A DNA stretch of 64,000 nt from the sequence record OM782452.1; one strand, given 5' to 3'. A program made the position numbers and the translations under genes. Origin of the DNA: Pseudomonas phage vB_PaeP_TUMS_P10. Positions 1 to 64,000 of this stretch are shown here, in pieces. The notes beneath the pieces were generated by a model. The model was not told where the DNA came from and did not search any database. It worked only from the letters and a program-made list of their open reading frames with translations. How positions within the stretch are numbered: position 1 is the stretch's first letter; every line of letters begins with the position of its first letter.

Positions 1-290
1 AAGTCCGGGCCGTCGGTCAGGATCTTCGCCATCCATTCCCCGCGATAGTCAGCGTCGATTACCCCACAGGTATTGCGAAGACGTACACCCATCTTGGCTC
101 CAACTCCCGAACGGGGAAGTAGCAGAGCTACGAAGCCAGGCGGGATAGCCGTAGAGAAGCCCAACGGAACGAGTTTGTCCGTGTTCATCTTGGCTTCGCC
201 GGCCTCCGGCATGTAGATATCGAAACCACCTGCGGTATCACTACCACGGGTAGGCATGATAAAGTCCTCGCACAGCGCTTTAATTTCCAT
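1..290 (-). CDS. dut: dUTPase, runs off left edge of window (3' end of gene missing)
   Basis: Reverse translation reads MEIKALCEDFIMPTRGSDTAGGFDIY...LLLPRSG...GVIDADYRGE, the classic dUTPase motifs. AAGGAG lies 6 nt upstream of the ATG at 290. Not in the ORF track because there is no stop within the window. Confidence 0.8.
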   Translation of the reverse strand, partial: MEIKALCEDFIMPTRGSDTAGGFDIYMPEAGEAKMNTDKLVPLGFSTAIPPGFVALLLPRSGVGAKMGVRLRNTCGVIDADYRGEWMAKILTDGPD

Positions 291-312
291 TTGATCTCCT
301 TTGGAGTGGATG

Positions 313-2475
313 ATGAATCAAGATAATGAGCTACCTCCCCAGGAGGTAACAGCGCCTGCCAAGTTGCAGCCGGATTGGAGCAATGCCCCAAACCTGTCGC
401 AACTGAAGCAGGACTTTGATGATGGCAAGCAAGTAGCCGAAGCCCAGATCTCCAAGATCAAGCAGTGGCTAGATTACATGCATGCCACTGGTGAAGGTAA
501 AGCCAGGGCACCGAAAGGTCGATCTCAGGTACAGCCGAAGCTGATTCGTAAGCAGGCCGAGTGGCGATACGCTTCCCTGAGTGAACCGTTCCTCTCCAGT
601 CCCAACGTGTTCAACGTTGAGCCGGTTACCTGGGAGGATGTGGAAGCTGCCCGCCAGAACCAGATGGTCCTGAACTACCAGTTCAACAACAAGTTGAACA
701 AGCAGAAGTTCATCGACACGTTCATTCGTGCAGCAGTGAACGAAGGTACTGCAATCGTCAAGACCGGCTGGGACTTCAGAACTCGTGAAGTGGAAGAGGT
801 GAAGATCACCTATGCCCTGTACGAGGACCAGTCTGCGATGCAAACCATGGAAGAGATTGCCCAGCTGAAGGCTGAGAGTCCTTCCGAATATCCTGAACTC
901 CCCGAGGAACTTCGCGTCGCTTTCGAGAACTATGAAAGTGATGGCATTCCCTACATCGCTATCCCGAATGGCAGCGAGAAAGTGAAGGTCCAGAAGACTG
1001 TAGTCAACCAACCAACCCTGAAGGTATGCGATTTCCGCAACATCGTCATCGATCCGTCTTGCAACGGTGACATGAACAAAGCGAAGTTCGTGGTTGAAAC
1101 CTTCGAAAGCTCCTATGCTGAACTGAAGGCTGATGGTCGATACAAGAACCTGGAGAAGATCAATGAACAGACCTCTGACATTCTATCCCAACCTGACTAC
1201 GCCACTGGGTCGGAGAGTGTTCGCAATTTCGACTTTGCTGACCGCTCCCGTAAAAGGCTTGTGGTTCATGAGTATTGGGGATATTACGATATTCATGGTG
1301 ACGGCGAGTTGCATTCTATTGTCGCAACTTGGGTAGGTCAGATCCTCATCCGTCTGGAACTGAACCCGTTCCCGGACGGTAAGATCCCCTATGTAGTTGC
1401 TGCATACCTGCCTGTGAAAGACAGTGTGTACGGTGACAGTGACGGATCTCTGTTGATCGACAACCAGAAGATCGTCGGTGCCATCTCTCGTGGGATGATC
1501 GACATCATGGCCCAATCGGCCAATGGTCAGGTTGGTTTCCAGAAGGGTGCATTGGATATCACCAACCGTCGGCGTTTTGAACGGGGTGAAACCTATGAGT
1601 TCAACCCAGGGAACAACCCGGCAACTGCGATCTACACCCATACCTTCCAGGAGATTCCGCGATCTGCTGAGTACATGCTGAACCAGCAGCAGCTGGAAGC
1701 GGAGTCGATGACTGGTGTGAAAGCTTTCAACACCGGCATCTCTGGCCAGGCATTGGGCGATACGGCTACTGGTATTCGCGGTGCTCTGGATGCTGCATCG
1801 AAACGGGAACTGGGCATCCTTCGTCGGCTGAGTGATTGCCTGATCGAAGTAGGTCGTCGTGTAATCGCGATGAACGCTGAGTTCCTGGATGACGAAGAAG
1901 TCATTCGGATCACCAACGAAGGGTTCGTTACTGTTCGTCGTGACGATCTTGCCGGTGAGTTCGATCTGCGGTTGAGTATCAGCACTGCTGAAGAAGACAA
2001 CGCCAAGGTTGCCGACTTGAGCTTCATGCTTCAAACCATGGGGCCGAACCTGGAATGGGGAATGAACCAGATGATTCTGGCGGAGATTGCGGAACTGAAG
2101 AAGATGCCAGACTTGGCACATCAGATTCGTAACTACCAGCCGCAACCGGATCCGATTGCTCAGCGTAAGGCCGAACTGGAAGTTGCTCTGCTGGAAGCAC
2201 AAGTTCAGGAAACTCTGGCCAAGGCACAGCAGGCTGCAAGTACTGGTTACCTCAATACCAGCAAAGCTGGCACCGAAGGTCAGAAAGCTCGTGCTCTGGG
2301 TAGTCAGGCAGACCTTGCAGATCTGGACTTCGTTGAACGTGAGTCTGGTGTAACTCAGGAACGAGAACTGGAGAAGACGAGGGTACAAGCTGATGCTCAA
2401 GCACAGGGAAGACTCTTGGATTCCATAGTCCGCCGCAATGAAGAGGCAACTGTAGCCAGGACTTCCAAACGATAA
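313..2475 (+). CDS. portal protein (N4 gp59-like)
   Basis: About 720 aa, first gene of the structural block and followed by scaffold-like and capsid genes. The ORF track starts at a TTG at 301; GGAG at 303-306 sits 6 nt before the ATG at 313. Confidence 0.6.
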
Positions 2476-2491
2476 ACTAACTATGTATATT

Positions 2492-2516
2492 AGAGCCACC
2501 CTTACCCGGTGGCTCT
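2492..2516 (+). other. 9-bp stem hairpin after portal gene (no T-run)
   Basis: AGAGCCACC-cttaccc-GGTGGCTCT. Confidence 0.3.
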
Positions 2517-2541
2517 GTCCACTTAACCAGAGAGAAATGAG

Positions 2542-2883
2542 ATGAACTCGACCATTAAAGAAATTCAAGTCAGTGTCCAGGAACTGCGGGACCACATCAA
2601 AGCAGGTGAAGCACTGGAACGTCTTCGCCGGAACAGTGACTTCCATCTCGTGGTCAGTCATGGCTATCTGGAAGAAGAAGCCATCCGACTGGTCCACAGC
2701 CGCAGCGACATGTCGAACCAAGGTCTGGCCGAAGCCAACCTTCGTGACATCGAAGCTATCTCGTCCTTCCGCGACTTCCTGATGAACCTGGCCCGTCGGG
2801 CCGAACAAGCCAAGGGCGCGCTGGAGATCTACGAGCGTGATCTGCTGGAAGCCGAGGCCGAAGCAGAAGAGGCAGGTGAATAA
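2542..2883 (+). CDS. hypothetical protein (head module)
   Basis: 113-aa ORF between the portal and scaffold-like genes with an SD-like AGAGA upstream. Confidence 0.5.
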   Translation: MNSTIKEIQVSVQELRDHIKAGEALERLRRNSDFHLVVSHGYLEEEAIRLVHSRSDMSNQGLAEANLRDIEAISSFRDFLMNLARRAEQAKGALEIYERDLLEAEAEAEEAGE

Positions 2884-2885
2884 CC

Positions 2886-4112
2886 ATGGCTGATCTCGAC
2901 TTCCTCGACATGCCGGATGACGAACTCCCCGAGTTCGAATCGGTACGCGAACAGATCGAAGAAGCGGATGCCAAAGAACCGGAGGGGCGTGAAGACGCCT
3001 CTGCTGGTTTGTCCGCTGAAGAACAAGAGCAAGCCGAACTGGAAGCTCAAGTTCAACCCGAAGACGACGATGACGAACACGTCGGCGAGCAGTTGGGTGA
3101 TGAAGATACCCCTGCTGAAGAAGAAGACCCCGCCGAGGATGAAGACGGCGAAGCTAACGAGGATGAGGCGCCAGCCGAGTCCGAAGTTACGGATGCCGGC
3201 GAATCCGAAGGCAAAGAGCAAGAGAAGGAAACCGAACAAGCAACTGCTCCTGAAGAGGATGTAGTTAAGTTCCGTGATACGATCCTTGCTCCGTTCAAAG
3301 CCAATGGTCGAGAGATCCAGGTGAAGAACGCCGAGGAGGCACAACGTCTGATGCAGATGGGTGCCAACTACAACCAGAAGATGCAGGCACTCAAGCCGCA
3401 TCTCGCTCTGCTGCGACAGTTGGAGGACGCCAACCTGGCATCTCCTGAAGCAGTGGGGCAGATCTTGGATTTGCTCAAGCACAAGAAGCCGGAAGCGATT
3501 GCTGCCCTGGCCAAAAGTGCAGGGGTAGATCCGCTGGATATCGATGAGAAGAAGGTCGAAGGCTATAAGCCCCAGGCTGTTCAAATCGATCCGGTTGCCG
3601 AGGCAATGTCGGATGCACTGGATGCTATCCAACATTCGCAACACTACACTCGTGTAGTTAACACTGCCAAGGCATTCGACTCGCAGTCCAAGAAGTGGCT
3701 TTCCGAGAACCCTGCTATTCTGGGTTATATGGAGAGTCAGATGAGTAACGGCGTATTCGATATTATCGATGCCGAAGTTGCTCGTCGTAAGATTCTGGAT
3801 CCGCGAGTTAGCAACGCCCCGTACTTGCAGGTTTACCAGCAAGTTGGTGAAGAACTTCAGAAGCAAGGAGCTTTCGCTGCTATCGAACAAGCTGCGGCCA
3901 ATGCTCAGGCAGTTAAAACTCCCGCTGCTCCTGTTAAGGTCACTACTGCTGGTGCTAAACCTGCTAGTGCGGCTGTTAATGCGCGTAAACGTGCAGCTGC
4001 TCCTACTTCTTCTTCCACTCCGCGTAAAACTCAGGCAAACTACAACCCGCTTGATATGTCGGATGAAGAGTTCGAGAAGCATTCGGCACAACACTTCAAA
4101 TATATTCACTGA
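2886..4112 (+). CDS. putative scaffolding/head-assembly protein with extremely acidic N-terminal region
   Basis: 408 aa. Positioned between portal and major capsid genes. First ~130 aa are D/E-rich low complexity, then a helical-looking region. AGGTGA RBS. Confidence 0.45.
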   Translation: MADLDFLDMPDDELPEFESVREQIEEADAKEPEGREDASAGLSAEEQEQAELEAQVQPEDDDDEHVGEQLGDEDTPAEEEDPAEDEDGEANEDEAPAESEVTDAGESEGKEQEKETEQATAPEEDVVKFRDTILAPFKANGREIQVKNAEEAQRLMQMGANYNQKMQALKPHLALLRQLEDANLASPEAVGQILDLLKHKKPEAIAALAKSAGVDPLDIDEKKVEGYKPQAVQIDPVAEAMSDALDAIQHSQHYTRVVNTAKAFDSQSKKWLSENPAILGYMESQMSNGVFDIIDAEVARRKILDPRVSNAPYLQVYQQVGEELQKQGAFAAIEQAAANAQAVKTPAAPVKVTTAGAKPASAAVNARKRAAAPTSSSTPRKTQANYNPLDMSDEEFEKHSAQHFKYIH

Positions 4113-4138
4113 ACTGCAACTGAAAGAGGAAATGAGCA

Positions 4139-5332
4139 ATGGCCGCTCCAGATCCGTACAAGCCCGGTAAGTACAACGACCCTGCGGGCGGGGTAGAGTC
4201 CAGTATCGGTCCGCAAACGCAGACTCAGTACTGGATGAAGCAAGCTCTGATCGACGCCCGTAAAGAGGCGTACTTCGGTCAGCTGGCTTCCGTCTTCGGC
4301 ATGCCGAAGCACTACGGCAAGAAGATCGTCCGCATGCACTACATCCCGCTGCTCGACGACCGCAACATCAACGACCAGGGCATCGACGCTTCCGGCGCTA
4401 CCATCGCCAACGGCAACCTCTACGGTTCCAGCCGTGACGTGGGCACCATCGTCGGCAAGATGCCGACCCTCACCGAAGTCGGCGGTCGTGTGAACCGCGT
4501 TGGCTTCAAGCGCGTTCTGCTCGAAGGCAAGCTGGAAAAGTACGGCTTCTTCCGGGAGTACACCCAGGAGTCGCTGGACTTCGATAGCGACGCAGAACTG
4601 GACATGCACGTTGGACGTGAGATGCTGAAAGGCGCCAACGAGATGACCGAAGACCTGCTCCAGATCGACCTGCTCAACAGCGCCGGCGTCGTCCGTTATC
4701 CGGGCGCAGCCACCCAGGACAGCGAAGTGGATGCCACCACGGAAGTCACCTACGACTCCCTGATGCGCCTCAACATCGACCTGGACAACAACCGCGCCCC
4801 GAAGGGCACCAAGATGATCACCGGCACCCGGATGATCGACACCCGCACCATTCCGGGATGCCGTCCGCTGTACTGCGGCAGTGAACTGATTCCGACCCTG
4901 AAAGCCATGAAGGACAACCACGGCAATCCGGCGTTCATCTCCATCGAGAAGTACGCGGCTGGCGGCAACACCTTCATCGGCGAGATCGGTGCAATCGATC
5001 AGTTCCGCATCATCATCAACCCGCAGATGATGCACTGGCAGGGCGCCGGTAAGGCAGTCGATCCGGCTGCCGACGGCTACCACGACTTCAACGACAAGTA
5101 CAGCATCTTCCCGATGCTGGTGATCTCGTCCGAGGCGTTCACCACCGTTGGTTTCCAGACCGACGGCAAGAACGTCAAGTTCAAGATCTACAACAAGAAG
5201 CCTGGCGAAGCGACCGCTGACCGCCTGGATCCTTACGGCGAAATGGGCTTCATGTCCATCAAGTGGTACTACGGCTTCATGGTGTACCGTCCCGAGTGGA
5301 TCGCGCTCATCAAGACCGTAGCCCGCCTGTAA
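4139..5332 (+). CDS. major capsid protein (N4 gp56-like)
   Basis: 397 aa downstream of the scaffold-like gene and followed by a strong intrinsic terminator. N-terminus and size fit N4-like MCP. Confidence 0.75.
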   Translation: MAAPDPYKPGKYNDPAGGVESSIGPQTQTQYWMKQALIDARKEAYFGQLASVFGMPKHYGKKIVRMHYIPLLDDRNINDQGIDASGATIANGNLYGSSRDVGTIVGKMPTLTEVGGRVNRVGFKRVLLEGKLEKYGFFREYTQESLDFDSDAELDMHVGREMLKGANEMTEDLLQIDLLNSAGVVRYPGAATQDSEVDATTEVTYDSLMRLNIDLDNNRAPKGTKMITGTRMIDTRTIPGCRPLYCGSELIPTLKAMKDNHGNPAFISIEKYAAGGNTFIGEIGAIDQFRIIINPQMMHWQGAGKAVDPAADGYHDFNDKYSIFPMLVISSEAFTTVGFQTDGKNVKFKIYNKKPGEATADRLDPYGEMGFMSIKWYYGFMVYRPEWIALIKTVARL

Positions 5333-5340
5333 GGTAGGCT

Positions 5341-5368
5341 GGAGGGGAGGGAAACCTCCCCTTTTTTA
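5341..5368 (+). terminator. rho-independent terminator after capsid gene
   Basis: GGGGAGG-GAAA-CCTCCCC hairpin followed by T6. Confidence 0.8.
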
Positions 5369-5391
5369 ACTCCGCCCAGAGGAATCAAACC

Positions 5392-6030
5392 ATGTCTCTC
5401 GACAACGCCCTGAACAACGAAGTCCAAGATCCCACCGAAGAAGATCCGGCTGCTCTGCCGCAGCGTTCCGAACTGGAAGTCCTGCAAGAGCGCGCGACCC
5501 AACTGGGTCTGAAGTTCCGTTCCAACACCGGCGTGGACAAGCTCCGTGCCATGGTCAATGCCGCCATCGAAGGCGAAACCATCGTAGACGAGGAAGAAGA
5601 AGTGTCCGAAACCGCCATCCCGCAGCCGAGCGCCCTGGCCGCTGCCGCTGAAGAAGCCGAAACCCCGAACCAGCGTAAGCGCCGCCAGCGTAACGAAGCA
5701 CGCAAGCTCGTCCGCTGCCGCATCACCTGCCACAACCCGAACAAGACCGAGTGGGAAAGCGAGATCTTCACCTTCGGTAACGATGTCGTCGGCACCCTGC
5801 GTCGCTGCGTTCCGTTCGAAACCGACTGGCACGTCGAAGCCGCCTTGCTCAACATGATCAAGGCCCGCAACTACCAGCACTTCTACAACGCCAAGGATCC
5901 GAGCACCGGCAAGACCTACCGTACCTCCAAGCAGGTACGTGAGTTCGCCATCGAGATCCTGCCGCCGCTGACCGAAGCGGAACTGGAAGACCTGCGCCAA
6001 GCACAAGCCGCTCGCGGCACGCTGGATTAA
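5392..6030 (+). CDS. virion structural protein, hypothetical
   Basis: 212 aa in the structural block with an AGAGGAA RBS. Confidence 0.5.
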   Translation: MSLDNALNNEVQDPTEEDPAALPQRSELEVLQERATQLGLKFRSNTGVDKLRAMVNAAIEGETIVDEEEEVSETAIPQPSALAAAAEEAETPNQRKRRQRNEARKLVRCRITCHNPNKTEWESEIFTFGNDVVGTLRRCVPFETDWHVEAALLNMIKARNYQHFYNAKDPSTGKTYRTSKQVREFAIEILPPLTEAELEDLRQAQAARGTLD

Positions 6031-6040
6031 GGAGTAAGCC

Positions 6041-7006
6041 ATGGCTGCCCAACCCATCACACTGAAGGACTTGACCGAGGTCAAGATCACCGGTGAAGGT
6101 GCGTTCGATCAGCTGATGCAGGCACTGCGGAATCACCTGGCTGAAGAACGTTCCAAAGGTCGAATGAAAGACCAGGAATACGGCCAGGTTCTTTCCGCTG
6201 GTATCGCAGCCATTCTTCAGAATGCTGTGGTATTCCTGCTTCAGAAGGATGAAGCGGCCAACAAGGCTGCCTTGATCGAAGCACAGATCAAGCTCACCGA
6301 GAAACAAGGTGAGTTGATCGACAAGCAGATCCTGAAGGAAGAGCATGACGCTGAACTGATTAAGGCCAAGACCAAGCTGACCCTGGAACAGGCGAAGCTG
6401 CCGGAGTCCCAGATCAAGTCTGCTGGTTTCCAAGACCTGCTGACCCAAGAGCAGACCAAGATGCCTGCTGCTCAGATCCGCAAGCTGGATGCTGAGATCA
6501 CCAGTCAAGGTTTCCAAGACCTGCAAGTGCAGGCGACCACCAAGCGGGTGGACCAGGAAACCAAGAACTTGGTATCGCAGAACTCGGTCATCCTGAAGCA
6601 AGCGGAACAGCTGACCCAGCAGATCCTGAATGCGAAACAGGAACTGCTCAACTTGGTTGCCCAGGAGTGTCTGCTGAAGGCCCAGTACGACCTGACCATG
6701 GAACAGAAGCTGAGCACCACTGCACAGACTGCACTGGTACAGCAGAAGACCAATACCGAACGAGCACAGACCGTCGCCTCCGGTACTGATCCTGATTCCG
6801 TCATCGGTCGTCAGAAGGCTCTGTACCTGGCACAGTCGGAAGGCTTCAAGCGAGACGCCGAGCAGAAGGCTGCGAAGATCCTGGTGGATTCCTGGAACGT
6901 GCGTCGTACAACTGACGAAGGCACTGTGGCTGACCAGACCAACGGCCTGTTCGACCCGAACATCGGGAGGGCTATCAACAAGCTCCTCTCTGGTGCAGGG
7001 GCGTAA
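6041..7006 (+). CDS. coiled-coil virion protein, hypothetical
   Basis: 321 aa, K/E/Q-rich heptad-like sequence, AAGGAG RBS. Confidence 0.5.
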
Positions 7007-7024
7007 GCAGTTAGGTGTACACTA

Positions 7025-7047
7025 GGGGGACTTCGGTCCCCCTTTTT
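7025..7047 (+). terminator. rho-independent terminator
   Basis: GGGGGAC-TTCG-GTCCCCC hairpin followed by T5. Confidence 0.8.
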
Positions 7048-7059
7048 CATGAGGCGAAT

Positions 7060-9279
7060 ATGGGAATCTTCAGTGTAAAAAAGAAGGTGGTAGTGAATAC
7101 CACTGTGCAACGTGTATTCGAAGAGACATCGATTCCTGATTCCCCCAAGTCGGGGATCATTAAAGGAATCATGGCTGGTGATGATCTCGTCGAATACATG
7201 CTGGAGCAGACTTCTGGAAGTCTGGGTATCCGTGCAGATGTTGGGTACAACTGGGCAAAGTCCAATGACTACTTCTGGGGTATGCCTCAGAGCAAGATCC
7301 TCAGTGGCATTGATGCACGTCAGATCGTTGCTCAAACCATCGCCAGAAGTGAAGGTCCGATCACTACCTACTACAACAATTACGGGGCACTGAACTCCAT
7401 TCATTGGGCCTACACTGAGTGCATCCGTCTGTGGCAATGGAACCCAACCACCAACAGGCTTCCTGGTTTGGAAGCCGGGCGTGGACAGGTGTTCCTATAT
7501 GACGCAGTACCCTACTATTCTCAGGACACCCTGGATTGGAATAAGGATGTATTCACCCTTGGTTTGTTGGAGAACTGGGGCTTCAGCCCATTGTCTGGTG
7601 TGACTCCCTCTCGGCCCTACAACACAGTTGGAGGCATGGGGCAGTATGCAAACCAGAGTCCTTACAAGCAGTCCGCTGATGGGACAGACTATGTGCTGAT
7701 TACCTATGAGTGGAAAGACGCTAATGGGATTATCCAGAAGGGTACTCATCGCCTAAACATGACCATGGACCTGGAAGCTGACTACCATCAAGTTAGGTTC
7801 CGTCGTAATAACGGCACTGTAGGTTTCTTCACCTACAAGCAAGGAAGCGGTACTTACCCTGACATTGACGGTGTGTTCACCATCAAGTATGAAGCCGCTG
7901 GCACTTATTACCCATGGGCGTATTTCCACTTCAACAAGTTGCCGGCTCAGGCACAGGGTGCTAAAGCATTCTGGGACTGTAAGAAGTGGTGCCGCTATCT
8001 GGGTGCTGACTATGAGAAGTTGATGGACACCGTGCAGTTGGACCCCAACTTGCAAGATGTTCAGCAATCCATCCTGTTCATGGGAGTCAACCCAGGATCC
8101 GAAGAACAGTACGATCAGAACTATCTGTTCGAGTACTGTGCCTGGCTTTACCACAATGGAATCAGGCAACGGCAGAAAGCACAGGGTTTGCCAGACAAGT
8201 TCGGCGACTACTCCAATGCCTTGGACCAGGTGATTACCATTCAGGATAAGCACTTTGGAATGGACTTCAGTTATTCCGGTATCAAGTTCGAACGTAAGAC
8301 TGGCAAGGTAGCTCCAGTCGGGAAGTTCACAGGTAAGCAGCTGACCGCAGAGAATAGCTCTGGATTGCTGTCCACTATCCAACCTGCTTACCGGTATCAG
8401 AAGCAAGTGCTGGATGCTGTGTACGAAGAGGTGACTATCTTCAACCCTCAGTTGCACTACCGGGTTACTCATAAGAAGGGTCACGTAGCTGGTCCAGGAG
8501 CTAAGGAACTACTGTTCCCCCTGGACAAAGCTATTGTGGATCAGCTGTCTGTGAGGGGTAAGGAGAAGTTGCTCGCTCGTGCTTTGCATATGTGCGTGAA
8601 CACGTTGACCATTATCAAGGCGCCCTGGTACTCCAGTAACTTCTTCAAGATCATCCTGATTGCAGTAGCTATTGTGGTGACTGTGTTCACTCTCGGACAA
8701 GCATGGCAAACCATTATGGCAGCAGCTGCACTTGGTGCTACCGCATTGGCCATCACTGTCCTACAGATGATCGTCACTGCTATCGCTATCGACTACGGTG
8801 TGAAGTTGTTTGTGAAGACCGTAGGTGCTGAACTTGGTCTTCTGGCTGCTGTTCTCCTCATGGCTGTAAGTGCTTACGGTATGAGTACCGAAGCCACTTG
8901 GAGTGAGAACTTGATGGCCATCAGTTCGAACATGGCCAAGACTGCTTCCCAGGACTTCCAAGCTGAGATGGCTCAGCTGATGAAAGACATCTCCGCAGAG
9001 TTGGCTACTTTCGATGATATGATGGCGGAACTGGACGATACTGCTAAGGAACTTGGTTTGGGTAAAACCCCACTCCTTGGTCCGCTGGACGTAATGCACA
9101 TGTCCCCAGCAATCATCCCAGGGGAAACCCCAGGAGACTTCTTCCAGCGAACGATTCATACTGGCAACATAGGGGCGGCTAGCTTGGATGTGGCACAGCA
9201 CTTCGTTGCAACCAAGCTCACCCTCCCTGAGATCAACGAAACCATCAACGAGGTGAATGGCTATGGCGTATCCGTATAG
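7060..9279 (+). CDS. large virion protein with C-terminal transmembrane helices (possible ejection/injection protein)
   Basis: The ORF-track start at 7015 lies inside the terminator hairpin. GAGG plus the ATG at 7060 is the likely start. About 739 aa with hydrophobic helices near residues 540-610. Confidence 0.5.
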   Translation: MGIFSVKKKVVVNTTVQRVFEETSIPDSPKSGIIKGIMAGDDLVEYMLEQTSGSLGIRADVGYNWAKSNDYFWGMPQSKILSGIDARQIVAQTIARSEGPITTYYNNYGALNSIHWAYTECIRLWQWNPTTNRLPGLEAGRGQVFLYDAVPYYSQDTLDWNKDVFTLGLLENWGFSPLSGVTPSRPYNTVGGMGQYANQSPYKQSADGTDYVLITYEWKDANGIIQKGTHRLNMTMDLEADYHQVRFRRNNGTVGFFTYKQGSGTYPDIDGVFTIKYEAAGTYYPWAYFHFNKLPAQAQGAKAFWDCKKWCRYLGADYEKLMDTVQLDPNLQDVQQSILFMGVNPGSEEQYDQNYLFEYCAWLYHNGIRQRQKAQGLPDKFGDYSNALDQVITIQDKHFGMDFSYSGIKFERKTGKVAPVGKFTGKQLTAENSSGLLSTIQPAYRYQKQVLDAVYEEVTIFNPQLHYRVTHKKGHVAGPGAKELLFPLDKAIVDQLSVRGKEKLLARALHMCVNTLTIIKAPWYSSNFFKIILIAVAIVVTVFTLGQAWQTIMAAAALGATALAITVLQMIVTAIAIDYGVKLFVKTVGAELGLLAAVLLMAVSAYGMSTEATWSENLMAISSNMAKTASQDFQAEMAQLMKDISAELATFDDMMAELDDTAKELGLGKTPLLGPLDVMHMSPAIIPGETPGDFFQRTIHTGNIGAASLDVAQHFVATKLTLPEINETINEVNGYGVSV

Positions 9280-9733
9280 CAACAACCCCTTCGGAGTCGA
9301 GTTGGACCTGTCCACTCTTGGCTCCTTTGGTTTGGGTGGACCCCAGACCAACATTCAGATGCCGAGCATTAATGTCGGTGCTGACGCTGCTCCTGCTCAA
9401 GGTCTGGCGAATCTCATGTCTGGCTTCGGTGGGTTCTTCAACCAAGAATCCATGTTCGGGGGTGTCTCCGAATCCGGTGCCCGTACCGGTGGCTGGGTGA
9501 TGCCCGCACTCGGTATCGGTCAAGCACTCTTGGGTATGCAAGCTGGTAAACGCCAGGAGAAGTTTGCACGAGATCAGTTGGCAGAGAGCCGTCGCCAGTT
9601 CGACCTGAACTTCGGTGCTCAACGCCAATCCATCAATACCCAACTGGAGGACCGTCAACGTGCTCGGGTAGCTTCCAACCCCGGTGCGTATGAGTCCGTA
9701 GACAAGTACATGGAACGGAATCGGATTCGCTAA
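9257..9733 (+). CDS. hypothetical Gly-rich virion protein
   Basis: 158 aa, GAGGTGA RBS, overlaps the upstream gene end. Confidence 0.45.
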   Translation: MAMAYPYSNNPFGVELDLSTLGSFGLGGPQTNIQMPSINVGADAAPAQGLANLMSGFGGFFNQESMFGGVSESGARTGGWVMPALGIGQALLGMQAGKRQEKFARDQLAESRRQFDLNFGAQRQSINTQLEDRQRARVASNPGAYESVDKYMERNRIR

Positions 9734-11295
9734 TGCCGCCTATCACTTGGCGTAACATTGGAACCACGGTAAGCCCCGGCAGTGCTCGTTCGCTGACTGC
9801 CGGGACTACTGGTGTCCAATCTGCATTGGCTTCGCTCGGCGATATCATCAAGCAACAGCAAGAGATGGCCGTGGCGAATGCTGGTGTACAGCGTGAAGCC
9901 AACACGCAAAACTACCTGGACCAGGTTGCTTCGGCTGACCTGAGCCAACTCCAAGATCCTGATTTCGTCGCTGGTTTGGCGGGGCAACGTGATGCCATGG
10001 GCATGCGTTTGGACCGTGCCGCAACCCGTGATGCGATCCTCAACCGCAGGCAAGCCCTGCAAAAGGACACTGTTGCTCAACAGGCATTCGCCGATCAGCA
10101 GGCTGAAGTAGATCAGCGGGGAATCGTAGATGAACTACGGACCCTGGCTGCTCAAGGCCGTGGCCGTGATGTAGATGCCATCCTGGCTGAACGTCAGTTG
10201 ATCAACGAGGGCGAGATCCGTAAGGAACTGGCGGGTGTCCAAGACAACCTGATGCAACGTCAGTACCGGGCAGCCGGTGAACAACGTGCTCAGGCTGCTG
10301 CGGACCGTGCTGCTGAAGCTCACCAGTTGTCCATGACTGCTAGTCGGGAGAACTTGGCGTACCAGCGTGATCTGCGTCAGGACGCAGCACGCGAACGGAA
10401 TGACAACAAGCTGGCCGACAGTGCAGTAATGGAGATCTCCAACCAGTTCCGGGAAAGCCGGGAAACGGCCAATGCTCTGTTGCGGGATATCGGCAAAGAG
10501 CAGGGTCTTCCTACTGACGACACTGGTTTGCCGGATGTATCCCGTATGGATCCGGACCAAGAAGCCAGCTACCGAGAGGCAGTTCAGTCCTCTGGTTTGT
10601 CGGCCAACTTGTCGGCGACGAACGAGAAGCAAGCCTTGGTCAAGACCCTACGTGAGTCTGGTGCTTCGCCGTCTGCTATTCAGCGAGCCACGAAGCAACT
10701 GGACATCATGCAAGGCATGGATGCACTGGCACCTGAAGATGCTGTAAAGGCGGAGAACCAGGTGACTGCGGTCAATGCTGAGTTGGATCGAATCCAGAAG
10801 CAGATGACCCGCAACTACGAGACCGAGGTTGCTCGTAACCCGTTCATCGAACCGAGCAAGACTCCGCTGGAAGACGTTACGAAGACGGTGGAGAAACTGG
10901 GCAAAGCTGGTATGCCTGAATCGGAACGGCGTCTGGTTGCGGATACTCTGGTCGAATGGTCCACCAACGGTATGACTACCGATGGCGGTCAAAAGATCGT
11001 AGTTCCTTCCCAGTTGATCGCCGCTGCTGCTGCATCTACCGATGCCGATTCCTGGATCCGGAACGATGCGAAGAGTTACCTCAAGAACCTACAAAGTCTC
11101 TTGGGTAACAAGGGTATGGAGCAAATGGCCAAGGATGCAGATTCCGTGCGGTCGGACTTCCTCAAGGAGATGACCAAACTGGAAAATGACAAACTGGGTA
11201 ATGCCTATAGAGTAATCAACTCGGCAAAGGCCAAAAAGGGTGTTAGTATCAACCCCAATGACACCGTTGATCGATTGCTCAAAAGGAATTTCTGA
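9733..11295 (+). CDS. hypothetical coiled-coil virion protein
   Basis: 520 aa, Q/A/R/E-rich, TAATG overlap with the upstream gene. Confidence 0.45.
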   Translation: MPPITWRNIGTTVSPGSARSLTAGTTGVQSALASLGDIIKQQQEMAVANAGVQREANTQNYLDQVASADLSQLQDPDFVAGLAGQRDAMGMRLDRAATRDAILNRRQALQKDTVAQQAFADQQAEVDQRGIVDELRTLAAQGRGRDVDAILAERQLINEGEIRKELAGVQDNLMQRQYRAAGEQRAQAAADRAAEAHQLSMTASRENLAYQRDLRQDAARERNDNKLADSAVMEISNQFRESRETANALLRDIGKEQGLPTDDTGLPDVSRMDPDQEASYREAVQSSGLSANLSATNEKQALVKTLRESGASPSAIQRATKQLDIMQGMDALAPEDAVKAENQVTAVNAELDRIQKQMTRNYETEVARNPFIEPSKTPLEDVTKTVEKLGKAGMPESERRLVADTLVEWSTNGMTTDGGQKIVVPSQLIAAAAASTDADSWIRNDAKSYLKNLQSLLGNKGMEQMAKDADSVRSDFLKEMTKLENDKLGNAYRVINSAKAKKGVSINPNDTVDRLLKRNF

Positions 11296-14200
11296 TGGCT
11301 GACTTTGATCTCGATTCTTTCCTGGATGCGAGATTGGACGCGGAGGCTGGTACTGCACCAGCCTTCGATCCTTCTGCATTCGCTGATTTTGGCAACACCT
11401 TCCCCATGAAGGGAACCCAAAAGCAGTTCAACATCTACGAGATGGCAGAACAGAAGCGCCGGAACATCGAAGAGTCCTTGGTAGGCAAGCTGGGCATCAC
11501 TCCCGGTGCTACCGGTACTGGCCCAATCAACCTGGCTGCTTCCCTGGCTTCGGGTACTTCCCGTGTAGCCGGTCAACTGGTCAACCTGCCCCTGAACTTC
11601 GCTGCTCAGATGGGTCAAGCTGGTGTTTCCGAAGAAGCCATTCAGGCTTACAACCGGGAGATCACTGGTAACCCGCTGGAAGGTGACGATGCCATCCTGA
11701 ACCAGATCGCTGCTGGTGAAGACGGTGTTCAGCAAACCATGCGTGATCGCCTGATTGGTGTTCAGGGTCTTCGTGACGCCGGTAAGGCAGTACAGGACTT
11801 CTTCGACATCTCTTCGATTGTCGATACCACTGACCGTGACGCCATGAGTCGCGACATTGCTGAGCGTACCCAACAGGGTGTAGCTCTGCTGCGTGAATCT
11901 GGTGACCAACTGGAACGTGGTCAGATCCTGGATGCTCTGCTGTCCGGTGCTGCTGGTGCAACTCAGACCGTAGCCGGTGCTGTTGCTGGCACTGCCACCA
12001 ACCCCTCTGCTGTCACTGAGTACACCGTAGAGAACGCGCCTCAACTGGCAGCTGCTGCTGTGTCGGCACCTCTGGGTGTGGCCACCAACGTGGGCTACGC
12101 CGCTGATGAACTTCGTGAAGGCTATCGCGAATACGCTGAAGCCAACGATGGTCAACTGCCGGACCAAGAAGATCGCCTGAAGATGGGTGCCTTCGCTGCT
12201 TCCCTGGCAATGGCTGAACAAGTCGGCGACCTGAGCATGCTGCGGGGTATCCGTGGTGAGGCTGGTTTGCTCCGCTCGACTCTTTCCTCCAGTGCCCGTG
12301 AAGGTGTAACCGAAGGCTATCAAACCTACGGTGAAGCCCAGGTTCGACTGGACGATGCGAGCATCGAAGAGATCGTAGAAGGTGCAGCCATCGGTGCAGC
12401 TGTCGGTGGTTCCCTGAACATCGCTGGCCGTGCTGTACGTGGTGCATCCGGTGCCAAGTCCAAGGCTGAACAAGCCATCACTGACCGGGAAGCTGTAGCC
12501 ACTGCCCGTGAGACTGGTGACATTGCTGACCTGACCAACATCGAGTCGGAGAACTACAACCCGGCTGGTGCGGTGAGTGTGCTGCATGAGCAAGTCCTGA
12601 AGAACGACACTCCCGAAGTGCGTGAATCTGTCATTGCCCAGGCTGACACCATCGAACAGGAACTGGCTAAGCAGATCTCGGATATCGAAAGTGTCCAGGC
12701 TCTGGCCAGTGAAGAAGGTGTTGCTCGTCTGGTTGCTGCACGGGAACAACGTGAAGCTCAACTGGAACAAGCCACCCCGGAAGAGCGTACTCAGCTGGAA
12801 GCTCAGATCGAGTCGATCCGTAACCTGGAAGAAGAGGCTGCTGCCTACACTCCCGAACTGCGTGCTCAGGATGATGCAGAACTCAAGGATCTGAACCAAC
12901 GTCTGAAGGCTACTCGTGAAGCGATCCAGCGTCTGCATACCGATGCTGCGCCTACTGCTCCCGAGGTAGAAGAACTGGTTGCCCAGGCACCTACTTCTCC
13001 GGAAGCTGCTGAGCGTGTGATCACCCTGACCATGACCAACCCGGACAGTCTGAGCAACGAGCAGATTGCTTCCATAGTTTCGGACGAGTCCAATGGCTTG
13101 TCCCCGGAATACCGCACTGCACTCCGCAGCTTCGCTCAAGCCAAGGAAGCCATGGATGAACTGAAGGGTTTGTCCGGTGTTCGTACCGATATCGAAGTCG
13201 GTGGTGATGGTTTCAAGGGCATCCCTCAATACCGCAATGCTGTGCGTATGGCCCTGTCCAACGGGAACATCGAAGCTGCTACTGCTCAGGTAGACCAGCT
13301 GCGTGCCTTCGCAGATACCCGCCTGTCCAAGTTCGCTGCAATCAGCGATGCCTTCGACAAGGTGCAGGGTACCCAGGACTTCATCAACATCATCCCGAAC
13401 CAGGAAACTGGTGTGTGGGAAGTTGCTCCTGAAGGCATGACTCCCCGTCAGGTTCAGTCGGCCAAAGGGCTGCGTGTATTCGCCGGTTCTCAGAAGCTGC
13501 GTGATGCTGTAGCCATGGAAGCTACTGCCCTGGCACGTACTGCTGAATCCCTGCAAGCACTGATCAACGCCGGTCCTCTGACCAACGCTGTACAGGTTGC
13601 TCAAGAGCAAACCATTGCCCAGGAACAAGAAGTTGCTCCTGTAGCTGAAGAGGTGACCCCGGTAGCAGAGCCTACCGCTCAGGTATCCGAAGAGGCTGTT
13701 GCCCAGGAAGCTGAGACGGTCCAGGCGGAACCTGTTCCCGAGGTCGAAACTGGTGAACTGACTGCAATCCGTGAGGGTGCAGAAGTTCGTGGTAAGCCGC
13801 TGGCAAGCCAGGACTATCAGGACACCAACCTTGTTGGTGCGTTCTTCCAGCAATCGCCGGCCAAGCAAGAAGGTGACACCAAGAAGCCGCTGGCTTCGGT
13901 GAAGGACTTCGCTACTGCTGTCCGTACTGGTTCTGCCAAGCTGGCTGAGTTCGCTGGTGTTGAGTCCTTCACTGGTCAGCAACAGTCTGCCCTGAAGAAC
14001 TTCATGGGCTTCCAGCGTATGGCCAAGCCTCTGGTTGAAGCCAACCTGAAACAGTACGTCTCCAAGTCTGGCGATGCCAGCCGTTATCGTTTCCGGGACT
14101 ATGCTCAGTTCCTGGTGAACGCTGATGGCTCCCTTGATGAGAACGTCAGCACTGCTATCGCCTACGCTGCCTACGATTGGATCAACGATGCAGCTTCCAA

Positions 14201-17200
14201 CCTGGTGAACTCCGATGCAGGCATCAATGCCATTCTCGGTAAAGACGTCAGTGCCGAAGTATCTCCGGCTGCTTACGCTGCTCTGGCCACTGTTGGTGTT
14301 CGTCAGGCAACTGCTGCTGCTCAGCTGGGTGCCAAGGTACGAGAAGTCCTTGGTTTGGAAGTACTCCCCAATGCTCCTGTGAACGAGCAAGCCCGTCTCG
14401 AAGCATCCCTGGGTGAGCATGCTCTGCACCTGCTGGTGAAGAGTGGTGCTGCCAAGATCACCGCTATCAGTGATGCTCAGCTGAAGAACCTGATGGGTTC
14501 CCAGGAGAAGCCCAACGCGAAAGTCCAGCACTACTTCCTGACTCCGGTCAGCGAACGTGTGGACGGCAAGCTCCAGGCTGGTCCGCTGGCTCGCCGTGTG
14601 CGTGAAGCTACCATGGGAAGCCAGTCGATCCTGAACAAGCTGTTCGGTACGACTCCTGCCATGATCGAGCCGAGTTTCGAACCCATCGACTTCAAGCAGC
14701 GTAACGCCAAGCGTACTCAGCAGCCGATTAGTTCGGAGCAAGCACGCATCTTGGATAAGGCCGCGAAGCAAGCTCACACTCTGCGTCCTGAGATGTGGCA
14801 GGTATGGGGTAATCTCAGCCCTGAAGCTCTGGCTACCATTGCTGGTGCTGCCGATCTGGAAGGAACCAAGGTTCACAAGGCAAACCGTGCCGGTCTGCAA
14901 GCCAAGTCGGATGGACTGGTTCGCCAGATTCAGAACTTCGGTGACTTCTTCAACCGAATCAACGAAGTGTCCGATCTGGGTACTGAACAGCCTCTGTACT
15001 TCGACCGCTCTGTATGGAAGCCTCAGCGTGTTGGTTTGACCAGCAACCTGATCAACCCGCAGACCTCGAAGATCCACCGTCACATGCTGAAGATGGAAGG
15101 CTGGGAATCCGAGGTCAAACTCGATTCGAAAGCTGACCTGGACAACTTCAAGCTTCGCGTACTGGAGTCCTTCGGCAAGAAGACTGAAGCCACCAACACC
15201 GACAAGGTACTGGCCAAGTACGATGCTACTGTGAACACCCCGGCAATTCAGGGTGGTGTAGCTGCACTGGCTGAGATCCTCCGTGGTGATGCAAGCGATA
15301 CGGTCGCCAACGAATCGGCGATTCTGGCTGCTGTTGCTGAAGCTGGTGAGAACTTCTTCAGCCTGGATGGTTTGGTAGCTCTGGCTCAAGAGAAGATCGC
15401 CCGTGAAGACGGTGCTGCTTCCTTCAAGACCACTCTGCTGGGTGAAGTGGACGGCGTAACCAACGGTCCGATGCTGTCGCTGCTCATGTCCGGTGCCAAG
15501 GGTTTCGAAACCCTGAACCAGGGTGGCTTCTTTAGCCAGACCGATGGTTTCCAGCAGTTCAACGACTTCCACGCTGAAGCCGGTAACCTGGACCTGTACG
15601 AAGGCACCATCAAAGCTGTCCTGGATATCCTGGGCAACAACCCGCTGCTGTCCGCTATCGAAGCCATCACTGGTGAACTGAGCACGGATGACGGCAACGT
15701 ATCGTCCAAGGGCCGTAAGGTAATCAAGCAGCCCCTGACCGCAATGATGTTTGGTTCGAACACCAAGACTGCGGTAGACGGTATGGCTGATGGCTTCATC
15801 GAAACCATCTACAGCAAGATCGAAGACGCTGCCAATGCCAATGATCTGGACTCTCTGCGTAAGACCATCAATGCTGTAAACCAGCTGATGATCGGCACCA
15901 ATGCACAGAAGTGGCCGACCGACATGGGCTTCGAAGCTGCCCTGGATACCACCTTTGATGCCCGTCAGGTAGCTGCTCTGAAGAACAGCTTCTACCAACT
16001 GCTGGGCAAGAAAGTGGAAGAGGCACTGAACGACACTTATGCTGAGTTCATCAGCCGTCGTGATGTCATCAACAAGACCGCCAACATGGCGTTCCAGATG
16101 TACGAAGCTGCCTTCCAAGCCAAGCGTGAGCAGATGCTGAAGACTGCTGACCTGCCTCGTGGCAAGGATGGCCAGCCGTACACCGACTTGACCCGTGAGC
16201 AAATCGAGCAGATCCGCAAGGAACTGAAGCCGATGGAACCGATCCTGCACACTGCTTTCTCGAAAGCCAGTGGTGAACTGGATGCCGGTATGCTCATGGC
16301 CAAGACCCGTCGTGAACTCAACGACACTCCGCTGTACCGCAGTGAAGTTCACTTCGCTGAACCGCTGGAGTTCCTGGATAGCGACGGTCGCAAACGTGCG
16401 GTCAACTCGATGAAAGCCAGTGGCATGACCACGGTCAACGAAGGTCCGGGTGTAGCTCCGTTCATCACGGCTACCCACGCACTGGACTCCTTCATCAGCC
16501 ACAATGCCTTGGATGGTGCCAGCGTCCTGAACATCCACGATGCTCACGGTACTGGTTTGTCCGACATGGCAGAAGCTGGCCGCCGTCTGAACGAAGCTAC
16601 CTTCAAGGCTATGCTGGGTTACTCGGCTGCAAGCGAGATGGTTGACACCTTCGAACGTACTCTGGCTGGCTTCAACAATCTGATGACCGATCCCGAAGCT
16701 GCTGCTGTCATGGCTCCCATGATGCAGAAGTACCTGGAAAGCCAGAAGGCTACTGTTGGCCAACAGCTGGAAGCGATCCGCCGTGTGGCTGAAGCCGCTG
16801 ACACCGACAAGCTCACCATGCTGAGCGAGATGGCTGCCGTCGGCCAGTACGCTACCGAAGGTGGTAGCTACCTGGTAACCGATGCTGACCGCAAGGCTGC
16901 TCAGGATGCCCTGAAACAGGTAGGCAAGTTCAACGAGGAAGCCGAGATCTGGGCTGAGAACGTTGATGCCAATCTGGAAGTCATGGCTTCGGAAGCCAAG
17001 GCAGGTAAGGCCAAGCCTCTGTCTTCGGATTCCGTCCAGACTCTGGCTCCGGCTACCAGCCTGAACACCATGGACCGCGTTATCCGCGAATCCAATGGCC
17101 AGCTGCGGGAAGACCTCCAGCAGGTAGCTTCGGTCATGGAAAACCAGAACATTCCTCTGGCTTCGGCCAAAGAAGTTCTTCCGGAAGACCGTGCAGCTGC

Positions 17201-20200
17201 TGTGGTGGCCACCATCAATGAAAGCACCCGTAGCCTGAAGTCGGTATGGGGCGAACTCGGTCAGGCTGTAACTCCTTCGGAGCAAGACCTCGTTGAGTTC
17301 CTGTCGAGCGAAGGTGTGACTGCACGCAACCTGTCCCAGTACCTGGAGCAACGTACCCAGGATGGCTTCACCAAGAAGCTACTGGCTGCCCTGAGCCGAC
17401 TGACCCGTGAAGATCTGCCGGTGATTATAGTCACCCCCCAGACCGGTCCGGACGGTGCGCTGGGAGAAGGCGTGAGCAAAGCACGCGGTTGGTATGCAAG
17501 TAAGGGCAACTTCGACGCTATCTACGTCAAGTCCCCTGACTTCGTGGAGTCGGGTATCACTGAAGAGTTTCTGGTTCATGAACTGCTCCATACCGTTACT
17601 GGTCGGGTGATTCAACGTGAACTGGATGCCAAGGCCAAAGACCCGAGCCACAACACTGCTGCAAGCCGCATGGTTGACGAACTGGAAGAGATTCGTTCGA
17701 AGGCTCAGGACTTCCTGAATGCCAATGGAACTCTGTCTTCGAAGTACGCCAATGCTGTGCAGGACGTACACGAACTGGTTTCCTGGGGTATGACCAACAA
17801 GGGTTTCCAAGAGGAAGTTCTGAAGGGTCTGGAACTCCCGGCCAAGGGACGTGACAAGGGCTTCACTGCTGGTCTGCGTCGCTTCATCAGTGCCCTTACT
17901 GGTTTGGTCTTCCGTGGTGAGAACACCCCGTCGAATCAGAACGCCATGGGTCTGCTTATCAGCAATACCGCTGGTTTGTTCGCCGAAGCTCAAGCCATGA
18001 TGGCCAAGAAGGACACCATGACTCTGCGTTACGAAGATGCCGTAGACAGCGTGAACCGCATGTCCACCAAGCAAATCTTCAATGCACTGGCTTCGAACCG
18101 GGACAGCAGTGTTGCTCACCAGAACCGTCTGGCTGATGCCCTGGACAACATTGTTGCGGCCCTACATGGACCGATGGGTGCCCTGCGTACTCGCGTCATG
18201 GAAGGCCAGGCTCTGACCAACACCGATGTTGTGATCAAAGCCATGAACACCAACACCATGCCGTTTGCATCGGAAGCTCTGTCGTCCGCCTTCGTGGTCA
18301 GCGATCAAGAAGCCTTCGTGCTGGAGCAGGTAGAGGCCACCATCGACACCGCTCTGAACGGTAACGAGGGTCTGTTCATCCGTGGTTCTCTGGAGAACCT
18401 GTGGCGTGAGGCTCGCGATACCCTGTCGGCTCGTGACTTCCACCAGGGTGACTGGACTCAAGCCAGCCAGCAGGAGAAGGCCATTGCTCAAGAGAAGTAC
18501 GACTTCCTGTTCAAGGTCCAGGCATCTGCTGCTGGTAAGAACAGCTTCCTGGCTCGCTTTGCTGGTTTGGCCATCGGCAGTGAAGAAGTGTTCAATGCCC
18601 TGGGCTTCCGATCGAAGAGCACTGAGCGTGCGCTTGCTGGCATGACCCTAAGCCAGAAGGTGATGGAACTGTTCCGTCGTCTGCTGACCCGTCTGGGCCG
18701 TCTGCACGACAAGACCTCTCCGGGTGAACTGGCGAACAACCGCTTGGTTACCCTGCTGGATCGTCTGGTCGATATCGAGGCTAAGCGTCGTGGTCGGTTT
18801 GCCGAGCGCAAGCTGGGTGCCCTGGATCAAGTCGAACAAGCCATGGGTAACATGGGTGAGTCCCTGCGGAACACCATAGAGCAAGCCTCGCAGAGCACCT
18901 TCTTCACGAACAACAACAGCCCGTTCATCCGTGCTGCTGGTTCGCTGATTGAGACGACCATGGCTGGTCGTGTGGATGGTGTACTGGAAGGCATCAGCCG
19001 ACTGCGTGACGATGCATTCCGTAAGCCGCGTGGTGTGCTTATGGGTGTGCTGGATGAGATGCGTGGCGTCACCGATCTGATGACTGCTGCACACAGCCTG
19101 TTCAAGCAAGCCAAGTCCAACGAGATGGAGCGTAAGCAGCACATCGAGTACACCGTTGCTCAGGTGAACGCTTCCTTCAAGGATGGCGGTGAGTACCTGA
19201 CCAACAAGGACAAGGCTGCACTGACCAAGGTATTCCTGCGGACCAACATGTCTGCACTGCTGGATACCTATGGTTTCGACGGTCTGCGTCAACTGCTGAA
19301 CAACGACAGTGAACTGCGTAAAGAGCGCAGCCAGCTGGAGACTCAGTTGCTTGGTTTGAAGAACGGTGCCTACTACCTTCGCTCGGTGAAGGATCTAGCC
19401 TACAACCGTGCTATCGGCGGTAACGTAAGCCCGAACCTGATGCTGAACACTCAGAACATTGCTGATCTGATTGGGACCAAGAAGGCTCTGTCGGTCAGCA
19501 AGTCTGAAGCCAAGGCTGCCAAGGAAGTAATGGATCTCCTGTTGCCGATGTTTACCTTCGAGTACACCAGTCATGAAGACAAGGTTGCTGCTCGTGAGGT
19601 TCTGCGTACTGAAGCTGCACGCGGAAAGGACAACGGCGTAGAGATGATCCTGAAGCTGCACAAAGGTCTGCAAGATCGTTCGAAGTCCTTCCTGTTCGAA
19701 GGTACTGAGCGTCTGATGATCGATGGCTACACCCCTGACATCTTCGACAACAAGATCGAAGTGCTGGCAGTGGATGCAACCGATCTGGACTACTTCCTGA
19801 AGCGTGGTTACACCCGTGCAGGTAACGTCCAAGAAGACAAAGCAGCTGGTCTGTCCGCTGGTAAGGTACTGGTATCCCGCCGTGGTAGTGGTCAGGTAGG
19901 TTTGCTGACTGGTGCTATGAGCTACACCGGTATGCAAGCCAAGGGTTCCCGTGTTGAGCGCTCTGCTGTGAACATGCTGAGCAACAATCCGGGTACTGCG
20001 AAGAACACCATCGGAACCATCCGCAAGAACATTGCAGACTCGGTTGATGAGATGTTCACCACCGATGCTACCTACGATCCGCGTAAAGCACAGGCACAAC
20101 GTGTTGCTCCTGTACTGGATCCGAATGGAATCATTGTTGATTACCGGTACATGATGACTGAGCACAACCGTGACAGTCTCCTGAACCGCGACAACTCCAT

Positions 20201-21506
20201 GGACCAGGTACTGGGTACTCTGGCTGGTCAGATCGTGGACAAGGTGTCTTCGCATCAGCAGAACGTGGACGTAGTTCGTTCCATGTACGAGCAGTTCCGT
20301 GAGGACTACTCCAACCGCCCGAGCAGCTACATCAAAGTAGGCAAGGACAGCACTGAACCTCACTTGCAGGAACTCTACAACCTGTTGCCCTATGCAACTA
20401 AGCGTGAGATCCGCAATGTGTGGAAGTCGGACAACATGATGATCCCGGCTGACCAACTGAACATGATCATGGGTTACCGTAAGGCATCCGTAACTGGTCC
20501 GTTTGGTTTGGATCCGCAGGAACGTAACGTTGCCCAGCAGGTTCTGGTAACTGTAGCTGAAGCAATCCTGGGTCCGAAGGCTGCACTGCGTCTTGGCCGT
20601 GCTGAAGACGTGATTCAGGAACTGGTACGTGAAGCCAAGGACATTCTGGTTGTGAAGAACATCTTCACTCTGGTGGGCAACATCGTATCGAACATGACGT
20701 TGCTGGCTTGGAGCGGTGTTGGTATTGCCGATGCAGTACGTGCGCATGCAACTGGCATTAAGGGTGCCTTGCAGTATCGGGCAGACAACAAGCGTCTGAT
20801 CCAACTGGTGCAAGCCAAGGAAATTGGGTATGTGCCGGAAGGCGTTGCGTCGATTGACGATGAGATTGTTGTGCTGCGTGATCGCATTGCACGTAACCCC
20901 ATCAAGCCGTTGATTGACGCTGGTCTGATGCCGACCATTGTGGAAGACGTTGAAGCTGATGACAGTCAATACAGCTACAAGTCTTTGCTGCAACAGAAGA
21001 CCGAACGAGTAACCAGTAAGCTTCCGAAACTGGTGCGTGATGCGGCTAAGTTCGTGTACGTGGCTCATGACACGTCCATGTACAAGTTCCTGTCGCAAAC
21101 CACTCAGCTGAGTGACTTGGTTGCCCGTTACACTCTGTACGAGCATCTGATCAACCGCGCTCGTGATCCGCTGAGCAAGGCTGATGCACTGAAGCAAGCA
21201 GAAGAAAGCTTCGTGAATTACGACATCCCATCCCATCGGATGGTCCAGTATCTCAACGACACTGGTTTGTTGATGTTCACCAAGTACTATCTGCGGATTC
21301 AGAAGGTGATTGCACGACTGGTCAAAGAGAAGCCTGCCCGTGGTCTGGCACTGGTAGTGGCCAACCATTTCGTCAGTGGTTTGCAATCTGTGATGGACAG
21401 CAGCTGGATTAACCGGATTGGGCACAACCCATTCCAGAGTGGTCCGTTTGCTTTCCCGAGCAGTCTGAGTGAACTGCCTGCGATCAAAGGTTTGTTCAAC
21501 CTTTAA
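11295..21506 (+). CDS. virion-encapsidated RNA polymerase (N4 gp50-like vRNAP)
   Basis: 3403-aa single ORF. Central region carries T7-like motif B (RKVIKQPLTAMMFGS, ~nt 15715) and motif C (NIHDAHGT, ~nt 16531). AAGGAA RBS. Giant size and position match N4-like vRNAP. Confidence 0.85.
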   Translation: MADFDLDSFLDARLDAEAGTAPAFDPSAFADFGNTFPMKGTQKQFNIYEMAEQKRRNIEESLVGKLGITPGATGTGPINLAASLASGTSRVAGQLVNLPLNFAAQMGQAGVSEEAIQAYNREITGNPLEGDDAILNQIAAGEDGVQQTMRDRLIGVQGLRDAGKAVQDFFDISSIVDTTDRDAMSRDIAERTQQGVALLRESGDQLERGQILDALLSGAAGATQTVAGAVAGTATNPSAVTEYTVENAPQLAAAAVSAPLGVATNVGYAADELREGYREYAEANDGQLPDQEDRLKMGAFAASLAMAEQVGDLSMLRGIRGEAGLLRSTLSSSAREGVTEGYQTYGEAQVRLDDASIEEIVEGAAIGAAVGGSLNIAGRAVRGASGAKSKAEQAITDREAVATARETGDIADLTNIESENYNPAGAVSVLHEQVLKNDTPEVRESVIAQADTIEQELAKQISDIESVQALASEEGVARLVAAREQREAQLEQATPEERTQLEAQIESIRNLEEEAAAYTPELRAQDDAELKDLNQRLKATREAIQRLHTDAAPTAPEVEELVAQAPTSPEAAERVITLTMTNPDSLSNEQIASIVSDESNGLSPEYRTALRSFAQAKEAMDELKGLSGVRTDIEVGGDGFKGIPQYRNAVRMALSNGNIEAATAQVDQLRAFADTRLSKFAAISDAFDKVQGTQDFINIIPNQETGVWEVAPEGMTPRQVQSAKGLRVFAGSQKLRDAVAMEATALARTAESLQALINAGPLTNAVQVAQEQTIAQEQEVAPVAEEVTPVAEPTAQVSEEAVAQEAETVQAEPVPEVETGELTAIREGAEVRGKPLASQDYQDTNLVGAFFQQSPAKQEGDTKKPLASVKDFATAVRTGSAKLAEFAGVESFTGQQQSALKNFMGFQRMAKPLVEANLKQYVSKSGDASRYRFRDYAQFLVNADGSLDENVSTAIAYAAYDWINDAASNLVNSDAGINAILGKDVSAEVSPAAYAALATVGVRQATAAAQLGAKVREVLGLEVLPNAPVNEQARLEASLGEHALHLLVKSGAAKITAISDAQLKNLMGSQEKPNAKVQHYFLTPVSERVDGKLQAGPLARRVREATMGSQSILNKLFGTTPAMIEPSFEPIDFKQRNAKRTQQPISSEQARILDKAAKQAHTLRPEMWQVWGNLSPEALATIAGAADLEGTKVHKANRAGLQAKSDGLVRQIQNFGDFFNRINEVSDLGTEQPLYFDRSVWKPQRVGLTSNLINPQTSKIHRHMLKMEGWESEVKLDSKADLDNFKLRVLESFGKKTEATNTDKVLAKYDATVNTPAIQGGVAALAEILRGDASDTVANESAILAAVAEAGENFFSLDGLVALAQEKIAREDGAASFKTTLLGEVDGVTNGPMLSLLMSGAKGFETLNQGGFFSQTDGFQQFNDFHAEAGNLDLYEGTIKAVLDILGNNPLLSAIEAITGELSTDDGNVSSKGRKVIKQPLTAMMFGSNTKTAVDGMADGFIETIYSKIEDAANANDLDSLRKTINAVNQLMIGTNAQKWPTDMGFEAALDTTFDARQVAALKNSFYQLLGKKVEEALNDTYAEFISRRDVINKTANMAFQMYEAAFQAKREQMLKTADLPRGKDGQPYTDLTREQIEQIRKELKPMEPILHTAFSKASGELDAGMLMAKTRRELNDTPLYRSEVHFAEPLEFLDSDGRKRAVNSMKASGMTTVNEGPGVAPFITATHALDSFISHNALDGASVLNIHDAHGTGLSDMAEAGRRLNEATFKAMLGYSAASEMVDTFERTLAGFNNLMTDPEAAAVMAPMMQKYLESQKATVGQQLEAIRRVAEAADTDKLTMLSEMAAVGQYATEGGSYLVTDADRKAAQDALKQVGKFNEEAEIWAENVDANLEVMASEAKAGKAKPLSSDSVQTLAPATSLNTMDRVIRESNGQLREDLQQVASVMENQNIPLASAKEVLPEDRAAAVVATINESTRSLKSVWGELGQAVTPSEQDLVEFLSSEGVTARNLSQYLEQRTQDGFTKKLLAALSRLTREDLPVIIVTPQTGPDGALGEGVSKARGWYASKGNFDAIYVKSPDFVESGITEEFLVHELLHTVTGRVIQRELDAKAKDPSHNTAASRMVDELEEIRSKAQDFLNANGTLSSKYANAVQDVHELVSWGMTNKGFQEEVLKGLELPAKGRDKGFTAGLRRFISALTGLVFRGENTPSNQNAMGLLISNTAGLFAEAQAMMAKKDTMTLRYEDAVDSVNRMSTKQIFNALASNRDSSVAHQNRLADALDNIVAALHGPMGALRTRVMEGQALTNTDVVIKAMNTNTMPFASEALSSAFVVSDQEAFVLEQVEATIDTALNGNEGLFIRGSLENLWREARDTLSARDFHQGDWTQASQQEKAIAQEKYDFLFKVQASAAGKNSFLARFAGLAIGSEEVFNALGFRSKSTERALAGMTLSQKVMELFRRLLTRLGRLHDKTSPGELANNRLVTLLDRLVDIEAKRRGRFAERKLGALDQVEQAMGNMGESLRNTIEQASQSTFFTNNNSPFIRAAGSLIETTMAGRVDGVLEGISRLRDDAFRKPRGVLMGVLDEMRGVTDLMTAAHSLFKQAKSNEMERKQHIEYTVAQVNASFKDGGEYLTNKDKAALTKVFLRTNMSALLDTYGFDGLRQLLNNDSELRKERSQLETQLLGLKNGAYYLRSVKDLAYNRAIGGNVSPNLMLNTQNIADLIGTKKALSVSKSEAKAAKEVMDLLLPMFTFEYTSHEDKVAAREVLRTEAARGKDNGVEMILKLHKGLQDRSKSFLFEGTERLMIDGYTPDIFDNKIEVLAVDATDLDYFLKRGYTRAGNVQEDKAAGLSAGKVLVSRRGSGQVGLLTGAMSYTGMQAKGSRVERSAVNMLSNNPGTAKNTIGTIRKNIADSVDEMFTTDATYDPRKAQAQRVAPVLDPNGIIVDYRYMMTEHNRDSLLNRDNSMDQVLGTLAGQIVDKVSSHQQNVDVVRSMYEQFREDYSNRPSSYIKVGKDSTEPHLQELYNLLPYATKREIRNVWKSDNMMIPADQLNMIMGYRKASVTGPFGLDPQERNVAQQVLVTVAEAILGPKAALRLGRAEDVIQELVREAKDILVVKNIFTLVGNIVSNMTLLAWSGVGIADAVRAHATGIKGALQYRADNKRLIQLVQAKEIGYVPEGVASIDDEIVVLRDRIARNPIKPLIDAGLMPTIVEDVEADDSQYSYKSLLQQKTERVTSKLPKLVRDAAKFVYVAHDTSMYKFLSQTTQLSDLVARYTLYEHLINRARDPLSKADALKQAEESFVNYDIPSHRMVQYLNDTGLLMFTKYYLRIQKVIARLVKEKPARGLALVVANHFVSGLQSVMDSSWINRIGHNPFQSGPFAFPSSLSELPAIKGLFNL

Positions 21507-21512
21507 AGAAGA

Positions 21513-21540
21513 AGGGGAGCTAATGCTCCCCTTTCTTTTT
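21513..21540. terminator. bidirectional intrinsic terminator between convergent vRNAP and minus-strand block
   Basis: AGGGGAGC-TAAT-GCTCCCCT hairpin with a T-rich run on both strands. Confidence 0.75.
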
Positions 21541-21717
21541 GAATGCGTTTGCCAGGATCTCCCAGAAGAGGACTCCTATCAAACAGAGGACTATGGCTAC
21601 TGCAAACAGGAATCCAATGATCCTGAAGACCCATGAGGCAACGTAAACGACGAATGCCCCTCCTACGATCATGCCGAAGAAGAGGCAGACGCCGACGAAT
21701 ACCTTTAGGGCATCCAT
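21520..21717 (-). CDS. small membrane protein
   Basis: 65 aa with two hydrophobic helices, AGGAGG RBS. Confidence 0.5.
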   Translation of the reverse strand: MDALKVFVGVCLFFGMIVGGAFVVYVASWVFRIIGFLFAVAIVLCLIGVLFWEILANAFKKKGEH

Positions 21718-21729
21718 CGGGCCTCCTGG

Positions 21730-22074
21730 TTAACGCTGAGCCATGAGTGGCATGCCTTGCTGCATCACTTCCATCATGTGCCCCTGGTCGCCGGCAGCGG
21801 ATGCACGGGACATGAGGAACGGGATGTTGAGGTTCTGCGGGTAGTGACCGATGTCACTGCGGCAGAGGATGCCGCCCGGCATGGAGAAGGCGTAGTAGTA
21901 GGGCAGTTCGTGGGCCAGGCAAGCCTTGTCCAGTTTCTCCAGAAGTTCGGTGACTTCCTGCGGCAACTGGTTGGGGAATTCCAGGTTCGCACGGGTGTGC
22001 TGCTTCTTGTCCACGGCGATAGCCTGGACAACATCACCTACGCCGAAACGGTCATGGGGCAGACGATCACTCAC
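21730..22074 (-). CDS. hypothetical protein
   Basis: 114-aa ORF. GTG start at 22074 with a weak RBS, so the start is uncertain. Confidence 0.35.
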   Translation of the reverse strand: MSDRLPHDRFGVGDVVQAIAVDKKQHTRANLEFPNQLPQEVTELLEKLDKACLAHELPYYYAFSMPGGILCRSDIGHYPQNLNIPFLMSRASAAGDQGHMMEVMQQGMPLMAQR

Positions 22075-22267
22075 TGGCTTTACTCGTCACTTCTTTCAGG
22101 TGATCGACGACCAGGGTGGTGTCCATCTTGGCGACTTCGACCAGGCCGGCGGTGATGGCGTCGAGGGCGGTTTCCATGTTCTTGCGGCTAATGCCGCTCA
22201 GACTGCCGTTGGTCAGGATGTTGGCCAGACTCTGGGCGGATTCCAAGAGTGCATTGGTATGTTCCAT
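22067..22267 (-). CDS. hypothetical protein (start re-assigned)
   Basis: The ORF-track start at 22396 lies inside a 12-bp stem hairpin. AAGGAG sits 7 nt before the ATG at 22267, giving a 66-aa product. Confidence 0.45.
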   Translation of the reverse strand: MEHTNALLESAQSLANILTNGSLSGISRKNMETALDAITAGLVEVAKMDTTLVVDHLKEVTSKASE

Positions 22268-22304
22268 GGGGAACTCCTTGGTTTGAATATTTCGGGGTAA
22301 GGGT

Positions 22305-22669
22305 GGAGTGCTCTGGTCTGGACCCCGTTGCGGGGCGTGGGGAGGACCGTTCACAACGGGCCAGAGCACTCCCTTATGTCTACGAAACATAGACATAAGA
22401 AAGCCAGCATGAAGCTGGCTATCTTGAAAGGGTGGGTGAACTCAGAGGCTAGGAGACAGGAAGTTCTACGAGGGGATTCCTCTGGTTCACCATTGACTGT
22501 GGCTGTATGTCGTTGGTTGTTGCTGTGTGTGATCACTATGCTATCTATGGCACTGCAAGTCAACAGTAAAAAGAGTCCTACAAGCCAAACCATTACGAGA
22601 ACTGGCTAAAAAGAGAATGAGTTCAGGGAACTCTTGTAGGACTAAGGCTAGGTATTCACTCTTTTTACT
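22305..22669. other. hairpin-dense noncoding region (five long perfect or near-perfect stems): candidate RNA processing/regulatory or structured RNA
   Basis: Stems: 22305-22316/22361-22372 (12 bp, enclosing two 5-bp/3-nt-loop mini-hairpins); 22373-22399 (10-bp palindrome); 22402-22420 (7 bp); 22435-22491 (13 bp with 1-nt bulge); 22565-22584/22633-22669 (12+8 bp). Confidence 0.5.
22381..22420 (-). terminator. terminator-like hairpin on minus strand
   Basis: On the minus strand, AGCCAGC-UUCAU-GCUGGCU is followed by UUCUUAUGUCUAUGUUU. Confidence 0.4.
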
Positions 22670-23063
22670 GGGGACTCAAGTCCTGGGGAGGATCTTGGTT
22701 TTCACGCATGCTGGAACCAGCAATGCGACCATTGCGGAAGTCCACCGCATCTACCGAGTTTTCGGGATACGGATTTTCGCCTTGTTCCCCCAGGAGGCCG
22801 ACACGTACACCGTGCAGGTAGGCAGCCGTGGCATCCATACCGGGACGGTAGGGGGGATTGAACTCCGCATCTGTGGAGAGGCCGAGTTCGGATACGGCCA
22901 GCAGGATTGCGTCTTGGTGGACACCGCCTTTGACCTTGATTTCTGCGATCAGCGGAGCGGTGAAGCCAATGACTACATCCTTGGCTGAGTAGACCGTGGA
23001 GGTGAACTGGAGGCCGCCACCGGTGTGGGTAACGAAGGACAGCAGGTATCGATTTTTCTTCAT
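22665..23063 (-). CDS. hypothetical protein
   Basis: 132 aa, AGGGGA RBS. Confidence 0.5.
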   Translation of the reverse strand: MKKNRYLLSFVTHTGGGLQFTSTVYSAKDVVIGFTAPLIAEIKVKGGVHQDAILLAVSELGLSTDAEFNPPYRPGMDATAAYLHGVRVGLLGEQGENPYPENSVDAVDFRNGRIAGSSMRENQDPPQDLSPQ

Positions 23064-23083
23064 GGTTTCCCCTTGGGAAGAAC

Positions 23084-23101
23084 CCCCGGCGAACCGGGGG
23101 C
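23084..23101 (-). other. intergenic GC hairpin with UUCG loop (attenuator/terminator-like)
   Basis: CCCCCGG-CGAA-CCGGGGG on the plus strand; the minus-strand loop reads UUCG. Confidence 0.4.
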
Positions 23102-23108
23102 GTGTCGC

Positions 23109-23498
23109 TTAACCGCCGAACAGGCCGGCTGCCGACTTGGGCGCTTCTTGTGCGGGTGCTTCAGCTTGAGCCGGGATCTCCTCGACCGGATTGGCTTCCG
23201 GTTCGGCGGAGGTTGCCGGTGCAGCCTGCGCCTCGGAGGCGGCCTTGAAGTTGCCCAGGTCTTCGGTGACGACTTTCTTCTCGCGCTTCGGCTTTTCGAC
23301 CGGAACTTCTTTCGCCGCCGGTGCTTCTTCGGCGACTGCCGGCTCTTCGCCCAGCGAAACTTCGGCGGTGACGTTGCTGCCGCCCTTGCGGGTGACCGAG
23401 AAGGAGACGTGGGTGTTGGCATCTACCGGCAGGCCACGAGCGGCCAGACCGTCGGTCAGCATCTTGACGATATCGTTTTGGTTCAGAGTGATGATCAT
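23109..23498 (-). CDS. hypothetical protein with A/P/E/K-rich C-terminal tail ending ...PKSAAGLFGG
   Basis: 129 aa, AAGGAA RBS. Compact N-terminal domain followed by a low-complexity tail. Confidence 0.5.
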   Translation of the reverse strand: MIITLNQNDIVKMLTDGLAARGLPVDANTHVSFSVTRKGGSNVTAEVSLGEEPAVAEEAPAAKEVPVEKPKREKKVVTEDLGNFKAASEAQAAPATSAEPEANPVEEIPAQAEAPAQEAPKSAAGLFGG

Positions 23499-23508
23499 GG
23501 ATCGTTCC

Positions 23509-24063
23509 TTATGAGAGCAGCTTGAGCAGCTGCTGGAAAGTGGGGTCTTTCAAGCCAACCTCAGCAGCGGCAATAGCATCTGCTATGTGCTCTGCTTTGC
23601 TGGCGACTACCCGTCCGTTCTGTCGAGGCCAGTTCAGTCCGGGGTGTTTCTTCGTGGCCCACTCAATCATTTCCTGCTTGCTGGCCGTTGATGAATTGCA
23701 CGCATGCACCTTCAGCTTGGCAGCAGTGACAGGAAAGAATGGGTAGCCCAGCGCACGCATGTACGCCAGTAGGCCAATGCACACGCCGTAGCTCTTCATA
23801 GCGTCAGCCGATTGGGAACCAACGGGGACTTCTACGAAGATGGCTTTGGCATGGGGAGCAAGTTCAATCAGACGCTCGGCAATCGGCTCGACACGTAGGA
23901 GGTCTGCCGAGTTGACGCGAATCTGCTTGTCCTTGCTTTTACTGGTTTGGATGACCTCGACATGCTTGAACTCAATCAAGCCAGTGGAGGTATCCAGGTT
24001 GCCGCAGGCTATGCCCCAATTACTGAGGCTGGGATCCATGCCCAAGATGTTGATCTTAGGCAT
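23509..24063 (-). CDS. RuvC-like Holliday junction resolvase
   Basis: N-terminal INILGMDPSLSNWGIA resembles the RuvC catalytic Asp region. C-terminal HIADAIAAAE resembles the RuvC HxxDAxxIA motif. 184 aa. Confidence 0.55.
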   Translation of the reverse strand: MPKINILGMDPSLSNWGIACGNLDTSTGLIEFKHVEVIQTSKSKDKQIRVNSADLLRVEPIAERLIELAPHAKAIFVEVPVGSQSADAMKSYGVCIGLLAYMRALGYPFFPVTAAKLKVHACNSSTASKQEMIEWATKKHPGLNWPRQNGRVVASKAEHIADAIAAAEVGLKDPTFQQLLKLLS

Positions 24064-24426
24064 TTACTCGTCCCCGCCGAGGATCTTCAACTGCTGCCGG
24101 AGGCGAAGGATCTCGTCTCTCAGCTTCTTGGTTTCTTGATAGGCAAACCAGGAAGTTCCTTTGGCGTAGCTGGCGGTGATGGTCTTGATCTGTTCAGGTG
24201 TAAGGACGGTTAACTGTACGTCCGACTTGGGTTCAACGAACATTGAGCCGTTGTCCCAATCGAAGCCAGGAACCACACTGACTACATCCACAGCTGGCCT
24301 CGCCCCACACATACCGGGGCGAAGCACAGGGATACGCAGTGTATGGTCCAGCAACCTTTCGCGTTCATCCCCCTCGCAGGAATCGACCATGCGATTGAGG
24401 GATTCAAGCAGTTCCCGGACCTTCAT
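24064..24426 (-). CDS. hypothetical protein
   Basis: 120-aa ORF whose stop overlaps the downstream start (TAAATG). Confidence 0.45.
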   Translation of the reverse strand: MKVRELLESLNRMVDSCEGDERERLLDHTLRIPVLRPGMCGARPAVDVVSVVPGFDWDNGSMFVEPKSDVQLTVLTPEQIKTITASYAKGTSWFAYQETKKLRDEILRLRQQLKILGGDE

Positions 24427-24429
24427 GGC

Positions 24430-25167
24430 TTAGTCGCCGAAGAGGCTGCTGGCCTTGGGTTGGGAACCGCCACCGGCAGCACCGGGACGGCCAGCAGTTG
24501 CGCCTTTCACTTCCTTGAACTGGTCCTTGACGTTGCCAGCCCACTTGGCGATCCACTCGTTGTAGAAGCCGGCTTCGCGCTTGCCCGCACGGGCTTCGGC
24601 CAGGGTGACCTTGTACTCGGCGTGGAATACCTTATCCACCTCGTTCGTCTCGCGAACTTCGTTGGTGTCGCGGTAAACGCCGTCTTCGCCTTTCACGCCC
24701 TTGTTCTTCTTCACCTTCAGGATGCCCAGGCATACCTTGGTGCCGATCAGGGAGGTGGCCACCGGTACTACGGTCGGCTTCTTCTCCTTGGCCGCCGAGT
24801 CCCAGAGCAGGAGGGTTTTGTCCTCGAAGGTCTGGTCCTTGAAGCCCTTCTCGTTGGCCATCATGCAGATGGCGTTGGCGATCTCGTAGCCCTTGAGATA
24901 GTGCTTCTCGCCGTCTTTATCGACCCAGTACGGCTTGCACTCTTTCGCCTTGCCGGTGGTGACGTAGAAGGTTTCGCTGTAGGTGCGGCCAGTTGCGGCG
25001 TGCTCGAATTCGAAGGCCAAGCCCTTGGCCCCGGTCGAGGAGGTCAGGCCGTAGGCCACCTTGATGGTCAGGTCGTAAGCGTTGGAGTCGAAGAGGCTAG
25101 CGCCGCCGAGGCTGTCGCCGGATTCCTGGATGTTGCCTTCGTCTTGTACGTCGTTGAAAAAGCTCAT
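24430..25167 (-). CDS. putative ssDNA-binding protein (by position and C-terminal tail ...QPKASSLFGD)
   Basis: 245 aa, AGGAG RBS. Adjacent to ATPase, primase and exonuclease genes. Gly-rich linker plus short C-terminal tail as in SSB proteins. Assignment is tentative. Confidence 0.3.
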   Translation of the reverse strand: MSFFNDVQDEGNIQESGDSLGGASLFDSNAYDLTIKVAYGLTSSTGAKGLAFEFEHAATGRTYSETFYVTTGKAKECKPYWVDKDGEKHYLKGYEIANAICMMANEKGFKDQTFEDKTLLLWDSAAKEKKPTVVPVATSLIGTKVCLGILKVKKNKGVKGEDGVYRDTNEVRETNEVDKVFHAEYKVTLAEARAGKREAGFYNEWIAKWAGNVKDQFKEVKGATAGRPGAAGGGSQPKASSLFGD

Positions 25168-25181
25168 GAATATCTCCTATT

Positions 25182-25919
25182 TCAGCCCGCGTAGTATTCG
25201 CGGAGACGCTGCATTACAAGCTGAGCGTCGTTGTTGATGAAAGTCTCACAGGTTTCCCACATGTCCATGGGGCCACGGATCCTTTCACCGATGGTTTCCT
25301 TGGTGATCATGGTCTGGAAGACATGCTTGAAACCAAGCGACTCTTCCAGTGGCGAAACGGTCAACAGCTTGTTGCCGTCACGGTACGGTTCCAGTTCACG
25401 CAAGGACATCTTCTTGGTACTGATGACCAAGGAGAAGTACGATTCGATGCCGTTGTTCTTCAAGGCGCCTTTCACCGGTACACACGATTCCATCATCATC
25501 CGGGCATCGTTGTAGACCGACTTGGTGTGACCCAAGAAGATCACGTTCGCCGACGAGCGAGCCACGTAATCCTGCATCAGGTTCTTGAAGTACTGCTGGT
25601 AGTTGCCCCACGCCTTCTGGGTGTCCGGGGATCCCAGAACGCATTGGGATTCGTACATGTCCATCAGGTACGTCAGCGTGTCGATGACGATGGTGTGGCC
25701 TTCCAGCTTGCCGTTCTCCAGTGCATCGAAGGCTTCGTACACATGGTCGGGGTGGGTGATGGTGAAGCTCTTGAACTTGTTGCGGAACGGCAACTTCTTG
25801 CCTGCTTCGCAGTTCAGGTAGATAACCCCTTCGGGGTTTTCCAAGTTCTTGAGGCTCAGCGACTTACCGGTAGCGGATTCGCCAGAGATCAAGAACAAGT
25901 TGTCGTTGACTTGAGTCAT
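25182..25919 (-). CDS. P-loop ATPase (replication/recombination-associated)
   Basis: Walker A GESATGKS. AGAGGTG RBS supports the ATG at 25919 (the ORF track uses a GTG at 25925). Confidence 0.55.
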   Translation of the reverse strand: MTQVNDNLFLISGESATGKSLSLKNLENPEGVIYLNCEAGKKLPFRNKFKSFTITHPDHVYEAFDALENGKLEGHTIVIDTLTYLMDMYESQCVLGSPDTQKAWGNYQQYFKNLMQDYVARSSANVIFLGHTKSVYNDARMMMESCVPVKGALKNNGIESYFSLVISTKKMSLRELEPYRDGNKLLTVSPLEESLGFKHVFQTMITKETIGERIRGPMDMWETCETFINNDAQLVMQRLREYYAG

Positions 25920-25933
25920 AGACACCTCTGTAG

Positions 25934-25962
25934 TTAATCGAAAGAGCCGCTGGAAGCGGCCC
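25934..25962 (-). terminator. intrinsic terminator (minus strand)
   Basis: GCCGC-loop-GCGGC hairpin followed by CUCUUUCGAUU on the minus strand. Confidence 0.45.
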
Positions 25963-25967
25963 TATCT

Positions 25968-28106
25968 TCAAACCCCGAGCTTCTTCTGCACCGTGATGAG
26001 AACGGTCGTCAGCAGTTCGGTTTCGTCCAGGCTGTCCTGCATCTTGGCGTTCAAACCAAGTACCCGATTCTTGATGGTGTCGTAGCCGAAGCCGTTCTCC
26101 ACCAGGATCATGGCGAAGCGAAGGAGCATGTTGTTGCGGTTGCCGTCGCCGGAGTTGTTGATCACCCAGCGCTCCAACCGATCCATATCGCTCTGGTCCT
26201 GGAGACGGCTACGACGTTCTTCATCCTTGCTGGTTCGCGGGATGAAAGGCAGTGCGTCATAGAGTTCGCCGTCCAGTACCTCGACAGTGCCTTCGTGGGT
26301 CAACCACTTCTTGCAGCGGTGGCTGCATTGGGGATCGACTTCGAAGGGCAAGGAATCGACCAAGGCGTTGTAGAACTCCTTGTATTCCTTGGCATCGAAC
26401 TTCAGGTGATAGTTCAACGGAAGCACGATGCGGAAGTGCGGATCACTGTCAGTGTGCGACTTGGTGGTGTAGAGGATCGCCTTGTAGCCGTCGAGGAACT
26501 GCTTGGCCAATTCCAGCTTGCAGGTGCCATCGATATCGAGGACTACCATGTTGAAGCCAGGAATCGCATTCTCCTCGTTGCGGTAACCGCCAGCGAGGTG
26601 GTGTGCAATCCAGTGAAGGCCAGGCATGCCGACCAGCTTCGCCATGTTTTCCCAGGTCACCTTGTCGTTGTAATACCCTTCCGTCATTTCACGGGAGTAG
26701 GACACGATAAGGTCGTTACCCTTGATATCAGTGGCTTTCAGCGATTCGCCTCGGATGAAGTCTACGTTGTCACGAATCGACTTCTTGATGATCACGTTGT
26801 TCTTGTAGCCCCATGCGGTGGCCAACAGGATCAACTCTTCCCGCTGACTCTTGGAACCCCGGAAGAACGGGAGATCCTCGATCAGATCGGTGTAGTTCAT
26901 CTCGCGATTGGTGTTGGCCAGGTACTTCGCCAACTTGACGTAGGTACGGTCCCGACTCAGTAGCATCTTGAATGCTTCGCCAGACTCTTCTGCCAGCTTA
27001 ACCGCTGCATAGAAGTGGTCTTGTGTCAGGACCGGACTGTCGTCAACGAAGGCATACGCACCAGCCAACTTGAGTGCCTTGAAGTAACGGTGAGTGATCT
27101 CCGCCTTTCTGGTTTCCTCGTGTTCGCCGAGTTCGGCTGCTTCAGCTTCGCACTTCAGCTTGTACTCAATGATGAGTAGTGCTGTGTCCTTGTCCATTGT
27201 CAGAACCTTCCGCATGTTGGAAGGATCCGCAAGGGTTTCCAACTTTTCGCTGAGGTCGTCGATGAACTGGACGGTGTTGTTGCTGGTCATGAGGTCGTAA
27301 ACCTCATCCGGGGTCATGGCAACCTTCTTCTGGTCGCCACCGAGTCCGAAGAAGGACCGGCGAGCGTAACCAGTTTCCAACATGGAGTTGAACTCCTCTT
27401 CCGTCTTGCTGCCGTTGAGCAGCTTGGTCGGAGTACCGAACAACATCATGTTGGTAGGCGTCTTGCCTCGGATTTCCTCGCCTCGCACGTTGTCCTGCGT
27501 GTTCTTCACCAGCTTTTGCTTGATGGCGCCCACGTCGTAGAGTTCGAGGAAGGTGTTCAACACTTCGATCTGACCCGTAAGGTTCGAGCCGATTTCGTCG
27601 ATCACCAGGTTCACTGCACCGGCATTTGCCATGAGCAGTTTGTGCCGCATCTGCTTCACAGCAGGCGGCGTACCGGAGTCAAAGGTATAAACCAGTGGCC
27701 CCAGTTGGTTGAACTCCTTCTGGACTCGCAGGAGTTCTTCGCTTTCGTCACAGTCCTTACGACTGGACCGTTCGAAAGCCAGCTTCTGAAGGTTGACTTC
27801 AGCCGCCGCATCGAAGCTTTCCATGAAGCGCTCACGGAAAGGACCAGTGATCTGTTCCTCCATGATGTTCGTGGAAAAGCCTTTACCCGCGCCCGAAGGC
27901 ATCAGGTTGATGGCGTACATGTTGACAGGGATTACCCCACGATCATGCGTCTTGATAGAGCAACGCATTTGAGCGGCCATCATGGAGAAGTGGAACCCTA
28001 CGAGAACCCGGAAGAAGAGGTGATTCTTCGACTGGGTTTTCTCGCAGAGAATCTCGACGATGCGCTCGGATGTGGGGTGATGCTTCATCTGATCCAATGA
28101 AAGCAT
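25968..28106 (-). CDS. DNA primase-like protein (prim-pol/primase C-terminal-like, N4 gp43-like position)
   Basis: 712 aa. MVVLDIDG acidic motif and the ILYTTKSHTDSDPHFRIVLPL region resemble primase-polymerase domains. AGGAG RBS. Confidence 0.45.
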   Translation of the reverse strand: MLSLDQMKHHPTSERIVEILCEKTQSKNHLFFRVLVGFHFSMMAAQMRCSIKTHDRGVIPVNMYAINLMPSGAGKGFSTNIMEEQITGPFRERFMESFDAAAEVNLQKLAFERSSRKDCDESEELLRVQKEFNQLGPLVYTFDSGTPPAVKQMRHKLLMANAGAVNLVIDEIGSNLTGQIEVLNTFLELYDVGAIKQKLVKNTQDNVRGEEIRGKTPTNMMLFGTPTKLLNGSKTEEEFNSMLETGYARRSFFGLGGDQKKVAMTPDEVYDLMTSNNTVQFIDDLSEKLETLADPSNMRKVLTMDKDTALLIIEYKLKCEAEAAELGEHEETRKAEITHRYFKALKLAGAYAFVDDSPVLTQDHFYAAVKLAEESGEAFKMLLSRDRTYVKLAKYLANTNREMNYTDLIEDLPFFRGSKSQREELILLATAWGYKNNVIIKKSIRDNVDFIRGESLKATDIKGNDLIVSYSREMTEGYYNDKVTWENMAKLVGMPGLHWIAHHLAGGYRNEENAIPGFNMVVLDIDGTCKLELAKQFLDGYKAILYTTKSHTDSDPHFRIVLPLNYHLKFDAKEYKEFYNALVDSLPFEVDPQCSHRCKKWLTHEGTVEVLDGELYDALPFIPRTSKDEERRSRLQDQSDMDRLERWVINNSGDGNRNNMLLRFAMILVENGFGYDTIKNRVLGLNAKMQDSLDETELLTTVLITVQKKLGV

Positions 28107-28115
28107 TACTCACTC

Positions 28116-29132
28116 CTAGATGATGAGATCGCCTGAAGCGATCAAGGCGTCTTTCTGCTTGCACACAGTGAAAGCAGGGCAGTAGGCACAGGCTTTAACC
28201 TGTCCAGGGATGGTCTTGACTACCCCGACGTTGCCGTCTTCACGCAGACGTACCAAGGCTTCGGCTTCAGTGTCGAAGTTCTTGGTGCTTCGTGCTCCGC
28301 GTTCCGTGGCTTTGGCCGGGTTCTTATAGTACTTATAGACCGGATCCGACCGCCATAGCTCTTCGTCCGAACACATGGGCAGATCGTCTTCATCCGCGTC
28401 GATCAAATCGATCAACGTCTTCACCCGGTTCCGCACCCACAGCTCTGTTTCCCGAAGGGACATGAGCTTGAATTCCTTGGCTTGAATCCTGGATTGCGGG
28501 TACTTCTCCGGTTGCTGCCTGGCCATTGCTTTCTGCCAGTCGGTGAAGATGAAGTTGATGAGCATCGTGTCCTTGGTCACCAGTTCGGGATTGAGCCAGC
28601 GATACAGGGATCCTTGCAGGATGTAGTCCTTGTCCTTGCTGCCCATGGTGTAGCTGTAGACAGTGGTGGACTTGATGTCCTCTACCCGGCCATCGCCAAC
28701 GAAGTCGAACTTGCCGGAGATGTTGATCCCCATGAACTCCCGCTTGGTCCGCTGCTCCATGTACACAGGGATGGCCTTACCACCCTTGGCATTGGAGTTG
28801 AAGGCTTCCAGTTCTTCCTTGGTGGGATTCACCAGAACGCGTTCACGGATGGCCTTGGGGTAGCCCAGCAAAGCCAGGGCAGTGTCATGGTTTGTGGTCC
28901 ACGCCTTCTCGACGGAATCGTGAAAGGCATTACCCATGGCACTGTTGATGCGGTTGGCCACATCTTCTACCTTGGCTTCCTCGGATACCCGACGAGCCAG
29001 GATGGTTTGCTTGATCGGGCGAAGCATCGTCGTCACAGACAAACCAGCCTCGGAATAGTCGTAGTAGTCCGATGCCAGCCAGACGGCCATAGACAGGGGA
29101 ATCCCCGTCTCATTGGTATAGCGAGCGGCCAT
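28116..29132 (-). CDS. PD-(D/E)XK exonuclease with C-terminal Cys cluster (Cas4/RecB-like)
   Basis: GKFDFVGDGRVEDIKST matches the D...(D/E)xK core. C-terminal CAYCPAFTVCK cysteines. 338 aa. Confidence 0.55.
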   Translation of the reverse strand: MAARYTNETGIPLSMAVWLASDYYDYSEAGLSVTTMLRPIKQTILARRVSEEAKVEDVANRINSAMGNAFHDSVEKAWTTNHDTALALLGYPKAIRERVLVNPTKEELEAFNSNAKGGKAIPVYMEQRTKREFMGINISGKFDFVGDGRVEDIKSTTVYSYTMGSKDKDYILQGSLYRWLNPELVTKDTMLINFIFTDWQKAMARQQPEKYPQSRIQAKEFKLMSLRETELWVRNRVKTLIDLIDADEDDLPMCSDEELWRSDPVYKYYKNPAKATERGARSTKNFDTEAEALVRLREDGNVGVVKTIPGQVKACAYCPAFTVCKQKDALIASGDLII

Positions 29133-29135
29133 GGT

Positions 29136-29534
29136 TTAACCCTCGGGGTTGTCTTCCAACCAGCGGTTCAGGGAATCCCTGGCTTCCCTTACGTCCTGGT
29201 GCATCGACTTGCCGCCGCTGCGCTGGCCCAGGTTGAGCAGCTTCTTGCGTGCATGGTCGATGGCACCGGAGTTGTCGCAGGTGATCGGGAACAGGGTGTT
29301 CAGCCGGTACACGTCAAGCCAGGTCCACTCCTTGGGGATATCCCGACGGTAGCGGTTCTTCGGATCCACCTTGGGCTTGGTGTCCTTGGCTGCCGCTTTC
29401 ACGTATTCCTTGGGCAAGCCTACGATGGACACTCCGTAGACCGATCCCATGGAGGACATCTTGTAGAGTTCCCGGCAGAGGCCGCAGGTGGCTGTGGTGC
29501 TGTGATGGTTGTTGCACAGGGGGTGTTTGGTCAT
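29136..29534 (-). CDS. hypothetical protein (Cys/His-rich N-terminus)
   Basis: 132 aa with N-terminal CNNHHSTTATCGLC. Confidence 0.4.
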   Translation of the reverse strand: MTKHPLCNNHHSTTATCGLCRELYKMSSMGSVYGVSIVGLPKEYVKAAAKDTKPKVDPKNRYRRDIPKEWTWLDVYRLNTLFPITCDNSGAIDHARKKLLNLGQRSGGKSMHQDVREARDSLNRWLEDNPEG

Positions 29535-29956
29535 AGGGACTCCTTCTGTTTGTTGAGGTGGAAGATGGCTAGCTTAGCAGCAGCCATGTAGCGACGGGCT
29601 TGCCGGCTGTCCAGGGACATACCGGAAGCCAGCAGGTCTGTGCTCAGTTGAGGCTCCTTCAGGAGGCTGAACAGGCGCATGGCCGATAACGGCTTCTGGG
29701 AGCCTTCTGCGAGCGAAGCGATGCCCACGAGGACATCCTCTACCACCGGATCAACAAACATGTTGTCGAGGCCCTGGAGGCGCTTTGCATGAGGGTTCTG
29801 TACCCAACGGGTACGAGGGCCGCCGATGGCGTTCTTGTTCAAGCCATGGAAGCGAATGGTATCTGTGCTTGCCTTACCCAGGGAAGCCTTGAGGTTGGGC
29901 ATGCTGTCGATGGGGAAATCGATGACGGGAATGTCGGCTGCGGTCAGCTTTTTCAT
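29531..29956 (-). CDS. hypothetical protein
   Basis: 141-aa first gene of the leftward block, AGAGG RBS. Confidence 0.45.
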   Translation of the reverse strand: MKKLTAADIPVIDFPIDSMPNLKASLGKASTDTIRFHGLNKNAIGGPRTRWVQNPHAKRLQGLDNMFVDPVVEDVLVGIASLAEGSQKPLSAMRLFSLLKEPQLSTDLLASGMSLDSRQARRYMAAAKLAIFHLNKQKESL

Positions 29957-30010
29957 GGGTAAAACCTCTGGTTAAAAAATGATCACGAAACGGTCTTATA
30001 TATAAAGGGG

Positions 30011-30307
30011 TCCACCCTCCCCCTCTTGAATTTACATTCAAGCCCCCGGAGGGGGCCGGGAGTCGGGTGGACCCTGGGAAGGTCTCTCCCCTGACCTTCT
30101 CCCCCTACCCTGAGACGGGGTAGTGTCAAGGGGGATCGGCGCCAGCCGCACGCCCCCGCAGACACGGATCCCGTCGAGGGGTAGGGATATTGATTTACCT
30201 ATACCCCTATACCCTACCGGAGTCCGTGTCTCCCACTCGGGCTTCGCTGCGCTCACCGCTCGGGGGACACTACCCCGGTAGGGTATAGGGGGGAGGAGGG
30301 GGAGAGG
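30011..30307. repeat. GC-rich nested inverted-repeat region between divergent gene blocks
   Basis: Nested inverted-repeat pairs: 30011-30025/30288-30307 (C-rich/G-rich); 30104-30128/30266-30291 (12-bp perfect core cggggtagtgtc/gacactaccccg); 30158-30170/30219-30233; inner 30176-30188/30201-30220, which also carries a tataccc direct repeat. Local hairpins at 30076-30097 and 30104-30124. Confidence 0.7.
30042..30056 (+). promoter_or_regulatory. GCCCCC-GGA-GGGGGC mini-hairpin (6-bp stem, GGA loop)
   Basis: Perfect palindrome with the same GGA loop as the 54426 and 55463 palindromes. Confidence 0.3.
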
Positions 30308-30338
30308 GTTATACTGGGTAAAACAGGAGGACTTCCTA

Positions 30339-31613
30339 ATGGTAGACGTATGTAATCTGAACGGTACTGAGTGTGGTACTGGTTCTTGGAAAGGCCCGAA
30401 ACCGGGTGACCCGAACATGAACAATCTACTCCTGACGGCTACTCCGGCCTTCGGGGGTATCGATATCAACTGGACATGGCCTACGCTTAACCCAGCTGCG
30501 GTCAGTCAAACTATCCTCTGGAGAAGTATCACTCCGAATTTCAACGTAGCTACACGAGTAGCGGTTGTTCAGGGTAACTTCTACTTTGACAGGGTAGATG
30601 TCGAGATCAACTTGGATACCAGGTACTACTACTGGATTCAGATGCTCTCTATCAACGGTACTGAGGGTGAAGTCATCGGTCCGGCGAGTGCAACTGCACG
30701 ACCGCTCATTGGACAGATGATGGATATCCTTTCTGGTCAAATTGATGCTGGTGCTCTTGCACAGAACCTTCGTACTGAGATCGATCAGATCCAACTGAAC
30801 AAGTTGGGGATCACTCAGGAAGAACTTCTGCGTGCCCAGAATGACCAAGGTCTTGCTGTTCGCATCTCTGAGCTTGGTGCAAAGACTGACGATGCACTGG
30901 CACTTCTCCAAGAAGAAGTACGGATTCGTACTGATGCTGATGGTGCTCTGGTACACACGGTTAACACCATGTATGCCGACTTCAACGGGAACATTGCAGC
31001 CATCCAAACCGAGCAACAGGCTCTTGCTACCCAGGTCAGTTCACTGGCTTCGTCGGTAACGACACTGAACTCTACTGTGAACGGCAACTCTGCCTCCGGG
31101 CAGATTGGTTTGGTGACCAAGGTTACCCAGCAGGAAGGGAAGATGGCTGTCATGGAGTCTCAGTACTTCGTGAAGCTCCAGGCAGGCAATCTGGTTGGTG
31201 GTTTCGGTCTGTACAACCAGGGACAGACTATCGAGGCTGGTTTCGATGTGGATAGGTTCTGGGTTGGCCGGGCCAACGTTAAACGGAAGCCATTTATCAT
31301 CGATAACAACATCGTCTACATTGACGAGGGTGCCATCAACAAACTCACCTTCGACAAGTTGAGGGCACAGGATGGAAGTCTTATCGTTCAGAACGGTAAG
31401 ATTCAGGCTAAGTACCTTGAAGCAGACCAGATTGACGTTAGCAACATCCAATCCAAGAACTGGGTGTCGGAACGTCAAGGTTGGAGGTTCTGGGACAACG
31501 GTACTTACGAGCTTAACGGTACTGCCACTTCTGGCCGTACAGTCATCAAAGGCGGAGCTACACGAGTCTATGATGCTGCTGGTGTTCTCCGCGTAATCAT
31601 GGGGGTTTGGTAA
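30339..31613 (+). CDS. tail fiber protein
   Basis: 424 aa. N-terminal fibronectin-III-like region. Central coiled segment. C-terminal ...[18 protein letters not shown] resembles phage tail-fiber C-terminal domains. AGGAGG RBS. Confidence 0.55.
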
Positions 31614-31928
31614 ATGCCAGCCGGACTACAGACATTCACTTCCAATGGGGCACTCTGGTTTGACATGACTGAGAGGCTCTGTCAGGTCTACACATCTTTC
31701 TCTACCGGAACTACTTCCGGTAGCTTCACTATCCCGGTCGGGTCAGGGACTCCATGGTTGGTCACAGTAGCTGACTCCAACCGTGTAGTGATTGACCAGT
31801 ACCGGACGGTAGCTATTTACCCGACACCAGACCTGAGTTATGACCCGGCTACTCGTACAGTCTCCTGGTTTTTCACAGGAGTTAACGTGGGTCGTCAGCC
31901 ACTTCGGGTTATTGTGGGGTACTTCTAA
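31614..31928 (+). CDS. small tail-associated protein, paralogous N-terminus with next gene
   Basis: Starts MPAGLQTFTSNG; the next gene starts MPAGFQVYSLNG. 104 aa. Confidence 0.45.
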   Translation: MPAGLQTFTSNGALWFDMTERLCQVYTSFSTGTTSGSFTIPVGSGTPWLVTVADSNRVVIDQYRTVAIYPTPDLSYDPATRTVSWFFTGVNVGRQPLRVIVGYF

Positions 31929-32641
31929 TGCCTGCTGGTTTTCAAGTCTATTCCTTGAACGGAAACGTACTCATGGCCACCTCTGATTACAGCAACATGG
32001 CCTATCAGAGGACAGTTCGTCTCCCTTCCAGGAATTACCCGTTCATTCACAACATCGATGTGGTCGGTGAGTACCCTGTTATTGTTCTTAAACAGACTTA
32101 TCACCCTAGTGGCTATGTCTTTCGTGTGGCTGAGGTGAACAGACAGAAGATCAATGCAACTACTTGGCGTATTGGCTTGTGTACAGAGATGTTCCCTGAT
32201 AACTCAGCCTGGGCGGACATTCTGATTTTCGGCTCTGCTGCTGATATGTCTGTAAGCCAGAATGCTGGAGTACAAGTTTTCAAGGCAGACGGTAAGTTGG
32301 CCTTCAGTGATCGACTTCCGTACTTGAGAGTTCACAGTACCCTCCAAGTACCTAACTACGGTAAAGGGAGTTACGAATTCACTGTACCAGCCAACTGTGG
32401 AATCATGGTTACCACCACCTCCCGGATGGGTAAGAGGGGTATTGCAGGTCACGGTGGTGAACCGGGGGAAGTATTTGCTCTAGCTGAGGGGTTGAGCTTA
32501 CTTACCGGGGGTCGTGGTTCTATAGCCATGCAATCCATTGGTGTAACCAGTGAGATGTCTACTTCCAACTGGGAAAACGTATACGGGGGAGGTCCACCAA
32601 TGCTTGTGTTTGTCGATCTCAGTAAATTGGTATACTCCTGA
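31928..32641 (+). CDS. tail-associated protein, hypothetical
   Basis: 237 aa sharing the MPAGxQ N-terminus with the upstream gene. Confidence 0.45.
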   Translation: MPAGFQVYSLNGNVLMATSDYSNMAYQRTVRLPSRNYPFIHNIDVVGEYPVIVLKQTYHPSGYVFRVAEVNRQKINATTWRIGLCTEMFPDNSAWADILIFGSAADMSVSQNAGVQVFKADGKLAFSDRLPYLRVHSTLQVPNYGKGSYEFTVPANCGIMVTTTSRMGKRGIAGHGGEPGEVFALAEGLSLLTGGRGSIAMQSIGVTSEMSTSNWENVYGGGPPMLVFVDLSKLVYS

Positions 32642-32664
32642 CTCCCTTCGAAGAGGATACAACC

Positions 32665-35600
32665 ATGACCACCAAGGTGATCTTCACCTTCCATAACCCG
32701 GATGGTAGTCCACAGGCCGGAAAAGAGTTTTCCGTCCGACTGACCCGTCCGGGTATGAACGATGCGGATGACTGCATCGTCCTACCTGAAAGCTATGACA
32801 TGACCACGGATGCTCAAGGTCAGTTCACGATGGATCTGGAGGCAGCTACTTCGGCATACCGGGTTTCCGTAGTGGATGACGACTCGTTCGAGGATGATCC
32901 GTGCATTCGCACGTCGTTCACTTTCTACGTGCCGGACTCCCCCACTCCCGTTCATGTACAGGAACTGATCCTGCTGCCTCCGCCCACGTCTCTGCCGTGG
33001 GACGAGGAAGCCATGAACAAGATCACCCAAGCTGTCGTAGATGCACGCGAGGCCCGTGACGAAGCCGAAGGTCATGCTGATCGTGCCGAAGAGCAGGTAG
33101 ATCTGGCCAAAGCCGAGGTCGTTAAAGCCCAAGCTGAAGTCGTCAAGGCCAAGGATGAGGTGACCAAGGCACAGGCTGAAGTAGCTAAAGCTGCCCAGCA
33201 GGTTGAGCTTGCAAAGGTTGAAGTAGGTAAGGCGGGAGCCTCTGCTGCTGCGGCCAAGGTCAGCGAAACCAATGCCGCGAATTCCGCTGCTGGTTCTGCT
33301 GCTTCGGCGACTGCTGCGACCAACCAAGCCAACCGTGCGAAGACGGAAGCTGATCGTGCCGAATCCCTGGCAAACCAAGTTGCCGAGAAGGTAGAAGGCG
33401 GCAACCTACCTGCACTGGTAGGAATGAACGAAACCTTCACCTACGAAGGCGGCGAGGATCATTACAACTGGACCCGAACCGGTCCGGTGAATGTGTCTCA
33501 GCACACTGGTTTCATTCGGATTTCCAAAACCGATGCCTCCGGTTCCCGTGCTTTCATTCGAAAGTCTGTCGAGTTCCCGGATGGGCACTGGATCACCTAC
33601 TTCCGGGTGAAGACCCAGACGGGTACTGCTGCACAGAACAACTCGGCCCAGATCCGGTTCCTCTCTGCCGATGGCAAGGACTACACGGTTTACTTCAACA
33701 TCAATGCCAATGGCTTGGTGGAACCGAACACCATCCATATGCAAGGTAGCGAGGGTGGGGCACGTAATGCCGCCACCATGTTCACTGGCTTGAATACCGA
33801 AGCCTGGATGGACATGGCAGTAAAGTTCGATGCCGTGAACCGCCACATTGAACTCTTCCGCCGTATGCCCAATGGCACCTGGCAGAAGGGTGGCGGTCGC
33901 TTGATGGTGGACACGATCAAGCCTGCGATCATCGAGATCTCTTCCATGCCTGTCGCACCCAATGGGTGGTGGATGGACGTGGACTTCATCACGGTTTGCC
34001 GACCGAACCTCATCTGCTACGGCGACAGCATTGCTGCCGGTCAGAACGAGTACGGGGTAACCCGAGGTACTGCGGATTACCACAACAACCGTAACTGGGC
34101 AGGAACCTGGTTTGGCCAGTCCAGCCTGTATGCCACCAACCGGAACAACCTGGTTCTGGTCCAGGGTGTAGAGGGCCGGCGTACCTGGCAGTATCTGGAT
34201 AGCCTGGGTGAGATCGAGAACTCCGGTGTGAAAGTGGTGTTCCTGCATGCAAGCACGAACGACCACAAAGACGCCACCATGACCATGGCCAAGCGTACTT
34301 CGGACACCCAAGCCATCGTGGACCGACTGCATGCTGTCGGTGCTCAGGTGGTTCTGTTCAATGCCATGCAAGGCACCAAGTTGTTCAACGATTCGTTGGC
34401 CGAAGGGGTGACCAAGCTCAAGGCGTACACCGATCAGTGGTGGTCCGAGGAACTGCATAAGGTCACTGGTTTGGGACAGGTTCTGGACATCGCCCGTGTG
34501 GTAGGCAAGGACGGTTACTTCGACCCTGCTATCGCTGCGGATGACGGTCTGCACCTGACTGCTGCATCTGCGAAGAAGATCGCCGACAAGCTGGGGCAGT
34601 TCTACTCGAACTCCACTTCCATCAATGGTTTGGCTCCTCTGGAAAGCCCTGCGTTTACCGGTATTCCTACCGTTCCAACGCAGACTCCTTTCCTGCCTTA
34701 CGGCAAGCAGATCGCCAACACCGAGTACGTCATTACCTTCATTCAGGACTGGACCAGTAACTACGGTTACGGTGACCTGACGATGCGTAACAAGACCGGT
34801 GCTCAGATGGCAGCTGGTGGTGTTCGTAGTGGTTACTACTACGTTCCTGGGGATTCTTCTAACCCCCTACCGGGAAACATCTATGCATTCGTGCATCACA
34901 TGTCCTACGACAACAACAAGGGTTGGGAACTCTGGAACCAATGCTATTCCGACCGCATGTACATGCGTTATTCGAACAACCAGGGTGTCTGGCAAACTCC
35001 GGTGGAGGTGGTCACTGAGAAGTGGATGGATCGCAATAGCTTCATGACCCCACGGGTTACTGCGTTCAACCGTTTGCCCGTGGCTTCTGCTGCCGGTTAT
35101 GAAGGGGTTGTCCCCCTGCAAGCTGGGTCCAGTGGTGCATGGCGTAACTTGAACGCCGGTTCTGCCGGGATCGGGTTGCTGGGTGCTGCTACGGTCGAGA
35201 ATGCGTTGAACTACATCGGTGGTACTCCGAAGACGATGACCAGTCTGCGGTCCTACAGCGATGCCAACGCCATCCCGAATGAGTGTGGCTTCTACGGTGT
35301 TGGGATTGCACCCTGGGCGAACTTGCCTCCAGGTGTAACCTCCATCAACCCGGTGGGTTCTACCATCTACCATCAGGTTTACGATGCCAGCACTGCTACG
35401 CAGATCTTCATTCCTCGTACTTCGGATATCTGCTATTTCCGCCGTAAGGCTGCGAACGTCTGGAGTCCTTGGGTACGCTATCTGACCGATAAGCAGTTGG
35501 TAGGCACCACTACCAACAGCAGCACCGGGGAACCGAACGGTGCCATCATGGAAAGCGGTACAACTGCCAATGGCTGGTACATCCGATTCGCTGATGGGAC

Positions 35601-35856
35601 TCAAATGGCAGGTGCAAGAACTGAACCTGGTCTGCCCGCTGGCGCCAATGTGATACAGTTGCCTGCCTCTTTCGTGTCTGGCTTCAATACCGCAGTAACC
35701 TGCAACTGGATCCCCTCTTCCAACTGGCCTACCAACGCTGGCCAAGGGGTTCGGGGGGCTTACCTGAATAGTGGTAGCACTGTTTCTTTTGCTACTGCTC
35801 AGGCAGCTGGGGCTAACGACACTATCATGATCATGGCCGTAGGGAGATGGTACTGA
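32665..35856 (+). CDS. tailspike/tail fiber with SGNH (GDSL) esterase domain
   Basis: 1063 aa. Long A/K/E coiled-coil at residues ~130-230. GDSL block I CYGDSIAAG (~nt 34020). Block V DDGLHLT (~nt 34540). GAGGA RBS. Confidence 0.6.
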   Translation: MTTKVIFTFHNPDGSPQAGKEFSVRLTRPGMNDADDCIVLPESYDMTTDAQGQFTMDLEAATSAYRVSVVDDDSFEDDPCIRTSFTFYVPDSPTPVHVQELILLPPPTSLPWDEEAMNKITQAVVDAREARDEAEGHADRAEEQVDLAKAEVVKAQAEVVKAKDEVTKAQAEVAKAAQQVELAKVEVGKAGASAAAAKVSETNAANSAAGSAASATAATNQANRAKTEADRAESLANQVAEKVEGGNLPALVGMNETFTYEGGEDHYNWTRTGPVNVSQHTGFIRISKTDASGSRAFIRKSVEFPDGHWITYFRVKTQTGTAAQNNSAQIRFLSADGKDYTVYFNINANGLVEPNTIHMQGSEGGARNAATMFTGLNTEAWMDMAVKFDAVNRHIELFRRMPNGTWQKGGGRLMVDTIKPAIIEISSMPVAPNGWWMDVDFITVCRPNLICYGDSIAAGQNEYGVTRGTADYHNNRNWAGTWFGQSSLYATNRNNLVLVQGVEGRRTWQYLDSLGEIENSGVKVVFLHASTNDHKDATMTMAKRTSDTQAIVDRLHAVGAQVVLFNAMQGTKLFNDSLAEGVTKLKAYTDQWWSEELHKVTGLGQVLDIARVVGKDGYFDPAIAADDGLHLTAASAKKIADKLGQFYSNSTSINGLAPLESPAFTGIPTVPTQTPFLPYGKQIANTEYVITFIQDWTSNYGYGDLTMRNKTGAQMAAGGVRSGYYYVPGDSSNPLPGNIYAFVHHMSYDNNKGWELWNQCYSDRMYMRYSNNQGVWQTPVEVVTEKWMDRNSFMTPRVTAFNRLPVASAAGYEGVVPLQAGSSGAWRNLNAGSAGIGLLGAATVENALNYIGGTPKTMTSLRSYSDANAIPNECGFYGVGIAPWANLPPGVTSINPVGSTIYHQVYDASTATQIFIPRTSDICYFRRKAANVWSPWVRYLTDKQLVGTTTNSSTGEPNGAIMESGTTANGWYIRFADGTQMAGARTEPGLPAGANVIQLPASFVSGFNTAVTCNWIPSSNWPTNAGQGVRGAYLNSGSTVSFATAQAAGANDTIMIMAVGRWY

Positions 35857-36158
35857 TGCACATCAAGCTGAGTCCGCTCGTAGTCCTTCCTGGGGACTCG
35901 ACCGAAATGACTGTCCAGGTATCCGGGGATTCCGTGACAGTATCGGGAGTCGAATATGACTTCTCACAGTTGCCGGAAGGTGGTTACCTTCCAGCAACGG
36001 CTGTTAAGGGTGGCCCCTTCTCTGGTGGTATTACCAGAGAAGGGGGGGATATCCATCTCACACTGGTATTCCCTATCCGAGGGGACTTCAGTGAAGAGGC
36101 CAAATTCCCCAAGCCGGTCTATATCGAAAAAGATGGAATCGTGGAGTTGCCCCAATGA
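35856..36158 (+). CDS. hypothetical protein
   Basis: TGATG overlap with the tailspike stop; about 100 aa. Confidence 0.4.
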   Translation: MHIKLSPLVVLPGDSTEMTVQVSGDSVTVSGVEYDFSQLPEGGYLPATAVKGGPFSGGITREGGDIHLTLVFPIRGDFSEEAKFPKPVYIEKDGIVELPQ

Positions 36159-36391
36159 TCGACTGGAGCAAGATGAAGACAGCAGAGGAGCTTATCGAAG
36201 AGCGGTTTAAGCAGGAGTACGATGCTGTACTGGCTAATCGTGCTGAGGCTTACCGCATGGAGAGCGATCCGCTCAAGACCGAGGCCGAGTTCGATGCCAT
36301 CAAAGGTGGCACCGAACCGGACTATTCTCTTTGGCTTGCCAAAGTGGAAGAAATCAAAGAACGCTACCCACTACCGGAGGAACCGAAATGA
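36155..36391 (+). CDS. hypothetical protein
   Basis: 78 aa, ATGA overlap with the upstream gene. Confidence 0.4.
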   Translation: MIDWSKMKTAEELIEERFKQEYDAVLANRAEAYRMESDPLKTEAEFDAIKGGTEPDYSLWLAKVEEIKERYPLPEEPK

Positions 36392-36912
36392 CTTTCCAAC
36401 TCGTGCATGAAAAGGTGATCCCCGCCACGATGGCCATGCTGCCCAGTAACATGGACAGCCCTGCTGCCCGTGTGGCTCTACTGGCCATCGGAGGGCAGGA
36501 ATCTCGCTTCGCTTCTCGGCGTCAGCTGATCATGTCGATCAACTCCGAGGGTCGCAAGGTTCTGCTGCCACTCGGGCCTGCGAAGGGGTTCTGGCAGTTC
36601 GAGAAGGGTGGGGCAGTCAAAGGACTGCTCAACTACCACAACGCTGTTACCCGTGAGCGAGTGCATCGCTTCGTGGAAGCCTGTGGTGTGAAGCCCGTCG
36701 AAGAGGCCGTATGGAGTGCCCTGGAACATGATGATGTTCTGGCTTGCGGCCTTGCCCGTCTGCTCCTGTGGACCGACCCCAGGGCATTACCTGCTGTAGG
36801 CGAGAAGGCCAAGCTGTGGGACGTGTACATCTCACAGTGGCGTCCGGGCAAACCTCATCCCGAAAGCTGGGATGACTGCTACAAGAAAGCAGTCAAGGCG
36901 GTGACCGCATGA
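36388..36912 (+). CDS. putative endolysin (lytic transglycosylase/SLT-like, GQESRF motif)
   Basis: GGAGG sits 6 nt before the ATG at 36388. LLAIGGQESRFASRRQ resembles the SLT catalytic E-S motif. Sits immediately upstream of Rz/Rz1. Confidence 0.45.
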   Translation: MTFQLVHEKVIPATMAMLPSNMDSPAARVALLAIGGQESRFASRRQLIMSINSEGRKVLLPLGPAKGFWQFEKGGAVKGLLNYHNAVTRERVHRFVEACGVKPVEEAVWSALEHDDVLACGLARLLLWTDPRALPAVGEKAKLWDVYISQWRPGKPHPESWDDCYKKAVKAVTA

Positions 36913-37409
36913 CGATCACCCCCCGGATGCTCCGATGGTTTGGCGAAGCACTGCTGATCCTCGTCCTCTGCTGGTGGGCCTACTCCCAAGGAGTAGGCAA
37001 AACCAATGAGGCTTGGGAAAGCCGAATGGAGGCCGCCCAAAAGGCGGCTGACGAAAACACAAAATCAATTGAGCAAAGCATGCTCAACGCAATCGAAGAG
37101 GTGAAGAAAGATGCAGATGAGCAACTGGCTGCTCAAGCTACCCGCATTGCTGCTGCTGATGCTCAGTCTCGCAGCCTGCGGGTCCAGGTCTCCGGTCTAC
37201 GTGACCAACTCATTGCCGAAGGTGCCTCCGCTGGACGTGAGCGCCATGCAAGCAACTCCGCCGCTGTGGTGCTCGCCGAACTGTACGGAAGCTGTGTTGC
37301 AGATCGACAAGAACTCGCAGCGGCGTTTGACCGAAGCCATGCAGCAGGATTGACCTGCCAGAAGAGCTATGCGATAGTTCGTTCCGTGGGGTCCGCTCCT
37401 TCCCCATAG
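36909..37409 (+). CDS. Rz-like i-spanin
   Basis: N-terminal TM helix, then coiled-coil, 166 aa, with an o-spanin ORF embedded in the +1 frame. Confidence 0.65.
   Translation: MTITPRMLRWFGEALLILVLCWWAYSQGVGKTNEAWESRMEAAQKAADENTKSIEQSMLNAIEEVKKDADEQLAAQATRIAAADAQSRSLRVQVSGLRDQLIAEGASAGRERHASNSAAVVLAELYGSCVADRQELAAAFDRSHAAGLTCQKSYAIVRSVGSAPSP
37111..37353 (+). CDS. Rz1-like o-spanin lipoprotein embedded within Rz
   Basis: Signal peptide plus lipobox LAAC. Pro-rich mature part. GAGGTG RBS. Confidence 0.65.
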   Translation: MQMSNWLLKLPALLLLMLSLAACGSRSPVYVTNSLPKVPPLDVSAMQATPPLWCSPNCTEAVLQIDKNSQRRLTEAMQQD

Positions 37410-37426
37410 GTTTCATCCAACCGTAA

Positions 37427-37465
37427 CCCCCTACAGGCTTGTCGCTACCTGTAGGGGGTTTTTTT
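37427..37465 (+). terminator. intrinsic terminator after lysis cassette
   Basis: 11-bp stem CCCCCTACAGG/CCTGTAGGGGG followed by T7. Confidence 0.8.
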
Positions 37466-38045
37466 ATACCTGGTCGAAGGGATCCCACTCGGTTCCGATG
37501 GGACCACCCTGCACCTGCTGGAGGTTGGCAGGGATCACCGACTGGTTCTTGAAGGGTTCCCAGGCATCTTCCTCGTTACGGGTCAGTTGACCGGTCAGTT
37601 GGAGCTTGGTGATGTCTTCGTCGGTTAGCGAGTCAGTCCAAGCCATACCAGAGATAGCAGTCTTGTAGGCATGCTCCGAGTGATGCATATGCAAACGCTT
37701 CCGTCGACGAAAACTGTTGAGCGCTGCTTCGATGGTGGGCCAAGCCTTTCGACCGCCGTTCTCGCTCACCCAGAACGCCTCGCAATGCTGCTTCAAGTAG
37801 GCCAGAGTGGCTTTCTTGTCGAAGTCACATTGCAACTCACAACCACCAACGCGAGCAGCGTCCCTCTGCTTCACAAACCAGCAACCAGTAGGGGTTCGCA
37901 GGAAACCTACGAACTTCTGTAGCTGGAGATGGTGGTTGTACTTGTTGGTGCCGATCTGGACGATGTGATTGACCACCTTGTAGTAGATGGGCATGGACGA
38001 GATGTTCGTGATGATCTCAAACGATTTCTTCTTGCTGCGAGACAT
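37464..38045 (-). CDS. hypothetical protein
   Basis: 193 aa, GGAGG RBS. Confidence 0.5.
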   Translation of the reverse strand: MSRSKKKSFEIITNISSMPIYYKVVNHIVQIGTNKYNHHLQLQKFVGFLRTPTGCWFVKQRDAARVGGCELQCDFDKKATLAYLKQHCEAFWVSENGGRKAWPTIEAALNSFRRRKRLHMHHSEHAYKTAISGMAWTDSLTDEDITKLQLTGQLTRNEEDAWEPFKNQSVIPANLQQVQGGPIGTEWDPFDQV

Positions 38046-38262
38046 AGTAGTCCTCCATGGCTTGGAAGTTGTTGCAGAAACCCTCCACGATCTCAGCGGA
38101 CAGGTCCGCAGGGAAGTAGTGAATGAGGGCTTCTGCTTTGAGAATAGAATCGCCTTGGCACAGGGCGGATACCTCGATCCCTTCCTGTTTCATGGCTTCA
38201 AAGAAAACACCTAACCGTTCTACGGCATCGGTGTTGAATACAACGGTGTACGACTGTTTCAT
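38017..38262 (-). CDS. hypothetical protein
   Basis: 81 aa, GGAG RBS. Confidence 0.45.
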   Translation of the reverse strand: MKQSYTVVFNTDAVERLGVFFEAMKQEGIEVSALCQGDSILKAEALIHYFPADLSAEIVEGFCNNFQAMEDYYVSQQEEIV

Positions 38263-38275
38263 GATGGAACTCCAG

Positions 38276-38303
38276 ACAATAAAAAACCCCTCCGAAGAGG
38301 GGT
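38276..38303 (-). terminator. intrinsic terminator (minus strand)
   Basis: ACCCCTC-UUCG-GAGGGGU followed by U6 on the minus strand. Confidence 0.75.
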
Positions 38304-38313
38304 TCTGTCTTTC

Positions 38314-38652
38314 CTAGATGGAGTCAGGGATTTGGAATTTATCCTTCACCTTGAACTCGATCCACTGGAACAATCTTCCGCCCAAGTGGGCTGAGAATGC
38401 TACGCAGATCGGCATGGTTGCCCATCGTGGAAGTTCTTCTTGATAGATCGGATATAGGTCATAGACCAGGTAGCCGATAAGCATGGCCGCCCCCATCTCC
38501 GAAACCACCCAGAAGAAGTTTAGTGGATGGCCCTTAGCCAACCGAGAAGCCAGCGAGATCAAGCCACTGATGAGGCTGATCAACACTGCACCGAGTAAAC
38601 CCCACAAATCAGGGTTGCTTTTCCAAGGCATTGGACTCTCCAGCAAGTTCAC
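38314..38652 (-). CDS. membrane protein (holin candidate)
   Basis: 112 aa with about 3 TM helices. Confidence 0.4.
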   Translation of the reverse strand: MNLLESPMPWKSNPDLWGLLGAVLISLISGLISLASRLAKGHPLNFFWVVSEMGAAMLIGYLVYDLYPIYQEELPRWATMPICVAFSAHLGGRLFQWIEFKVKDKFQIPDSI

Positions 38653-38724
38653 TGCTCAGTAGCAGCCATTTGCCATAATAAAGCAATCCTGAGTTGATTA
38701 CACGGGTACTAAACGGTTAGTTGA

Positions 38725-38949
38725 CTAACGGGAACGCGTCTTAGTGTAGATCACCATTGTGAGTGCCACGATGAACAACAGCGGCCAGATGATGATGCAT
38801 ACACCGAAGTTCGCGAACACCATCATCAGGCGTTGGGCTGGGGGTTTCCCGATGAACTGAGCCATCGTCGGCGGACTTTCGAACATGTCTGCTATCTCAT
38901 AGAGGAACCAGCAGACGCCCAATACCAAATAGATTTCCCAGTAGCTCAT
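38725..38949 (-). CDS. small membrane protein (holin candidate)
   Basis: 74 aa with 2 TM helices and an AGAGG RBS. Confidence 0.4.
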   Translation of the reverse strand: MSYWEIYLVLGVCWFLYEIADMFESPPTMAQFIGKPPAQRLMMVFANFGVCIIIWPLLFIVALTMVIYTKTRSR

Positions 38950-38958
38950 AGATACCTC

Positions 38959-38985
38959 TGTGAGAAAGGGGGAGTTACCTCCCCC
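38959..38985 (-). terminator. terminator-like hairpin after rIIB-like gene
   Basis: GGGGGAG-GUAA-CUCCCCC then UUUCUCACA on the minus strand. Confidence 0.5.
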
Positions 38986-38992
38986 GATGTGG

Positions 38993-40534
38993 TTAGGATT
39001 CCAGGGTACGCTTCAGTCGCTTTTCAGCGTCTTCCGGCATTCCCAGAACAACCCAGCCCTTCTTCTTGGCCTTCTTGAAGTCCAGGCAGGCTTGTGCAGC
39101 AGCCTTGTCCTTCGGGTTCTTCATGAAGGTGGCGAAGAGGGCGGCGCCTTGCTCGGCCAGGGTCTGCTTACCTTTCGGAGCAGCTTCCTTGACCGCCGGA
39201 GCCTCGGCCTTCTTGGTTTCAGCCTTGGCCTTGGAGGCAACCTCGTGAGCTACCGCCTTGGCATCGACGGCATCTGCCTTGAGGCTGGTTTCGATCTCGG
39301 TGTCGATGGCCTTGGCTTCGCCCGCGCCTTCCAGGTTGTTGGCCTTCAGCTGCTTCTTGTCGAAGCCCTGATTGCCCATCTTGGTGACGCGGATGTTGGT
39401 GCCCTTGTGGCCACCGATCTCGACACGCTCCAGTACGCCAACATGATCGCCGGCGATTGCCTTGGCCAGGATCTTGGCGCAGGTCGGATCGTCGGTCATC
39501 GGTTGGTTACGCTGGAGCTTCTTGCGAGCTTCGTCCGGCAACTCGAACAGGATGTGGTAGCCACATACCCGCATCTTGTTGGCGTCGTACTCCGGCACGG
39601 CGATCACGTCTTCCGGGGCTACCTTACCGAGGACGCAAACGTCCCCGCTGAAGGTGCCCAGGTACTGACGACGGGCGACGTGCAGGCCATTGGAGCACTC
39701 GTTGCGGCGGTTGGGATCCACCAGGGACTTGTCCATGAAGACATGGCTACCGACACGTTGCGGAACCTTGCCGGTGTGGCAATCCACGAAGTGACCGGCA
39801 CTGGTGCGACGCAGCAGCTTGTAGATGATGATGGAGCCATCATCCGCAATCGGCAGGTCACCACGCTGCATGAACTTCATCAGGTCGTCCTTGGAGTGCT
39901 GACGCTCATGGCTTACGCTGGCGACGCGCTCCAGGAACTTCTGGAGTCCCTTGGCACTGGACTTGCCCTTGGATACCGCAACCACCTGGGTGGCCAGCTT
40001 CTGGGCGTCAGCCACCACCTTGCCATCGACGACGGCGACCACGGTGTCGGCACTGGTTTCGCTCAGGGTCAGGTCGGAAGAGACCGCAGGACGTGCGTTC
40101 GACAGGATTTCATCGACAGCGGAAGCGAGCTTCTCGTCCTTGATTTCAACCTTCTCGACGGCCAGGGGAGCAGACGCAGCGTCCACCTTAACCGCGCCAG
40201 CGGTGAAGGGTTGGACCGGAGTCTGCGGTTCCTGGCTGTCATCGCCGATACCCAGCGCAGCCTTCACCTTCTCCTTCGCCACACGGAAGAAGCGAACCAG
40301 TCCGTTGGACTTCTTCTCGACTTCTTCGAAGTGGTTGATGACGTTGGCCACCTTGTCGAGGTCGATCATCACCTCGGCACCGGGAGCACCCAGGCGAGGA
40401 ACGAGGAAGTCCACGGCAGGTTTCAGCCGTGCATCTCCTTGCGGGATGCGGACGGTTTCGGTCGTGCCCTTGAGGTACAGGGTCAGGTTCTTTTCGTCGA
40501 GGATTGCACCTACGACGCAGATTTCTTTTGACAT
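38993..40534 (-). CDS. rIIB-like protein
   Basis: 513 aa immediately downstream of the rIIA-like gene, AAGGAG RBS. Called from adjacency and size only. Confidence 0.4.
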   Translation of the reverse strand: MSKEICVVGAILDEKNLTLYLKGTTETVRIPQGDARLKPAVDFLVPRLGAPGAEVMIDLDKVANVINHFEEVEKKSNGLVRFFRVAKEKVKAALGIGDDSQEPQTPVQPFTAGAVKVDAASAPLAVEKVEIKDEKLASAVDEILSNARPAVSSDLTLSETSADTVVAVVDGKVVADAQKLATQVVAVSKGKSSAKGLQKFLERVASVSHERQHSKDDLMKFMQRGDLPIADDGSIIIYKLLRRTSAGHFVDCHTGKVPQRVGSHVFMDKSLVDPNRRNECSNGLHVARRQYLGTFSGDVCVLGKVAPEDVIAVPEYDANKMRVCGYHILFELPDEARKKLQRNQPMTDDPTCAKILAKAIAGDHVGVLERVEIGGHKGTNIRVTKMGNQGFDKKQLKANNLEGAGEAKAIDTEIETSLKADAVDAKAVAHEVASKAKAETKKAEAPAVKEAAPKGKQTLAEQGAALFATFMKNPKDKAAAQACLDFKKAKKKGWVVLGMPEDAEKRLKRTLES

Positions 40535-43032
40535 TGCTTACTCCTTTTCAGCATGTTTTGAAGCATATGGAAGGTTTCTTCCTTCGTTTCCGCCTGCTTG
40601 AGGAACTTGGTGGTCGAGTTCGAGCAAAGCAGGTTGAACATTGGGTAGTCCTTGATCAAGGTCACCAACTCCCGAACCTTTGTAGAAGGCGAGGCGGTAT
40701 CCAAGAACTCACAAGCACTCTCCAACTCCTTGTGGGCAGTGGAATACCGACGCAGGCTATCCCGATAGACACACAGCAGTTTCCATTTAGCCAACAACTC
40801 CGGAGACAGTTCCGTCTTGAAGCCGAGTGCAGTCCTCCACTCATTGGTTTCGAGAAGGTACTTGCAGATGTTGAACCCGGAATTGTACTCATCGTCCGGT
40901 TCGAATACCCGCTGAGCCGCTGCCCACGAAGAACCCATGTACTTCAACAGGATCTTCTTGTTGGTACGCACGAACTTCAGCATCTCCGCGTGTACATACT
41001 CCTCCAGGGTAGGCAGGCCCATGGCGACGAATTTCTTCTCGTCATGGATGCTGTGGGCGACTGCAACCCGGTCACCCCATACCTTCAGGACATGAACAGC
41101 AACCGCAGCGCGGAAACCAGGAAGTTCAGTCCGGGCATGGTAGGTGTTGGACTTGGAGAAGAGGTACGAGAAGGCCACGGGATTGTCAGTACGGTGTTCT
41201 GTACCGGTCTTGGCCAACTCCTGGCTGAAGTAGTCAGAAGCACGGGCGGTACTCAGGGTAGCGTAGCCGTCCATCTTCACCTTCTTGGCTTTGACCCGTT
41301 CAGCAGGCGGGATGTACTCGATTTCCTTGGTCAGGTCGAGGACAGCAACGTTCTCCAACGAATTGAAGTGGTTGCGGACCTCGGCCAAGGTCTTCGCACT
41401 ACGGGGAGTCACATACGTGAAGAAGTGAGTACGAACCCCCTTCTTGAAGTAATCCCCGTGCAGCGGGTGCTTGGCGATGCGTTCTTCGACGTTCTTGCTG
41501 CTGTGGGTGAGAACCACGATCCGTTCCTGGAAAGCATACAGAAGCAACGGCTGGATCGGATGGAACTCGGGAAGTGCAGTAGTACACAGCCAGTCCGAGT
41601 TATTAGCGATGGTAGTCATCTCCCGCAGGTGGGTAATAACGAACCGACGGGACTGCACCGGACCCATGAGCATGTCCTTCATGAAGATCTTGCGGAAGGC
41701 AGCAGACACATAGCTTCGGATGCTGTCAGCAGGACGCTCTGGCGGGCACTTGCGGTGCAGTCGAATCAGTTGACCCAGGAGAACCTGGTCTACATCCGGG
41801 CACTTGCGAAGCATACTCAACCGGTTAACCCGATCCTTGACCAGAATGGACTTTCCATTGGGCAGGCGCTTCACGACATCCGGACCCCGGAACGAGAAGA
41901 GCCAGAGGGCATGACCGGCTGCTGTGAGGATGGTATCCCCGATGATGTCCCCTGGTTTCAGGAACTCGTTCAGGGAAGCCTGGTTTACAGCAGAGAGGAC
42001 ACCTTGTTGCATGAGCCGGCTCCACTGCTCACAAGCCAATGCCTGCTCGTTGTTGTGCTTCAGCACCTGCAACATGGCCGCGTTGAGGTTGTGCTTCATG
42101 TAGGAGTCGAACTTCTCCAACAAACTATGAAGAGTCTTCTTGGTTGTGGGAACCATCGAGAGGGATTCCCGGCTGGGAGTCACTTCAATGGTGTTCGGCT
42201 GAGCCTTCAGCACCAGCACGGAGGTGTAGTCACCGGACAGGCGAATCCAGTCCTTGCAATCCTCGTACAGGTGCTCATAGTCCTCGTGATCCGCAACCGG
42301 GTAGATCACGTTGCCATACAGTACACAGATGGCGCCGGGCAAGTTGTCCGCGTACTGACCGCGAGCAATGAGGAAGCCGTTCTTGGCTTCTTCGATGGGT
42401 AAGGTAGGAACTACCTGACCGGAGATCTCCGCCAGCATGCCGCCATTGCGGATAACCCGGCGTGCGTTGTTCAGCATGGTATTCCGGCTTACCTGGTTTC
42501 CATCCAAGGGGATGGACACCTTCAGTCCTGGATTGTCGCAAGGAATGGAAAGCATCGGAGTGATGGTCGGCAAGCCATTACGCTCAGCGGAAGACTTGCT
42601 GATTCGGTAGATGGTACGGATACCCCCGTTGGAGGATTCCACCTGGAAAGAATCTACCAGGGCGAAGGGAGACTTACAGCCCAGGCCGAAGCCACCGGTG
42701 ACTTCCGAGTTCTTCTGCTTGGTGGAACCACCCAGGGTTCCATAGTGGTCGCCCATCTTGTCCTTGGGGATGCCCTTACCGAAGTCTTCTACGACGAACT
42801 CATTGTCCTCGGAGAAGTAGACCTTGATCGGCGTGTGCTTATTCCCCGCTTCGATGTGGGCATCCCAGGCGTTGCACAGGACTTCACGTACTACAGCCAT
42901 GGGCTTATCGGAGTACAAGGTATCCGACAGCATGTGGAAGAAGGCCGCGTCAGCATTGACCTTCATCTGGATCTTTTCTTCGCCGCCAATGACAGCATGA
43001 GTGATCCGATCACTCGTATGAGTTACTTGCAT
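40510..43032 (-). CDS. rIIA-like protein with GHKL/HATPase_c domain
   Basis: N-box REVLCNAWDA and G-rich boxes in the first ~150 aa. 840 aa. AAGGAG RBS. Confidence 0.6.
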   Translation of the reverse strand: MQVTHTSDRITHAVIGGEEKIQMKVNADAAFFHMLSDTLYSDKPMAVVREVLCNAWDAHIEAGNKHTPIKVYFSEDNEFVVEDFGKGIPKDKMGDHYGTLGGSTKQKNSEVTGGFGLGCKSPFALVDSFQVESSNGGIRTIYRISKSSAERNGLPTITPMLSIPCDNPGLKVSIPLDGNQVSRNTMLNNARRVIRNGGMLAEISGQVVPTLPIEEAKNGFLIARGQYADNLPGAICVLYGNVIYPVADHEDYEHLYEDCKDWIRLSGDYTSVLVLKAQPNTIEVTPSRESLSMVPTTKKTLHSLLEKFDSYMKHNLNAAMLQVLKHNNEQALACEQWSRLMQQGVLSAVNQASLNEFLKPGDIIGDTILTAAGHALWLFSFRGPDVVKRLPNGKSILVKDRVNRLSMLRKCPDVDQVLLGQLIRLHRKCPPERPADSIRSYVSAAFRKIFMKDMLMGPVQSRRFVITHLREMTTIANNSDWLCTTALPEFHPIQPLLLYAFQERIVVLTHSSKNVEERIAKHPLHGDYFKKGVRTHFFTYVTPRSAKTLAEVRNHFNSLENVAVLDLTKEIEYIPPAERVKAKKVKMDGYATLSTARASDYFSQELAKTGTEHRTDNPVAFSYLFSKSNTYHARTELPGFRAAVAVHVLKVWGDRVAVAHSIHDEKKFVAMGLPTLEEYVHAEMLKFVRTNKKILLKYMGSSWAAAQRVFEPDDEYNSGFNICKYLLETNEWRTALGFKTELSPELLAKWKLLCVYRDSLRRYSTAHKELESACEFLDTASPSTKVRELVTLIKDYPMFNLLCSNSTTKFLKQAETKEETFHMLQNMLKRSKQCQKKSAS

Positions 43033-43035
43033 GGT

Positions 43036-43329
43036 TTACTCCTTGGGTTTGCGGACACGTTTCTTCTTCACCGGAGCAATTGGCTTCGGTGGATACAACG
43101 ACAGCAGTTTCTTTCTGGCATTACGGGATAACGAAGCGGTGACACTACGGAAGAGATCGTACTCTTCCATGGTCACCTGCTTGAAATGTGGGGGTACTGG
43201 GCCTTGGCCCATTACCCAGGTATGCGTCATGCGGGATTCCTCATGAACGAAGAAGTACCGCCCGTTAACTGGTGCATGCCCGTACTTGCCGGGGGTCCAC
43301 GTAGGTTTCTTGGCAGTCTTCTTCGCCAT
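43036..43329 (-). CDS. hypothetical basic protein
   Basis: 97 aa, K/R-rich at both ends. Confidence 0.4.
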   Translation of the reverse strand: MAKKTAKKPTWTPGKYGHAPVNGRYFFVHEESRMTHTWVMGQGPVPPHFKQVTMEEYDLFRSVTASLSRNARKKLLSLYPPKPIAPVKKKRVRKPKE

Positions 43330-43336
43330 GATTCAT

Positions 43337-43531
43337 TTACTCCTTATGAAACACATACATTCCCTTGATGTCCGTGCCCAGCACGTAACCTTTAGGGACG
43401 TTCGGTTTTCCATAGACCGCCTTGCCGGAAGCGATGGCATGCTCAGCAGCATCCACACTCCCAAAGTGGCGGACCATATGGAGGAAGGAAGCCCAATAGG
43501 ACTTCCGGTCTTCAGTCTTTGAGGATCGCAT
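43337..43531 (-). CDS. hypothetical protein
   Basis: 64-aa ORF. Confidence 0.35.
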   Translation of the reverse strand: MRSSKTEDRKSYWASFLHMVRHFGSVDAAEHAIASGKAVYGKPNVPKGYVLGTDIKGMYVFHKE

Positions 43532-44024
43532 CGGTTAACCCCTTGCTTCCGTGTCTACGGATGTGATGAATCACTGAATCCCAGGAGAAGCACTTGATGT
43601 GGCCTTGCATCAGGTTGAAAGCCGCCAGTTCATCATGTGCTGTCTCGTAGAAGAGAGCGCTTACCCCGTGGGTAATCAGCATCTCGGTACACTTGACGCA
43701 GGGAGATCGAGTGATCCACAAATGACTATCTTCCAAAGGAACTCCTGACCTGGAAGCCCAAGCCAGAATGTTATGTTCCGCATGGATTACGCCGGAGGGC
43801 GTGGTCTTGTGCCGCTGTTCTGTACTCAGCCAAGGCCCACGCTCACAGCAGTTGTCTTCACCAGGAAGCGTTCCATTCCAGCCGGTGAACAGTGCCCCGG
43901 TCTTGGTGACCAGCACACCACCCACTACATGCCTTTTGGCTTTAGACTGGTTGGCCGCATTCCTGGCTATCGACATGTACAGGTCGCAATACTTCATCGA
44001 CCTGGGTTCCGGCTTCTTCGCCAT
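43512..44024 (-). CDS. dCMP deaminase
   Basis: HAEHNIL...SPCVKCTEMLI matches the zinc-binding motifs. GAGGA sits 7 nt before the ATG at 44024 (the ORF-track start at 44105 is probably an extension). Confidence 0.75.
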   Translation of the reverse strand: MAKKPEPRSMKYCDLYMSIARNAANQSKAKRHVVGGVLVTKTGALFTGWNGTLPGEDNCCERGPWLSTEQRHKTTPSGVIHAEHNILAWASRSGVPLEDSHLWITRSPCVKCTEMLITHGVSALFYETAHDELAAFNLMQGHIKCFSWDSVIHHIRRHGSKGLTDAILKD

Positions 44025-44153
44025 GCTTGATTCCTCGTGCAAAGTCGCAGGCAGCCCAGAGGCCACCACATTCATGTACGAGGACACCATCACGCCGGAC
44101 CTCAATGACGCCTTGCGTAACGGTGATCTCGTGGTTGTTGACCCAACAGGTGC

Positions 44154-46781
44154 TCACTTCTTCTCCTTCAATGCGGCTGCGTGTGCAGTACATTGCTCTT
44201 GAAGCCGCTCAACAGTTATTGGGTAATCCAAAGTGCAGGCATGTGCCCACGACGGCCAGAAGAGATCCAGATTCGCACCGATCTTTACTTGATCATGCGC
44301 AATAGCGGGATCTTCCTGCCAGGACATCTCTTCACAGAGATTATTGTTGACCCATGCCACACACTCAGGATCATCAGGGAACAGCACATAGATGGCGTCA
44401 TGGATCAACGCCACAATGTGAATCTCTTCCCGCCACTTACTTGCCAGTACACGCTTACGGAAAGCTACTGCTGCCCGATTGTTCAGCAAGCCCCAGGACT
44501 GACCGGACACTGCGTTTCCAGCGCTCCGAGATTCAGCTGCTGCCTGCTTAGGCGTGACTTTCAAGTTCAGCATGGTGTTGCCGAGCAGGGGTGTGCGTAG
44601 CTTCAGGCCGAAAGCCAGCTGTACATACCCCTGTTTTGTTGCCTTGTTGATCTCAGAGGCCACCCACTGACGGCTTGCGTCGTAGAGTTTGTGGTAGTTC
44701 TCTTCGATCTTCTTGGCTTCCTCTTCCGAGAAGCCGACGTTCTTCACAAGCCCCGCTGCACTACCACCATACTGGAGCAGGAAGTGCGGAGCCTTTGCAT
44801 CACCCCGTAGACCGGGATACTTTTGCTGGATTGAGTTGATGGACTCGACAGTATCGACGATGCCCACACATTTCTCAGGCCAGAACGCAAAGGTACGCAT
44901 TGAGTGTCCGTCGTACCCATCTGTGTACACTTTGATCTTGTTGGGATCTCGTGTTAACAGAGCATTGATCCGGTCCTCCAGTGCTGCGAAGTCGGCACCT
45001 CCGAAGAGATAGCCTTTAGCTGCCATGAAGATGGACTTGATCAACTTACCGTAGGCTGAACCAGACGGAAGGTTCTGCATGTTGGGATCCGACGAACTCA
45101 GCCGACCGGAGATCGTGCCACCAAGGTTGAATGAGCCATGGAGGTACAACATCCCATCAGCTTTCAGTCTTCCCGCCTTGAAGGCTGGTATGAAAGCAGA
45201 AAGGATCTTCTGTACACGATCCAGGTCAATCATTGCTTGGAGCAGACCCTTGAAGGATGCTCCAGCAGGGTGGCGTATGAGCTTTGTCAGCTCATCTCCT
45301 CCGGTTGCCGGCTGGCCAGTAGGTGTTTTGTCCAGGACAGGCAAACCAATGACCTTATGAAGCAGCAATGCCTTCTGAGGACCACTTCCAGGGTTGAACT
45401 CGATGTGACTGAAGTCATCAATCGTTTTCTGGATGGTTTTCAGGGTGGCATTCTTCTTCACCATGGCTTCTTCACGCAGCAACAGAGTTGTCCGGTGAAC
45501 CATGGGATCCTGCATGATGGTATTGAAGTAACCATCTCGCAGTTTGGTCAGTTCGGTTTCCACTTCAGCCAGTCGTTTGGGGCACATGGGCATCCCTACC
45601 AGTTCGGTATGGATGATCATCTCCTGGCTTTCCATGAACAGGCCGTGATACAGCTGGTCTTGTTTCTCGGCGACCATCACAGGGTAGTACTTGTTCCACA
45701 CGTACATCGTGGTAACCGCATCGACTGCGTTGTACTCCATCAGTTGATCCAACGGGATCTTCCTGATGTCCTTGATGTCATCGCCTTGGGACCAATCCCC
45801 GGCATGTTCCTGTCCTAGGTCTTTCAAGCTATAGCTTGGGGAAGACGTGCTGTTCAGTGCGAGGTATGCAACTACTTTCGTGTCCTGCATACCCCTGCAC
45901 ATGATCTCCAACCCCCGCAGCATCCCGACCTTATCCAGGTCGTGTGCCATGTACAGTTGGTAGATCAGTACCTTCACGTCGAAGTTCGCCTTGTGGTAGA
46001 TCAGCTGGCCTTTGTACTGCTCAAAGAACCAACGCAGTACATCCCGCATTGGCTCATTGGTTTCACAGTACCCGTGTAGACCATCTACCGGATCCGCCAA
46101 CGCTTGGTAGTCCACTTGGATTTGCACCGCATCATGCTGTGACCAAGCGAAACCAATGGTGGCGATACCTGAGTCGAACATGCTCAGACTGAACCCCTCG
46201 ATATCGCAGGTTAACTCCGGCTTATCGAGTAGCTTGCTCAGCTGGTCCTTCGCTTTAGCTACCTCGTCTCGGTACACATAAGTCACGTCCCGGAGCAGGT
46301 CTTCGCCAACAGGCACGTACCTACCGCTTGCGTGATCTACTATCACTTTCAGGCCGATTTCCAATTTGTCCCGTTTACCGGGATCGAAGATCAGAACCTG
46401 GTAGTTCAGGCCGTACACCACCTTGAAGTCTTCGTAGCCTGGCCAGACGCAATCAAGTACGTTGCCCCAGTTGGCCTCTGTCTTCTGCTTGGTCAGTGCT
46501 TTGAAATAGGTGGCATCAGCACAGTAGATATACCGAGTCTTCAGGTCTTTCAGTGTGGGGAGCAACTCATCTTGCAGATACTCCTTCACACGTTTGGCGG
46601 ATACCTTGCCCCTGGCTTCATAAGCCAGAGAGATGGCAATCACGTCCGAGTTCTGCACCCCGAGTTGCTTCAGCGGAGGCAGATAGTTCCTTTCCAGTTC
46701 GTGCTTCCGAAGGGCATCCTCCTTAAGGAGAATGGCCACCGGATACCTTTCCTGGGCATCAGTGAACTGAACATACTTCAT
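44154..46781 (-). CDS. DNA polymerase, family A (N4 gp39-like)
   Basis: 875 aa. Motif B-like RGDAKAPHFLLQYGGS. Motif C-like LIHDAIYV. GGAGG RBS. Confidence 0.8.
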   Translation of the reverse strand: MKYVQFTDAQERYPVAILLKEDALRKHELERNYLPPLKQLGVQNSDVIAISLAYEARGKVSAKRVKEYLQDELLPTLKDLKTRYIYCADATYFKALTKQKTEANWGNVLDCVWPGYEDFKVVYGLNYQVLIFDPGKRDKLEIGLKVIVDHASGRYVPVGEDLLRDVTYVYRDEVAKAKDQLSKLLDKPELTCDIEGFSLSMFDSGIATIGFAWSQHDAVQIQVDYQALADPVDGLHGYCETNEPMRDVLRWFFEQYKGQLIYHKANFDVKVLIYQLYMAHDLDKVGMLRGLEIMCRGMQDTKVVAYLALNSTSSPSYSLKDLGQEHAGDWSQGDDIKDIRKIPLDQLMEYNAVDAVTTMYVWNKYYPVMVAEKQDQLYHGLFMESQEMIIHTELVGMPMCPKRLAEVETELTKLRDGYFNTIMQDPMVHRTTLLLREEAMVKKNATLKTIQKTIDDFSHIEFNPGSGPQKALLLHKVIGLPVLDKTPTGQPATGGDELTKLIRHPAGASFKGLLQAMIDLDRVQKILSAFIPAFKAGRLKADGMLYLHGSFNLGGTISGRLSSSDPNMQNLPSGSAYGKLIKSIFMAAKGYLFGGADFAALEDRINALLTRDPNKIKVYTDGYDGHSMRTFAFWPEKCVGIVDTVESINSIQQKYPGLRGDAKAPHFLLQYGGSAAGLVKNVGFSEEEAKKIEENYHKLYDASRQWVASEINKATKQGYVQLAFGLKLRTPLLGNTMLNLKVTPKQAAAESRSAGNAVSGQSWGLLNNRAAVAFRKRVLASKWREEIHIVALIHDAIYVLFPDDPECVAWVNNNLCEEMSWQEDPAIAHDQVKIGANLDLFWPSWAHACTLDYPITVERLQEQCTAHAAALKEKK

Positions 46782-46785
46782 TGGT

Positions 46786-47322
46786 TTAATCCTCCGACAG
46801 GAACAGGTTGGAGGTAACCCTTTTCAGCATGGTTTCGTAGTGGGGTTGATAGGCGCCAAGACTGTCTCCAGCTGCCTGGAAGCTCAGACCTTCCATTGGA
46901 ATTTCCAAAGCTTCATAGACGCTGGAGATGTTCTTTCGTAAACCATCCGGGATGCACTTCAGGTAGTCCCGGAAGTCGTCAGACTTGTTCAGGACGTGGC
47001 TGATGTACATACCAACTTGGGTTTGCTCATCCACAAGGATGGGATCCCACTGGTTTAGCAGAGCCTCGTACTCCGGAAGCAACTGCTTGGAAGCTCGCGG
47101 AACTACCTCCGAGGAACGAAGGTTTGTCTTGACTCCCGGAACCGCCAACAACCGTGCGCGGACGCGCACGCAGAGAATTGAATCACCGCGAATAGCAGCA
47201 TCTCTCTGCAACAGCTGTAGCAACTGGTTGTGGTAGACCCTCTCCGGTTTCTCGTACAAGCCCCGGAGAATGGCCGTCTTCAGGAGTGATTTGAACCGGA
47301 TCTGATTGGCCCTGCTCATCAC
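46786..47322 (-). CDS. hypothetical protein
   Basis: 178-aa ORF. Confidence 0.45.
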   Translation of the reverse strand: MMSRANQIRFKSLLKTAILRGLYEKPERVYHNQLLQLLQRDAAIRGDSILCVRVRARLLAVPGVKTNLRSSEVVPRASKQLLPEYEALLNQWDPILVDEQTQVGMYISHVLNKSDDFRDYLKCIPDGLRKNISSVYEALEIPMEGLSFQAAGDSLGAYQPHYETMLKRVTSNLFLSED

Positions 47323-48569
47323 ATGTCCCCCGTCATGATTACCCCTTTCCTGGCCCTGCTGAAAGCAACGTACAAGGCACGGGCCAGTTGATTGGGATGG
47401 TGGATCTTCTTACAGATGTCATCCAAATCAATGAACACCCAGTCGAAGGTAGAGCCTTGCGACTTGGTTACCGTGCAGGCGAAGGATGGCCGCAGGTCAA
47501 TCACGAACCCCCCCATATCATGGAGAGTGTCGTAGTCATCCTGCTTACGAGCCAGTGACAGCCGTGCCTTGTAGTCCACACGGGACTTGGGCAGGAAGTA
47601 GCAGCCCTTGCTTCCCCTCAAGTTCACGAGGTAACCCTCGATATCGAACTCGATGGTCTCTTTCAGGCCGGCGATCATCACTTCCTGACCGGTGCTGAGG
47701 GTTTCCTTCCGGTTGATCACAGCCTCGTTGACCAACATGCGTTGGCCTTCCATCGGTCTGCTGGTCCCGTAGATTTCCTGAGACATGTAGTTGTTCATGT
47801 TGATCACAGCCACATTGGTATGGGCCAGGATCTTCACGTTACCCCAGGTATCAGGATCCTTGAACGCATCCTTGGCCAGTTCTTGCCACTGGTTTCGAGG
47901 CAGGTGCTGCAACTGGTCCCCGTCCAACTTGATCTTGGGCCAGGGACCACCGAACACAGTAGAACGGAGGGCAGTACACAGTTCAGCCAAGGGGCCAGTA
48001 GCCTGACGCTTGACCTCGGTCAGTTCGATGATCAACTTACTGGCTTCGAAAGCCGGCATGTAGTGCGAACCAACCGGGGTCAACTGGCCATTGTCGCCGA
48101 TGAACAGGATCTTGCAGTTGATGGTCTGCTTGTAGATCAAGCCCAGCAGGCGTTGGTCGATGTGACTGGCTTCGTCGATGATGATCAGGGCATTCTCTAC
48201 GGGTACAGCATTGCCCTTGAGCGCCAATTCAGACTTGCCGGTCTTCAGGTTCTTACGAACCGTGGCACCGATGAGTGAATGGATGGTGGAGACTGGGTAA
48301 CCGGACTCCTTCGACAGGTGAGACAGAGCCTCACAAGCCTGGTGAGTGGTGGCCGTCAGATGTACGTCCCGAGGGACGTAGGATTCATCCACGATCTTGC
48401 ACAGGCGGTCGTACTTGGGCAGTACACTGAGGATATGCTGCACCAGAGTAGACTTACCGGTGCCAGCCCAGCCGGTGAGTAGAAGGATGGGTTCGAGACT
48501 CATGTAAAACTTAGCAAAGAGTTCAAACCCATCCTTCTGGCCTTGAGTCAGTTCTTCAAAATCGACCAT
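47319..48569 (-). CDS. Dda/RecD-like SF1 DNA helicase
   Basis: Walker A GWAGTGKST. Motif VI-like VTKSQGSTFDWVFI and YVAFSRARKGV. Confidence 0.65.
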   Translation of the reverse strand: MVDFEELTQGQKDGFELFAKFYMSLEPILLLTGWAGTGKSTLVQHILSVLPKYDRLCKIVDESYVPRDVHLTATTHQACEALSHLSKESGYPVSTIHSLIGATVRKNLKTGKSELALKGNAVPVENALIIIDEASHIDQRLLGLIYKQTINCKILFIGDNGQLTPVGSHYMPAFEASKLIIELTEVKRQATGPLAELCTALRSTVFGGPWPKIKLDGDQLQHLPRNQWQELAKDAFKDPDTWGNVKILAHTNVAVINMNNYMSQEIYGTSRPMEGQRMLVNEAVINRKETLSTGQEVMIAGLKETIEFDIEGYLVNLRGSKGCYFLPKSRVDYKARLSLARKQDDYDTLHDMGGFVIDLRPSFACTVTKSQGSTFDWVFIDLDDICKKIHHPNQLARALYVAFSRARKGVIMTGDM

Positions 48570-49775
48570 CTAGACCTCAAAATGAGTCACTTGTCCGAAG
48601 TCGATCTTGAAGCTGGGATTGCCATGGATCATCCACAGGATAGGTACACCTGGGTTGCGATCCGGGGCACGCCAGAAACCGCCATCGGTGAATACCACCA
48701 CGGCAGTAGGCTTGTGCTTCTCGACGTAGGCCAAGACAGGGTTGATGTCAGTGCCACCGCGACCCTCAAGCTTCGCTTTCAGCAGATCCTTGGTACTGCG
48801 GATCTTGGTGACGTTCATGATCTCGGTGTCGAAAGTCAGCATGTGCATGCTCTCAGGCTTCAGCTTCTTCAGGACACCGTTGAACTCGGAGATGTACCGC
48901 TTGACCTCCTCGTCCGTCACAGAGCCGGACAGGTCGAAGCAGAAGAGGATATCTCCGACTGCCTTGCCCTTCAGGCTCGGTAGATAGTACCGACTTGCGG
49001 TACGCCGGTTGGGCCGTTCCCAGGTGAAGCCACGCTTGTTGAAGCGGGTGAAGAACCGTTGCAACTTGGCAGCCAAGGGCAGCTTGGGTTGCAGCAGGTT
49101 GTCCAAGAAGACGGTCACGTCACCAGGGATGGAACCGGCTTGACCGGCCTGGCGAGCAGCAGTGGCAGCGGCTACGATGATGTCGGTCATCTCACCTTCG
49201 TCCTGACCATCTTCCCCTTTACCGGGACGCAGGTCGTCCATGGGATCGCCATTGGGATCGAATAACGAATCGCCACTGCCTTCGCCTTCACCGCCCTTAC
49301 CGTTCTGCTTGGCTTCTTCGAGCAGGGCTTGATAGACCTCTTCGGTCGTCATGCCCTTGTACTTGTCGTCCTGGCACCACTTGCATTCCCTGCCGTTCTT
49401 GTCCTTCCAGATCAACGGAGCGAAGTTGGATTCCTTCAACTCTTGGTTGATCACGAAGTCGCCGGCGATGTTCCACAAGGTACACATGCCGCCACCGGGA
49501 GTCTTCACGATGGCTTTGCGGTGTTCCATTCGCTGGGCATGGAGACGGACGATGTGCCCGATCTCATGTGCCAGCAGGGTTTCCTGCTGAGCCTTGGTCA
49601 AACCAGAGAAGAACTCCAGGTTGATGCCCATCTTGGTCCCTTGGACGTAAGCGGTGGGCATCTCGTCGTCTTGGTGATACCGAAGACGCATTGCAACGTT
49701 GGCCAGGAAGACCGAATTGGGCCGTTCCATGAGCCGGATCTTGGCTTTCGAAACCATCTCATTGAAGCTACTCAT
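48570..49775 (-). CDS. HExxH metallopeptidase-like plus vWA domain protein
   Basis: HEIGH motif. C-terminal MIDAS-like DLSGS. 401 aa. Sits two genes downstream of the MoxR-like ATPase gene. Confidence 0.55.
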   Translation of the reverse strand: MSSFNEMVSKAKIRLMERPNSVFLANVAMRLRYHQDDEMPTAYVQGTKMGINLEFFSGLTKAQQETLLAHEIGHIVRLHAQRMEHRKAIVKTPGGGMCTLWNIAGDFVINQELKESNFAPLIWKDKNGRECKWCQDDKYKGMTTEEVYQALLEEAKQNGKGGEGEGSGDSLFDPNGDPMDDLRPGKGEDGQDEGEMTDIIVAAATAARQAGQAGSIPGDVTVFLDNLLQPKLPLAAKLQRFFTRFNKRGFTWERPNRRTASRYYLPSLKGKAVGDILFCFDLSGSVTDEEVKRYISEFNGVLKKLKPESMHMLTFDTEIMNVTKIRSTKDLLKAKLEGRGGTDINPVLAYVEKHKPTAVVVFTDGGFWRAPDRNPGVPILWMIHGNPSFKIDFGQVTHFEV

Positions 49776-49776
49776 T

Positions 49777-50238
49777 TCAGTCTCCCGTGATGAGTTTGGT
49801 CATCCGCCAGAGTTTCCCCAGGCGGTACTGTTCCATGAACCTGTAGTTACTGGTTTGGTGTTTCATACCCCAAGCCAGACCCCGAATAGTGGCCTCCCCC
49901 AAGGACAGCTTCTTCCGGTACTTGAGCAGAGATGCTGCTTCGTAGGTGGATTCCGGGGTATCCGAAGACAGCACCCGGTACAACTCCACCTCTTCCGTAG
50001 CACTCTTGAAGTAGACGACTCCCACATCCACCAGAGTGACCGTGCCTACTTGATGGGGAAATAGCCCAACTACATGAGCTATCCCCGCATCTCGCAGGTG
50101 GTGTCTGTTGATGGAGAAACGGTCGTAATATTCATAGATATTCCAACCTTCGAACTCCCCCAATGGTTTGTAGGGGGCGTCCTCGAACACCTCATCTGCG
50201 GAAACCTCCGGAGGCACCACAAGGTAGTAGTTGCCCAT
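49777..50238 (-). CDS. hypothetical protein
   Basis: 153 aa, AAGGAGG RBS. Confidence 0.45.
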   Translation of the reverse strand: MGNYYLVVPPEVSADEVFEDAPYKPLGEFEGWNIYEYYDRFSINRHHLRDAGIAHVVGLFPHQVGTVTLVDVGVVYFKSATEEVELYRVLSSDTPESTYEAASLLKYRKKLSLGEATIRGLAWGMKHQTSNYRFMEQYRLGKLWRMTKLITGD

Positions 50239-50255
50239 TTGATGCCTCCTTTGGC

Positions 50256-51326
50256 TTAGAGCAGTTTGTCGGCGTTGGCCATCATCCAGTTGGAGATGGC
50301 CGGCACGGAGATCAGACCGGCACCACGGCGCTTGACTGCCCCTTTCAGAGCAACAACACGGTAGTCAGCCGGCAGGCGGTTGATGTACTTGAGCAGTTGC
50401 TCCGCGTTCTCGGCATCCATGATCTCGCCGATAGCGCCGCAGATTGCACACAGCAGACCGGGGTTGTCTTCCGGCACCGATACGGTTTCCGGGTTGTTGA
50501 TCAAGTCCTCGGCCTTCGGTACGGACTCGTAGTAGTCCACGAATGCCTTGAAGGTAACCACGTTACCCATGCCGATGGCACCGGCCAGAGCAACACGGTT
50601 TTCCATGCTGTTCAGGATGGTGTGGACTTGGCCGTTGGAGTCGGAAACCATGTCGCTGATGAGGGCGTTGGCGAACTCCCAGGTACGAGGTGCTGCGTAG
50701 ATCTGGCCCTCGTTGGCCGGGTCGAAGGTGTAGAAGGCGTTCGGCTGGAACTCCAGATAGGAGGTGATGACGCTGCTGTAGCCGTTCGGCAGAGCGACGT
50801 TGTTCAGCCAGGACTTCAGGTCGTGCTCGACGTACAGGTGTACGAAGCGGCTGATGAGCGCCGAGGACAGCGGGTTGACGATGGCACCGTCGGTTTCCAG
50901 GTTACCGGCAGCGACGATGGCCACCGAAGGATGCAGGTTCTTGTGGCCGACCATGCGGTCCAGGACCAGCTTGTACGCCGCTGCTTGACGGGTATCGTCC
51001 GCCGAGTTGATCTCGTCCAGGAACAGCAGCCAGCCGTTGTAGCCTGCCGGGATCTTGTCCCCTTCGAGGGGGAGGTGATCGAAGGTCTTGAAGGTGGCAC
51101 GGTCACCGGCCAGGTCCGGCAGACCCTTCAGGTCGGTGGGGTCGCACTGAGACAGGCGTTCGTCGATCACCAGCAGGTTGAACTCCTTGGCCAGGTTCTT
51201 GACCAGGGCGGACTTGCCGATTGCCGGCGAACCGTGAAGCATGGGGACCAGGCCGCACTTGAGGTAGCGACGCAGGATGTTGCCGGCCTTGAAGATGGAT
51301 ACTTTCTGAGTTTCGTCGAAGTGCAT
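50256..51326 (-). CDS. MoxR-like AAA+ ATPase
   Basis: Walker A GSPAIGKS. Walker B LLFLDEIN. 356 aa. Confidence 0.6.
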   Translation of the reverse strand: MHFDETQKVSIFKAGNILRRYLKCGLVPMLHGSPAIGKSALVKNLAKEFNLLVIDERLSQCDPTDLKGLPDLAGDRATFKTFDHLPLEGDKIPAGYNGWLLFLDEINSADDTRQAAAYKLVLDRMVGHKNLHPSVAIVAAGNLETDGAIVNPLSSALISRFVHLYVEHDLKSWLNNVALPNGYSSVITSYLEFQPNAFYTFDPANEGQIYAAPRTWEFANALISDMVSDSNGQVHTILNSMENRVALAGAIGMGNVVTFKAFVDYYESVPKAEDLINNPETVSVPEDNPGLLCAICGAIGEIMDAENAEQLLKYINRLPADYRVVALKGAVKRRGAGLISVPAISNWMMANADKLL

Positions 51327-51360
51327 GATGTTCTCCAGATTGAACAGTGATTGGTTTCAG

Positions 51361-52203
51361 TTAACGGGTTGCTGCGCCACGGGAGAAGTCCAGCGGCTGC
51401 TTGTGGGGTGAACGGGCCGGTCGCTTCTGCGAAGGCTTCTTGGCCTGGAAGCCACCTTCGATGAAGTACTGGTGAACCAGGGTGTTGATGAACCGAACGC
51501 CCAGGGTGTTGCTGTCGTAGCCTTGCTTGATGGCTTCGGCAATGGCCTTGCGGGCCGTGTCGCGCTTCACGGAAGAGAACAGTTCGAGGTAACCCTCCAT
51601 CAGCGCCGAGCGATTGAGCAGGCCCAGGAGATCGTCTAGGGTCGGCTTCTCCAGATGGAAGTGCAGAGGCACACGGCCCAGGAACTCGTTCTTAACGCCG
51701 ACCGAACGCAGGTCGTCGAGGTTGTGCATGTCCACGCCATTGAAGGCGCCGGCGAAGATGAAGAGGACTTTGCCCACGTTCACTTCTTGGTACTTGCCGT
51801 AGTCGCCGTAGACCTTGGTGATATCCGATTCCAGCATCTTCAGGAATTCATTCTGAACCCCCGCAGTGCTTTCATGGGCCAGGTCCGAGTTGGAATTGCC
51901 GGCGATCAACAGCTTGTCGAACTCATCGGCGAACACAACCGTGGGAACGCCGGAGAATCCTTTAACAGCGGCCATCTCTTTGGCCAGACTGTTACCTGAC
52001 AAGCCTTCTTTCGTCAGCTGAGCACAGTTGATCTCGACGAAGGGCAGTTCGAGTTCTTCTGCGATGGCTTGAACGGTGTACGACTTACCCGCACCACTGG
52101 AACCAGTGAGGATGAAGTGCGGTCGCACGGTTCCGATGGACTCCATGTGTACCGTCATGCATCGACGGATGGATTCGATTGCACTTGCATTGATGTTGGT
52201 CAT
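51361..52203 (-). CDS. AAA+ ATPase (second)
   Basis: Walker A GSSGAGKS. Walker B VVFADEFD. GGAG sits 6 nt before the ATG at 52203 (the ORF track extends to 52281). Confidence 0.5.
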   Translation of the reverse strand: MTNINASAIESIRRCMTVHMESIGTVRPHFILTGSSGAGKSYTVQAIAEELELPFVEINCAQLTKEGLSGNSLAKEMAAVKGFSGVPTVVFADEFDKLLIAGNSNSDLAHESTAGVQNEFLKMLESDITKVYGDYGKYQEVNVGKVLFIFAGAFNGVDMHNLDDLRSVGVKNEFLGRVPLHFHLEKPTLDDLLGLLNRSALMEGYLELFSSVKRDTARKAIAEAIKQGYDSNTLGVRFINTLVHQYFIEGGFQAKKPSQKRPARSPHKQPLDFSRGAATR

Positions 52204-52385
52204 TACAAACTCCTGTAGACTTAGGTTTCTTTCATTAGAGAGGGACACACAATGGCTGCACCAGAATTCAAACTGATGCACTGAAAACTATTCACCTGAT
52301 ACTGTTGATTGGTTATATCTAACTACCCATGGCGAGAATCCGTCGGGTGTTATCGAACTGGTGGACTTCGGTTACGGCAATGACT

Positions 52386-52583
52386 TCAACATGCCCCCTG
52401 AGCCGGAGGCGACTCGCGAAGAGTCTTGAGTAGGGTATTGTGGTAGCCCATTAATGCTCGCATGAAGTCGTGATGGTTGCCCTCGGGAAGCAAGAGCCTT
52501 GCTTCTTCGAGGGCTTCTTTCGTTGTGGTGTAGGTTGGGTACAGCACCTGGGCTACAGGCCGTACTTCTTGAAACTGGCTCAT
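52386..52583 (-). CDS. hypothetical protein
   Basis: 65 aa, AAGGAGG RBS. Confidence 0.4.
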   Translation of the reverse strand: MSQFQEVRPVAQVLYPTYTTTKEALEEARLLLPEGNHHDFMRALMGYHNTLLKTLRESPPAQGAC

Positions 52584-52602
52584 GTAGCCTCCTTGGTTTC
52601 AG

Positions 52603-53061
52603 TTACTTGAAAGCCGCCCGGACCTTGGCCAAGGAGGTAGATGCCTCCTTCATGCTGGTCAGTATTTGGGCGATATGGTTCGGGTGTGTTTCCGGGGAGA
52701 TCCCAAGGGTTTCAGTGACCGCCTTCTTGAAAACCAGCAGGTCATTGCGCTCTGCCGTCAGGTTAATGATCTCTTCCTCCCTTCGTTTCAGTTCTTCTTG
52801 TAGAACCTGGTCACTCGCCAGGAGCATGTCCCTTTCTTCTACCACGGCCACGAATCCCTCACGTACCTCGGCCATCTCACCCAGGGTGAGGGTAGCAGAC
52901 TGTGTTTCGCTTTCCTGGGAAGGGGCGGAAACCTTTTCGATGGCAGAGTGGCTTCTCTGCCTGTACACCTTCATCGTTGTCTTGCCATCTTCCAGGTTGG
53001 AGATCCGGTAATGCATCTGGATCAGGGCCTCGTAGATCTCAGCGATCTTGTTGCTGTCCAT
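52603..53061 (-). CDS. hypothetical coiled-coil protein
   Basis: 152 aa, GAGGAA RBS. Confidence 0.45.
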   Translation of the reverse strand: MDSNKIAEIYEALIQMHYRISNLEDGKTTMKVYRQRSHSAIEKVSAPSQESETQSATLTLGEMAEVREGFVAVVEERDMLLASDQVLQEELKRREEEIINLTAERNDLLVFKKAVTETLGISPETHPNHIAQILTSMKEASTSLAKVRAAFK

Positions 53062-53662
53062 ACGTTTTCCTCAGTAAGGTTGAGGGGAAGCTACCAATGT
53101 GGTCCCCTCGAATGTCGTTGAGATGCACGAAGCGGTATTCACGCCCCCATGCATCCGTGTTGATGTCACCGTTGACGCCGTAGACGTAGCCGGTGCGTAC
53201 CTTGTTCGAACCCGAGTTCAGACCCGCAGGGATCTTCACCGGGCAGCCGTACTTCATCTTCGCCGCCTCGTAGGCATTGATACCCGCTTTGTGATAAGCC
53301 ATGTACAGAAGCTCACCTTGCCGGCGACTGCACTGGATGATGGGATGTTCATCCAGCACACGAAGACGCAGGTAATAGTTCGGGCCGGTCTGGGCAACAC
53401 CGATCACGAATCGGGTATTCACCAGATGGCCACGGGTTACCTCCACGAACTTCGGAAGCCCTTGCTTCAGGGTAGCTATGGACTCCCGAGAGTAGACTGC
53501 GGTGTACAGCTTGAAGTTGTGGATGAACTGGACATCGAGCATCTTGTTGTCTGCCCGAATGTCCACGATGTTTGCTACAGGTTGGTCGAACTTACCCAGA
53601 CCCAGGGTTTCGAGGTCCAGGGTCTTGATCTCGTCCTCCCAAACCAAGGGAAGTCTGGCCAT
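53039..53662 (-). CDS. hypothetical protein
   Basis: 207-aa ORF. Confidence 0.45.
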   Translation of the reverse strand: MARLPLVWEDEIKTLDLETLGLGKFDQPVANIVDIRADNKMLDVQFIHNFKLYTAVYSRESIATLKQGLPKFVEVTRGHLVNTRFVIGVAQTGPNYYLRLRVLDEHPIIQCSRRQGELLYMAYHKAGINAYEAAKMKYGCPVKIPAGLNSGSNKVRTGYVYGVNGDINTDAWGREYRFVHLNDIRGDHIGSFPSTLLRKTYGQQQDR

Positions 53663-53665
53663 TGG

Positions 53666-54133
53666 TTATACCTTCTTGGCTTGGAGCGCCACGTTGGTAG
53701 CAGCCATTACGAACTGCTCATGGTTACGCTGGGTTGGCACCCGCTGAGCCGTGGTGTGGGCGTTCTTCAGGGTGTTGACCAGAGACATGAGACTGACCAT
53801 ATCTTCGGTCAGCGGCTTCTTGGCTTGAGCTTCCTGCACATAGCGATCACGCTCGGCCACCACGTCCTTCAGTTGCTCGGACAGTTCCTTGTTGGCTTCC
53901 ATGACACGACGACTCAGGCGCTCGGCAGACTTGAGCTTGCGCTCCAGTTCTTCCACCTTTTCCTGCGCCTGCTGTGCCCGGCCATAGGCCAGGTGAACTC
54001 GGTCAGCGAGACTGTCTCGCTCGTCCTGGGCATCGTGGAAGCGGTGGCGCATCTGCTTCAGCAGGTCTTCCAGCACACGGATCTCGCGTGCTTGCTGGTA
54101 CTGGTTCAGGAAGGGGATGAATACTTTGATCAT
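53666..54133 (-). CDS. hypothetical coiled-coil protein
   Basis: AAGGAG sits before the ATG at 54133 (the ORF track extends to 54217). Confidence 0.4.
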   Translation of the reverse strand: MIKVFIPFLNQYQQAREIRVLEDLLKQMRHRFHDAQDERDSLADRVHLAYGRAQQAQEKVEELERKLKSAERLSRRVMEANKELSEQLKDVVAERDRYVQEAQAKKPLTEDMVSLMSLVNTLKNAHTTAQRVPTQRNHEQFVMAATNVALQAKKV

Positions 54134-54143
54134 GGGGTACTCC

Positions 54144-54362
54144 TTACTTGGTTTGGTTGAGTTTCTGGACTTCTTCGTAGATCCCGTACAGGACAAACCA
54201 GAGTCCGAAGGAGGCACCTACAGCGAGGGCGCCACCCAGTGCGAACAGCAGGCCGAAGATTTCACCTCCCAGCTGATTGCCGACAATGGCAGCGATGATC
54301 ACCATCACAATGCCGATCACCGCAGCGGAACGATCCAAAAACAGAAGGTAGGATTTGCGCAT
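54144..54362 (-). CDS. small membrane protein
   Basis: 72 aa with 2 TM helices and an AGGAG RBS. Confidence 0.45.
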   Translation of the reverse strand: MRKSYLLFLDRSAAVIGIVMVIIAAIVGNQLGGEIFGLLFALGGALAVGASFGLWFVLYGIYEEVQKLNQTK

Positions 54363-54425
54363 ATCTCTTTGCTCCTAAAAAAGAAAAAGAAAACTATCTA
54401 ATCGAAATGAATTAAGCAGCATGAA

Positions 54426-54442
54426 AGCGTTCGGAGAACGCT
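54426..54442 (+). promoter_or_regulatory. AGCGTTC-GGA-GAACGCT perfect palindrome (copy 1), N4-type hairpin-promoter-like
   Basis: 7-bp stem with a 3-nt GGA loop. The 15-nt core GCGTTCGGAGAACGC is identical to the copy at 55464-55478. Lies 1 nt past the stop of gene 54444-54629. Confidence 0.35.
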
Positions 54443-54443
54443 A

Positions 54444-54629
54444 TTAAGGTATAACGGATTGAAAATCCATCTTAATAAACCTGTAACGGGCATCGGCATA
54501 GTCTTTTCCGCTTAAACCAGGTAATTCTATTTCAGCCAATGCACGGAATAACTCTGTGTAGGTGTAAGTCCTCCCCTTCATTCTTTCATGTATCATCTTA
54601 ATTGCTGCATCTGACACCATGTGAATCAA
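54444..54629 (-). CDS. hypothetical small protein (AT-rich cassette)
   Basis: 61-aa ORF. Region GC is about 40% against about 55% elsewhere. Confidence 0.35.
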   Translation of the reverse strand: MIHMVSDAAIKMIHERMKGRTYTYTELFRALAEIELPGLSGKDYADARYRFIKMDFQSVIP

Positions 54630-54822
54630 CCTCTGCGTTGAAGATGGAGTCCAAGTCCAAAGCTAAATGAACCTTCTCCATGGTTTCCGCTCCAGGCAAC
54701 TCCTTGAAAAAGAAGTCTGTACTGTCAAAGAAGTGCCAGGAATCACGATCAACAACACCCACTAAGGCTAAGCGGGCTTTCAACTGTTGGGTTATTACGA
54801 GATTACTGTCTTGCATAAGCAA
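54598..54822 (-). CDS. hypothetical small protein (AT-rich cassette)
   Basis: 74-aa ORF overlapping its neighbours. Confidence 0.3.
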   Translation of the reverse strand: MLMQDSNLVITQQLKARLALVGVVDRDSWHFFDSTDFFFKELPGAETMEKVHLALDLDSIFNAEVDSHGVRCSN

Positions 54823-54991
54823 TCTCCTCTGCTGCCTCCATGAAACTACCGTTTACAGTACGGCCAAGTTCACCCATAGCACCTATCACGTAACCCCATT
54901 TATCTAGTATCTTTTCCTTGAAATACTTAGAAGACAGTTCATCAAGGTGGAGATACAAGATAGCCTTACCTAGTTCCTCGTTCATGATCAA
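54803..54991 (-). CDS. hypothetical small protein (AT-rich cassette)
   Basis: 62-aa ORF. Confidence 0.3.
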   Translation of the reverse strand: MIMNEELGKAILYLHLDELSSKYFKEKILDKWGYVIGAMGELGRTVNGSFMEAAEEIAYARQ

Positions 54992-55236
54992 ACCTTCGTA
55001 TAAAATTCCCGTTCGGCCCTTCGCAGTATACGAACGGTTTTAGGTAGTTGTTTGAGGATGTTGTCCGATACTCCAACGAAGTAAGACACACCACCCCAGT
55101 CACCCTCCTTGGCATGCTTATCCATCAACAAGCCAGAGTAGTGCCACTCGACTGATACACGAACCAACTTAAGACCAGTTACTGCTTCCATCAAATTGCT
55201 CCCATTAACTTTTGTTGGTGATAGTGCTCCAGCCAA
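54988..55236 (-). CDS. hypothetical small protein (AT-rich cassette)
   Basis: 82-aa ORF. Confidence 0.3.
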   Translation of the reverse strand: MAGALSPTKVNGSNLMEAVTGLKLVRVSVEWHYSGLLMDKHAKEGDWGGVSYFVGVSDNILKQLPKTVRILRRAEREFYTKV

Positions 55237-55385
55237 CCACCTAGAAACCTAGGGTGGCGAACTCCCGGTAGGTTTTTTCGGATAATTTCTAAATATGCAT
55301 GCTGCATAAAAGTGTGTGGCTTTAGACTGTCTATCCCAGACTCACTCTCTAACAATAAAATTAAAGCTTCTTGCTCCGGAACCAC
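55191..55385 (-). CDS. hypothetical small protein (AT-rich cassette)
   Basis: AAGGAGG sits 8 nt before a GTG at 55385. The ORF-track start at 55412 is a TTG with no RBS. Confidence 0.3.
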   Translation of the reverse strand: MVPEQEALILLLESESGIDSLKPHTFMQHAYLEIIRKNLPGVRHPRFLGGWLEHYHQQKLMGAI

Positions 55386-55410
55386 AGTGAAACCCTCCTT
55401 GAGATTACTC

Positions 55411-55443
55411 AAAAAAAGGATGCCTTCCCCTTTTCAGGGGAAG
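55411..55443 (-). terminator. terminator-like hairpin with U7 (minus strand)
   Basis: CTTCCCC-loop-GGGGAAG hairpin, then GCAUCC, then U7 on the minus strand. Confidence 0.45.
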
Positions 55444-55462
55444 ACAAGATCCAACTCAATGT

Positions 55463-55479
55463 AGCGTTCGGAGAACGCC
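55463..55479 (+). promoter_or_regulatory. AGCGTTC-GGA-GAACGCC palindrome (copy 2)
   Basis: Identical 15-nt core to 54428-54442. Lies 9 nt past the stop of the RNAP II large-subunit gene. Confidence 0.35.
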
Positions 55480-55486
55480 CTATCAG

Positions 55487-56731
55487 TTAAGACAGGGCAT
55501 ACTCACTATCACGGATGAGTTCAGACAGGTTGTGACAGGCACCTTCATACTGCACGTAGCTACCGGTGATCTGGTGGAAGATGTCATTGAGGATGTTACT
55601 GTCAGCCATCTCGGCGAAGATGTTGATGTAGTGCTGACGCATCTCGTTGCAGTAGTTGGGGTGGCACTTGAACTCATCGTGTACCGTCACCAGAGGGAAC
55701 GGCTTGTGGGCCAGCATGCTGACGCACAGATCCTTCAGTGCCTCCAGGTGATCGGTCTCCATGGCTTGCACAGAGTGCGTGTTAACGAAGGGTAGGATGA
55801 CAGCATCCACCATGTTGGTACGGTTGTAGAGGTCAATGTAGATCTTCACCTTCTCATCCTTGGTTTCAACCAGATCCACATCGTACAGAACGACACGACG
55901 CATCAGTTCATCACTGATGGTTTCGTAAGCGAACTCGGTTACCACGGGATCGTAGTTGCAGCGACGATGCATGGAACGCAGAACGTAAGCATCGATACTG
56001 TGGATGATGTTGGCAGCATTCTTCACGCTGCGTTCTTCACCGCAGACCACCTTGTAGGCGTATTCGAAGGTAGCACCGTCCATCTCATCGACTTCGATGC
56101 GGGTTTCCTTCATGGATACCGACTTGACCCGAGCATGGTAGTTGTCGGGCAGTACCCACTCATGCACCTCTTGGTAAGCCTGGTGGCTGTGAATCAGATC
56201 GGACAGCATCTCGTTCGGAATCGGGCACACTGCCTGGATGCCTTCGTAGAAAGCTTCCAGTTCAGGGGTTTCTTCACCGAACAGCTTCTTCGGCTCAGCC
56301 TTCGAACCATAGAGATGGGTCATGGTGGCCTTCTTGATATCCGAACGCTTGATATCACCTACCGAAGCACCCATAGCAGTGGATGCAGCGGTGGTAACCA
56401 AGCTGTAAGCATCCTGACGGAAGCCAGTGTTGACCAGATTGGTAGCACGAGCACCGTCAATGCAACCGCCAAGGGCAGACATGATCTGCATGCCCGAGCA
56501 GCAAGCATCCAAGCCAACCAAGTGACCAGAGGGAATGCCCTTCTGTGCTTCACGGATGGCTTGAACAGCTTTGTAGTACTGAGGTGCGGTCTTCTCTTCG
56601 CACTCCAGTTCTTCAAGCTCGTCGAAGTGATCCATTACCCACTGGATACGTTGCTCGAACAGGAGCTTGTCATGGCCGAACTGGTTTGCTGCATCAATGC
56701 ACAGATATTCGAATCCGGTGTAACGCTTCAT
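55487..56731 (-). CDS. T7-like RNA polymerase large subunit (N4 RNAP II gp16-like)
   Basis: Motif A-like LDACCSGMQ. Motif B-like KKATMTHLYGSK. Motif C-like VTVHDEF. GGAG RBS before the ATG at 56731. Confidence 0.75.
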   Translation of the reverse strand: MKRYTGFEYLCIDAANQFGHDKLLFEQRIQWVMDHFDELEELECEEKTAPQYYKAVQAIREAQKGIPSGHLVGLDACCSGMQIMSALGGCIDGARATNLVNTGFRQDAYSLVTTAASTAMGASVGDIKRSDIKKATMTHLYGSKAEPKKLFGEETPELEAFYEGIQAVCPIPNEMLSDLIHSHQAYQEVHEWVLPDNYHARVKSVSMKETRIEVDEMDGATFEYAYKVVCGEERSVKNAANIIHSIDAYVLRSMHRRCNYDPVVTEFAYETISDELMRRVVLYDVDLVETKDEKVKIYIDLYNRTNMVDAVILPFVNTHSVQAMETDHLEALKDLCVSMLAHKPFPLVTVHDEFKCHPNYCNEMRQHYINIFAEMADSNILNDIFHQITGSYVQYEGACHNLSELIRDSEYALS

Positions 56732-56810
56732 GGTGTAACTCCTATCGCAGTTGGTACTGAACACACTTAAAAGGAACCTCCCTCAGCCGAAGCCAAGGGA
56801 GGCGCAGGTA

Positions 56811-57134
56811 TTACTCGGCTTGCATGTTGGCGATGTTCTCGATGGTCAGCGTCTTCATCAGACGGACCTCCTTCGGAACCGAATGCCATACATCCGGCGC
56901 ACCGATGGTCGGCGGATCAACGAACGCATGGTCGAAGGTGACTGCGTTGTCCTTCTTCTTGTCCAGGAAGCCCCAGAACCAGCGCTTGGCTTGCAGATCG
57001 AAGTTCCAGATGCCTTCCAGTTCGGGATTGCTTTCCAGGAACTTGGAGATCTTGCCGTCCAGGATCAGCTTGCACTCCATCTGGCCGCTTTCGTTGGTGA
57101 AGAAGATCAGGTCGCCGTTTTCGTAGTTGCTCAT
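56811..57134 (-). CDS. hypothetical protein between the two RNAP II subunit genes
   Basis: 107 aa, GAGGA RBS, ATGA overlap with the upstream gene. Confidence 0.45.
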   Translation of the reverse strand: MSNYENGDLIFFTNESGQMECKLILDGKISKFLESNPELEGIWNFDLQAKRWFWGFLDKKKDNAVTFDHAFVDPPTIGAPDVWHSVPKEVRLMKTLTIENIANMQAE

Positions 57135-58066
57135 TTGGTAATCCTCAGATGTTGGGGTACGCCAGTGACCTCTTCCTTGTTGTAGAGGTCGATCATGGCT
57201 TTCTTGTAGGACGCACCTTGGGTCGATATGTGATAACCCTGTGCGTACAACCGTCCACGCTTGTCTACCTTGTGCAGCAGGTAGAACTTGTTGCCTTGTT
57301 GCACCATGAGCTTGTACATCTCATGGCTTTCAGTCTTGAACCGCATCCAATCATCCTGTTGATCTCTGTTCTCCAGGCGCTTGTTCGGTTCTTCCTCGAT
57401 GGTGCTGAGGAATTCAGTGTTAAGACACAACTCAACACTGTTCACCAGGTTCAGAACATCCAGACAGATGTCTCCACCATGGTGATTGTCATTCAGGATC
57501 AGACTCTCAGCCTCACAAGTGAGACGAAGCTTCTGCTTGTTGCTGGTCAAGGTGGCAGGAGCACAAACCATGGGTGGTAAGTACTGCGATCTCTCAACGA
57601 AGCGCATCAGATCTTCAGGTAGCTCGATGTTGGACACAACCTTCCAGCTACCGAAGCGTTCATTCTGCTCCAAGTTGTACAGATCTAGCTCACAGAGCAC
57701 CGCAACCATCTCAGCGATGGTTTTGATGCTGTCAGCCTTGTCATCAAAGCCAAGTACATGAGCCAGTTTCGCAGTGAAGCTGCTAAACAACTCAGGAACC
57801 TGACAGTACAGCGATGCAACTGCTACCTCAGTGGTGATGTGACCCAGGTCAAGGTTACGAACTGTCTCCATTCGGAGGTTCTTGGACTCATAACCGTGGT
57901 CCGTGTTGGCGTACTCTTCCAGAAGAGCAACACCAGCAGACAGAACCTCAGTCCAGTCCTCATCTTGTTGGAGAAACTTACGCAGATACCCGTCAATGTG
58001 CGCCCGTGCAAAGCGGTACTCATTGGCGCGTTGCATATCCTCCGGGAGCATGTGAGTTGGGTGCAT
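57131..58066 (-). CDS. T7-like RNA polymerase N-terminal subunit (N4 RNAP II gp15-like)
   Basis: NKFYLLHKVDKRGRLYAQGYHISTQG aligns to T7 RNAP NKFANHKAIWFPYNMDWRGRVYAVSMFNPQG. 311 aa. Confidence 0.65.
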   Translation of the reverse strand: MHPTHMLPEDMQRANEYRFARAHIDGYLRKFLQQDEDWTEVLSAGVALLEEYANTDHGYESKNLRMETVRNLDLGHITTEVAVASLYCQVPELFSSFTAKLAHVLGFDDKADSIKTIAEMVAVLCELDLYNLEQNERFGSWKVVSNIELPEDLMRFVERSQYLPPMVCAPATLTSNKQKLRLTCEAESLILNDNHHGGDICLDVLNLVNSVELCLNTEFLSTIEEEPNKRLENRDQQDDWMRFKTESHEMYKLMVQQGNKFYLLHKVDKRGRLYAQGYHISTQGASYKKAMIDLYNKEEVTGVPQHLRITK

Positions 58067-58110
58067 AACAGATCCTTAACGATGACTATCTATAGGCGGC
58101 AGAACCGCCC

Positions 58111-58551
58111 TTACGGGCGGCTCCAGAACGTGATGTTGTCAGGGCACATTTCCACCGGCCCCTTCACGAGGAAGTACGGCACATCCGTACCGGGCATCTC
58201 GACGTGATAGGAATGGTCCGGGTTCGCATTGGCCAGGTTGGTTAGCATACGCAAACCAGTACCGACACAGTTCAGGTCCGTGGGATCCTGGAACCGACGG
58301 CAGGTCTGCAACACGCCAATCTTTCCACTGGCTTGAACGCCGAAGATCCCATGGTTTCCCCCGTTCTTCAGGATGAAACCACCGATGGCTGAAGCCAGGC
58401 CGGCTTCCGGGAACCGTTGCAGCAGTTCAGCTGCCATGCCCTTGTTCAAGACGGCGTTGCCCGATGCACTGACAGTGCTGCTCAGACATACGATGAAGTG
58501 GTCAGCACTCTCGAATGCTTCCCACATGTTCCCTACTTCGAATTTGGCCAT
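58111..58551 (-). CDS. hypothetical protein (weak macro-domain-like pattern)
   Basis: 146 aa. The IVC-SS--SASGNAV-NKGMAAEL segment is loosely macro-like. Assignment is tentative. Confidence 0.25.
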   Translation of the reverse strand: MAKFEVGNMWEAFESADHFIVCLSSTVSASGNAVLNKGMAAELLQRFPEAGLASAIGGFILKNGGNHGIFGVQASGKIGVLQTCRRFQDPTDLNCVGTGLRMLTNLANANPDHSYHVEMPGTDVPYFLVKGPVEMCPDNITFWSRP

Positions 58552-58802
58552 TAGATCAGTGCTCCTATGGGCAGGTCGATGCTACAGCAGTCGCTGGTTT
58601 CAGCCGTCAGTAGCAGTTTGTTGTGCTCTGGCACATACACCAGATTCCAGCGGTGACCTTCGTCTTGGTCGATCACACGCATACGCTTGGTCAGATGACG
58701 AAGCGCGATCTCACGCATTGCTTCAACGACGTTCTCGCCGTCAGCGATGAACAAGCCATCGCTATCGCGGATCACAATCTTCTTCAGGTAGGTGCGAGTC
58801 AT
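58551..58802 (-). CDS. hypothetical protein
   Basis: 83-aa ORF. Confidence 0.4.
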   Translation of the reverse strand: MTRTYLKKIVIRDSDGLFIADGENVVEAMREIALRHLTKRMRVIDQDEGHRWNLVYVPEHNKLLLTAETSDCCSIDLPIGALI

Positions 58803-58873
58803 CTAATAGTCCTTTCAGAAATGAGTGTTTGTAGTTCAGCTTTTCTTTCCAGTACTTCTGCTGCATATCCCAG

Positions 58874-59050
58874 TTATGCATTGCCCGAGCATGCCGGCTC
58901 TTCTGTGCCCTCGTCGTAATCCTCGTAGAATGGCCCGTCATCTAAGTCTCCCAACTGGAGGTTTGGATTGGACAAACCCTCCTTCGTGTACTTGTCGTGT
59001 AGTGACCAGAGCAGAAGCCAGGCTTCCTCAACTGTATCGTCCTCTGCCAT
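58874..59050 (-). CDS. small acidic hypothetical protein
   Basis: 58 aa, TGATG overlap with the upstream ORF. Not in the ORF track. Confidence 0.3.
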   Translation of the reverse strand: MAEDDTVEEAWLLLWSLHDKYTKEGLSNPNLQLGDLDDGPFYEDYDEGTEEPACSGNA

Positions 59051-59274
59051 CAGCGGTGACCCCCGTACTTATTACGCGGCCCCATTCCTTCATGGTTTGT
59101 CTCGTGGGACTTCTTGGGCTTACTGGGCCTTATACTCCAGCCATCATCGAAGATGATCTGGGTGGGACTGAACGGATCACGGATGAGATCCTCCTTCCGT
59201 TTCTTCTTGCGAAGAGCTTCGTCATGCCTCAGTTCTTCAAGCAACACCTCAATACTGGGTATGTGGTCATGCAT
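59050..59274 (-). CDS. hypothetical basic protein
   Basis: 74 aa, GGAG RBS. Confidence 0.4.
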   Translation of the reverse strand: MHDHIPSIEVLLEELRHDEALRKKKRKEDLIRDPFSPTQIIFDDGWSIRPSKPKKSHETNHEGMGPRNKYGGHR

Positions 59275-59356
59275 ATAGTCAGGTCTCCAAAACCATGGGT
59301 TAGCACATGGTTTTCCTCGCCGAAAACTTCCGAATTCGGCGATTTACTTTATGGGT

Positions 59357-59585
59357 TCAGATTCGAGTGGCCCGAGTGTTCCCACTCTTGGTTCCGCAGA
59401 GGTGAGAAAGGCCAGAACCGATACTACAAAGTCCGGCGCCGACAGCATCAGAGACAGACGCAACCTCAGTACGAGGAAGATGATCAGTACCCTGCTGAAG
59501 CAGAGCCATTGCAGCAGCAACGGAATCGGCATTACGTTCACGGGAAGCCTTCGAGTCGATGTAGATGGGCTTGGGATGTTTCATG
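59357..59585 (-). CDS. hypothetical protein
   Basis: AAGGAG sits 8 nt before the ATG at 59585. Confidence 0.4.
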
Positions 59586-59605
59586 GTGGAACTCCTTACA
59601 GTCTG

Positions 59606-59650
59606 ACGGATAGCACAAAGAACACGCCCAACCCCCAAGAGGAGGTTGGG
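59606..59650 (-). terminator. terminator-like hairpin
   Basis: 8-bp stem GCCCAACC/GGTTGGGC followed by a U-rich GUGUUCUUUGUG on the minus strand. Confidence 0.35.
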
Positions 59651-59657
59651 CATGGTG

Positions 59658-59958
59658 TTACAGGTCGAGCGCTCGCTCTTCCTCGCTGCGGGTGACACCC
59701 AGCTTGATGATCAGCCGGCTGACCAGCTTCTTGCAGCGCTCGGCGTAAGCGGTTTCGCTCAGCGGCTTGCCCTTGTCGTCCACGGTCAGGAACTCTTGCA
59801 GCTGCATGTGCAGTGCATCGTCCGCACGCAGGCCGAGGCTTACCAGACGAACGTCCTTGCCGTCACGGGTCGGGAAGTGGAAGTTCAGGTAGGCCGAAGC
59901 GCCCTTGTTATCGGTGGCTTGGGTGTTGCGAGCTTGGTTCTTCTTGACGAGTGCCATG
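59658..59958 (-). CDS. hypothetical protein
   Basis: GGAG sits 7 nt before the ATG at 59958; 99 aa. Confidence 0.45.
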
Positions 59959-60084
59959 GTATTTCTCCAGATAGTCATGTGATTGAATGTCGGCGATTGT
60001 TGCCATTCCACAGGCGTAGCCTGCTCTTGATCTTGCCTTTCAAGACCGTAGGTCTGGGTAACCCAAATGAGAATCGTTCAGGAT

Positions 60085-60270
60085 TTATGGGACTATAAAT
60101 AGCACGATAATCCCAACGGCCACCATTGCCAGCAGGTGGCTTGCTACAGCCAGTACGCCCAACCAGATCCACCACAGCCATCCCCAAGGACGCTTAGGCT
60201 CCATACGAGAGACCCAGAAGGTGACCGCTGCGAAGACCAGGAACAGCCAGACCAGTTGAAGGATCAGCAT
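60085..60270 (-). CDS. small membrane protein
   Basis: 61 aa with 2 TM helices and W-rich. Confidence 0.4.
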   Translation of the reverse strand: MLILQLVWLFLVFAAVTFWVSRMEPKRPWGWLWWIWLGVLAVASHLLAMVAVGIIVLFIVP

Positions 60271-60273
60271 GGT

Positions 60274-60558
60274 TTAGGCTCCGATATACAGGTTGAAGAC
60301 GAAGATGAAGACAGCACCACACATGATGCCAAGAGCCAAGGCACAGCCAAGCTCAGCATCATTTCGGTCAGCGATGAACTTGGACCGGTGCATGTACAGG
60401 CCAGCACGGTAGTCGTTCTCCGCCTTGCGGAACTTGACCCGCTCTTTCACCAGCCAGTACCAAGCCGAACCAAAGATGAAACCACAGATGATTGCCAACA
60501 TGATGAACTCTCCAGTAATAGGTGTATCAGCAGCAGGACTCCCCATGCTGCCATCCAT
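60274..60558 (-). CDS. membrane protein
   Basis: 94 aa with 2 TM helices. Confidence 0.4.
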   Translation of the reverse strand: MDGSMGSPAADTPITGEFIMLAIICGFIFGSAWYWLVKERVKFRKAENDYRAGLYMHRSKFIADRNDAELGCALALGIMCGAVFIFVFNLYIGA

Positions 60559-60561
60559 TTC

Positions 60562-60798
60562 TCATTCGTCACTGAGCAGCAGCGCAGCCAGACGGTGACG
60601 CTCCCCCGGCTCTTTTACGTGAACCCACTGCTCTCCACGTAGCTCGAAGAACATCCAAGGGATCTTTGCAGCAGTGGGATTCTGTGCCAGCAGCATGTCT
60701 CCTGGTTTGAAGACATCTGCCCAAGGACCAGCAATCAATTTTGGTCCCAGCAGTTCACCGTCAGCACGGTGAAGGTAGTACTGAGTCTGCTTGCTCAT
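60562..60798 (-). CDS. hypothetical protein
   Basis: GGGAGG sits 6 nt before the ATG at 60798. Confidence 0.4.
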   Translation of the reverse strand: MSKQTQYYLHRADGELLGPKLIAGPWADVFKPGDMLLAQNPTAAKIPWMFFELRGEQWVHVKEPGERHRLAALLLSDE

Positions 60799-60902
60799 GC
60801 ACAGCCTCCCAGGTGGATCACGATCATCGCTACACCAACGGTTACACCGAGGTAGGCAGCGAACACAGCAGCCAACATGCCAACCATTCTTACAAAGCTC
60901 AT
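60795..60902 (-). CDS. small membrane peptide (35 aa)
   Basis: AGGAG sits 6 nt before the ATG; MSFVRMVGMLAAVFAAYLGVTVGVAMIVIHLGGCA. Confidence 0.3.
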   Translation of the reverse strand: MSFVRMVGMLAAVFAAYLGVTVGVAMIVIHLGGCA

Positions 60903-60905
60903 CTG

Positions 60906-61136
60906 TCACTCCTTCAATAGCATGACCGCCAAGGCTTGATCCTTGGTCGGTTCGTAAGAGATCAACTGGTTTTTCGTGTACAGAGACCAGTACTCCGCAT
61001 ATCTGTCTGTACTGGTGAAGTGGAAGGTGGCGTACACGACATCACCTTCCTTTAGCTCAGGTATCTCAGGGAAGACGCCGAGAACGACGCCATCCCTGAA
61101 CACCACACGCTTGTCCGTGCTCATTACCCTTCCCAA
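60906..61136 (-). CDS. hypothetical protein
   Basis: 76-aa ORF. Confidence 0.4.
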   Translation of the reverse strand: MGRVMSTDKRVVFRDGVVLGVFPEIPELKEGDVVYATFHFTSTDRYAEYWSLYTKNQLISYEPTKDQALAVMLLKE

Positions 61137-61372
61137 GGGTCGAAGTCGATTTCGCCTTCTTCCCCTACCAGAGTGATGCAGGACACCAGTCCTTCACAGC
61201 CTCGCACAGCGTGCTGAACCCGCTCGATAGCGCCTTCGTCGCTCAGGCAGTAGAAGTCCTCTTCGTGCTCAGTACCGCACTCATCGATCCAGGACAGGTT
61301 GTAGGACTTGATCAGAGCAGCGTGGATCTTGGCAGCATGGGCAGAGCACTTGCGGAGGAAAGTCAGATTCAT
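61124..61372 (-). CDS. hypothetical protein
   Basis: 82-aa ORF. Confidence 0.4.
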   Translation of the reverse strand: MNLTFLRKCSAHAAKIHAALIKSYNLSWIDECGTEHEEDFYCLSDEGAIERVQHAVRGCEGLVSCITLVGEEGEIDFDPWEG

Positions 61373-61385
61373 GGTTTGGTTCCTT

Positions 61386-61499
61386 GGTTTGAATTAGCGG
61401 GTGAATACCCAGGTGATCAGGGACATGAAGATGATGATGGCCAGTGGCATCAGGATGAGCATAGCCACCACCTTCAGGAGAAGCATCAGTTCCATACCT
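61386..61499 (-). CDS. small membrane peptide (37 aa)
   Basis: GAGGTAGG sits before the ATG; MELMLLLKVVAMLILMPLAIIIFMSLITWVFTR. Confidence 0.3.
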
Positions 61500-61502
61500 A
61501 CC

Positions 61503-61709
61503 TCACATGACCAGTACAACGTAAGCCGAGGCCAGGAAGATGGCACTGAGCAAGCCCCAATGCACCTGCTTGTAGGCGTACTTGAGCTTACGGAACAGCC
61601 GTTTATCGCCGAACAAGCGGATGGCCTCCTTATAGATCCACACTTCGTAAAGTCCCTGCACTATCAGGATCAGAGAGACACCGAAGCCGACCAGAAAGAT
61701 CTTGGTCAT
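61503..61709 (-). CDS. small membrane protein
   Basis: 68 aa with 2 TM helices. Confidence 0.4.
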   Translation of the reverse strand: MTKIFLVGFGVSLILIVQGLYEVWIYKEAIRLFGDKRLFRKLKYAYKQVHWGLLSAIFLASAYVVLVM

Positions 61710-61726
61710 TGTCTTACTCCTTGGTT

Positions 61727-62029
61727 TCAGAAAGAGAGGTAGATGGGTTTGGTACGGAAGCGAGCAGTAGGCTTGTGGGCCAACTCATCTCCGAAGAAGT
61801 TGGACTTGGCTGCCCAAACCCAATGGTCGAGGTTCAGGACACGACGTGCAGTGATGAGCGAGCGTACGTGCATAGCATCTTCACGACGCCCGAACATCTG
61901 CTCATGGATCAGCATCTGACGCTCTTTACCCTTGATGAGGGTAAGGCAAATGCGGTAACCCTCCAGCTTGCCTTTGGTGGGCATCACTCTAATGAGGAAC
62001 AGCTGGTTATCAAGGGAGAACGTGGTCAT
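61727..62029 (-). CDS. hypothetical protein
   Basis: 100-aa ORF. Confidence 0.4.
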   Translation of the reverse strand: MTTFSLDNQLFLIRVMPTKGKLEGYRICLTLIKGKERQMLIHEQMFGRREDAMHVRSLITARRVLNLDHWVWAAKSNFFGDELAHKPTARFRTKPIYLSF

Positions 62030-62031
62030 GG

Positions 62032-62340
62032 TTATCTCCTTCTGGTCAGGTCAAAGTAGTGCCACAGGTAGTAGTTGCACCAGTAGTTACGGAACAGTTC
62101 GTTGGTACGCAGAAGCTGAGGTAGATCACGCAGACTCGGGTGATTCTTCAACAGGTAGTAGAGGATGGATCCACCACCCTTCATGTGTGCATTGATCCAA
62201 TCCTCGAAGCGATCCAGGTCATGCCTGATGATCTTGTTCTCGAACACCAGCCGCTCCAATCGGAGGCACATGTTCTGGAAGTTGCTCGTGGCATGTGCCT
62301 CTTGCATACCCAGGTAGATCAGTTCAGCTATTGGCTTCAT
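62032..62340 (-). CDS. hypothetical protein, paralog of the adjacent gene (C-terminal WCNxYxWxYxDL motif)
   Basis: AAGGAG sits 7 nt before the ATG at 62340. C-terminal NYWCNYYLWHYFDL. Confidence 0.45.
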   Translation of the reverse strand: MKPIAELIYLGMQEAHATSNFQNMCLRLERLVFENKIIRHDLDRFEDWINAHMKGGGSILYYLLKNHPSLRDLPQLLRTNELFRNYWCNYYLWHYFDLTRRR

Positions 62341-62635
62341 GGTTTTGCTCCTTGCAGAGATCGTAGTAAGCCCAAACGTAGAAGTTGCACCACATGTTTC
62401 GCCCACCCCACCACAGATAGCGAGGATGGCACGAACGCAGGTAGTCACTGACGTAGCAGTAGTTACCGAGGATCTTGTATATCCACCGACGGAACTCATT
62501 ACTGTGAACAACGGTGAGTACACCACCACTCCATGCCTGCGCGGAGACATGGATACACATGGAGTTCAACTTGCCCGTCTTCAGGGCCATCTCCATTCCT
62601 GCACGGATGGCTTCCTTCAAGAGTTTGGTATCCAT
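62324..62635 (-). CDS. hypothetical protein, tandem paralog
   Basis: C-terminal NMWCNFYVWAYYDL, shared GM(E/Q)xA and NxMC motifs. Confidence 0.45.
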   Translation of the reverse strand: MDTKLLKEAIRAGMEMALKTGKLNSMCIHVSAQAWSGGVLTVVHSNEFRRWIYKILGNYCYVSDYLRSCHPRYLWWGGRNMWCNFYVWAYYDLCKEQNHEANS

Positions 62636-62636
62636 G

Positions 62637-62969
62637 TCAGAGCACCACCTTCACATGAGTGGCATAGCCTTCACCTTCAAGGGTGACGGTGGCTTGTGCC
62701 AATAGATTGGAGATGGTTTCTGCATTCCATACCTGACGGTTGCAGTCCAAGTCCCAGAAGCTGATGGATACGTCGAACAGAGTCTCGTATCCGAAGCCCA
62801 CTATCACAGCGAAGGCTTCTTCAACGGTGTTGAACTTGAAGGTCTGTGCCTCACCACAGTGGATGAGGTCAAGGGTAATCAGATCTTCAGGACAGATGGA
62901 TGTGATGTCCATGGTGTTACTCCTCGATCTGAATGGATTGAGTGCCAATGTCACCGAAGCCAGAGGCAT
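62637..62969 (-). CDS. hypothetical protein
   Basis: 110-aa ORF. Confidence 0.4.
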   Translation of the reverse strand: MPLASVTLALNPFRSRSNTMDITSICPEDLITLDLIHCGEAQTFKFNTVEEAFAVIVGFGYETLFDVSISFWDLDCNRQVWNAETISNLLAQATVTLEGEGYATHVKVVL

Positions 62970-63195
62970 CGATAGGCTCTACCTCAGATTCCAGGTACTT
63001 GTCGTGGTATGCCTTGTAGTCAGCATCCCAGTAGTCGAAGACAGCACGTACTGTCTCCATCGATTGAACAGGACTGAAGCCACAACGGATGAGCAGATCA
63101 CGCACGTCTGGTCCTTCAGGATGGAAACCACAACCCCACCAATGTGCAGCTGCTTGACGGAGGTTCACGTTACGGAAGAGGTACTTGTTACGCAT
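62917..63195 (-). CDS. hypothetical protein
   Basis: 92-aa ORF. Confidence 0.4.
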   Translation of the reverse strand: MRNKYLFRNVNLRQAAAHWWGCGFHPEGPDVRDLLIRCGFSPVQSMETVRAVFDYWDADYKAYHDKYLESEVEPIDASGFGDIGTQSIQIEE

Positions 63196-63584
63196 GGTAG
63201 ATACCTATAGAGGACTATGAAGTAATGATCAGGCATGAAGCCATACCAACTGCGTAGCAGAAGTGGGTGGGAATAGTGATGGAGTATCAGGTGTATATCG
63301 TATTGAATGTGAGGGTATGGAAGAATGTAGGTGTGGGAACCTTGCAGCTAGTGTGCAGACTCATTGCAGTACACAGTCACTCAAACCTCTCACCATTTTC
63401 CCTATAAGCAGATTTAAGAAGAGGGAAAGGTTACTTCCTACAACCAACTGTCCAAAGGGAGAAGAGAGAACGGCAGAGGAGTATCAGGAAGAAGGGAGTA
63501 GTGTGTGCTCTTGATCTTGATGTGTGCTCTATGTGTGCTTGAAAAGGTAAGCCCCACTCCAGTGAAGGAGTGAGGCAGAGAGGA
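63196..63584. promoter_or_regulatory. 390-bp noncoding region with direct repeats and hairpins (likely promoter/regulatory region of the leftward early block)
   Basis: No ORF of 60 aa or more. GGAGTATCAGG occurs twice (63283, 63479). TGTGTGCT occurs three times (63515-63540). Hairpin CACTCC-n6-GGAGTG at ~63556-63573. Confidence 0.4.
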
Positions 63585-63854
63585 TTAACCTTTAGTACCA
63601 GTTACACGCTTGGTACGACGCTCGGATTGGATCTCGGCAATGTCATCGGCGATGTTCAGGTCACGTACCAGTTGAGCATGAGCAGCACGAGACTCGACAC
63701 GACGACGGTCACGGGAAGCTTCAGCATTCTCGTTGAAGAACTCAGATTCATCCTTGGCATAGCGAGACATGTTCTCAGCAGCCTCAGCAAGGTTGGTAGC
63801 ACCACGGAACAGTGCAGCGAAGAAAGCGAAGAAGGCGTTGAATGCAGCGATCAT
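63585..63854 (-). CDS. hypothetical protein
   Basis: 89 aa with a hydrophobic N-terminus. Confidence 0.4.
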   Translation of the reverse strand: MIAAFNAFFAFFAALFRGATNLAEAAENMSRYAKDESEFFNENAEASRDRRRVESRAAHAQLVRDLNIADDIAEIQSERRTKRVTGTKG

Positions 63855-64000
63855 GAGGAATACTCCAGAGTAGTAGAAGGTAGGTGGTTCGGACGATCAT
63901 CCACACCAAGGCCGAAGGCCAGCAGAGGTGAGCAAGCGCGGAAAACTCAATCTGGGAACACCACCGGGGGGGAGTACCGGATTTGGGGATGCCGTTACTG

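Follow-up and report, generated by a model that had tools for sequence, protein, structure and literature searches.

A probable compact late non-coding transcription unit in a KPP21-type Pseudomonas phage, with a structured 3' domain conserved between two genera

Classical terminator-ended small RNAs include the Hfq-dependent sRNAs and the lambda OOP RNA, and the early region of T7 carries RNase III sites that are irregular duplexes of about two helical turns. The system closest to the locus described here was found in Pseudomonas phage LUZ7, where ONT-cappable-seq revealed a late-infection "transcription hotspot" between orf69 and orf70 (Putzeys et al. 2022, PMC9163698). Three abundant small RNAs were seen there, to which no function was assigned. 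Two of them have a common start and different terminators, and the third, sRNA3, lacks a start of its own, so that its authors propose processing as its origin (PMC9163698). The values that follow are taken from the supplementary tables of the bioRxiv version of that paper. The shared start, PL13 at 42780(+), is a primary, cap-enriched site with a sigma70-like upstream region, and with 16,210 RPM it is the strongest late start site of LUZ7, the next late start having 3,851 RPM (PMC9163698). Three 3' ends were mapped around it: T46 at 42741, 98 nt past orf69, with a termination efficiency of 0.87 at 10 min and 0.60 at 20 min; T47 at 42911, an intrinsic terminator predicted by both TransTermHP and ARNold, with an efficiency of 0.57-0.59; and T48 at 43010, not predicted to be intrinsic, with an efficiency that rises from 0.44 at 10 min to 0.88 at 20 min (PMC9163698). 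The resulting transcription units TU55 (42780-42911, "sRNA2") and TU56 (42780-43010, "sRNA1") share their start with TU57 (orf70-71) and TU58 (orf70-72) (PMC9163698). In a terminator trap, the LUZ7 T47 fragment was among the nine strongest, in E. coli, P. putida and P. aeruginosa (PMC10204088). The LUZ7 publication presents the small RNAs without structure, conservation analysis or function, and we found no later paper that gives LUZ7-type small RNAs a function.

Here, we analysed one strand of 64,000 nucleotides from Pseudomonas phage vB_PaeP_TUMS_P10 (OM782452.1), referred to below as the window. A preliminary description of this DNA had singled out positions 22268-22669 as a non-coding gap, packed with hairpins, between two same-strand genes. 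Over 1.4 kb around the gap, the window matches Pseudomonas phages KPP21, PJNP053, Ka3/Ka4 and PA152 at 99% identity and LUZ7 at 90%. By sequence, it belongs to a KPP21/LUZ7-type N4-like podovirus (Schitoviridae, Migulavirinae, Luzseptimavirus). The two flanking genes are where the preliminary description had placed them and correspond to orf69 and orf70 of LUZ7:

11295-21506, plus strand: virion RNA polymerase ORF of 3,403 aa (annotated relatives and ORF track)
22665-23063, minus strand: homolog of LUZ7 orf69 (comparison with the annotated LUZ7 and KPP21 regions)
22067-22267, minus strand: homolog of LUZ7 orf70, after which come orf71 and orf72
22267, minus strand: ATG of orf70 (pairwise alignment with LUZ7)
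22268-22298, minus strand: spacer with the orf70 ribosome-binding site AAGGAG at 22273-22278 (from the sequence)

For orf69 to orf72, PHROGs returned only families of unknown function and Pfam gave no significant match. The GC skew of the window has no feature at the gap.

The gap (400 nt, minus strand) lies between the orf69 and orf70 homologs, on the same strand as both, and is 96.8% identical to the LUZ7 orf69-orf70 intergenic region over 401 nt. Like the locus of LUZ7 sRNA1-3, it retains the promoter, the T46, T47 and T48 hairpins and the RNA body at the same position. LUZ7 and the gap have the same promoter hexamers and terminator hairpin stems, and one base differs in the T47 loop. The present locus differs in belonging to another species (KPP21-type) and in a few substitutions, which include two compensatory pairs in the T46 stem. 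Judged by this homology, the gap is the KPP21-type copy of the LUZ7 orf69-orf70 small-RNA hotspot, a locus that has already been published. We transferred the LUZ7 start and 3' ends to the present phage through pairwise alignment and, since these ends can be mapped onto the gap, most of its stems can be given a role.

The hairpin-packed character of the gap is real, and an inverted-repeat search recovered all of the stems that had been described. The stems of the gap are:

22305-22316 / 22361-22372, minus strand: perfect 12-bp stem (inverted-repeat search)
22373-22382 / 22390-22399, minus strand: perfect 10-bp palindrome (inverted-repeat search)
22397-22408 / 22414-22425, minus strand: stem with 12-nt arms, 92% complementary, with one mismatch and the perfect 7-bp core AGCCAGC/GCTGGCT
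about 22435-22491, minus strand: 13-bp stem with one bulged A (fold)
22574-22584 / 22633-22643, minus strand: perfect 11-bp stem of a composite hairpin (inverted-repeat search)
22558-22576 / 22658-22676, minus strand: A-tract/T-tract clamp of 19 nt, 89% complementary, around the 11-bp stem

A "13-bp stem" of the preliminary description does exist in some form, while its identity is ambiguous: it may be the stem at 22397-22425 with its 7-bp core, or the bulged 13-bp stem at about 22435-22491. On the sense strand, the 12-bp stem encloses two 5-bp mini-hairpins with 3-nt loops, CCGTT-gtg-AACGG and CCCCG-caa-CGGGG. The amount of structure in the gap is far above chance. The sense RNA of 22299-22529 folds with -88.2 kcal/mol, against -56.5 +/- 4.2 kcal/mol in dinucleotide shuffles (z = -7.6; 0/200 shuffles as stable), and the whole gap has z = -6.2. 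The plus (antisense) strand reaches only z = -4.0. A U-rich run had been reported after one stem on the minus strand; such runs follow two stems on that strand, GCTGGCTTTCTT and GGACTCTTTTT. The RNA strand of the gap is the minus strand, as the promoter, the U-tracts, the much better fold and two substitutions that keep pairing only as G.U (see below) are all found there.

The upstream part of the gap, as read on the minus strand, combines the end of one operon with the beginning of the next transcript:

22568-22676, minus strand: T46-type terminator module of the upstream orf64-69 operon (LUZ7 homology and inverted repeats)
22588-22603, minus strand: 16-nt motif AGUUCUCGUAAUGGUU, within the apical part of the T46 hairpin, invariant between two genera (alignment of 13 phages)
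22535-22563, minus strand: sigma70-type late promoter, homolog of PL13 (consensus scan and LUZ7 homology)
22529, minus strand: transcription start, assigned by homology to LUZ7 42780 (pairwise alignment)

The clamp of the T46 module (22658-22676 / 22558-22576) overlaps the orf69 stop codon. Its 11-bp stem (22574-22584 / 22633-22643) is followed by CUCUUUUU, which gives the stem and U-run on the transcribed strand by which an intrinsic terminator is recognised, and the mapped LUZ7 3' end at 42741 falls on position 22568. The module folds with z = -3.7. Compensatory changes are evident in its stem, which reads GUCCUAC/GUAGGAC in this phage, GUCCUGU/ACAGGAC in LUZ7 and GUCCGCU/GGCGGAC in Litunavirus, while the 16-nt apical motif, the U-run and the -35 box are invariant between the genera. 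The motif AGUUCUCGUAAUGGUU has no complementary site elsewhere in the 64-kb window. Directly downstream lies the promoter, with a -35 box TTGACT (22563-22558), a 17-nt spacer and a -10 box CATAGT (22540-22535). It is the sole promoter-like site that a consensus scan found in 22000-23200, and its sequence is identical to the LUZ7 PL13 upstream region.

The RNA that would start at 22529 can be divided into three parts:

22426-22528, minus strand: variable 5' body of the small RNA (fold and base composition)
22398-22425, minus strand: T47-homolog intrinsic terminator (terminator scan and LUZ7 homology)
22299-22397, minus strand: conserved 3' domain (fold, LUZ7 T48 and conservation)

The 5' body opens with a single-stranded, A/C-rich and G-poor 5' end of about 37 nt (17 A, 14 C, 4 G and 2 U in the first 37 nt), which is followed by a hairpin and a C-rich linker. 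The hairpin (22435-22491) consists of 7 bp, a bulged A, 6 bp and a 30-nt pyrimidine-rich apical loop. Litunavirus RNAs have the same 5' body plan in a different sequence (7 bp, bulged A, 4 bp, 30-nt loop), and compensatory changes are seen in this central hairpin. Next comes the T47 hairpin AGCCAGC-uucau-GCUGGCU followed by UUCUU, the U-run in full being UUCUUAU. Its stem of 7 bp, 5 of them G-C pairs, and the U-run after it form the sequence signature of an intrinsic terminator on the transcribed strand, and the stem is unchanged in 10 distinct sequences. The LUZ7 T47 end falls on 22398, which would yield an RNA of about 131 nt, the homolog of TU55 ("sRNA2").

Like the classical terminator-ended small RNAs, this part of the locus has a promoter of its own, a length near 130 nt, a 5' portion that is single-stranded, internal hairpins and a U-tailed intrinsic terminator. 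It differs from them in that it lacks a conserved seed or an in-phage target and in that its most conserved part lies past the terminator. The 5' body, which is 39% identical between the genera, has no conserved single-stranded seed of the kind found in Hfq-type small RNAs. A k-mer search revealed no complementarity of at least 13 nt between the small RNA and the rest of the 64-kb window, and mismatch-tolerant searches with the two invariant motifs found no complementary site in the phage.

The 3' domain begins with a hairpin of 10-11 bp (22373-22399), which abuts the 12-bp stem on its 5' side without a linker. The 12-bp stem closes either a three-way junction with the two 5-bp mini-hairpins or an extended helix; the predicted energies are -46.4 kcal/mol for the two mini-hairpins and -54.0 kcal/mol for the extended helix, and both folds are possible. 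The first local hairpin of the junction is kept in both genera, with its register shifted. The LUZ7 T48 end maps to 22299, 6 nt past the 12-bp stem, and would yield an RNA of about 230 nt, the homolog of TU56 ("sRNA1"). No U-run follows the 12-bp stem at the T48 end, which therefore lacks the signature of an intrinsic terminator, and no mapped LUZ7 end coincides with the 10-bp palindrome. As the T48 end has no U-tract, we infer that the stable stem blocks 3' exonucleases or that termination depends on a factor, rather than being intrinsic. The G-poor, C/A-rich 5' part of the RNA is predicted to suit Rho loading.

The preliminary description had likened the stems to T7-type RNase III sites within a polycistronic transcript. 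On this reading, they would serve to cut an orf64-72 transcript into stable mRNAs. As at the T7 sites, the hairpins, here with perfect stems, lie between same-strand phage cistrons, and the 10-11-bp hairpin and the abutting 12-bp stem could stack to about two helical turns. LUZ7 sRNA3, without its own start, was suggested by its authors to arise by processing (PMC9163698). However, the stems of the gap are shorter than those of the T7 sites and mostly perfect (7-13 bp), unlike an irregular duplex of about 20 bp or more with an internal loop. The LUZ7 3' ends fall past the stems (T46 and T47 after the U-tract, T48 at +6 nt) and not inside them, and the main RNAs are primary transcripts that begin at a cap-enriched start behind a sigma70 promoter (PMC9163698). 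T47 also terminates when isolated in a reporter (PMC10204088). With stem length, mapped ends and primary 5' end all contrary to it, we consider RNase III processing very unlikely as an explanation of the locus, although processing may be the source of the third, start-less LUZ7 RNA. The other options of the preliminary description, a structured non-coding RNA or tandem terminators or attenuators, fared better and are supported by the start and ends mapped in LUZ7.

We also compared the gap with known families of structured RNA. An Rfam search, which the preliminary description had suggested, was run in E-value mode on 2 kb and on the gap alone; it matched no family and yielded nothing near a gathering score, the best match in the gap being an unrelated lncRNA model with 15.9 bits and E = 2.4. 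Hammerhead-type ribozyme cores, looked for by eye, are absent from the junction strands, and Rfam was negative for ribozymes as well. An informal look by eye for CRISPR-repeat mimicry, as in RNA anti-CRISPRs, found only chance-level matches of 8-9 nt to the repeats that we took to represent the P. aeruginosa I-C, I-E and I-F systems.

The position of the 3' domain raises the question of a degenerate tRNA or a tRNA-like relic or mimic. In N4, Littlefix and Ebordelon, the slot from the gp46/47-like genes to the virion RNA polymerase gene holds tRNA clusters, which are non-coding RNA genes like the present locus, and the 68 nt of the 3' domain have a long closing stem with ACCC after it. The present locus nevertheless lacks a tRNA fold or any sequence kinship with these clusters: ARAGORN found no tRNA or tmRNA in the entire 64-kb window and the Rfam tRNA model was negative, the loops have 3 nt instead of 7, the ACC tail is not kept in Litunavirus (AUCC, AACC, AUAC), and the covariance model of the domain found no match in the tRNA regions of other phages. 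A tRNA relic is extremely improbable on this evidence.

Next, we turned to conservation. Among 50,697 phage records, all 72 of the Litunavirus type (LIT1, PEV2 and others) have a recognisably conserved gap and no further ones do, and tBLASTn confined orf69 to the same 81 records. The paired-arm pattern of the 12-bp stem was found in the known phages and one uncultivated Litunavirus-like IMG/VR contig and in no others, with no match in JGI metagenomes or 185,579 species genomes. Protein searches anchored on orf69, with a single sequence and with a two-genus alignment, led back to these phages in IMG/VR and also to one truncated Litunavirus-like contig from a metagenome. A covariance model of T47 and the 3' domain found no second copy in the 64-kb window and nothing at the syntenic slot of N4, Littlefix, Ebordelon and Achromobacter phage Axy13. 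No third lineage of the element emerged from IMG/VR, the JGI metagenomes or the 185,579 species genomes. As far as these searches reach, only two P. aeruginosa genera of Migulavirinae, Luzseptimavirus and Litunavirus, carry the element.

Between these two genera, the identity of individual segments varies widely (nucleotide identity between the present phage and LIT1, unless stated otherwise):

T46 module: 64%
Promoter region, from the -35 box to the start site: 46%
5' body of the RNA: 39%
T47 hairpin and U-tract: 75%
3' domain, 22299-22397: 82%
orf69: 61%, and 56% at the amino-acid level
orf70: 45%, with no detectable protein homology
orf71: 45%, and 29% at the amino-acid level

The conservation of the gap is thus modular, and in the literature that we found this comparison is absent. 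The Litunavirus gap (LIT1/PEV2) has the terminator, the TTGACT -35 box, the bulged-hairpin body, the T47 hairpin and a near-identical 3' domain in common with the present one. Unlike it, the Litunavirus gap has a 5' body with only 39% identity, a -10 box TAAGTT and an unrelated downstream gene. The PEV2 record annotates the homologous stretch as "very strongly transcriptionally expressed". ORFs have been called in the homologous gaps of several GenBank records (PEV2 gp67 and gp67.1, vB_Pae575P-3_67, phPLST_18).

Such ORF calls correspond to the view that small proteins, or an orf70 product extended at its N-terminus, are made from the gap. From an ATG at 22396, one frame runs without interruption into orf70, and several Litunavirus genomes likewise keep the equivalent frame open. 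The conserved block, however, falls in different frames in the two genera and would yield unrelated peptides. The orf70 extension meets a stop in phPLST, the ATG of the Litunavirus mini-ORF is ACG in the same phage, and the loops carry indels of 1-2 nt. The ORF starts also lie inside stable stems; the preliminary description had called such starts implausible, and the differing frames and the phPLST stop bear this out. By these comparisons the gap is non-coding, and we give the coding alternative next to no credence.

Within the 3' domain, 33 of the 40 modelled pairs never vary and none has changed on both sides. Only two changes that keep pairing were found, U-A to U.G and G-C to G.U on the sense strand; these would be A.C mismatches on the other strand, which supports the sense strand as the RNA strand. 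The fold of the 3' domain is a model that rests on thermodynamics and these two G.U-compatible changes only. In the covariation analysis that the preliminary description had called for, the T46 stem and the 5' body hairpin were seen to covary, but not the 3' domain. In this domain, loops and junction strands have diverged between the genera, with loop indels of 1-2 nt. This argues against a recent transfer of the whole block, which would have kept the loops too.

A function at the DNA level would account for both arms being frozen in sequence, and the stem sequences are indeed invariant instead of covarying. The nested palindromes might then act as cruciforms, as N4-type hairpin promoters that serve the virion or middle RNA polymerase, or as a site for replication or protein binding, and the mini-hairpins, with a 5-bp stem and a 3-nt loop, do have the stem and loop sizes of N4-type promoters (4-7 bp and 3-4 nt). 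Neither the loop sequence nor the start site fits, however. The mini-hairpin loops read GUG and CAA (on the opposite strand, CAC and TTG), whereas every early and middle hairpin promoter of LUZ7 has a loop of the T-N-C type and a G start that lies 13-15 nt downstream (Table S2), and no early or middle start was mapped in the LUZ7 gap (PMC9163698). The A-to-G and C-to-U changes keep pairing in the sense-strand RNA only, the GC skew has no feature here and the window holds no second copy. A DNA-level element is highly improbable.

The structure, strand, non-coding nature and conservation pattern of the gap are observations on the gap itself. With a probability of roughly 0.8, we read it as a compact non-coding transcription unit on the minus strand that consists of a terminator, a late promoter and a structured RNA. 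The anatomy of the locus is about equally probable, its promoter, start, three 3' ends and read-through units being assigned by homology to the LUZ7 experiments. In the proposed sequence of events, the composite hairpin and its U-run would stop the middle-phase orf64-69 operon, and the near-consensus promoter for host sigma70 directly downstream would fire late in infection from the start at 22529. About half of the transcripts would end at the classical intrinsic terminator as the RNA of about 131 nt. The remainder would cross the very stable 100-nt domain, most of them ending 6 nt past it as the RNA of about 230 nt, and a small fraction (a few percent) would continue as the late orf70-72 mRNA.

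The most serious rival is that the whole element is a pure cis-acting leader, i.e., the long 5' UTR of the late orf70-72 mRNA, with T47 and T48 as attenuators and the short RNAs as inert by-products. It is the most serious because transcripts from the small-RNA start do reach orf70-72, so that attenuation of a leader might yield the small RNAs as by-products. LUZ7 TU57 and TU58 start at the small-RNA start site, termination is partial at T47 (0.57-0.59) and at T48 (0.44 rising to 0.88), and the 3' domain ends about 20 nt ahead of the orf70 ribosome-binding site. On the other hand, the downstream gene orf70 is not homologous between the genera and orf71 has 29% amino-acid identity, yet the 3' domain is 82% identical and its stems are frozen. 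Were the element a simple attenuator, its stems could covary freely, as seen in the T46 stem, and no conserved anti-terminator pairing was found. In addition, the promoter is four times as strong as any other late one, and simple arithmetic with the 20-min efficiencies leaves about 5% of transcripts that pass both stops. A pure leader is a real possibility that we place at well under even odds.

Returning to the reading of the gap as a transcription unit whose RNA has a role of its own, we note that the T46 stem evolves like an ordinary structure-only element, whereas the stems from T47 onwards to T48 have a frozen sequence. This points to purifying selection that acts on the sequence in addition to the fold. 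We infer that selection is on the RNA itself as the product. The fast-evolving 5' body is laid out like a base-pairing small RNA, in which a single-stranded 5' end is combined with a pyrimidine-rich loop and a terminator hairpin, and a role of the RNA in trans is a tentative proposal, at odds clearly below even. From its pattern of conservation, the 3' domain probably acts through a sequence-specific partner, either a protein or another RNA, and not as a mere terminator.

A more specific and speculative reading, which we consider unlikely, is that the 3' domain represents a new class of phage structured RNA, for example a decoy made late in infection. It is suggested by the invariant stems and diverged loops, next to neighbouring genes that have drifted to 29-56% amino-acid identity or been replaced, a pattern across two genera for which neither a terminator nor a stability element would have any need. 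The partner may then be a host RNA-binding protein, a nuclease or a defence sensor, and the 5' body and terminator would only set the dose of the 3' domain that is made.

The identity of the locus, already known from LUZ7, is unchanged by the present comparison. Several of the GenBank ORF calls in the gap are flagged by it as probably spurious. The locus holds the strongest late promoter of the LUZ7-type phages, a group that phage-therapy work directed at Pseudomonas aeruginosa makes use of. Its function is probably narrowed to the 100-nt domain, whose sequence is conserved across two genera independently of the downstream gene.

We examined the open reading frames (ORFs) that GenBank annotations place in the homologs of the gap at 22268-22669 (-), between the orf69 and orf70 homologs:
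L002 (PEV2), 2591-2752, gp67.1
L002 (PEV2), 2768-2956, gp67
L017, 826-1188, ORF or N-terminal extension
L020, 872-1204, ORF or N-terminal extension

These ORFs and extensions are probably mis-annotations, as their frame is not conserved and they cross either the conserved RNA domain or the terminator hairpin. In the orf69 3' untranslated region, the 16-nt motif AGUUCUCGUAAUGGUU (22588-22603, (-)) is unchanged across both Luzseptimavirus and Litunavirus, whereas the stem that surrounds it covaries. No site complementary to this motif was found in the window.

The genes that directly follow the conserved RNA domain in the window and in LIT1 were compared:
22067-22267 (-), orf70 homolog, 66 aa, first gene after the conserved RNA domain
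L014 (LIT1), 968-1204, gp68, 78 aa, at the same place as orf70

Homology between orf70 and LIT1 gp68 was not detectable, and the gene after orf70 is 29% identical to its LIT1 counterpart. The gene at the orf70 position appears to have been replaced beside a frozen RNA element.

Two further features lie on either side of this region:
21507-21545, hairpin AAAGGGGAGC-atta-GCTCCCCTTCTT, in the interval where the virion RNA polymerase gene and orf72 converge
23109-23498 (-), orf68 homolog, 129 aa

The hairpin is the homolog of LUZ7 T50, which has been published as a strong bidirectional terminator. It also gave a weak and partial Rfam match to PrrB/RsmZ (23.6 bits), confined to the 3'-terminal part of the model. 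The orf68 homolog, whose C-terminal half is of low complexity and rich in alanine, glutamate and proline, weakly matched part of the RusA-like resolvase family in PHROG (E = 1.8e-4), and its neighbour at 23509-24063 is the gp46 homolog, which is RuvC/RNase H-like.

Two records, PP852687.1 and PP852688.1 ('Photobacterium phage TEMp-D1/D2'), give the kind of match at the gap locus that is usual for P. aeruginosa phage genomes of Litunavirus. Their labelled host, Photobacterium damselae, looks odd.

In three other N4-like phages, the slot with the gp46/47-like genes on one side and the virion RNA polymerase gene on the other contains tRNA clusters:
L026 (phage N4), 5831-6510
L024 (Littlefix), 7185-7596
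L025 (Ebordelon), 5728-5961

The N4 cluster consists of four tRNAs (Asn, Ser, Thr and Pro), in a 1.5-kb stretch for which no gene is entered in the displayed part of the N4 record's feature table. In the Migulavirinae, the slot that N4, Littlefix and Ebordelon use for tRNA clusters is occupied by the small-RNA locus.

What the first reader, a model, noticed from the sequence alone, without database searches (positions are those of the whole stretch)
30011..30307. 300-bp GC-rich nested inverted-repeat structure between divergent replication and tail modules
Four concentric inverted-repeat pairs centre near 30197. These include a 12-bp perfect pair (cggggtagtgtc at 30116-30127 and gacactaccccg at 30266-30277), G-rich and C-rich outer arms, tataccc direct repeats and local hairpins. 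The region lies exactly where the leftward replication operon and the rightward tail-fiber operon diverge, and no ORF explains it. Candidates are an origin of replication or replication-initiation site next to the primase/exonuclease genes, a divergent promoter/operator hub, or a structured leader RNA. The G-runs at 30288-30307 could also form a G-quadruplex just upstream of the tail-fiber RBS.
Basis: seen in the sequence. Interest (0 to 1): 0.7.

Follow-up and report, generated by a model that had tools for sequence, protein, structure and literature searches.

The report
Hairpin-built divergent control region, N4-like phage
The palindromic stretch is the control region between a LUZ7-like phage's replication genes and its tail-fibre genes: its two ends are promoters already mapped in phage LUZ7, and between them lie two conserved, mirror-image DNA hairpins, not described in the literature I could search, that carry the same cap as this phage family's promoters and as known priming sites, which makes them a testable candidate replication origin.

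Summary
The coordinates are exact, the region folds far better than shuffled sequence (z -5.4 to -7.4), and it holds the three strongest local inverted repeats in the 64-kb window.

The window is a LUZ7-like N4-type Pseudomonas phage. Published LUZ7 maps explain both ends:
- Middle hairpin promoter PM2: TSS at window 30035, - strand, driving gp60-exonuclease-primase.
- Weak terminator T37: 3' end at 30004.
- Sigma70-like late promoter PL8: -10 at 30310-30315, TSS about 30324, + strand, driving the tail fibre gene.

The middle 190 bp is not one concentric structure. It is two stem-loops of about 85 nt, B (30103-30186) and C (30204-30291). Both are present in 14 lineages with unrelated stems. 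C shows 0 of 88 variable columns within the genus, against 16% in the flanking genes. B and C are mirror images. Each is capped by the DNA mini-hairpin d(GCGNAGC): B on the + strand, C on the - strand. No mapped LUZ7 transcript covers them, and the B-C spacing ranges from 106 to 486 nt.

Best reading: they are DNA-level, protein-recognised hairpins. Most likely they are outward-facing priming sites (origin, about 0.35). Supercoil-driven promoter insulators are the main rival (about 0.25). The G-quadruplex idea is not conserved.

The parts
29531..29956 (-). gp60 homologue (141 aa), first gene of the PM2 operon (gp60, gp61, exonuclease, primase)
   Evidence: ORF list. LUZ7 annotation and synteny. 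LUZ7 TU45/46 run from PM2 through orf60-63/64. Family of unknown function: phrog_3360, no Pfam match. AlphaFold model pLDDT 82 with no significant fold match. Unrelated to N4 gp40/gp41.
29957..30003 (-). Conserved gp60 leader and RBS (on the + strand: GGTTAAAAAATGATCA, CGAAACGG, TATATATAA)
   Evidence: Sequence motifs conserved in all lineages. 6.4% variable columns within the genus against 16% in the coding sequence. Function not established.
30004..30025 (-). T37: short GC hairpin followed by TTTATATA; weak terminator or attenuator with its 3' end at 30004
   Evidence: LUZ7 T37 at 35304(+), termination efficiency 0.02 at 10 min and 0.35 at 20 min. Mapped to the window. The equivalent GGGG...CCCC + T-rich site is flagged by the terminator scan in Littlefix and phCDa.
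30008..30074 (.). Domain A: 10-bp perfect outer stem (30008-30017 with 30065-30074) enclosing hairpin 2 and the PM2 hairpin
   Evidence: Inverted repeat I12. Folds. An equivalent outer stem with different sequence occurs in other lineages, for example 14 bp in L026. 2.7% variable columns within the genus.
30025..30042 (-). Hairpin 2 (cttgaat-ttac-attcaag) with the PM2 transcription start at 30035 in its loop
   Evidence: The PM2 50-mer ends at window 30035, and all early and middle 50-mers in the table end in G, so the TSS is taken as the last base. A hairpin of unrelated sequence is present at this position in all 15 sequences.
30042..30056 (-). PM2 middle-promoter hairpin: GCCCCC-GGA-GGGGGC on the + (template) strand, TCC loop on the coding strand
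   Evidence: LUZ7 PM2, TSS 35273(+), validated by primer extension. Covariation in 10 lineages: 100% of cells paired, 5 of 6 pairs changed on both sides, loop invariant, slid controls 30-58% paired. Recovered by the GNA-hairpin scan along with PE1, 3, 4, 5, 7, 8 and PM3.
30076..30102 (.). C-rich linker, hypervariable
   Evidence: 45% variable columns plus indels among 7 Luzseptimavirus genomes. Appears unconstrained.
30103..30186 (+). Hairpin B (84 nt), capped by the mini-hairpin GCGCCAGC at 30139-30146 on the + strand
   Evidence: Fold z = -4.3. 6% variable columns. A + strand GCGNAGC, GCGNNAGC or CCGNAGG cap at the B apex in all 17 sequences examined. Its apex is the reverse complement of C's apex in 12 of 12 lineages.
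30187..30203 (.). Short A/T-rich centre between B and C
   Evidence: 17% variable columns. About 30 nt in PA26. Replaced by a promoter-plus-terminator mini-unit in the P. fluorescens-group phages and by a GIY-YIG gene in L013.
30204..30291 (-). Hairpin C (88 nt; 17-bp perfect basal stem), capped by overlapping mini-hairpins GCGAAGC (30241-30247) and GCGCAGC (30246-30252) on the - strand
   Evidence: Fold z = -5.1. 0 of 88 variable columns in 7 genomes, P about 2e-7 at the coding-sequence rate. Hairpin with unrelated stems at the same position in 14 lineages. 5 compensatory pairs within the phCDa clade. - strand GCGNAGC cap in all sequences. Not a host repeat.
30288..30308 (+). G-rich tract occupying the -35 and spacer position of PL8
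   Evidence: Lies within the PL8 upstream 50-mer. A canonical G4 motif is present only in the LUZ7 genus.
30310..30330 (+). PL8 late promoter: -10 TATACT at 30310-30315, TSS about 30324, RBS AGGAGG at 30325-30330
   Evidence: LUZ7 PL8, TSS 34978(-), SAPPHIRE p = 3.8e-5, TU44 covers orf59. Mapped to the window. The motif GGGG(T)nTA(t/g)A(c/a)T recurs across lineages. No canonical -35, so the simple sigma70 scan finds nothing.
30339..31613 (+). Tail fibre gene (LUZ7 gp59 homologue), first gene of the late cassette
   Evidence: ORF list. Pfam Phage_Tail_Tip and phrog_496. Annotation in relatives.

Best explanation
The region is the head-to-head control region between the middle-stage replication operon (leftward) and the late tail-fibre operon (rightward) of a LUZ7-like, N4-type phage. 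It is built almost entirely from DNA hairpins.

SHOWN, by transfer from LUZ7 experiments plus conservation:
- Left end: the hairpin-type middle promoter PM2, read by the phage RNA polymerase II. Its GGA-loop hairpin is at 30042-30056, transcription starts at 30035 in the loop of a second hairpin, and the weak terminator T37 lies 31 nt downstream.
- Right end: the sigma70-like late promoter PL8, with a -10 element, no -35 element, and a 5'UTR of about 14 nt.

SHOWN, by comparison of 14 lineages: the 190 bp between the promoters holds two stem-loops of about 85 nt, B and C. Their structure is conserved but their stem sequences are not. They are mirror images of each other. Each is capped by the exceptionally stable DNA mini-hairpin d(GCGNAGC) or d(GCGNNAGC), on the + strand in B and on the - strand in C. 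Neither is covered by any mapped LUZ7 transcription unit.

INFERRED: B and C work as DNA, not RNA. They would be extruded from the negatively supercoiled DNA that builds up between two diverging polymerases, or formed on single strands, and recognised by a lineage-specific protein. The same cap marks the template-strand hairpins of this phage's own promoters and of primase-recognised initiation signals. By the PM2 rule (cap on the template strand, start about 14 nt away), B would direct initiation leftward (about 30125) and C rightward (about 30263). The mechanism I commit to is therefore a pair of outward-facing priming sites, that is, a bidirectional replication start zone beside the exonuclease and primase genes.

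Probabilities: promoters and terminator as stated, about 0.9. B and C are DNA-level recognised hairpins, about 0.6. They are specifically priming or origin sites, about 0.35.
For: Identity and synteny: 98% to phages Ka3 and PA152, 91% to LUZ7. The same gene order in LUZ7, PA26, Littlefix, 98PfluR60PP, phCDa, metagenomic lineages and L049/L051.

Mapped features: LUZ7 PM2, PL8 and T37, with TU44 and TU45/46, placed on the window.

PM2 hairpin covariation: 100% paired, 5 of 6 pairs compensatory.

Structure significance.

Constraint within the genus: C 0 of 88 variable columns, A 2.7%, B 6%, against 16-17% in coding sequence and 45% in the linker.

Mirror symmetry: inverted alignment beats direct alignment in 12 of 12 lineages (summed scores 156 against 90, with direct at shuffle level), extending to 36/43 in PA26 and 38/45 in L016.

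Cap motif and strand rule: holds in every sequence, against a background of 1.14 sites per kb per strand.

Motif properties (PMC13037366): only GNA loops form the mini-hairpin, with any N; DNA Tm 70-76 C against 39 C for the RNA version; resists SSB; found in the G4, ST-1 and alpha3 origins, in RSF1010 ssiA and in N4 vRNAP promoters.

The GNA-hairpin scan recovers 8 mapped LUZ7 promoters on the template strand.

DNA rather than RNA: G.T pairs are only about 5% of stem pairs, and the two strands fold about equally well. No TSS, TTS or transcription unit lies inside B or C, and the late antisense units end at LUZ7 35519 or beyond. No Rfam family matches.

The exact 10-nt motif occurs once in the window.
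Against: There is no direct evidence of replication initiation.
- Cumulative GC skew has no extremum at 30.2 kb.
- Coliphage N4, which has the homologous primase and exonuclease, has no comparable gap or hairpins at this position. The element is therefore not family-wide, as a primase-recognised origin might be expected to be.
- There are no iterons, and the A/T-rich centre is only 17 nt. In relatives it is replaced by a small transcription unit or a gene, so it is not a conserved unwinding element.
- B and C always abut a promoter (PM2-to-B 71-99 nt; C apex to -10, 41-61 nt), while the B-C distance is free. That fits promoter-linked regulation just as well.
- In the LUZ7 genus the caps are not canonical promoter hairpins: C has only the 2-bp mini-hairpin and B a 4-bp stem with a tetraloop. 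No start sites were detected there.
- The promoter mapping comes from LUZ7 (91% identical), not from this phage.
Confidence: 0.5

Rival explanations
1. B and C are supercoil-driven extrudable cruciforms that insulate or time the two head-to-head promoters. Negative supercoils from gyrase and from PM2 transcription extrude them. Extruded C distorts or sequesters the -35/-10 region of PL8 and keeps the tail-fibre operon silent until replication relaxes the template. B would buffer the torsion needed for PM2 hairpin extrusion.
For: Each hairpin abuts a promoter. The base of C lies from 21 nt upstream of the -10 element to overlapping it, depending on lineage. [quoted passage not shown] Crick-strand genes in LUZ7 are strictly late. 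The element occurs only in lineages that have this head-to-head junction and is absent from N4.
Against: Any palindrome would serve as a torsion sink, yet all 88 nt of C are invariant within the genus and a specific strand-oriented cap is conserved. The position of C relative to the -10 element is not fixed. The other 32 late promoters show no such hairpins. Stems with 27-60-nt imperfect tops extrude poorly from duplex DNA (my own knowledge).
Confidence: 0.25
2. The conserved cores (about 40 nt around TCGCTNCGC and its inverse) are duplex operator sites for a lineage-specific DNA-binding protein, possibly gp60. This protein would regulate PM2 (autoregulation) and PL8. The flanking stems would be incidental or would aid binding.
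For: gp60 is co-distributed with the element and absent from N4. Its confidently modelled C-terminal half is helical with an invariant RQARRYMAAAKLA segment, and it gives weak matches to winged-helix or LuxR-type domains. Two inverted copies flanking divergent promoters is a classic operator layout. The core co-evolves within each lineage.
Confidence: 0.1
3. B and C act as RNA structures in read-through transcripts, as RNase III or RNase E processing sites, stabilisers or bidirectional terminators.
For: The - strand RNA fold has z = -7.4. The paper states that middle-stage transcripts collectively cover the genome. Dyad symmetry would give similar structures in transcripts from either direction.
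Against: No TSS, TTS or transcription unit covers B or C in LUZ7, and the late antisense units stop inside orf60. G.U-type pairs are few and show no strand bias. The cap motif is stable as DNA and far less so as RNA. No U-tracts follow the stems. No Rfam match.
Confidence: 0.05
4. The hairpins are relics or terminal repeats of a mobile element (REPIN- or MITE-like), or a scar from acquisition of the tail cassette.
For: The region is the junction of a horizontally acquired, inverted tail cassette (Ceyssens 2010). The inverted copies flank variable cargo: a small transcription unit or a GIY-YIG gene.
Against: There is a single copy per genome, always at the same site in 14 lineages. The element is under stronger constraint than the neighbouring genes. 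C's 17-nt arm has only 11 scattered exact matches in 596 Gb of bacterial genomes, none in Pseudomonas.
Confidence: 0.03
5. The G-runs at 30288-30308 form a G-quadruplex that controls tail-fibre expression.
For: A canonical G3+N1-7 x4 motif is present on the + strand in the window and in LUZ7.
Against: It is absent from all the other lineages examined. Part of the tract is the 3' arm of hairpin C. The segment shows 17% variable columns.
Confidence: 0.02

Closest known systems
LUZ7 promoters PM2 and PL8 and terminator T37 (Putzeys et al. 2022, ONT-cappable-seq)
   Same: These are homologous sequences. The 50-nt upstream regions align to the window with few mismatches, and the genes, orientation and spacing are the same.
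   Different: They were mapped in LUZ7, not in this phage. The paper does not describe the hairpins between the two promoters.
N4-family single-stranded hairpin promoters (N4 vRNAP P1-P3; LUZ7 PE and PM promoters)
   Same: A GC stem capped by a G-N-A loop on the template strand. The PM2 hairpin is a validated member. B and C carry the same cap in the orientation that would give divergent starts.
   Different: B and C are about 85-nt stem-loops rather than 4-7-bp hairpins. In the LUZ7 genus their caps have only 2-4 Watson-Crick pairs. No transcription start is mapped at them.
Single-strand initiation signals: RSF1010 oriV ssiA/ssiB (RepB' primase) and the G4, ST-1 and alpha3 complementary-strand origins
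   Same: DNA hairpins containing a GNA mini-hairpin that are recognised on single-stranded DNA. In RSF1010 two signals lie on opposite strands of one origin (PMC13037366).
   Different: Those signals are about 40 nt long, and in RSF1010 they are accompanied by iterons and an A/T-rich segment. Here there are no iterons, the hairpins are longer, the genome is a linear dsDNA phage, and priming is untested.
Dyad-symmetric viral origins between divergent transcription units (HSV-1 oriL/oriS, SV40 core origin) - from my own knowledge
   Same: Mirror-image recognition elements around an A/T-rich centre, located between diverging promoters beside replication genes, with hairpin-forming arms.
   Different: In those origins the spacing of the halves is fixed. 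Here it varies from 106 to 486 nt. No initiator protein has been identified.
Phage T7 primary origin (phage-RNAP promoters followed by an A/T-rich stretch) - from my own knowledge
   Same: A promoter for a T7-like phage polymerase (PM2) is followed within 31 nt by RNA 3' ends (T37) and then by a conserved TTTATATATAA stretch.
   Different: The A/T stretch is only about 12 nt long. A priming role for PM2 transcripts is speculation.

Membership tests
N4-type hairpin promoter (vRNAP / RNAPII) | Short GC-rich stem (4 bp or more) with a 3-4-nt loop that reads G-N-A on the template strand | tested here: met
   PM2: 6-bp stem with a GGA loop, 100% paired in 10 lineages with 5 of 6 pairs compensatory. 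B: 4-bp stem with a GCCA tetraloop. C: only the 2-bp mini-hairpin in this genus, but 4-5 bp in L016, L022, L024 and 98PfluR60PP.
N4-type hairpin promoter (vRNAP / RNAPII) | Mapped transcription start (usually G) 13-15 nt downstream of the loop centre | tested here: inconclusive
   Met for PM2 through LUZ7 data: TSS 35273 lies 14 nt from the loop. Not met for B or C: the LUZ7 tables show no TSS there, although very short primer RNAs would probably escape that method.
Sigma70-type late promoter | -10 and -35 hexamers with 16-18-nt spacing, and a mapped TSS | tested here: inconclusive
   The -10 TATACT and a TSS mapped in LUZ7 (PL8, SAPPHIRE p = 3.8e-5) are present. There is no recognisable -35 (the G-rich tract occupies that position), and the simple consensus scan finds no site. 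This is consistent with N4-type activator-dependent late promoters.
DNA mini-hairpin d(GCGNAGC) / d(GCGNNAGC) / d(CCGNAGG) | Two closing G-C pairs, a sheared G.A pair, and a free middle base | tested here: met
   The motif is present at the PM2, B and C apices in all 17 sequences with a fixed strand rule. N varies (C, A, T; CC, GC, CA) while G-C-G and A-G-C are fixed. The rule is taken from PMC13037366. Actual folding was not measured.
Single-strand initiation signal / replication origin | Primase- or polymerase-dependent priming at the hairpin; a replication start mapped at the site | not testable with these tools
   This needs marker-frequency or nascent-strand mapping and in vitro priming assays.
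Single-strand initiation signal / replication origin | Accessory origin features: iterons, a conserved A/T-rich unwinding element, a strand-composition switch | tested here: not met
   Only trivial direct repeats are present. The A/T centre is 17 nt long and is replaced by other cargo in relatives. The GC skew has no extremum.
Intrinsic terminator (T37) | GC hairpin followed by a T-run, with measured 3' ends | tested here: met
   The - strand sequence GGGTGGACCCC followed by TTTATATA ends at 30004. LUZ7 termination efficiency is 0.02-0.35. Equivalent sites are flagged in Littlefix and phCDa. The window's own site is too short for the scanner.
G-quadruplex | Four G3+ runs with loops of 7 nt or less, conserved among relatives | tested here: not met
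   The motif is present in the window and in LUZ7 only and is absent from all other lineages examined.
REPIN / MITE-like mobile hairpin repeat | Multiple dispersed copies in host or phage genomes | tested here: not met
   There is a single locus per phage genome. The 11 matches in bacterial genomes are at chance level and none is in Pseudomonas.
Known RNA families (Rfam 15) | Covariance-model match at or above the gathering score | tested here: not met
   The only matches are sub-threshold miRNA and snoRNA hits caused by the hairpin shape (20.9 bits against a threshold of 76). There are none in relatives.

The most novel reading that the evidence does not exclude
B and C are the replication origin of the LUZ7/LIT1-type N4-like phages, which to my knowledge has not been identified. 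Two outward-facing, mini-hairpin-capped DNA stem-loops are extruded between diverging promoters and read as single-stranded initiation signals by the phage's own hairpin-reading machinery (primase-helicase, or the virion or middle RNA polymerase acting as primase). In that case the family's unusual hairpin-promoter grammar would also be used to start DNA synthesis.
Probability: 0.3. Interest if true: 0.7.

Novelty: new variant of a known kind. Interest (0 to 1): 0.5.

Why it matters
N4-like phages are the model for transcription from extruded DNA hairpins, and several of them (LUZ7, LIT1, PEV2, DEV relatives) are candidates for phage therapy. As far as I know, and as far as the searchable literature shows, no replication origin has been mapped for them.

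This locus offers a precise target of about 190 bp with specific point mutations to make: the G.A pair of each cap. If B and C are priming sites, the family uses a single DNA-hairpin code for both transcription and replication. If they are torsion-sensing insulators, they would be a natural example of cruciforms timing a late promoter.

In either case, engineered phages should not disturb this segment, because it is more conserved than the genes around it.

Tried and rejected
- Rfam at a permissive threshold gave only sub-threshold miRNA and snoRNA look-alikes. There are no tRNAs.
- The simple sigma70 scan finds nothing in the window's gap, because PL8 lacks a -35 element.
- GC skew is uninformative, with no extremum.
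- MAFFT plus RNAalifold on hairpin C from all lineages failed: 0 pairs, because the stems share no sequence. I replaced this with per-lineage folds against shuffles and with the alignable phCDa clade.
- The primase gives only a sub-threshold DUF3987 match, so no origin-binding domain can be named.
- The apical motif is not dispersed as a genome-wide binding site: 8 one-mismatch hits against 4.8 expected.
- The other head-to-head junction in the window (PL2, about 52230) is compact, has no paired promoter and has no hairpins, so it cannot discriminate between the insulator and origin models.
- Host REPIN origin is rejected.
- N4 has no equivalent at this position. Its two strongest inverted repeats lie in the tRNA gap.
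- Searches for a mapped origin in N4-like phages, or for a prior description of this element, found nothing relevant.
- I did not build a covariance model. The inverted-versus-direct alignment test and the motif and strand table answered the same question.
Full report
**What the window is.** The 1.3 kb around the finding is 98% identical to Pseudomonas phages Ka3, Ka4 and PA152, 94.5% to KPP21 and 91% to LUZ7 (Luzseptimavirus, Schitoviridae, N4-like). It aligns at about 67% with about 70 Litunavirus genomes. The window runs as the reverse complement of the LUZ7 record. The finding lies in the 382-bp gap between the gp60 homologue (29531-29956, - strand; followed by gp61, exonuclease and primase) and the gp59 tail-fibre homologue (30339-31613, + strand). 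Ceyssens et al. 2010 (PMC3715699) describe the tail cassette as a module embedded in reverse orientation inside the replication module. This gap is therefore the head-to-head junction of that module.

**Check of the observation.** Window 30005-30325 folds with z = -5.35 (+ strand as DNA), -6.35 (- strand as DNA) and -7.43 (- strand as RNA), and 0 of 100 shuffles fold as well. In a scan of all 64 kb, 3 of the 5 top-ranked local inverted repeats (ranks 1, 2 and 5) fall in this gap. No known RNA family, tRNA or conserved ORF accounts for it. The minimum-energy structure is three adjacent domains rather than one concentric hairpin: A (30008-30074), B (30103-30186) and C (30204-30291).

**The ends are promoters mapped in LUZ7.** The supplementary tables of Putzeys et al. 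2022 (bioRxiv 10.1101/2022.03.18.484859) list three features in the homologous LUZ7 gap:
- PM2, a middle promoter: TSS 35273(+), validated by primer extension, driving TU45/46 (orf60-63/64).
- PL8, a late sigma70-like promoter: TSS 34978(-), driving TU44 (orf59).
- T37, a weak terminator at 35304(+): efficiency 0.02 at 10 min and 0.35 at 20 min.

Aligning their 50-nt upstream sequences to the window gives these positions:
- PM2 hairpin GCCCCC-GGA-GGGGGC at 30042-30056, with the TSS at 30035 (- strand).
- T37 3' end at 30004.
- PL8 -10 TATACT at 30310-30315, TSS about 30324, RBS at 30325-30330.

The tail-fibre 5'UTR is only about 14 nt.

**Domain A across lineages.** I collected the same gap from 14 lineages in at least four genera. 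These are Luzseptimavirus, Litunavirus, Littlefixvirus and Shizishanvirus, plus metagenomic and Logan contigs. All have the tail fibre gene on one strand, 363-744 nt of non-coding DNA, and then a gp60 homologue on the other. On the transcribed strand the order is always the same:
1. a G-rich tract;
2. the PM2 hairpin with an invariant TCC loop;
3. a second hairpin of unrelated sequence whose loop holds the TSS;
4. a GGGG...CCCC hairpin followed by TTTATATA (T37);
5. a strongly conserved leader.

The PM2 stem is 100% paired in 10 lineages. Five of its 6 pairs have changes on both sides, while slid controls give 30-58% pairing.

**The centre: hairpins B and C.** Hairpin C is found at the homologous position in essentially every lineage, with stems that share no sequence. 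Examples of the basal stems are CCCCTATACCCTACCGG in the window, GCCTATCCACGCA in PA26, GTGTCTTTACAACG in L022 and GCCATAAAGGTTTCAGT in L013. The z-scores are mostly between -3 and -7. Within the alignable phCDa clade the consensus fold has 27 pairs, 5 of them with compensatory changes.

Variable columns among seven Luzseptimavirus genomes:

| Segment | Variable columns |
|---|---|
| Flanking genes | 16-17% |
| gp60 leader | 6.4% |
| Domain A | 2.7% |
| Linker 30076-30102 | 45% |
| Hairpin B | 6% |
| Centre | 17% |
| Hairpin C | 0 of 88 (P about 2e-7 at the coding rate) |

G.T pairs make up only about 5% of stem pairs, and the two strands fold about equally well. That argues against a one-strand RNA.

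**Mirror symmetry.** In 12 of 12 lineages the apex of C aligns better with the reverse complement of B's apex than with B itself. The summed scores are 156 against 90, and the direct scores are at shuffle level. Within a lineage the match extends far beyond the shared core, to 36/43 in PA26 and 38/45 in L016. The distance between the two apices is nevertheless 106-119 nt in the P. aeruginosa phages, 210-238 nt in the P. fluorescens-group phages and 486 nt in L013. In the P. fluorescens group the centre holds a sigma70-like promoter followed by a strong intrinsic terminator. In L013 it holds a GIY-YIG endonuclease gene. B and C are therefore independent modules. B lies 71-99 nt from the PM2 loop, and C's apex lies 41-61 nt from the PL8 -10 element.

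**Identity of the conserved apical motif.** The core TCGCT-N-CGC in C is, on the other strand, GCG-N'-AGC. This is the 'mini-hairpin DNA' consensus d(GCGNAGC) or d(GCGNNAGC), with d(CCGNAGG) also accepted. It has two G-C pairs and a sheared G.A pair. The review PMC13037366 reports the following:
- Of all 64 triloops only G-N-A forms the mini-hairpin, with any N (Tm 70-76 C).
- The RNA counterpart is far less stable (39 C against 76.5 C).
- It resists SSB binding.
- It occurs in the complementary-strand origins of phages G4, ST-1 and alpha3, in RSF1010 ssiA (RepB' primase) and in N4 vRNAP promoter hairpins.

In all 17 sequences examined, the motif lies on the + strand at PM2 (CCGGAGG) and at B's apex (window GCGCCAGC, 30139-30146). 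It lies on the - strand at C's apex (window GCGAAGC and GCGCAGC, 30241-30252). Almost none occur elsewhere in the gap, and the window background is 1.14 sites per kb per strand. A scan for GNA-capped hairpins with 4 or more perfect pairs recovers the mapped LUZ7 promoters PE1, 3, 4, 5, 7, 8, PM2 and PM3, all on the template strand. B and C use the same cap but are not canonical promoter hairpins in this genus. By the PM2 rule they would point outward: B to the left and C to the right.

**DNA rather than RNA.** The LUZ7 tables contain no TSS or TTS inside B or C. No transcription unit crosses them, and the late antisense units from PL9 and PL10 end at 35519 or beyond, inside orf60. Together with the DNA-specific cap and the lack of strand bias, this makes an RNA-level role unlikely.

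**What did not help, or argues against an origin.**
- The cumulative GC skew has no extremum here.
- Coliphage N4 has no gap at this position. Its strongest inverted repeats lie in the tRNA gap, which by gene order corresponds to LUZ7's orf69/70 small-RNA hotspot.
- The primase gives only a sub-threshold DUF3987 match.
- C's 17-nt arm is not a host repeat: 11 chance-level matches in 596 Gb, none in Pseudomonas.
- A canonical G-quadruplex motif next to PL8 exists only in the LUZ7 genus.
- I found no published origin map for N4-like phages and no prior description of B or C in the searchable library.

**Mechanism.**

*Shown, by transfer from LUZ7 plus conservation:* the region is a divergent promoter region. 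PM2, its structured leader and T37 drive the replication operon, and PL8 drives the tail-fibre operon.

*Shown, by comparative analysis:* between the promoters lie two structure-conserved, mirror-image stem-loops with mini-hairpin caps, under strong constraint and untranscribed in LUZ7.

*Inferred:* they function as DNA hairpins, either extruded from the negatively supercoiled DNA between diverging polymerases (the twin-domain model, from my own knowledge) or formed on single strands, and they are recognised by a lineage-specific protein. I commit to outward-facing priming sites, that is a bidirectional replication start zone, at about 0.35. The grounds are:
- the cap's precedents in ssi signals and in this family's own initiation hairpins;
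- the opposite-strand arrangement;
- invariance over the full length of C;
- the neighbouring primase operon.

The main rival, at about 0.25, is that they are torsion-driven cruciforms that insulate or time the two promoters. The review PMC4496689 reports that an extruded N4 hairpin silences rrnB P1 in a gyrase-dependent manner. Duplex operators for gp60 (about 0.1), RNA structures (about 0.05), mobile-element relics (about 0.03) and a G-quadruplex (about 0.02) are less likely.

**Verdict.** The promoters are already known. The B/C pair is, as far as I can find, undescribed, and I class it as a new variant of known DNA-hairpin initiation or recognition signals. Interest 0.5.

Noticed in passing
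window 22299-22614 (- strand): LUZ7's published 'small-RNA hotspot' between orf69 and orf70 maps here. It comprises promoter PL13, terminators T46-T48 and sRNA1-3. PL13's upstream 50-mer is 100% identical at 22529-22578, and a 19-nt inverted repeat lies at 22558-22576 and 22658-22676. By gene order this corresponds to N4's tRNA gap. It is an alternative place to look for an origin.
   Followed up: partly
L017 2140-2268; L012 2215-2240; the same position in L010, L016, L022, L024-L026: In the P. fluorescens-group phages the space between C and B holds a compact transcription unit pointing the same way as gp60. In L017 it is TTGACA-17-TATATT (11/12) followed about 70 nt later by a strong intrinsic terminator. 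This is a candidate small RNA of about 90 nt, absent from the LUZ7 and LIT1 groups, with no Rfam match.
   Followed up: partly
L013 1877-2365 (+): A 162-aa GIY-YIG endonuclease gene (Pfam 28.4 bits against a cut-off of 22.6) is inserted between hairpins B and C in one metagenomic lineage. This stretches the B-C distance to 486 nt.
   Followed up: yes
window 29957-30003: The gp60 leader (GGTTAAAAAATGATCA ... CGAAACGG ... TATATATAA on the + strand) is conserved at the sequence level in all lineages, more so than the N-terminus of gp60 itself. It begins right after the T37 3' end. It could be a translational operator, an unmapped A/T-rich promoter, or an RNA-to-DNA switch zone.
   Followed up: no
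window 29531-29956 (-): gp60 is a small protein found only in phages that carry this element. It has an invariant RQARRYMAAAKLA segment. The AlphaFold model is confident (pLDDT 82) but matches no known fold.
   Followed up: partly
L030 (phage N4) 32702-32795 and 32933-33045: N4's two strongest local inverted repeats (24 and 27 nt arms, 88-89% complementary) lie in its only large non-coding gap, interleaved with tRNA genes. ARAGORN finds four tRNAs there (Asn, Ser, Thr, Pro), whereas Ceyssens 2010 mentions three.
   Followed up: partly
window 42409(+), 25831(-), 35398(-), 22844(+), 59150(+): The scan for GNA-capped hairpins recovers eight mapped LUZ7 promoters and also finds unmapped candidates. 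These include AGGTAGGAACTACCT at 42409 and, at 35398 on the - strand inside the tail-fibre cassette, CTGCGTAGCAG, which is identical to the PE3 promoter hairpin.
   Followed up: no
window 30076-30102: The C-rich linker between domain A and hairpin B is hypervariable within the genus (45% variable columns, 4-5-nt indels). This contrasts sharply with the near-invariant hairpins on either side.
   Followed up: yes
L014 and L015 (IMG/VR contigs of 41 and 72.9 kb): Two independent metagenomic contigs begin about 84-116 nt upstream of the gp60 match, that is, inside this hairpin-rich gap. This suggests assembly or sequencing breaks at the structure.
   Followed up: no
hit H19 (PP852688.1): A record named 'Photobacterium phage TEMp-D2' (two such records appear in the counts) matches like a typical Litunavirus of P. 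aeruginosa. The host label may be wrong.
   Followed up: no

Follow-up and report, generated by a model that had tools for sequence, protein, structure and literature searches.

The two palindromes that bracket a low-GC block of five small genes in Pseudomonas phage vB_PaeP_TUMS_P10 (OM782452.1; the whole 64,000-nucleotide stretch analyzed is referred to here as the window) appear to be hairpin promoters of the N4 style, and the block that they enclose would form the opening, variable stretch of an early operon, a reading to which we assign a probability of about 90%. Specifically, sequence comparison identifies both palindromes as orthologues of PE7 and PE8, two hairpin promoters mapped experimentally in phage LUZ7. 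The initial annotation had allowed that the palindromes may be regulatory sites, and this suggestion can now be given a definite form. The role of the boundary palindromes as promoters was already known from LUZ7, and most of the finding is thereby explained. In terms of annotation, the palindromes become hairpin promoters with inferred start sites rather than insertion boundaries, and the block becomes the variable head of an early operon.

The palindromes and their counterparts in LUZ7

The window belongs to a LUZ7-like, N4-type Pseudomonas phage that is 98% identical to Ka3/Ka4 (genus Luzseptimavirus), and it contains a 3,403-aa ORF at 11295-21506 whose size matches that of the LUZ7 virion RNA polymerase; the N4-like context assumed at the outset is thus borne out. 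A whole-window search located the 16-mer AGCGTTCGGAGAACGC twice on the plus strand, at 54426-54441 and 55463-55478, and returned no further copies even when 3 mismatches were allowed, in agreement with the earlier statement that the window holds no other copy. Chance alone would give 0.59 matches of the 16-mer, and a count of 3 was reached in 0 of 100 shuffles. The third match in that count is the first copy read on the opposite strand.

On the plus (template) strand, hairpin a (54426-54442) reads AGCGTTC-GGA-GAACGCT with its loop centre at 54434, and hairpin b (55463-55479) reads (A)GCGTTC-GGA-GAACGC(C) with its loop centre at 55471. Copy a forms a fully paired stem of 7 bp closed by a loop of 3 nt, whereas the stem of copy b is 6 bp long, its outermost A/C being unpaired. 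Both hairpins form in a single-stranded DNA fold. When the window was scanned for GGA-loop hairpins with stems of at least 6 bp, exactly four were found on the plus strand and none on the other (chance expectation 0.29; 0 of 200 shuffles reached four), and all four coincide with mapped LUZ7 start sites. The two class-mates, assigned by homology and the hairpin scan, are GCCCCC-GGA-GGGGGC at 30042-30056, the orthologue of LUZ7 PM2 (start site at 30035), and GCCGCT-GGA-AGCGGC at 25946-25960, the orthologue of PM3 (start site at 25939), both on the minus strand.

The start sites, terminators and operons of LUZ7 have been mapped by ONT-cappable-seq (Putzeys et al. 2022; bioRxiv 10.1101/2022.03.18.484859, Tables S2-S5; PMC9163698), and Table S2 of that study lists PE7 and PE8 as early primary start sites at 8259 (orf23) and 9543 (orf29), respectively. 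The sequence gcgttctccgaacgc lies within 50 nt upstream of both, and the homologous LUZ7 positions carry the same 15-mer hairpin core. Specifically, the 50-nt region upstream of LUZ7 PE7 aligns to 55506-55457 at 94% identity, and the region upstream of PE8 aligns to 54446-54420 at 100% identity. The hairpins also occupy syntenic slots, one separating the RNAP2 gene from the first small ORF and the other the last small ORF from the gene for the gp29 membrane protein. Based on the exact repeat, this homology and the single-stranded DNA fold, hairpin b is assigned as the PE7 orthologue and hairpin a as the PE8 orthologue, both placed on the minus strand.

Transfer by homology from LUZ7, in which the promoter cores are 100% identical, would place transcription starts on the minus strand at 55457 for the PE7 orthologue and at 54420 for the PE8 orthologue, each a G in the RNA and each 14 nt from the hairpin centre. 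The sequence between hairpin and start is tttcatG for PE8 in both phages, and for PE7 it is tacattG here versus tccattG in LUZ7. The start at 54420 would leave a 5′UTR of 57 nt (54420-54363) ahead of the next gene, and the homologue of an internal LUZ7 start site, PE9, falls at 54320 (minus strand).

Just downstream of 55457, a terminator scan, homology and RNA folding together point to an intrinsic-terminator-like stem-loop at 55412-55446 (minus strand) as the orthologue of LUZ7 T12. This element has the GC-rich stem and U-tract that define an intrinsic terminator, with a predicted stem-loop at 55446-55421, a U7 tract at 55418-55412 and a 3′ end expected near 55415, and the LUZ7 T12 sequence aligns to 55461-55415 at 100% identity. 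In LUZ7, T12 is weak, with a termination site at 8301 and a termination efficiency of 6-20% (PMC9163698). Transcription units TU22-27 and operon 3 (orf23-orf33) of LUZ7 begin at the PE7 and PE8 start sites, and the two promoters are themselves weak (197 and 1,111 RPM vs 46,374 for PE1; PMC9163698); upstream read-through may therefore supply much of the expression. A promoter scan of 53500-57000 found no sigma-70-like promoters against 3.0 expected, and Rfam and tRNA scans of the region gave no match.

From these features and the flanking genes, a mechanism can be proposed. Each palindrome would extrude a short hairpin on the template (plus) strand (stem 6-7 bp, loop GGA), and a phage-encoded single-subunit RNA polymerase would recognize this hairpin and start at the G 14 nt away, with transcription running leftwards on the minus strand. 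The gene upstream of hairpin b (55487-56731, minus strand) encodes the T7-like large subunit of RNA polymerase II, the homologue of N4 gp16 and LUZ7 gp22, as assigned by homology and by a Pfam RNA_pol match on the homologous product. From this conserved flank the order is RNAP II large-subunit gene, PE7, the T12 attenuator/terminator, a Shine-Dalgarno sequence and then the five packed genes. PE8 (hairpin a) would serve as an internal promoter that boosts the conserved genes from the gp29 homologue onward. The first gene of the PE8 unit, assigned by homology (54144-54362, minus strand), encodes a hydrophobic, membrane-type protein of 72 aa within the other conserved flank; its product is 97% identical to LUZ7 gp29 and 45% identical to gp24.9 of the Litunavirus PEV2, which is annotated with 2 transmembrane domains. 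The whole layout corresponds to LUZ7 operon 3 (orf23-orf33), with the block as its promoter-proximal part.

Composition, gene content and turnover of the block

The compositional break noted in the initial annotation is real, although the value is 43.5% GC for 54443-55462 (1,020 bp) rather than about 40%, against a window mean of 54.3%. Windows of 1,020 bp outside the region average 54.5% GC (sd 2.5%, minimum 48.7%), which gives the block a z of about −4 and makes it the lowest-GC kilobase of the window, between flanking genes at 52-57% GC. All five of the ORFs described earlier, at 61-82 aa, are present on the minus strand as listed. With starts picked by Shine-Dalgarno sequences and the Ka3/KPP21 annotation, the genes encode 64, 67, 60, 72 and 58 aa and overlap or abut one another.

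In transcriptional order, g1 (55191-55385; 64 aa) has a GTG start behind an AAGGAGG at 55400-55394 and is a homologue of LUZ7 gp23 (39% identity; phrog_31990), and g2 (54988-55191; 67 aa) is a homologue of gp24 (40%; phrog_34163). The third gene, g3 (54803-54985; 60 aa), has a relative in KPP21 ORF067 and a weak one in LUZ7 gp25; its allele in the window, which is unique among public genomes, is acidic, whereas that of Ka3 is basic. The acidic 72-aa product of g4 (54598-54816) is a homologue of gp27 (51%) and matches the gp27 paralogue gp26 at 26% (phrog_32811), while g5 (54444-54620; 58 aa) is a homologue of gp28 (32%) and has its stop codon 1 nt from hairpin a. All five genes are on the minus strand.

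The absence of recognizable motifs reported earlier holds up, in that none of the five proteins has a Pfam domain above threshold and the PHROG matches of the block proteins are all of "unknown function". With respect to wider relatives, an exhaustive HMMER search of g4 against 1.84 billion representatives returned only LUZ7 gp27 as a credible match; three other matches were judged spurious, being long repetitive proteins aligned on a low-complexity "PGAET" stretch. A word-indexed search with g4 found the AM.P2 cluster only, and tblastn of g5 against phages found Luzseptimavirus only. By these sequence searches, the block proteins are without detectable relatives outside the genus. A single-sequence AlphaFold2 model of g4 was unusable (mean pLDDT 44, pTM 0.28). 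The products of g1, g2, g4 and g5 are of similar length, and near residue 40 all of them carry an invariant "LP", often as ELPG. Their HMMs gave no cross-matches and the best result of a profile-profile test was P = 0.003 (F4 vs F5), so that paralogy suggested by these sequences is unproven.

The literature on tested functions of LUZ7 gp23-gp28 yielded only the generic label of "host takeover". The most likely role of the five proteins would be the binding of host factors in early takeover or counter-defence, and it is typical of the phage-host interface for proteins to be, like these, genus-restricted and very fast-evolving.

Comparison with LUZ7 reveals how sharply the block differs from its surroundings. 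The flanks of the two phages are 84-92% identical, while 54447-55382 has no nucleotide similarity; the block genes are nonetheless syntenic homologues at 32-51% protein identity. Between the hairpins there are 5 or 6 genes in Luzseptimavirus (5 here, 6 in LUZ7, which thus carries a different allele set between its promoters), and Litunavirus has a single unrelated 50-aa gene between the equivalent hairpins. The GC content of the block is 43-44% in every Luzseptimavirus examined, and this is true of both divergent alleles.

Both hairpins are kept in every relative examined, with compensatory changes in the stems. The window, LUZ7, KPP21, AM.P2, PJNP053, Ka3, PA152 and Logan assemblies all carry the identical 15-mer, and the Litunavirus hairpins at the same two positions have the stems GCGTAC/GTACGC and GCGTCT/AGACGC around an invariant GGA loop. 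Covariation is seen at 4 of the 7 stem pairs overall, and pairing of the inner 6 is maintained in all sequences. The two hairpin cores are identical to each other within Luzseptimavirus, whereas the Litunavirus pair differ. An IMG/VR scan with the 15-mer gave 92 loci, almost all of them single chance matches in unrelated contigs; the hairpin pair at the right spacing occurred in LUZ7 and KPP21 records only, with no new cassette variants.

These observations identify the block as a hotspot of exchange and turnover bounded by conserved promoter regions. Its cassette-like appearance would arise because the flanking regulatory modules are conserved while the small accessory genes turn over fast. 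Such turnover probably proceeds by replacement with divergent alleles, by gain and loss of paralogues and by patchy recombination, and the conserved promoter regions and flanking genes would most likely supply the homology for these exchanges. A slot of this kind, behind the RNAPII genes and bounded by promoters, lends itself naturally to the turnover of accessory genes, and is therefore a sensible place in which to search for host-takeover or counter-defence proteins as well as a candidate site for payload insertion in therapeutic N4-like Pseudomonas phages.

Alternative readings of the palindromes

The reading offered in the initial annotation, in which the identical palindromes are crossover sites that bound a horizontally acquired, moron-like cassette, now seems unlikely. 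Several observations do favor it. The GC break is real, the coding content is fully replaced between LUZ7 and the window, gene number varies between conserved hairpins (5 or 6, with 1 in Litunavirus), and the left breakpoint of the replacement (54446) adjoins hairpin a at a distance of 4 nt. The identity of the Luzseptimavirus cores, set against the differing Litunavirus pair, is compatible with conversion or duplication, and there is precedent for promoter/stem-loop motifs mediating shuffling in T4-type phages (PMC2839356, PMC4122927). The right breakpoint (55383), however, coincides with the start codon of g1 and is separated from hairpin b (55463) by 80 nt, and the internal indels sit at gene junctions away from the hairpins. 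A repeat of 16 nt is also short for homologous recombination, longer conserved flanks would be equally usable, and the promoter role alone already accounts for the hairpins.

With respect to acquisition itself, about 13 genomes or assemblies yielded neither an empty site nor a relative lacking the cassette; the block is no additional insertion missing from these relatives. The block genes have syntenic homologues throughout Luzseptimavirus and therefore do not represent a recent foreign gain, and the shared 43-44% GC of the two divergent alleles likewise speaks against it. What survives of the horizontally acquired cassette is replacement and turnover between conserved promoter regions. A moron in the strict sense was rejected, there being no lysogeny and no strong pair of terminators; in addition to the missing empty site, T12 is weak and lies at the 5′ end, and the block sits within a longer operon. 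The palindromes are thus not primarily insertion scars.

It is very improbable that the palindromes work instead through RNA, whether by terminating, processing or stabilizing transcripts, or that they are symmetric operators for a dimeric regulator. Such roles would suit intergenic, GC-containing inverted repeats, one of which lies right after a stop codon, and the LUZ7 read-through transcripts TU23 and TU24 do contain the PE8 hairpin. Neither hairpin, however, is followed by a U-tract on the coding strand, and the terminator scan detected neither palindrome. Among the 61 3′ ends mapped in LUZ7, not one coincides with either hairpin, the closest being T12 at 8301 and T14 at 9964, whereas primary, triphosphate-enriched 5′ ends lie 14 nt downstream of both, and this end-mapping largely refutes the terminator and operator readings. 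All four GGA loops in the window and all five in PEV2 moreover lie on the template strand and none lies opposite, a strand-fixed asymmetry that a symmetric operator would not need, and the stem bases covary instead of being conserved.

Promoter class and comparison with known systems

Returning to the hairpin-promoter reading, the polymerase that uses PE7 and PE8 may be approached through the geometry of the hairpins. The new point to emerge here is that, as judged from sequence, the geometry and motif of PE7/PE8 match those of the middle promoters PM2/PM3 and not those of the strong early promoters. PE7/PE8 and PM2/PM3 agree in all measurable features, namely a stem of at least 6 bp, a loop that is TCC on the coding and GGA on the template strand, a distance of 14 nt to the starting G and a strict strand bias, and the flanking motif A-GC-N4-GGA-N4-GC is common to all four. 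The strong early promoters PE1, PE3, PE4 and PE5 differ, with stems of 4-5 bp, T[T/A]C coding loops and a spacing of 12-13 nt (that of PE3 was computed as 14 nt, but correction for an indel relative to LUZ7 would probably reduce it to 13).

It is quite possible, though we would not favor it, that PE7 and PE8 are promoters of the middle class, read by the heterodimeric RNAPII with Drc and not by the injected virion RNAP. In this case, as in N4, the hairpins would stand at the border between the early and middle regions, immediately behind the RNAPII genes, and would look early only because they lie on the first DNA to enter the cell. In addition to the shared geometry, PE7 comes immediately behind the final RNAPII gene, in PEV2 hairpins of the same class occupy both slot positions, the positions homologous to PM2/PM3 and a site at an sRNA, and the LUZ7 middle promoters have been described as stems of at least 6 bp with loops of 3-4 nt about 15 nt before a G start (PMC9163698). 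The LUZ7 authors, however, class PE7/PE8 as early, assigning the polymerase from sampling time only (5 min; PMC9163698), and in LUZ7 the polymerase of either class is a presumed one. Furthermore, the N4 virion-RNAP promoters P2 and P3 also combine 7-bp stems with GGA loops, and such features alone therefore do not exclude the virion polymerase.

N4 offers a close comparison. As in the window, the N4 promoters P1-P3 are inverted repeats with 5-7 bp stems, 3-nt loops and a central purine on the template strand, and they are found in the early region at the left end of a phage genome with a gene for a giant virion RNAP. This polymerase requires a purine at the loop centre (−11) (PMC3715699), and the GGA loops described here provide one in their central G. 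The systems differ in that the distance from loop centre to start is 11 nt in N4 versus 14 nt here by LUZ7 homology, in that a TTGG follows the N4 hairpins and is absent here, and in that position −8 is G in all of P1-P3 but T in the window hairpins, C in PM2/PM3 and A or C in the PEV2 hairpins. Given the missing −8G and the 14-nt spacing, the N4 model of structural recognition is not directly transferable.

A further parallel comes from T4-type phages, whose promoter-early stem-loops (PeSLs) border ORFan genes within hyperplastic regions and bring about the shuffling of modules (Arbiol et al. 2010, PMC2839356; Comeau et al. 2014, PMC4122927). PeSLs resemble the window elements in combining a repeated early promoter with a stem-loop/attenuator just upstream of small ORFans in a hypervariable early region, with replacement and indel polymorphism between the repeats. 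PeSL promoters are, however, of sigma-70 type and number about 50 copies per genome, whereas the window has a phage-RNAP hairpin promoter in two identical copies and no sigma-70-like site in 53500-57000, so the likeness is best treated as an analogy. We tentatively propose, as a combined scheme that we consider somewhat unlikely, that PE7/PE8 are not early promoters of the virion RNAP but the first members of a distinct class (A-GC-N4-GGA-N4-GC with a G at +14) that includes PM2/PM3 and spans Litunavirus and Luzseptimavirus, that they mark the true early/middle boundary immediately behind the RNAPII genes, and that they also serve as recombination anchors for the swapping of tiny ORFan blocks, as an N4-type counterpart of the PeSLs.

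In the comparison with LUZ7, the same 15-nt core recurs in the same place, downstream of the RNAP2 gene and upstream of the gp29 homologue, together with a T12 that is 100% identical. The data also permit a clean definition of a second hairpin-promoter class in Migulavirinae, whose members have stems of 6 bp or more, a GGA loop on the template strand and a G start at +14. The LUZ7 authors considered their set of middle promoters to be under-sampled (PMC9163698), and this definition could therefore be used to find more of them; it likewise makes the question of which polymerase reads each hairpin directly testable. Within the class, G-C pairs make up 4 of 6 or 4 of 7 in the stems of PE7/PE8, a lower share than the 5-6 of 6 in PM2/PM3.

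The boundary palindromes as hairpin promoters

Region 54200-55800 of the window was inspected base by base, and a search of the whole window placed AGCGTTCGGAGAACGC at 54426-54441 and 55463-55478, with no further copy in the window when up to three mismatches were permitted (0.59 matches expected by chance; three or more in 0 of 100 shuffles). The two identical palindromes described in the initial annotation, and their restriction to these sites, are therefore real. Hairpin a (54426-54442) has a 7-bp stem without mismatch and a 3-nt loop, and the stem of hairpin b (55463-55479) is limited to 6 bp because its outermost A/C cannot pair. The suggested N4-like context is likewise secure: the region shares 97-98% identity with Pseudomonas phages Ka3, Ka4 and PA152, and 91% with LUZ7 (all Schitoviridae, genus Luzseptimavirus), the upstream neighbor of the block encodes the large subunit of a T7-like RNA polymerase II (RNAPII; 55487-56731, minus strand), and a 3,403-aa ORF at 11295-21506 equals the LUZ7 virion RNA polymerase (vRNAP) in size.

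The LUZ7 transcriptome has been charted by ONT-cappable-seq (PMC9163698), and details were read from supplementary Tables S2-S5 of the preprint. Among the nine early transcription start sites (TSSs) in Table S2 are PE7 (TSS 8259, primary for orf23) and PE8 (TSS 9543, primary for orf29), whose upstream sequences read ...gggcgttctccgaacgctccattG and ...tagcgttctccgaacgctttcatG, respectively. Both include the reverse complement of the palindrome, and the palindrome 15-mer was found precisely at the PE7 and PE8 positions of LUZ7. When mapped onto the window, the LUZ7 sequences put the starts at 55457 and 54420, in both cases at a distance of 14 nt from the loop center. As orthologues of promoters with mapped starts, the palindromes are, by sequence comparison, hairpin promoters, and their proposed role as regulatory sites is borne out. 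In LUZ7, transcription units TU22-24 begin at PE7 and TU25-27 at PE8, and together these constitute "operon 3, orf23-orf33, host takeover" (Tables S4 and S5; PMC9163698). By the same orthology, the supposed cassette is the promoter-proximal stretch of an already known early operon. A sigma-70-like promoter was not found in 53500-57000 (0 versus 3.0 expected), which is consistent with transcription by a non-host polymerase, and a scan of the region returned no Rfam families or tRNAs. The central feature, the pair of hairpin promoters, is thus already mapped and published for LUZ7; among the points still of interest are the promoter classes, the conservation in two genera of an accessory slot bounded by promoters, and an unusual allele of one gene within that slot.

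LUZ7 also carries a predicted intrinsic terminator, T12, located 42 nt 3′ of PE7 and with an efficiency of just 6-20% (Table S3; PMC9163698). The T12 sequence is matched at 100% identity by 55461-55415 of the window, where a separate terminator scan also detects the element. The PE7 leader (55386-55457), which forms the 5′UTR of the first small gene, g1, is conserved entire, to the start codon, even with respect to LUZ7. Its predicted RNA fold has an MFE of −29.8 kcal/mol (z = −3.0), with a second hairpin pairing the U7 tract of T12 with the g1 Shine-Dalgarno AAGGAGG; in this model, attenuation could be coupled to translational masking of g1. The upstream sequence of PE9, an internal early TSS of LUZ7, is 96% conserved at window position 54320, within the 72-aa membrane-protein gene, and lacks a hairpin. 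Non-canonical starts of this kind are proposed by the LUZ7 authors to rely on the upstream hairpin promoter (PMC9163698).

Hairpin architecture and promoter class

Scanning both strands of the window for perfect stems of at least 6 bp with a GGA loop returned four hairpins on the plus strand, which is the template for leftward genes, and none on the minus strand (chance expectation 0.29; four reached in 0 of 200 shuffles). These four are PE7, PE8 and the orthologues of the LUZ7 "middle" promoters PM2 (30049; hairpin 30042-30056) and PM3 (25953; hairpin 25946-25960). Equivalent hairpins occupy both positions in Litunavirus (PEV2, PASB7, TUMS_P121 and PYO2), the first 3′ of the RNAPII gene and followed, as in the window, by a terminator-like stem-loop, and the second preceding the homologous membrane-protein gene. 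Their stems carry compensatory changes (GCGTCT-GGA-AGACGC and AGCGTAC-GGA-GTACGCT) around an invariant GGA loop. In an alignment of six hairpins, the inner six pairs are intact in all, four of seven pairs show double (compensatory) changes, and the invariant frame is A-GC-N4-GGA-N4-GC. The covariation score of 0.69 (versus 0.21 for shuffles and at most 0.19 for slid registers) is evidence that hairpin structure, beyond sequence alone, probably matters. The architecture is of the N4 type, since the N4 promoters P2 and P3 likewise have 7-bp stems with GGA template loops; nonetheless, two N4 determinants differ, with the stem G at −8 being T in the window hairpins and the distance from loop center to start being 14 nt rather than 11 nt.

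Comparison of all hairpin promoters of the window revealed two structural classes, a distinction absent from the LUZ7 paper. Class 1 comprises the strong early promoters PE1, PE3, PE4 and PE5, with stems of 4-5 bp, a coding-strand loop of T[T/A]C, and TTGG-like (PE1 and PE3) or TGAA/TGGA (PE4 and PE5) sequence 3′ of the stem. The distance from center to start is 12-13 nt, with PE3 computed at 14 and probably 13, as an indel leaves its window start uncertain by 1 nt. Class 2 comprises PE7, PE8, PM2 and PM3, with stems of 6-7 bp, a coding-strand TCC loop, no TTGG 3′ of the stem, a common AGC...GC frame, and a distance of 14 nt. This grouping of PE7 and PE8 with PM2 and PM3, apart from the strong early promoters, would fit their being read by RNAPII and its cofactor Drc, and so marking the early/middle boundary just after the RNAPII genes, as in N4. 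However, the LUZ7 authors classed both as early, being detected at 5 min (PMC9163698), and because the GGA loop on a 7-bp stem of N4 P2 and P3 also suits the virion RNA polymerase, assignment to RNAPII and Drc is something we can only infer. We regard it as possible, at odds well short of even.

In PEV2, class-2 hairpins occur at five places and at none on the opposite strand: two occupy the slot positions, one lies at the 5′ end of sRNA_29.1, and two correspond in location to PM2 and PM3 (35516-35528 and 39620-39636 of extract L114). The PEV2 record annotates 35509-35535, one of these hairpins, as a "terminator"; it looks like a PM2-type promoter. A third identical AGCGTAC-GGA-GTACGCT copy lies at record positions 12042-12058 (1964-1980 of extract L007), at the 5′ end of sRNA_29.1, which is annotated and highly expressed and is probably driven by this hairpin. 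No third copy is present in Luzseptimavirus.

A variable slot of small early genes

All genes of this region lie on the minus strand, and each of the five small ORFs listed initially is present. With starts chosen by Shine-Dalgarno support and the annotation of close relatives, these are g1 (55191-55385; 64 aa, GTG start), g2 (54988-55191; 67 aa), g3 (54803-54985; 60 aa), g4 (54598-54816; 72 aa) and g5 (54444-54620; 58 aa), which abut or overlap one another, with 1 nt separating the g5 stop codon from hairpin a. The 1,020 bp between the palindromes is 43.5% GC, slightly above the approximately 40% first reported, but the dip itself stands: the window as a whole is 54.3% GC, other windows of equal size average 54.5% (sd 2.5, minimum 48.7), and this is the lowest-GC kilobase, about 4 sd from the mean.

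Relative to LUZ7, the flanks are 84.5% (52432-54446) and 91.6% (55383-59802) identical, whereas 54447-55382 has no detectable nucleotide similarity. One breakpoint falls 4 nt from hairpin a, the other at the g1 start codon; replacement is confined to coding content, and both promoters are conserved together with the T12 leader and ribosome-binding site. At the protein level the genes are nonetheless syntenic homologues: g1 matches gp23 (39% identity), g2 gp24 (40%), g3 gp25 (weakly), g4 gp27 (51%) and its paralogue gp26 (26%), and g5 gp28 (32%). The adjoining membrane protein is 97% identical to that of LUZ7 and 45% identical to its PEV2 homologue, so the divergence of the block is at least at the inter-genus level and its alleles separated long before the flanks did. 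This implies that alleles have probably been replaced through recombination in conserved flanks.

That replacement is also what favors the horizontally acquired cassette initially proposed, a reading that holds in part. Comparison with relatives confirmed replacement and indels between the palindromes, yet no genome without the block was found, all alleles are equal in GC (43-44%), and the hairpins are already accounted for as promoters, which argues against recent foreign insertion. The initial interpretation was in this sense half right, with regulatory palindromes and a block in a variable, exchanged slot. The inter-hairpin distance is 1,037, 1,248 or 1,455 bp in the KPP21/Ka3 group and 1,284 bp in LUZ7, owing to an alternative allele of g1 and to an extra gp25-like gene inserted between g2 and g3; the 1,455-bp class reflects an unannotated stretch of about 200 bp that separates the g1-type from the g2-type gene in KPP21-type genomes (3303-3504 of extract L002). 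In Litunavirus the slot holds a single unrelated 50-aa CxxC protein. The closest precedent is the PeSL system of T4-type phages, in which promoter/stem-loop modules flank ORFans and mediate their shuffling; promoter type and copy number differ, making this an analogy rather than membership.

None of the five proteins has a Pfam domain, PHROG matches are to families of unknown function, and searches of 5.8 billion and 1.84 billion proteins and 50,697 phage genomes returned relatives within Luzseptimavirus and none outside it. AlphaFold, run on the g4 sequence alone, gave no usable model. Given that they are ORFans, turn over very fast and belong to an early "host takeover" operon, we infer that these are putative small early proteins binding host or defense factors. 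The g1, g2, g4 and g5 proteins and LUZ7 gp23, gp24, gp26, gp27 and gp28 have similar lengths and share an invariant Leu-Pro, often ELPG, near residue 40, which is a weak hint of highly diverged paralogues arrayed in tandem; the best hhalign P value was 0.003, and HMMs of the families gave no cross-matches among one another.

Where comparable, g2, g4 and the flanks are under purifying selection (dN << dS), with g3 the exception (dN 0.175, dS 0.16). The g3 allele of the window was absent from all public genomes and assemblies examined. Its nucleotide sequence is 83% identical to those of Ka3 and PA152 (g1, g2 and g5, 99-100%), with approximately 28 substitutions and no indels, concentrated within about 90 nt, and the encoded protein has a pI of 5.0 and net charge of −3.4, as compared to 10.3 and +7.7 in all relatives. 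Such a pattern points to strong diversifying selection or, alternatively, to a patch recombined in from an unknown allele.

Two further observations concern neighboring genes. At 52276-52431 the window has only 156 bp where LUZ7 (359-1835 of extract L001) has about 1.5 kb containing two late genes on the opposite strand, orf34 and orf35, which are annotated "tail protein" and driven by the late promoter PL2; a comparable pair on the opposite strand, with a collagen-like gene among the two, is present in PA152 and missing from Ka3. This makes the end of the early operon a second hotspot for indels. Finally, the RNAPII gene of PJNP053 (OR941788.1) is 1,962 nt (653 aa) rather than 1,245 nt (3599-5560 of extract L004; 204-2165 of L110), and the extra part matches Pfam GFP (PF01353), so that this record appears to describe an engineered reporter phage whose RNA polymerase II carries a GFP fusion.
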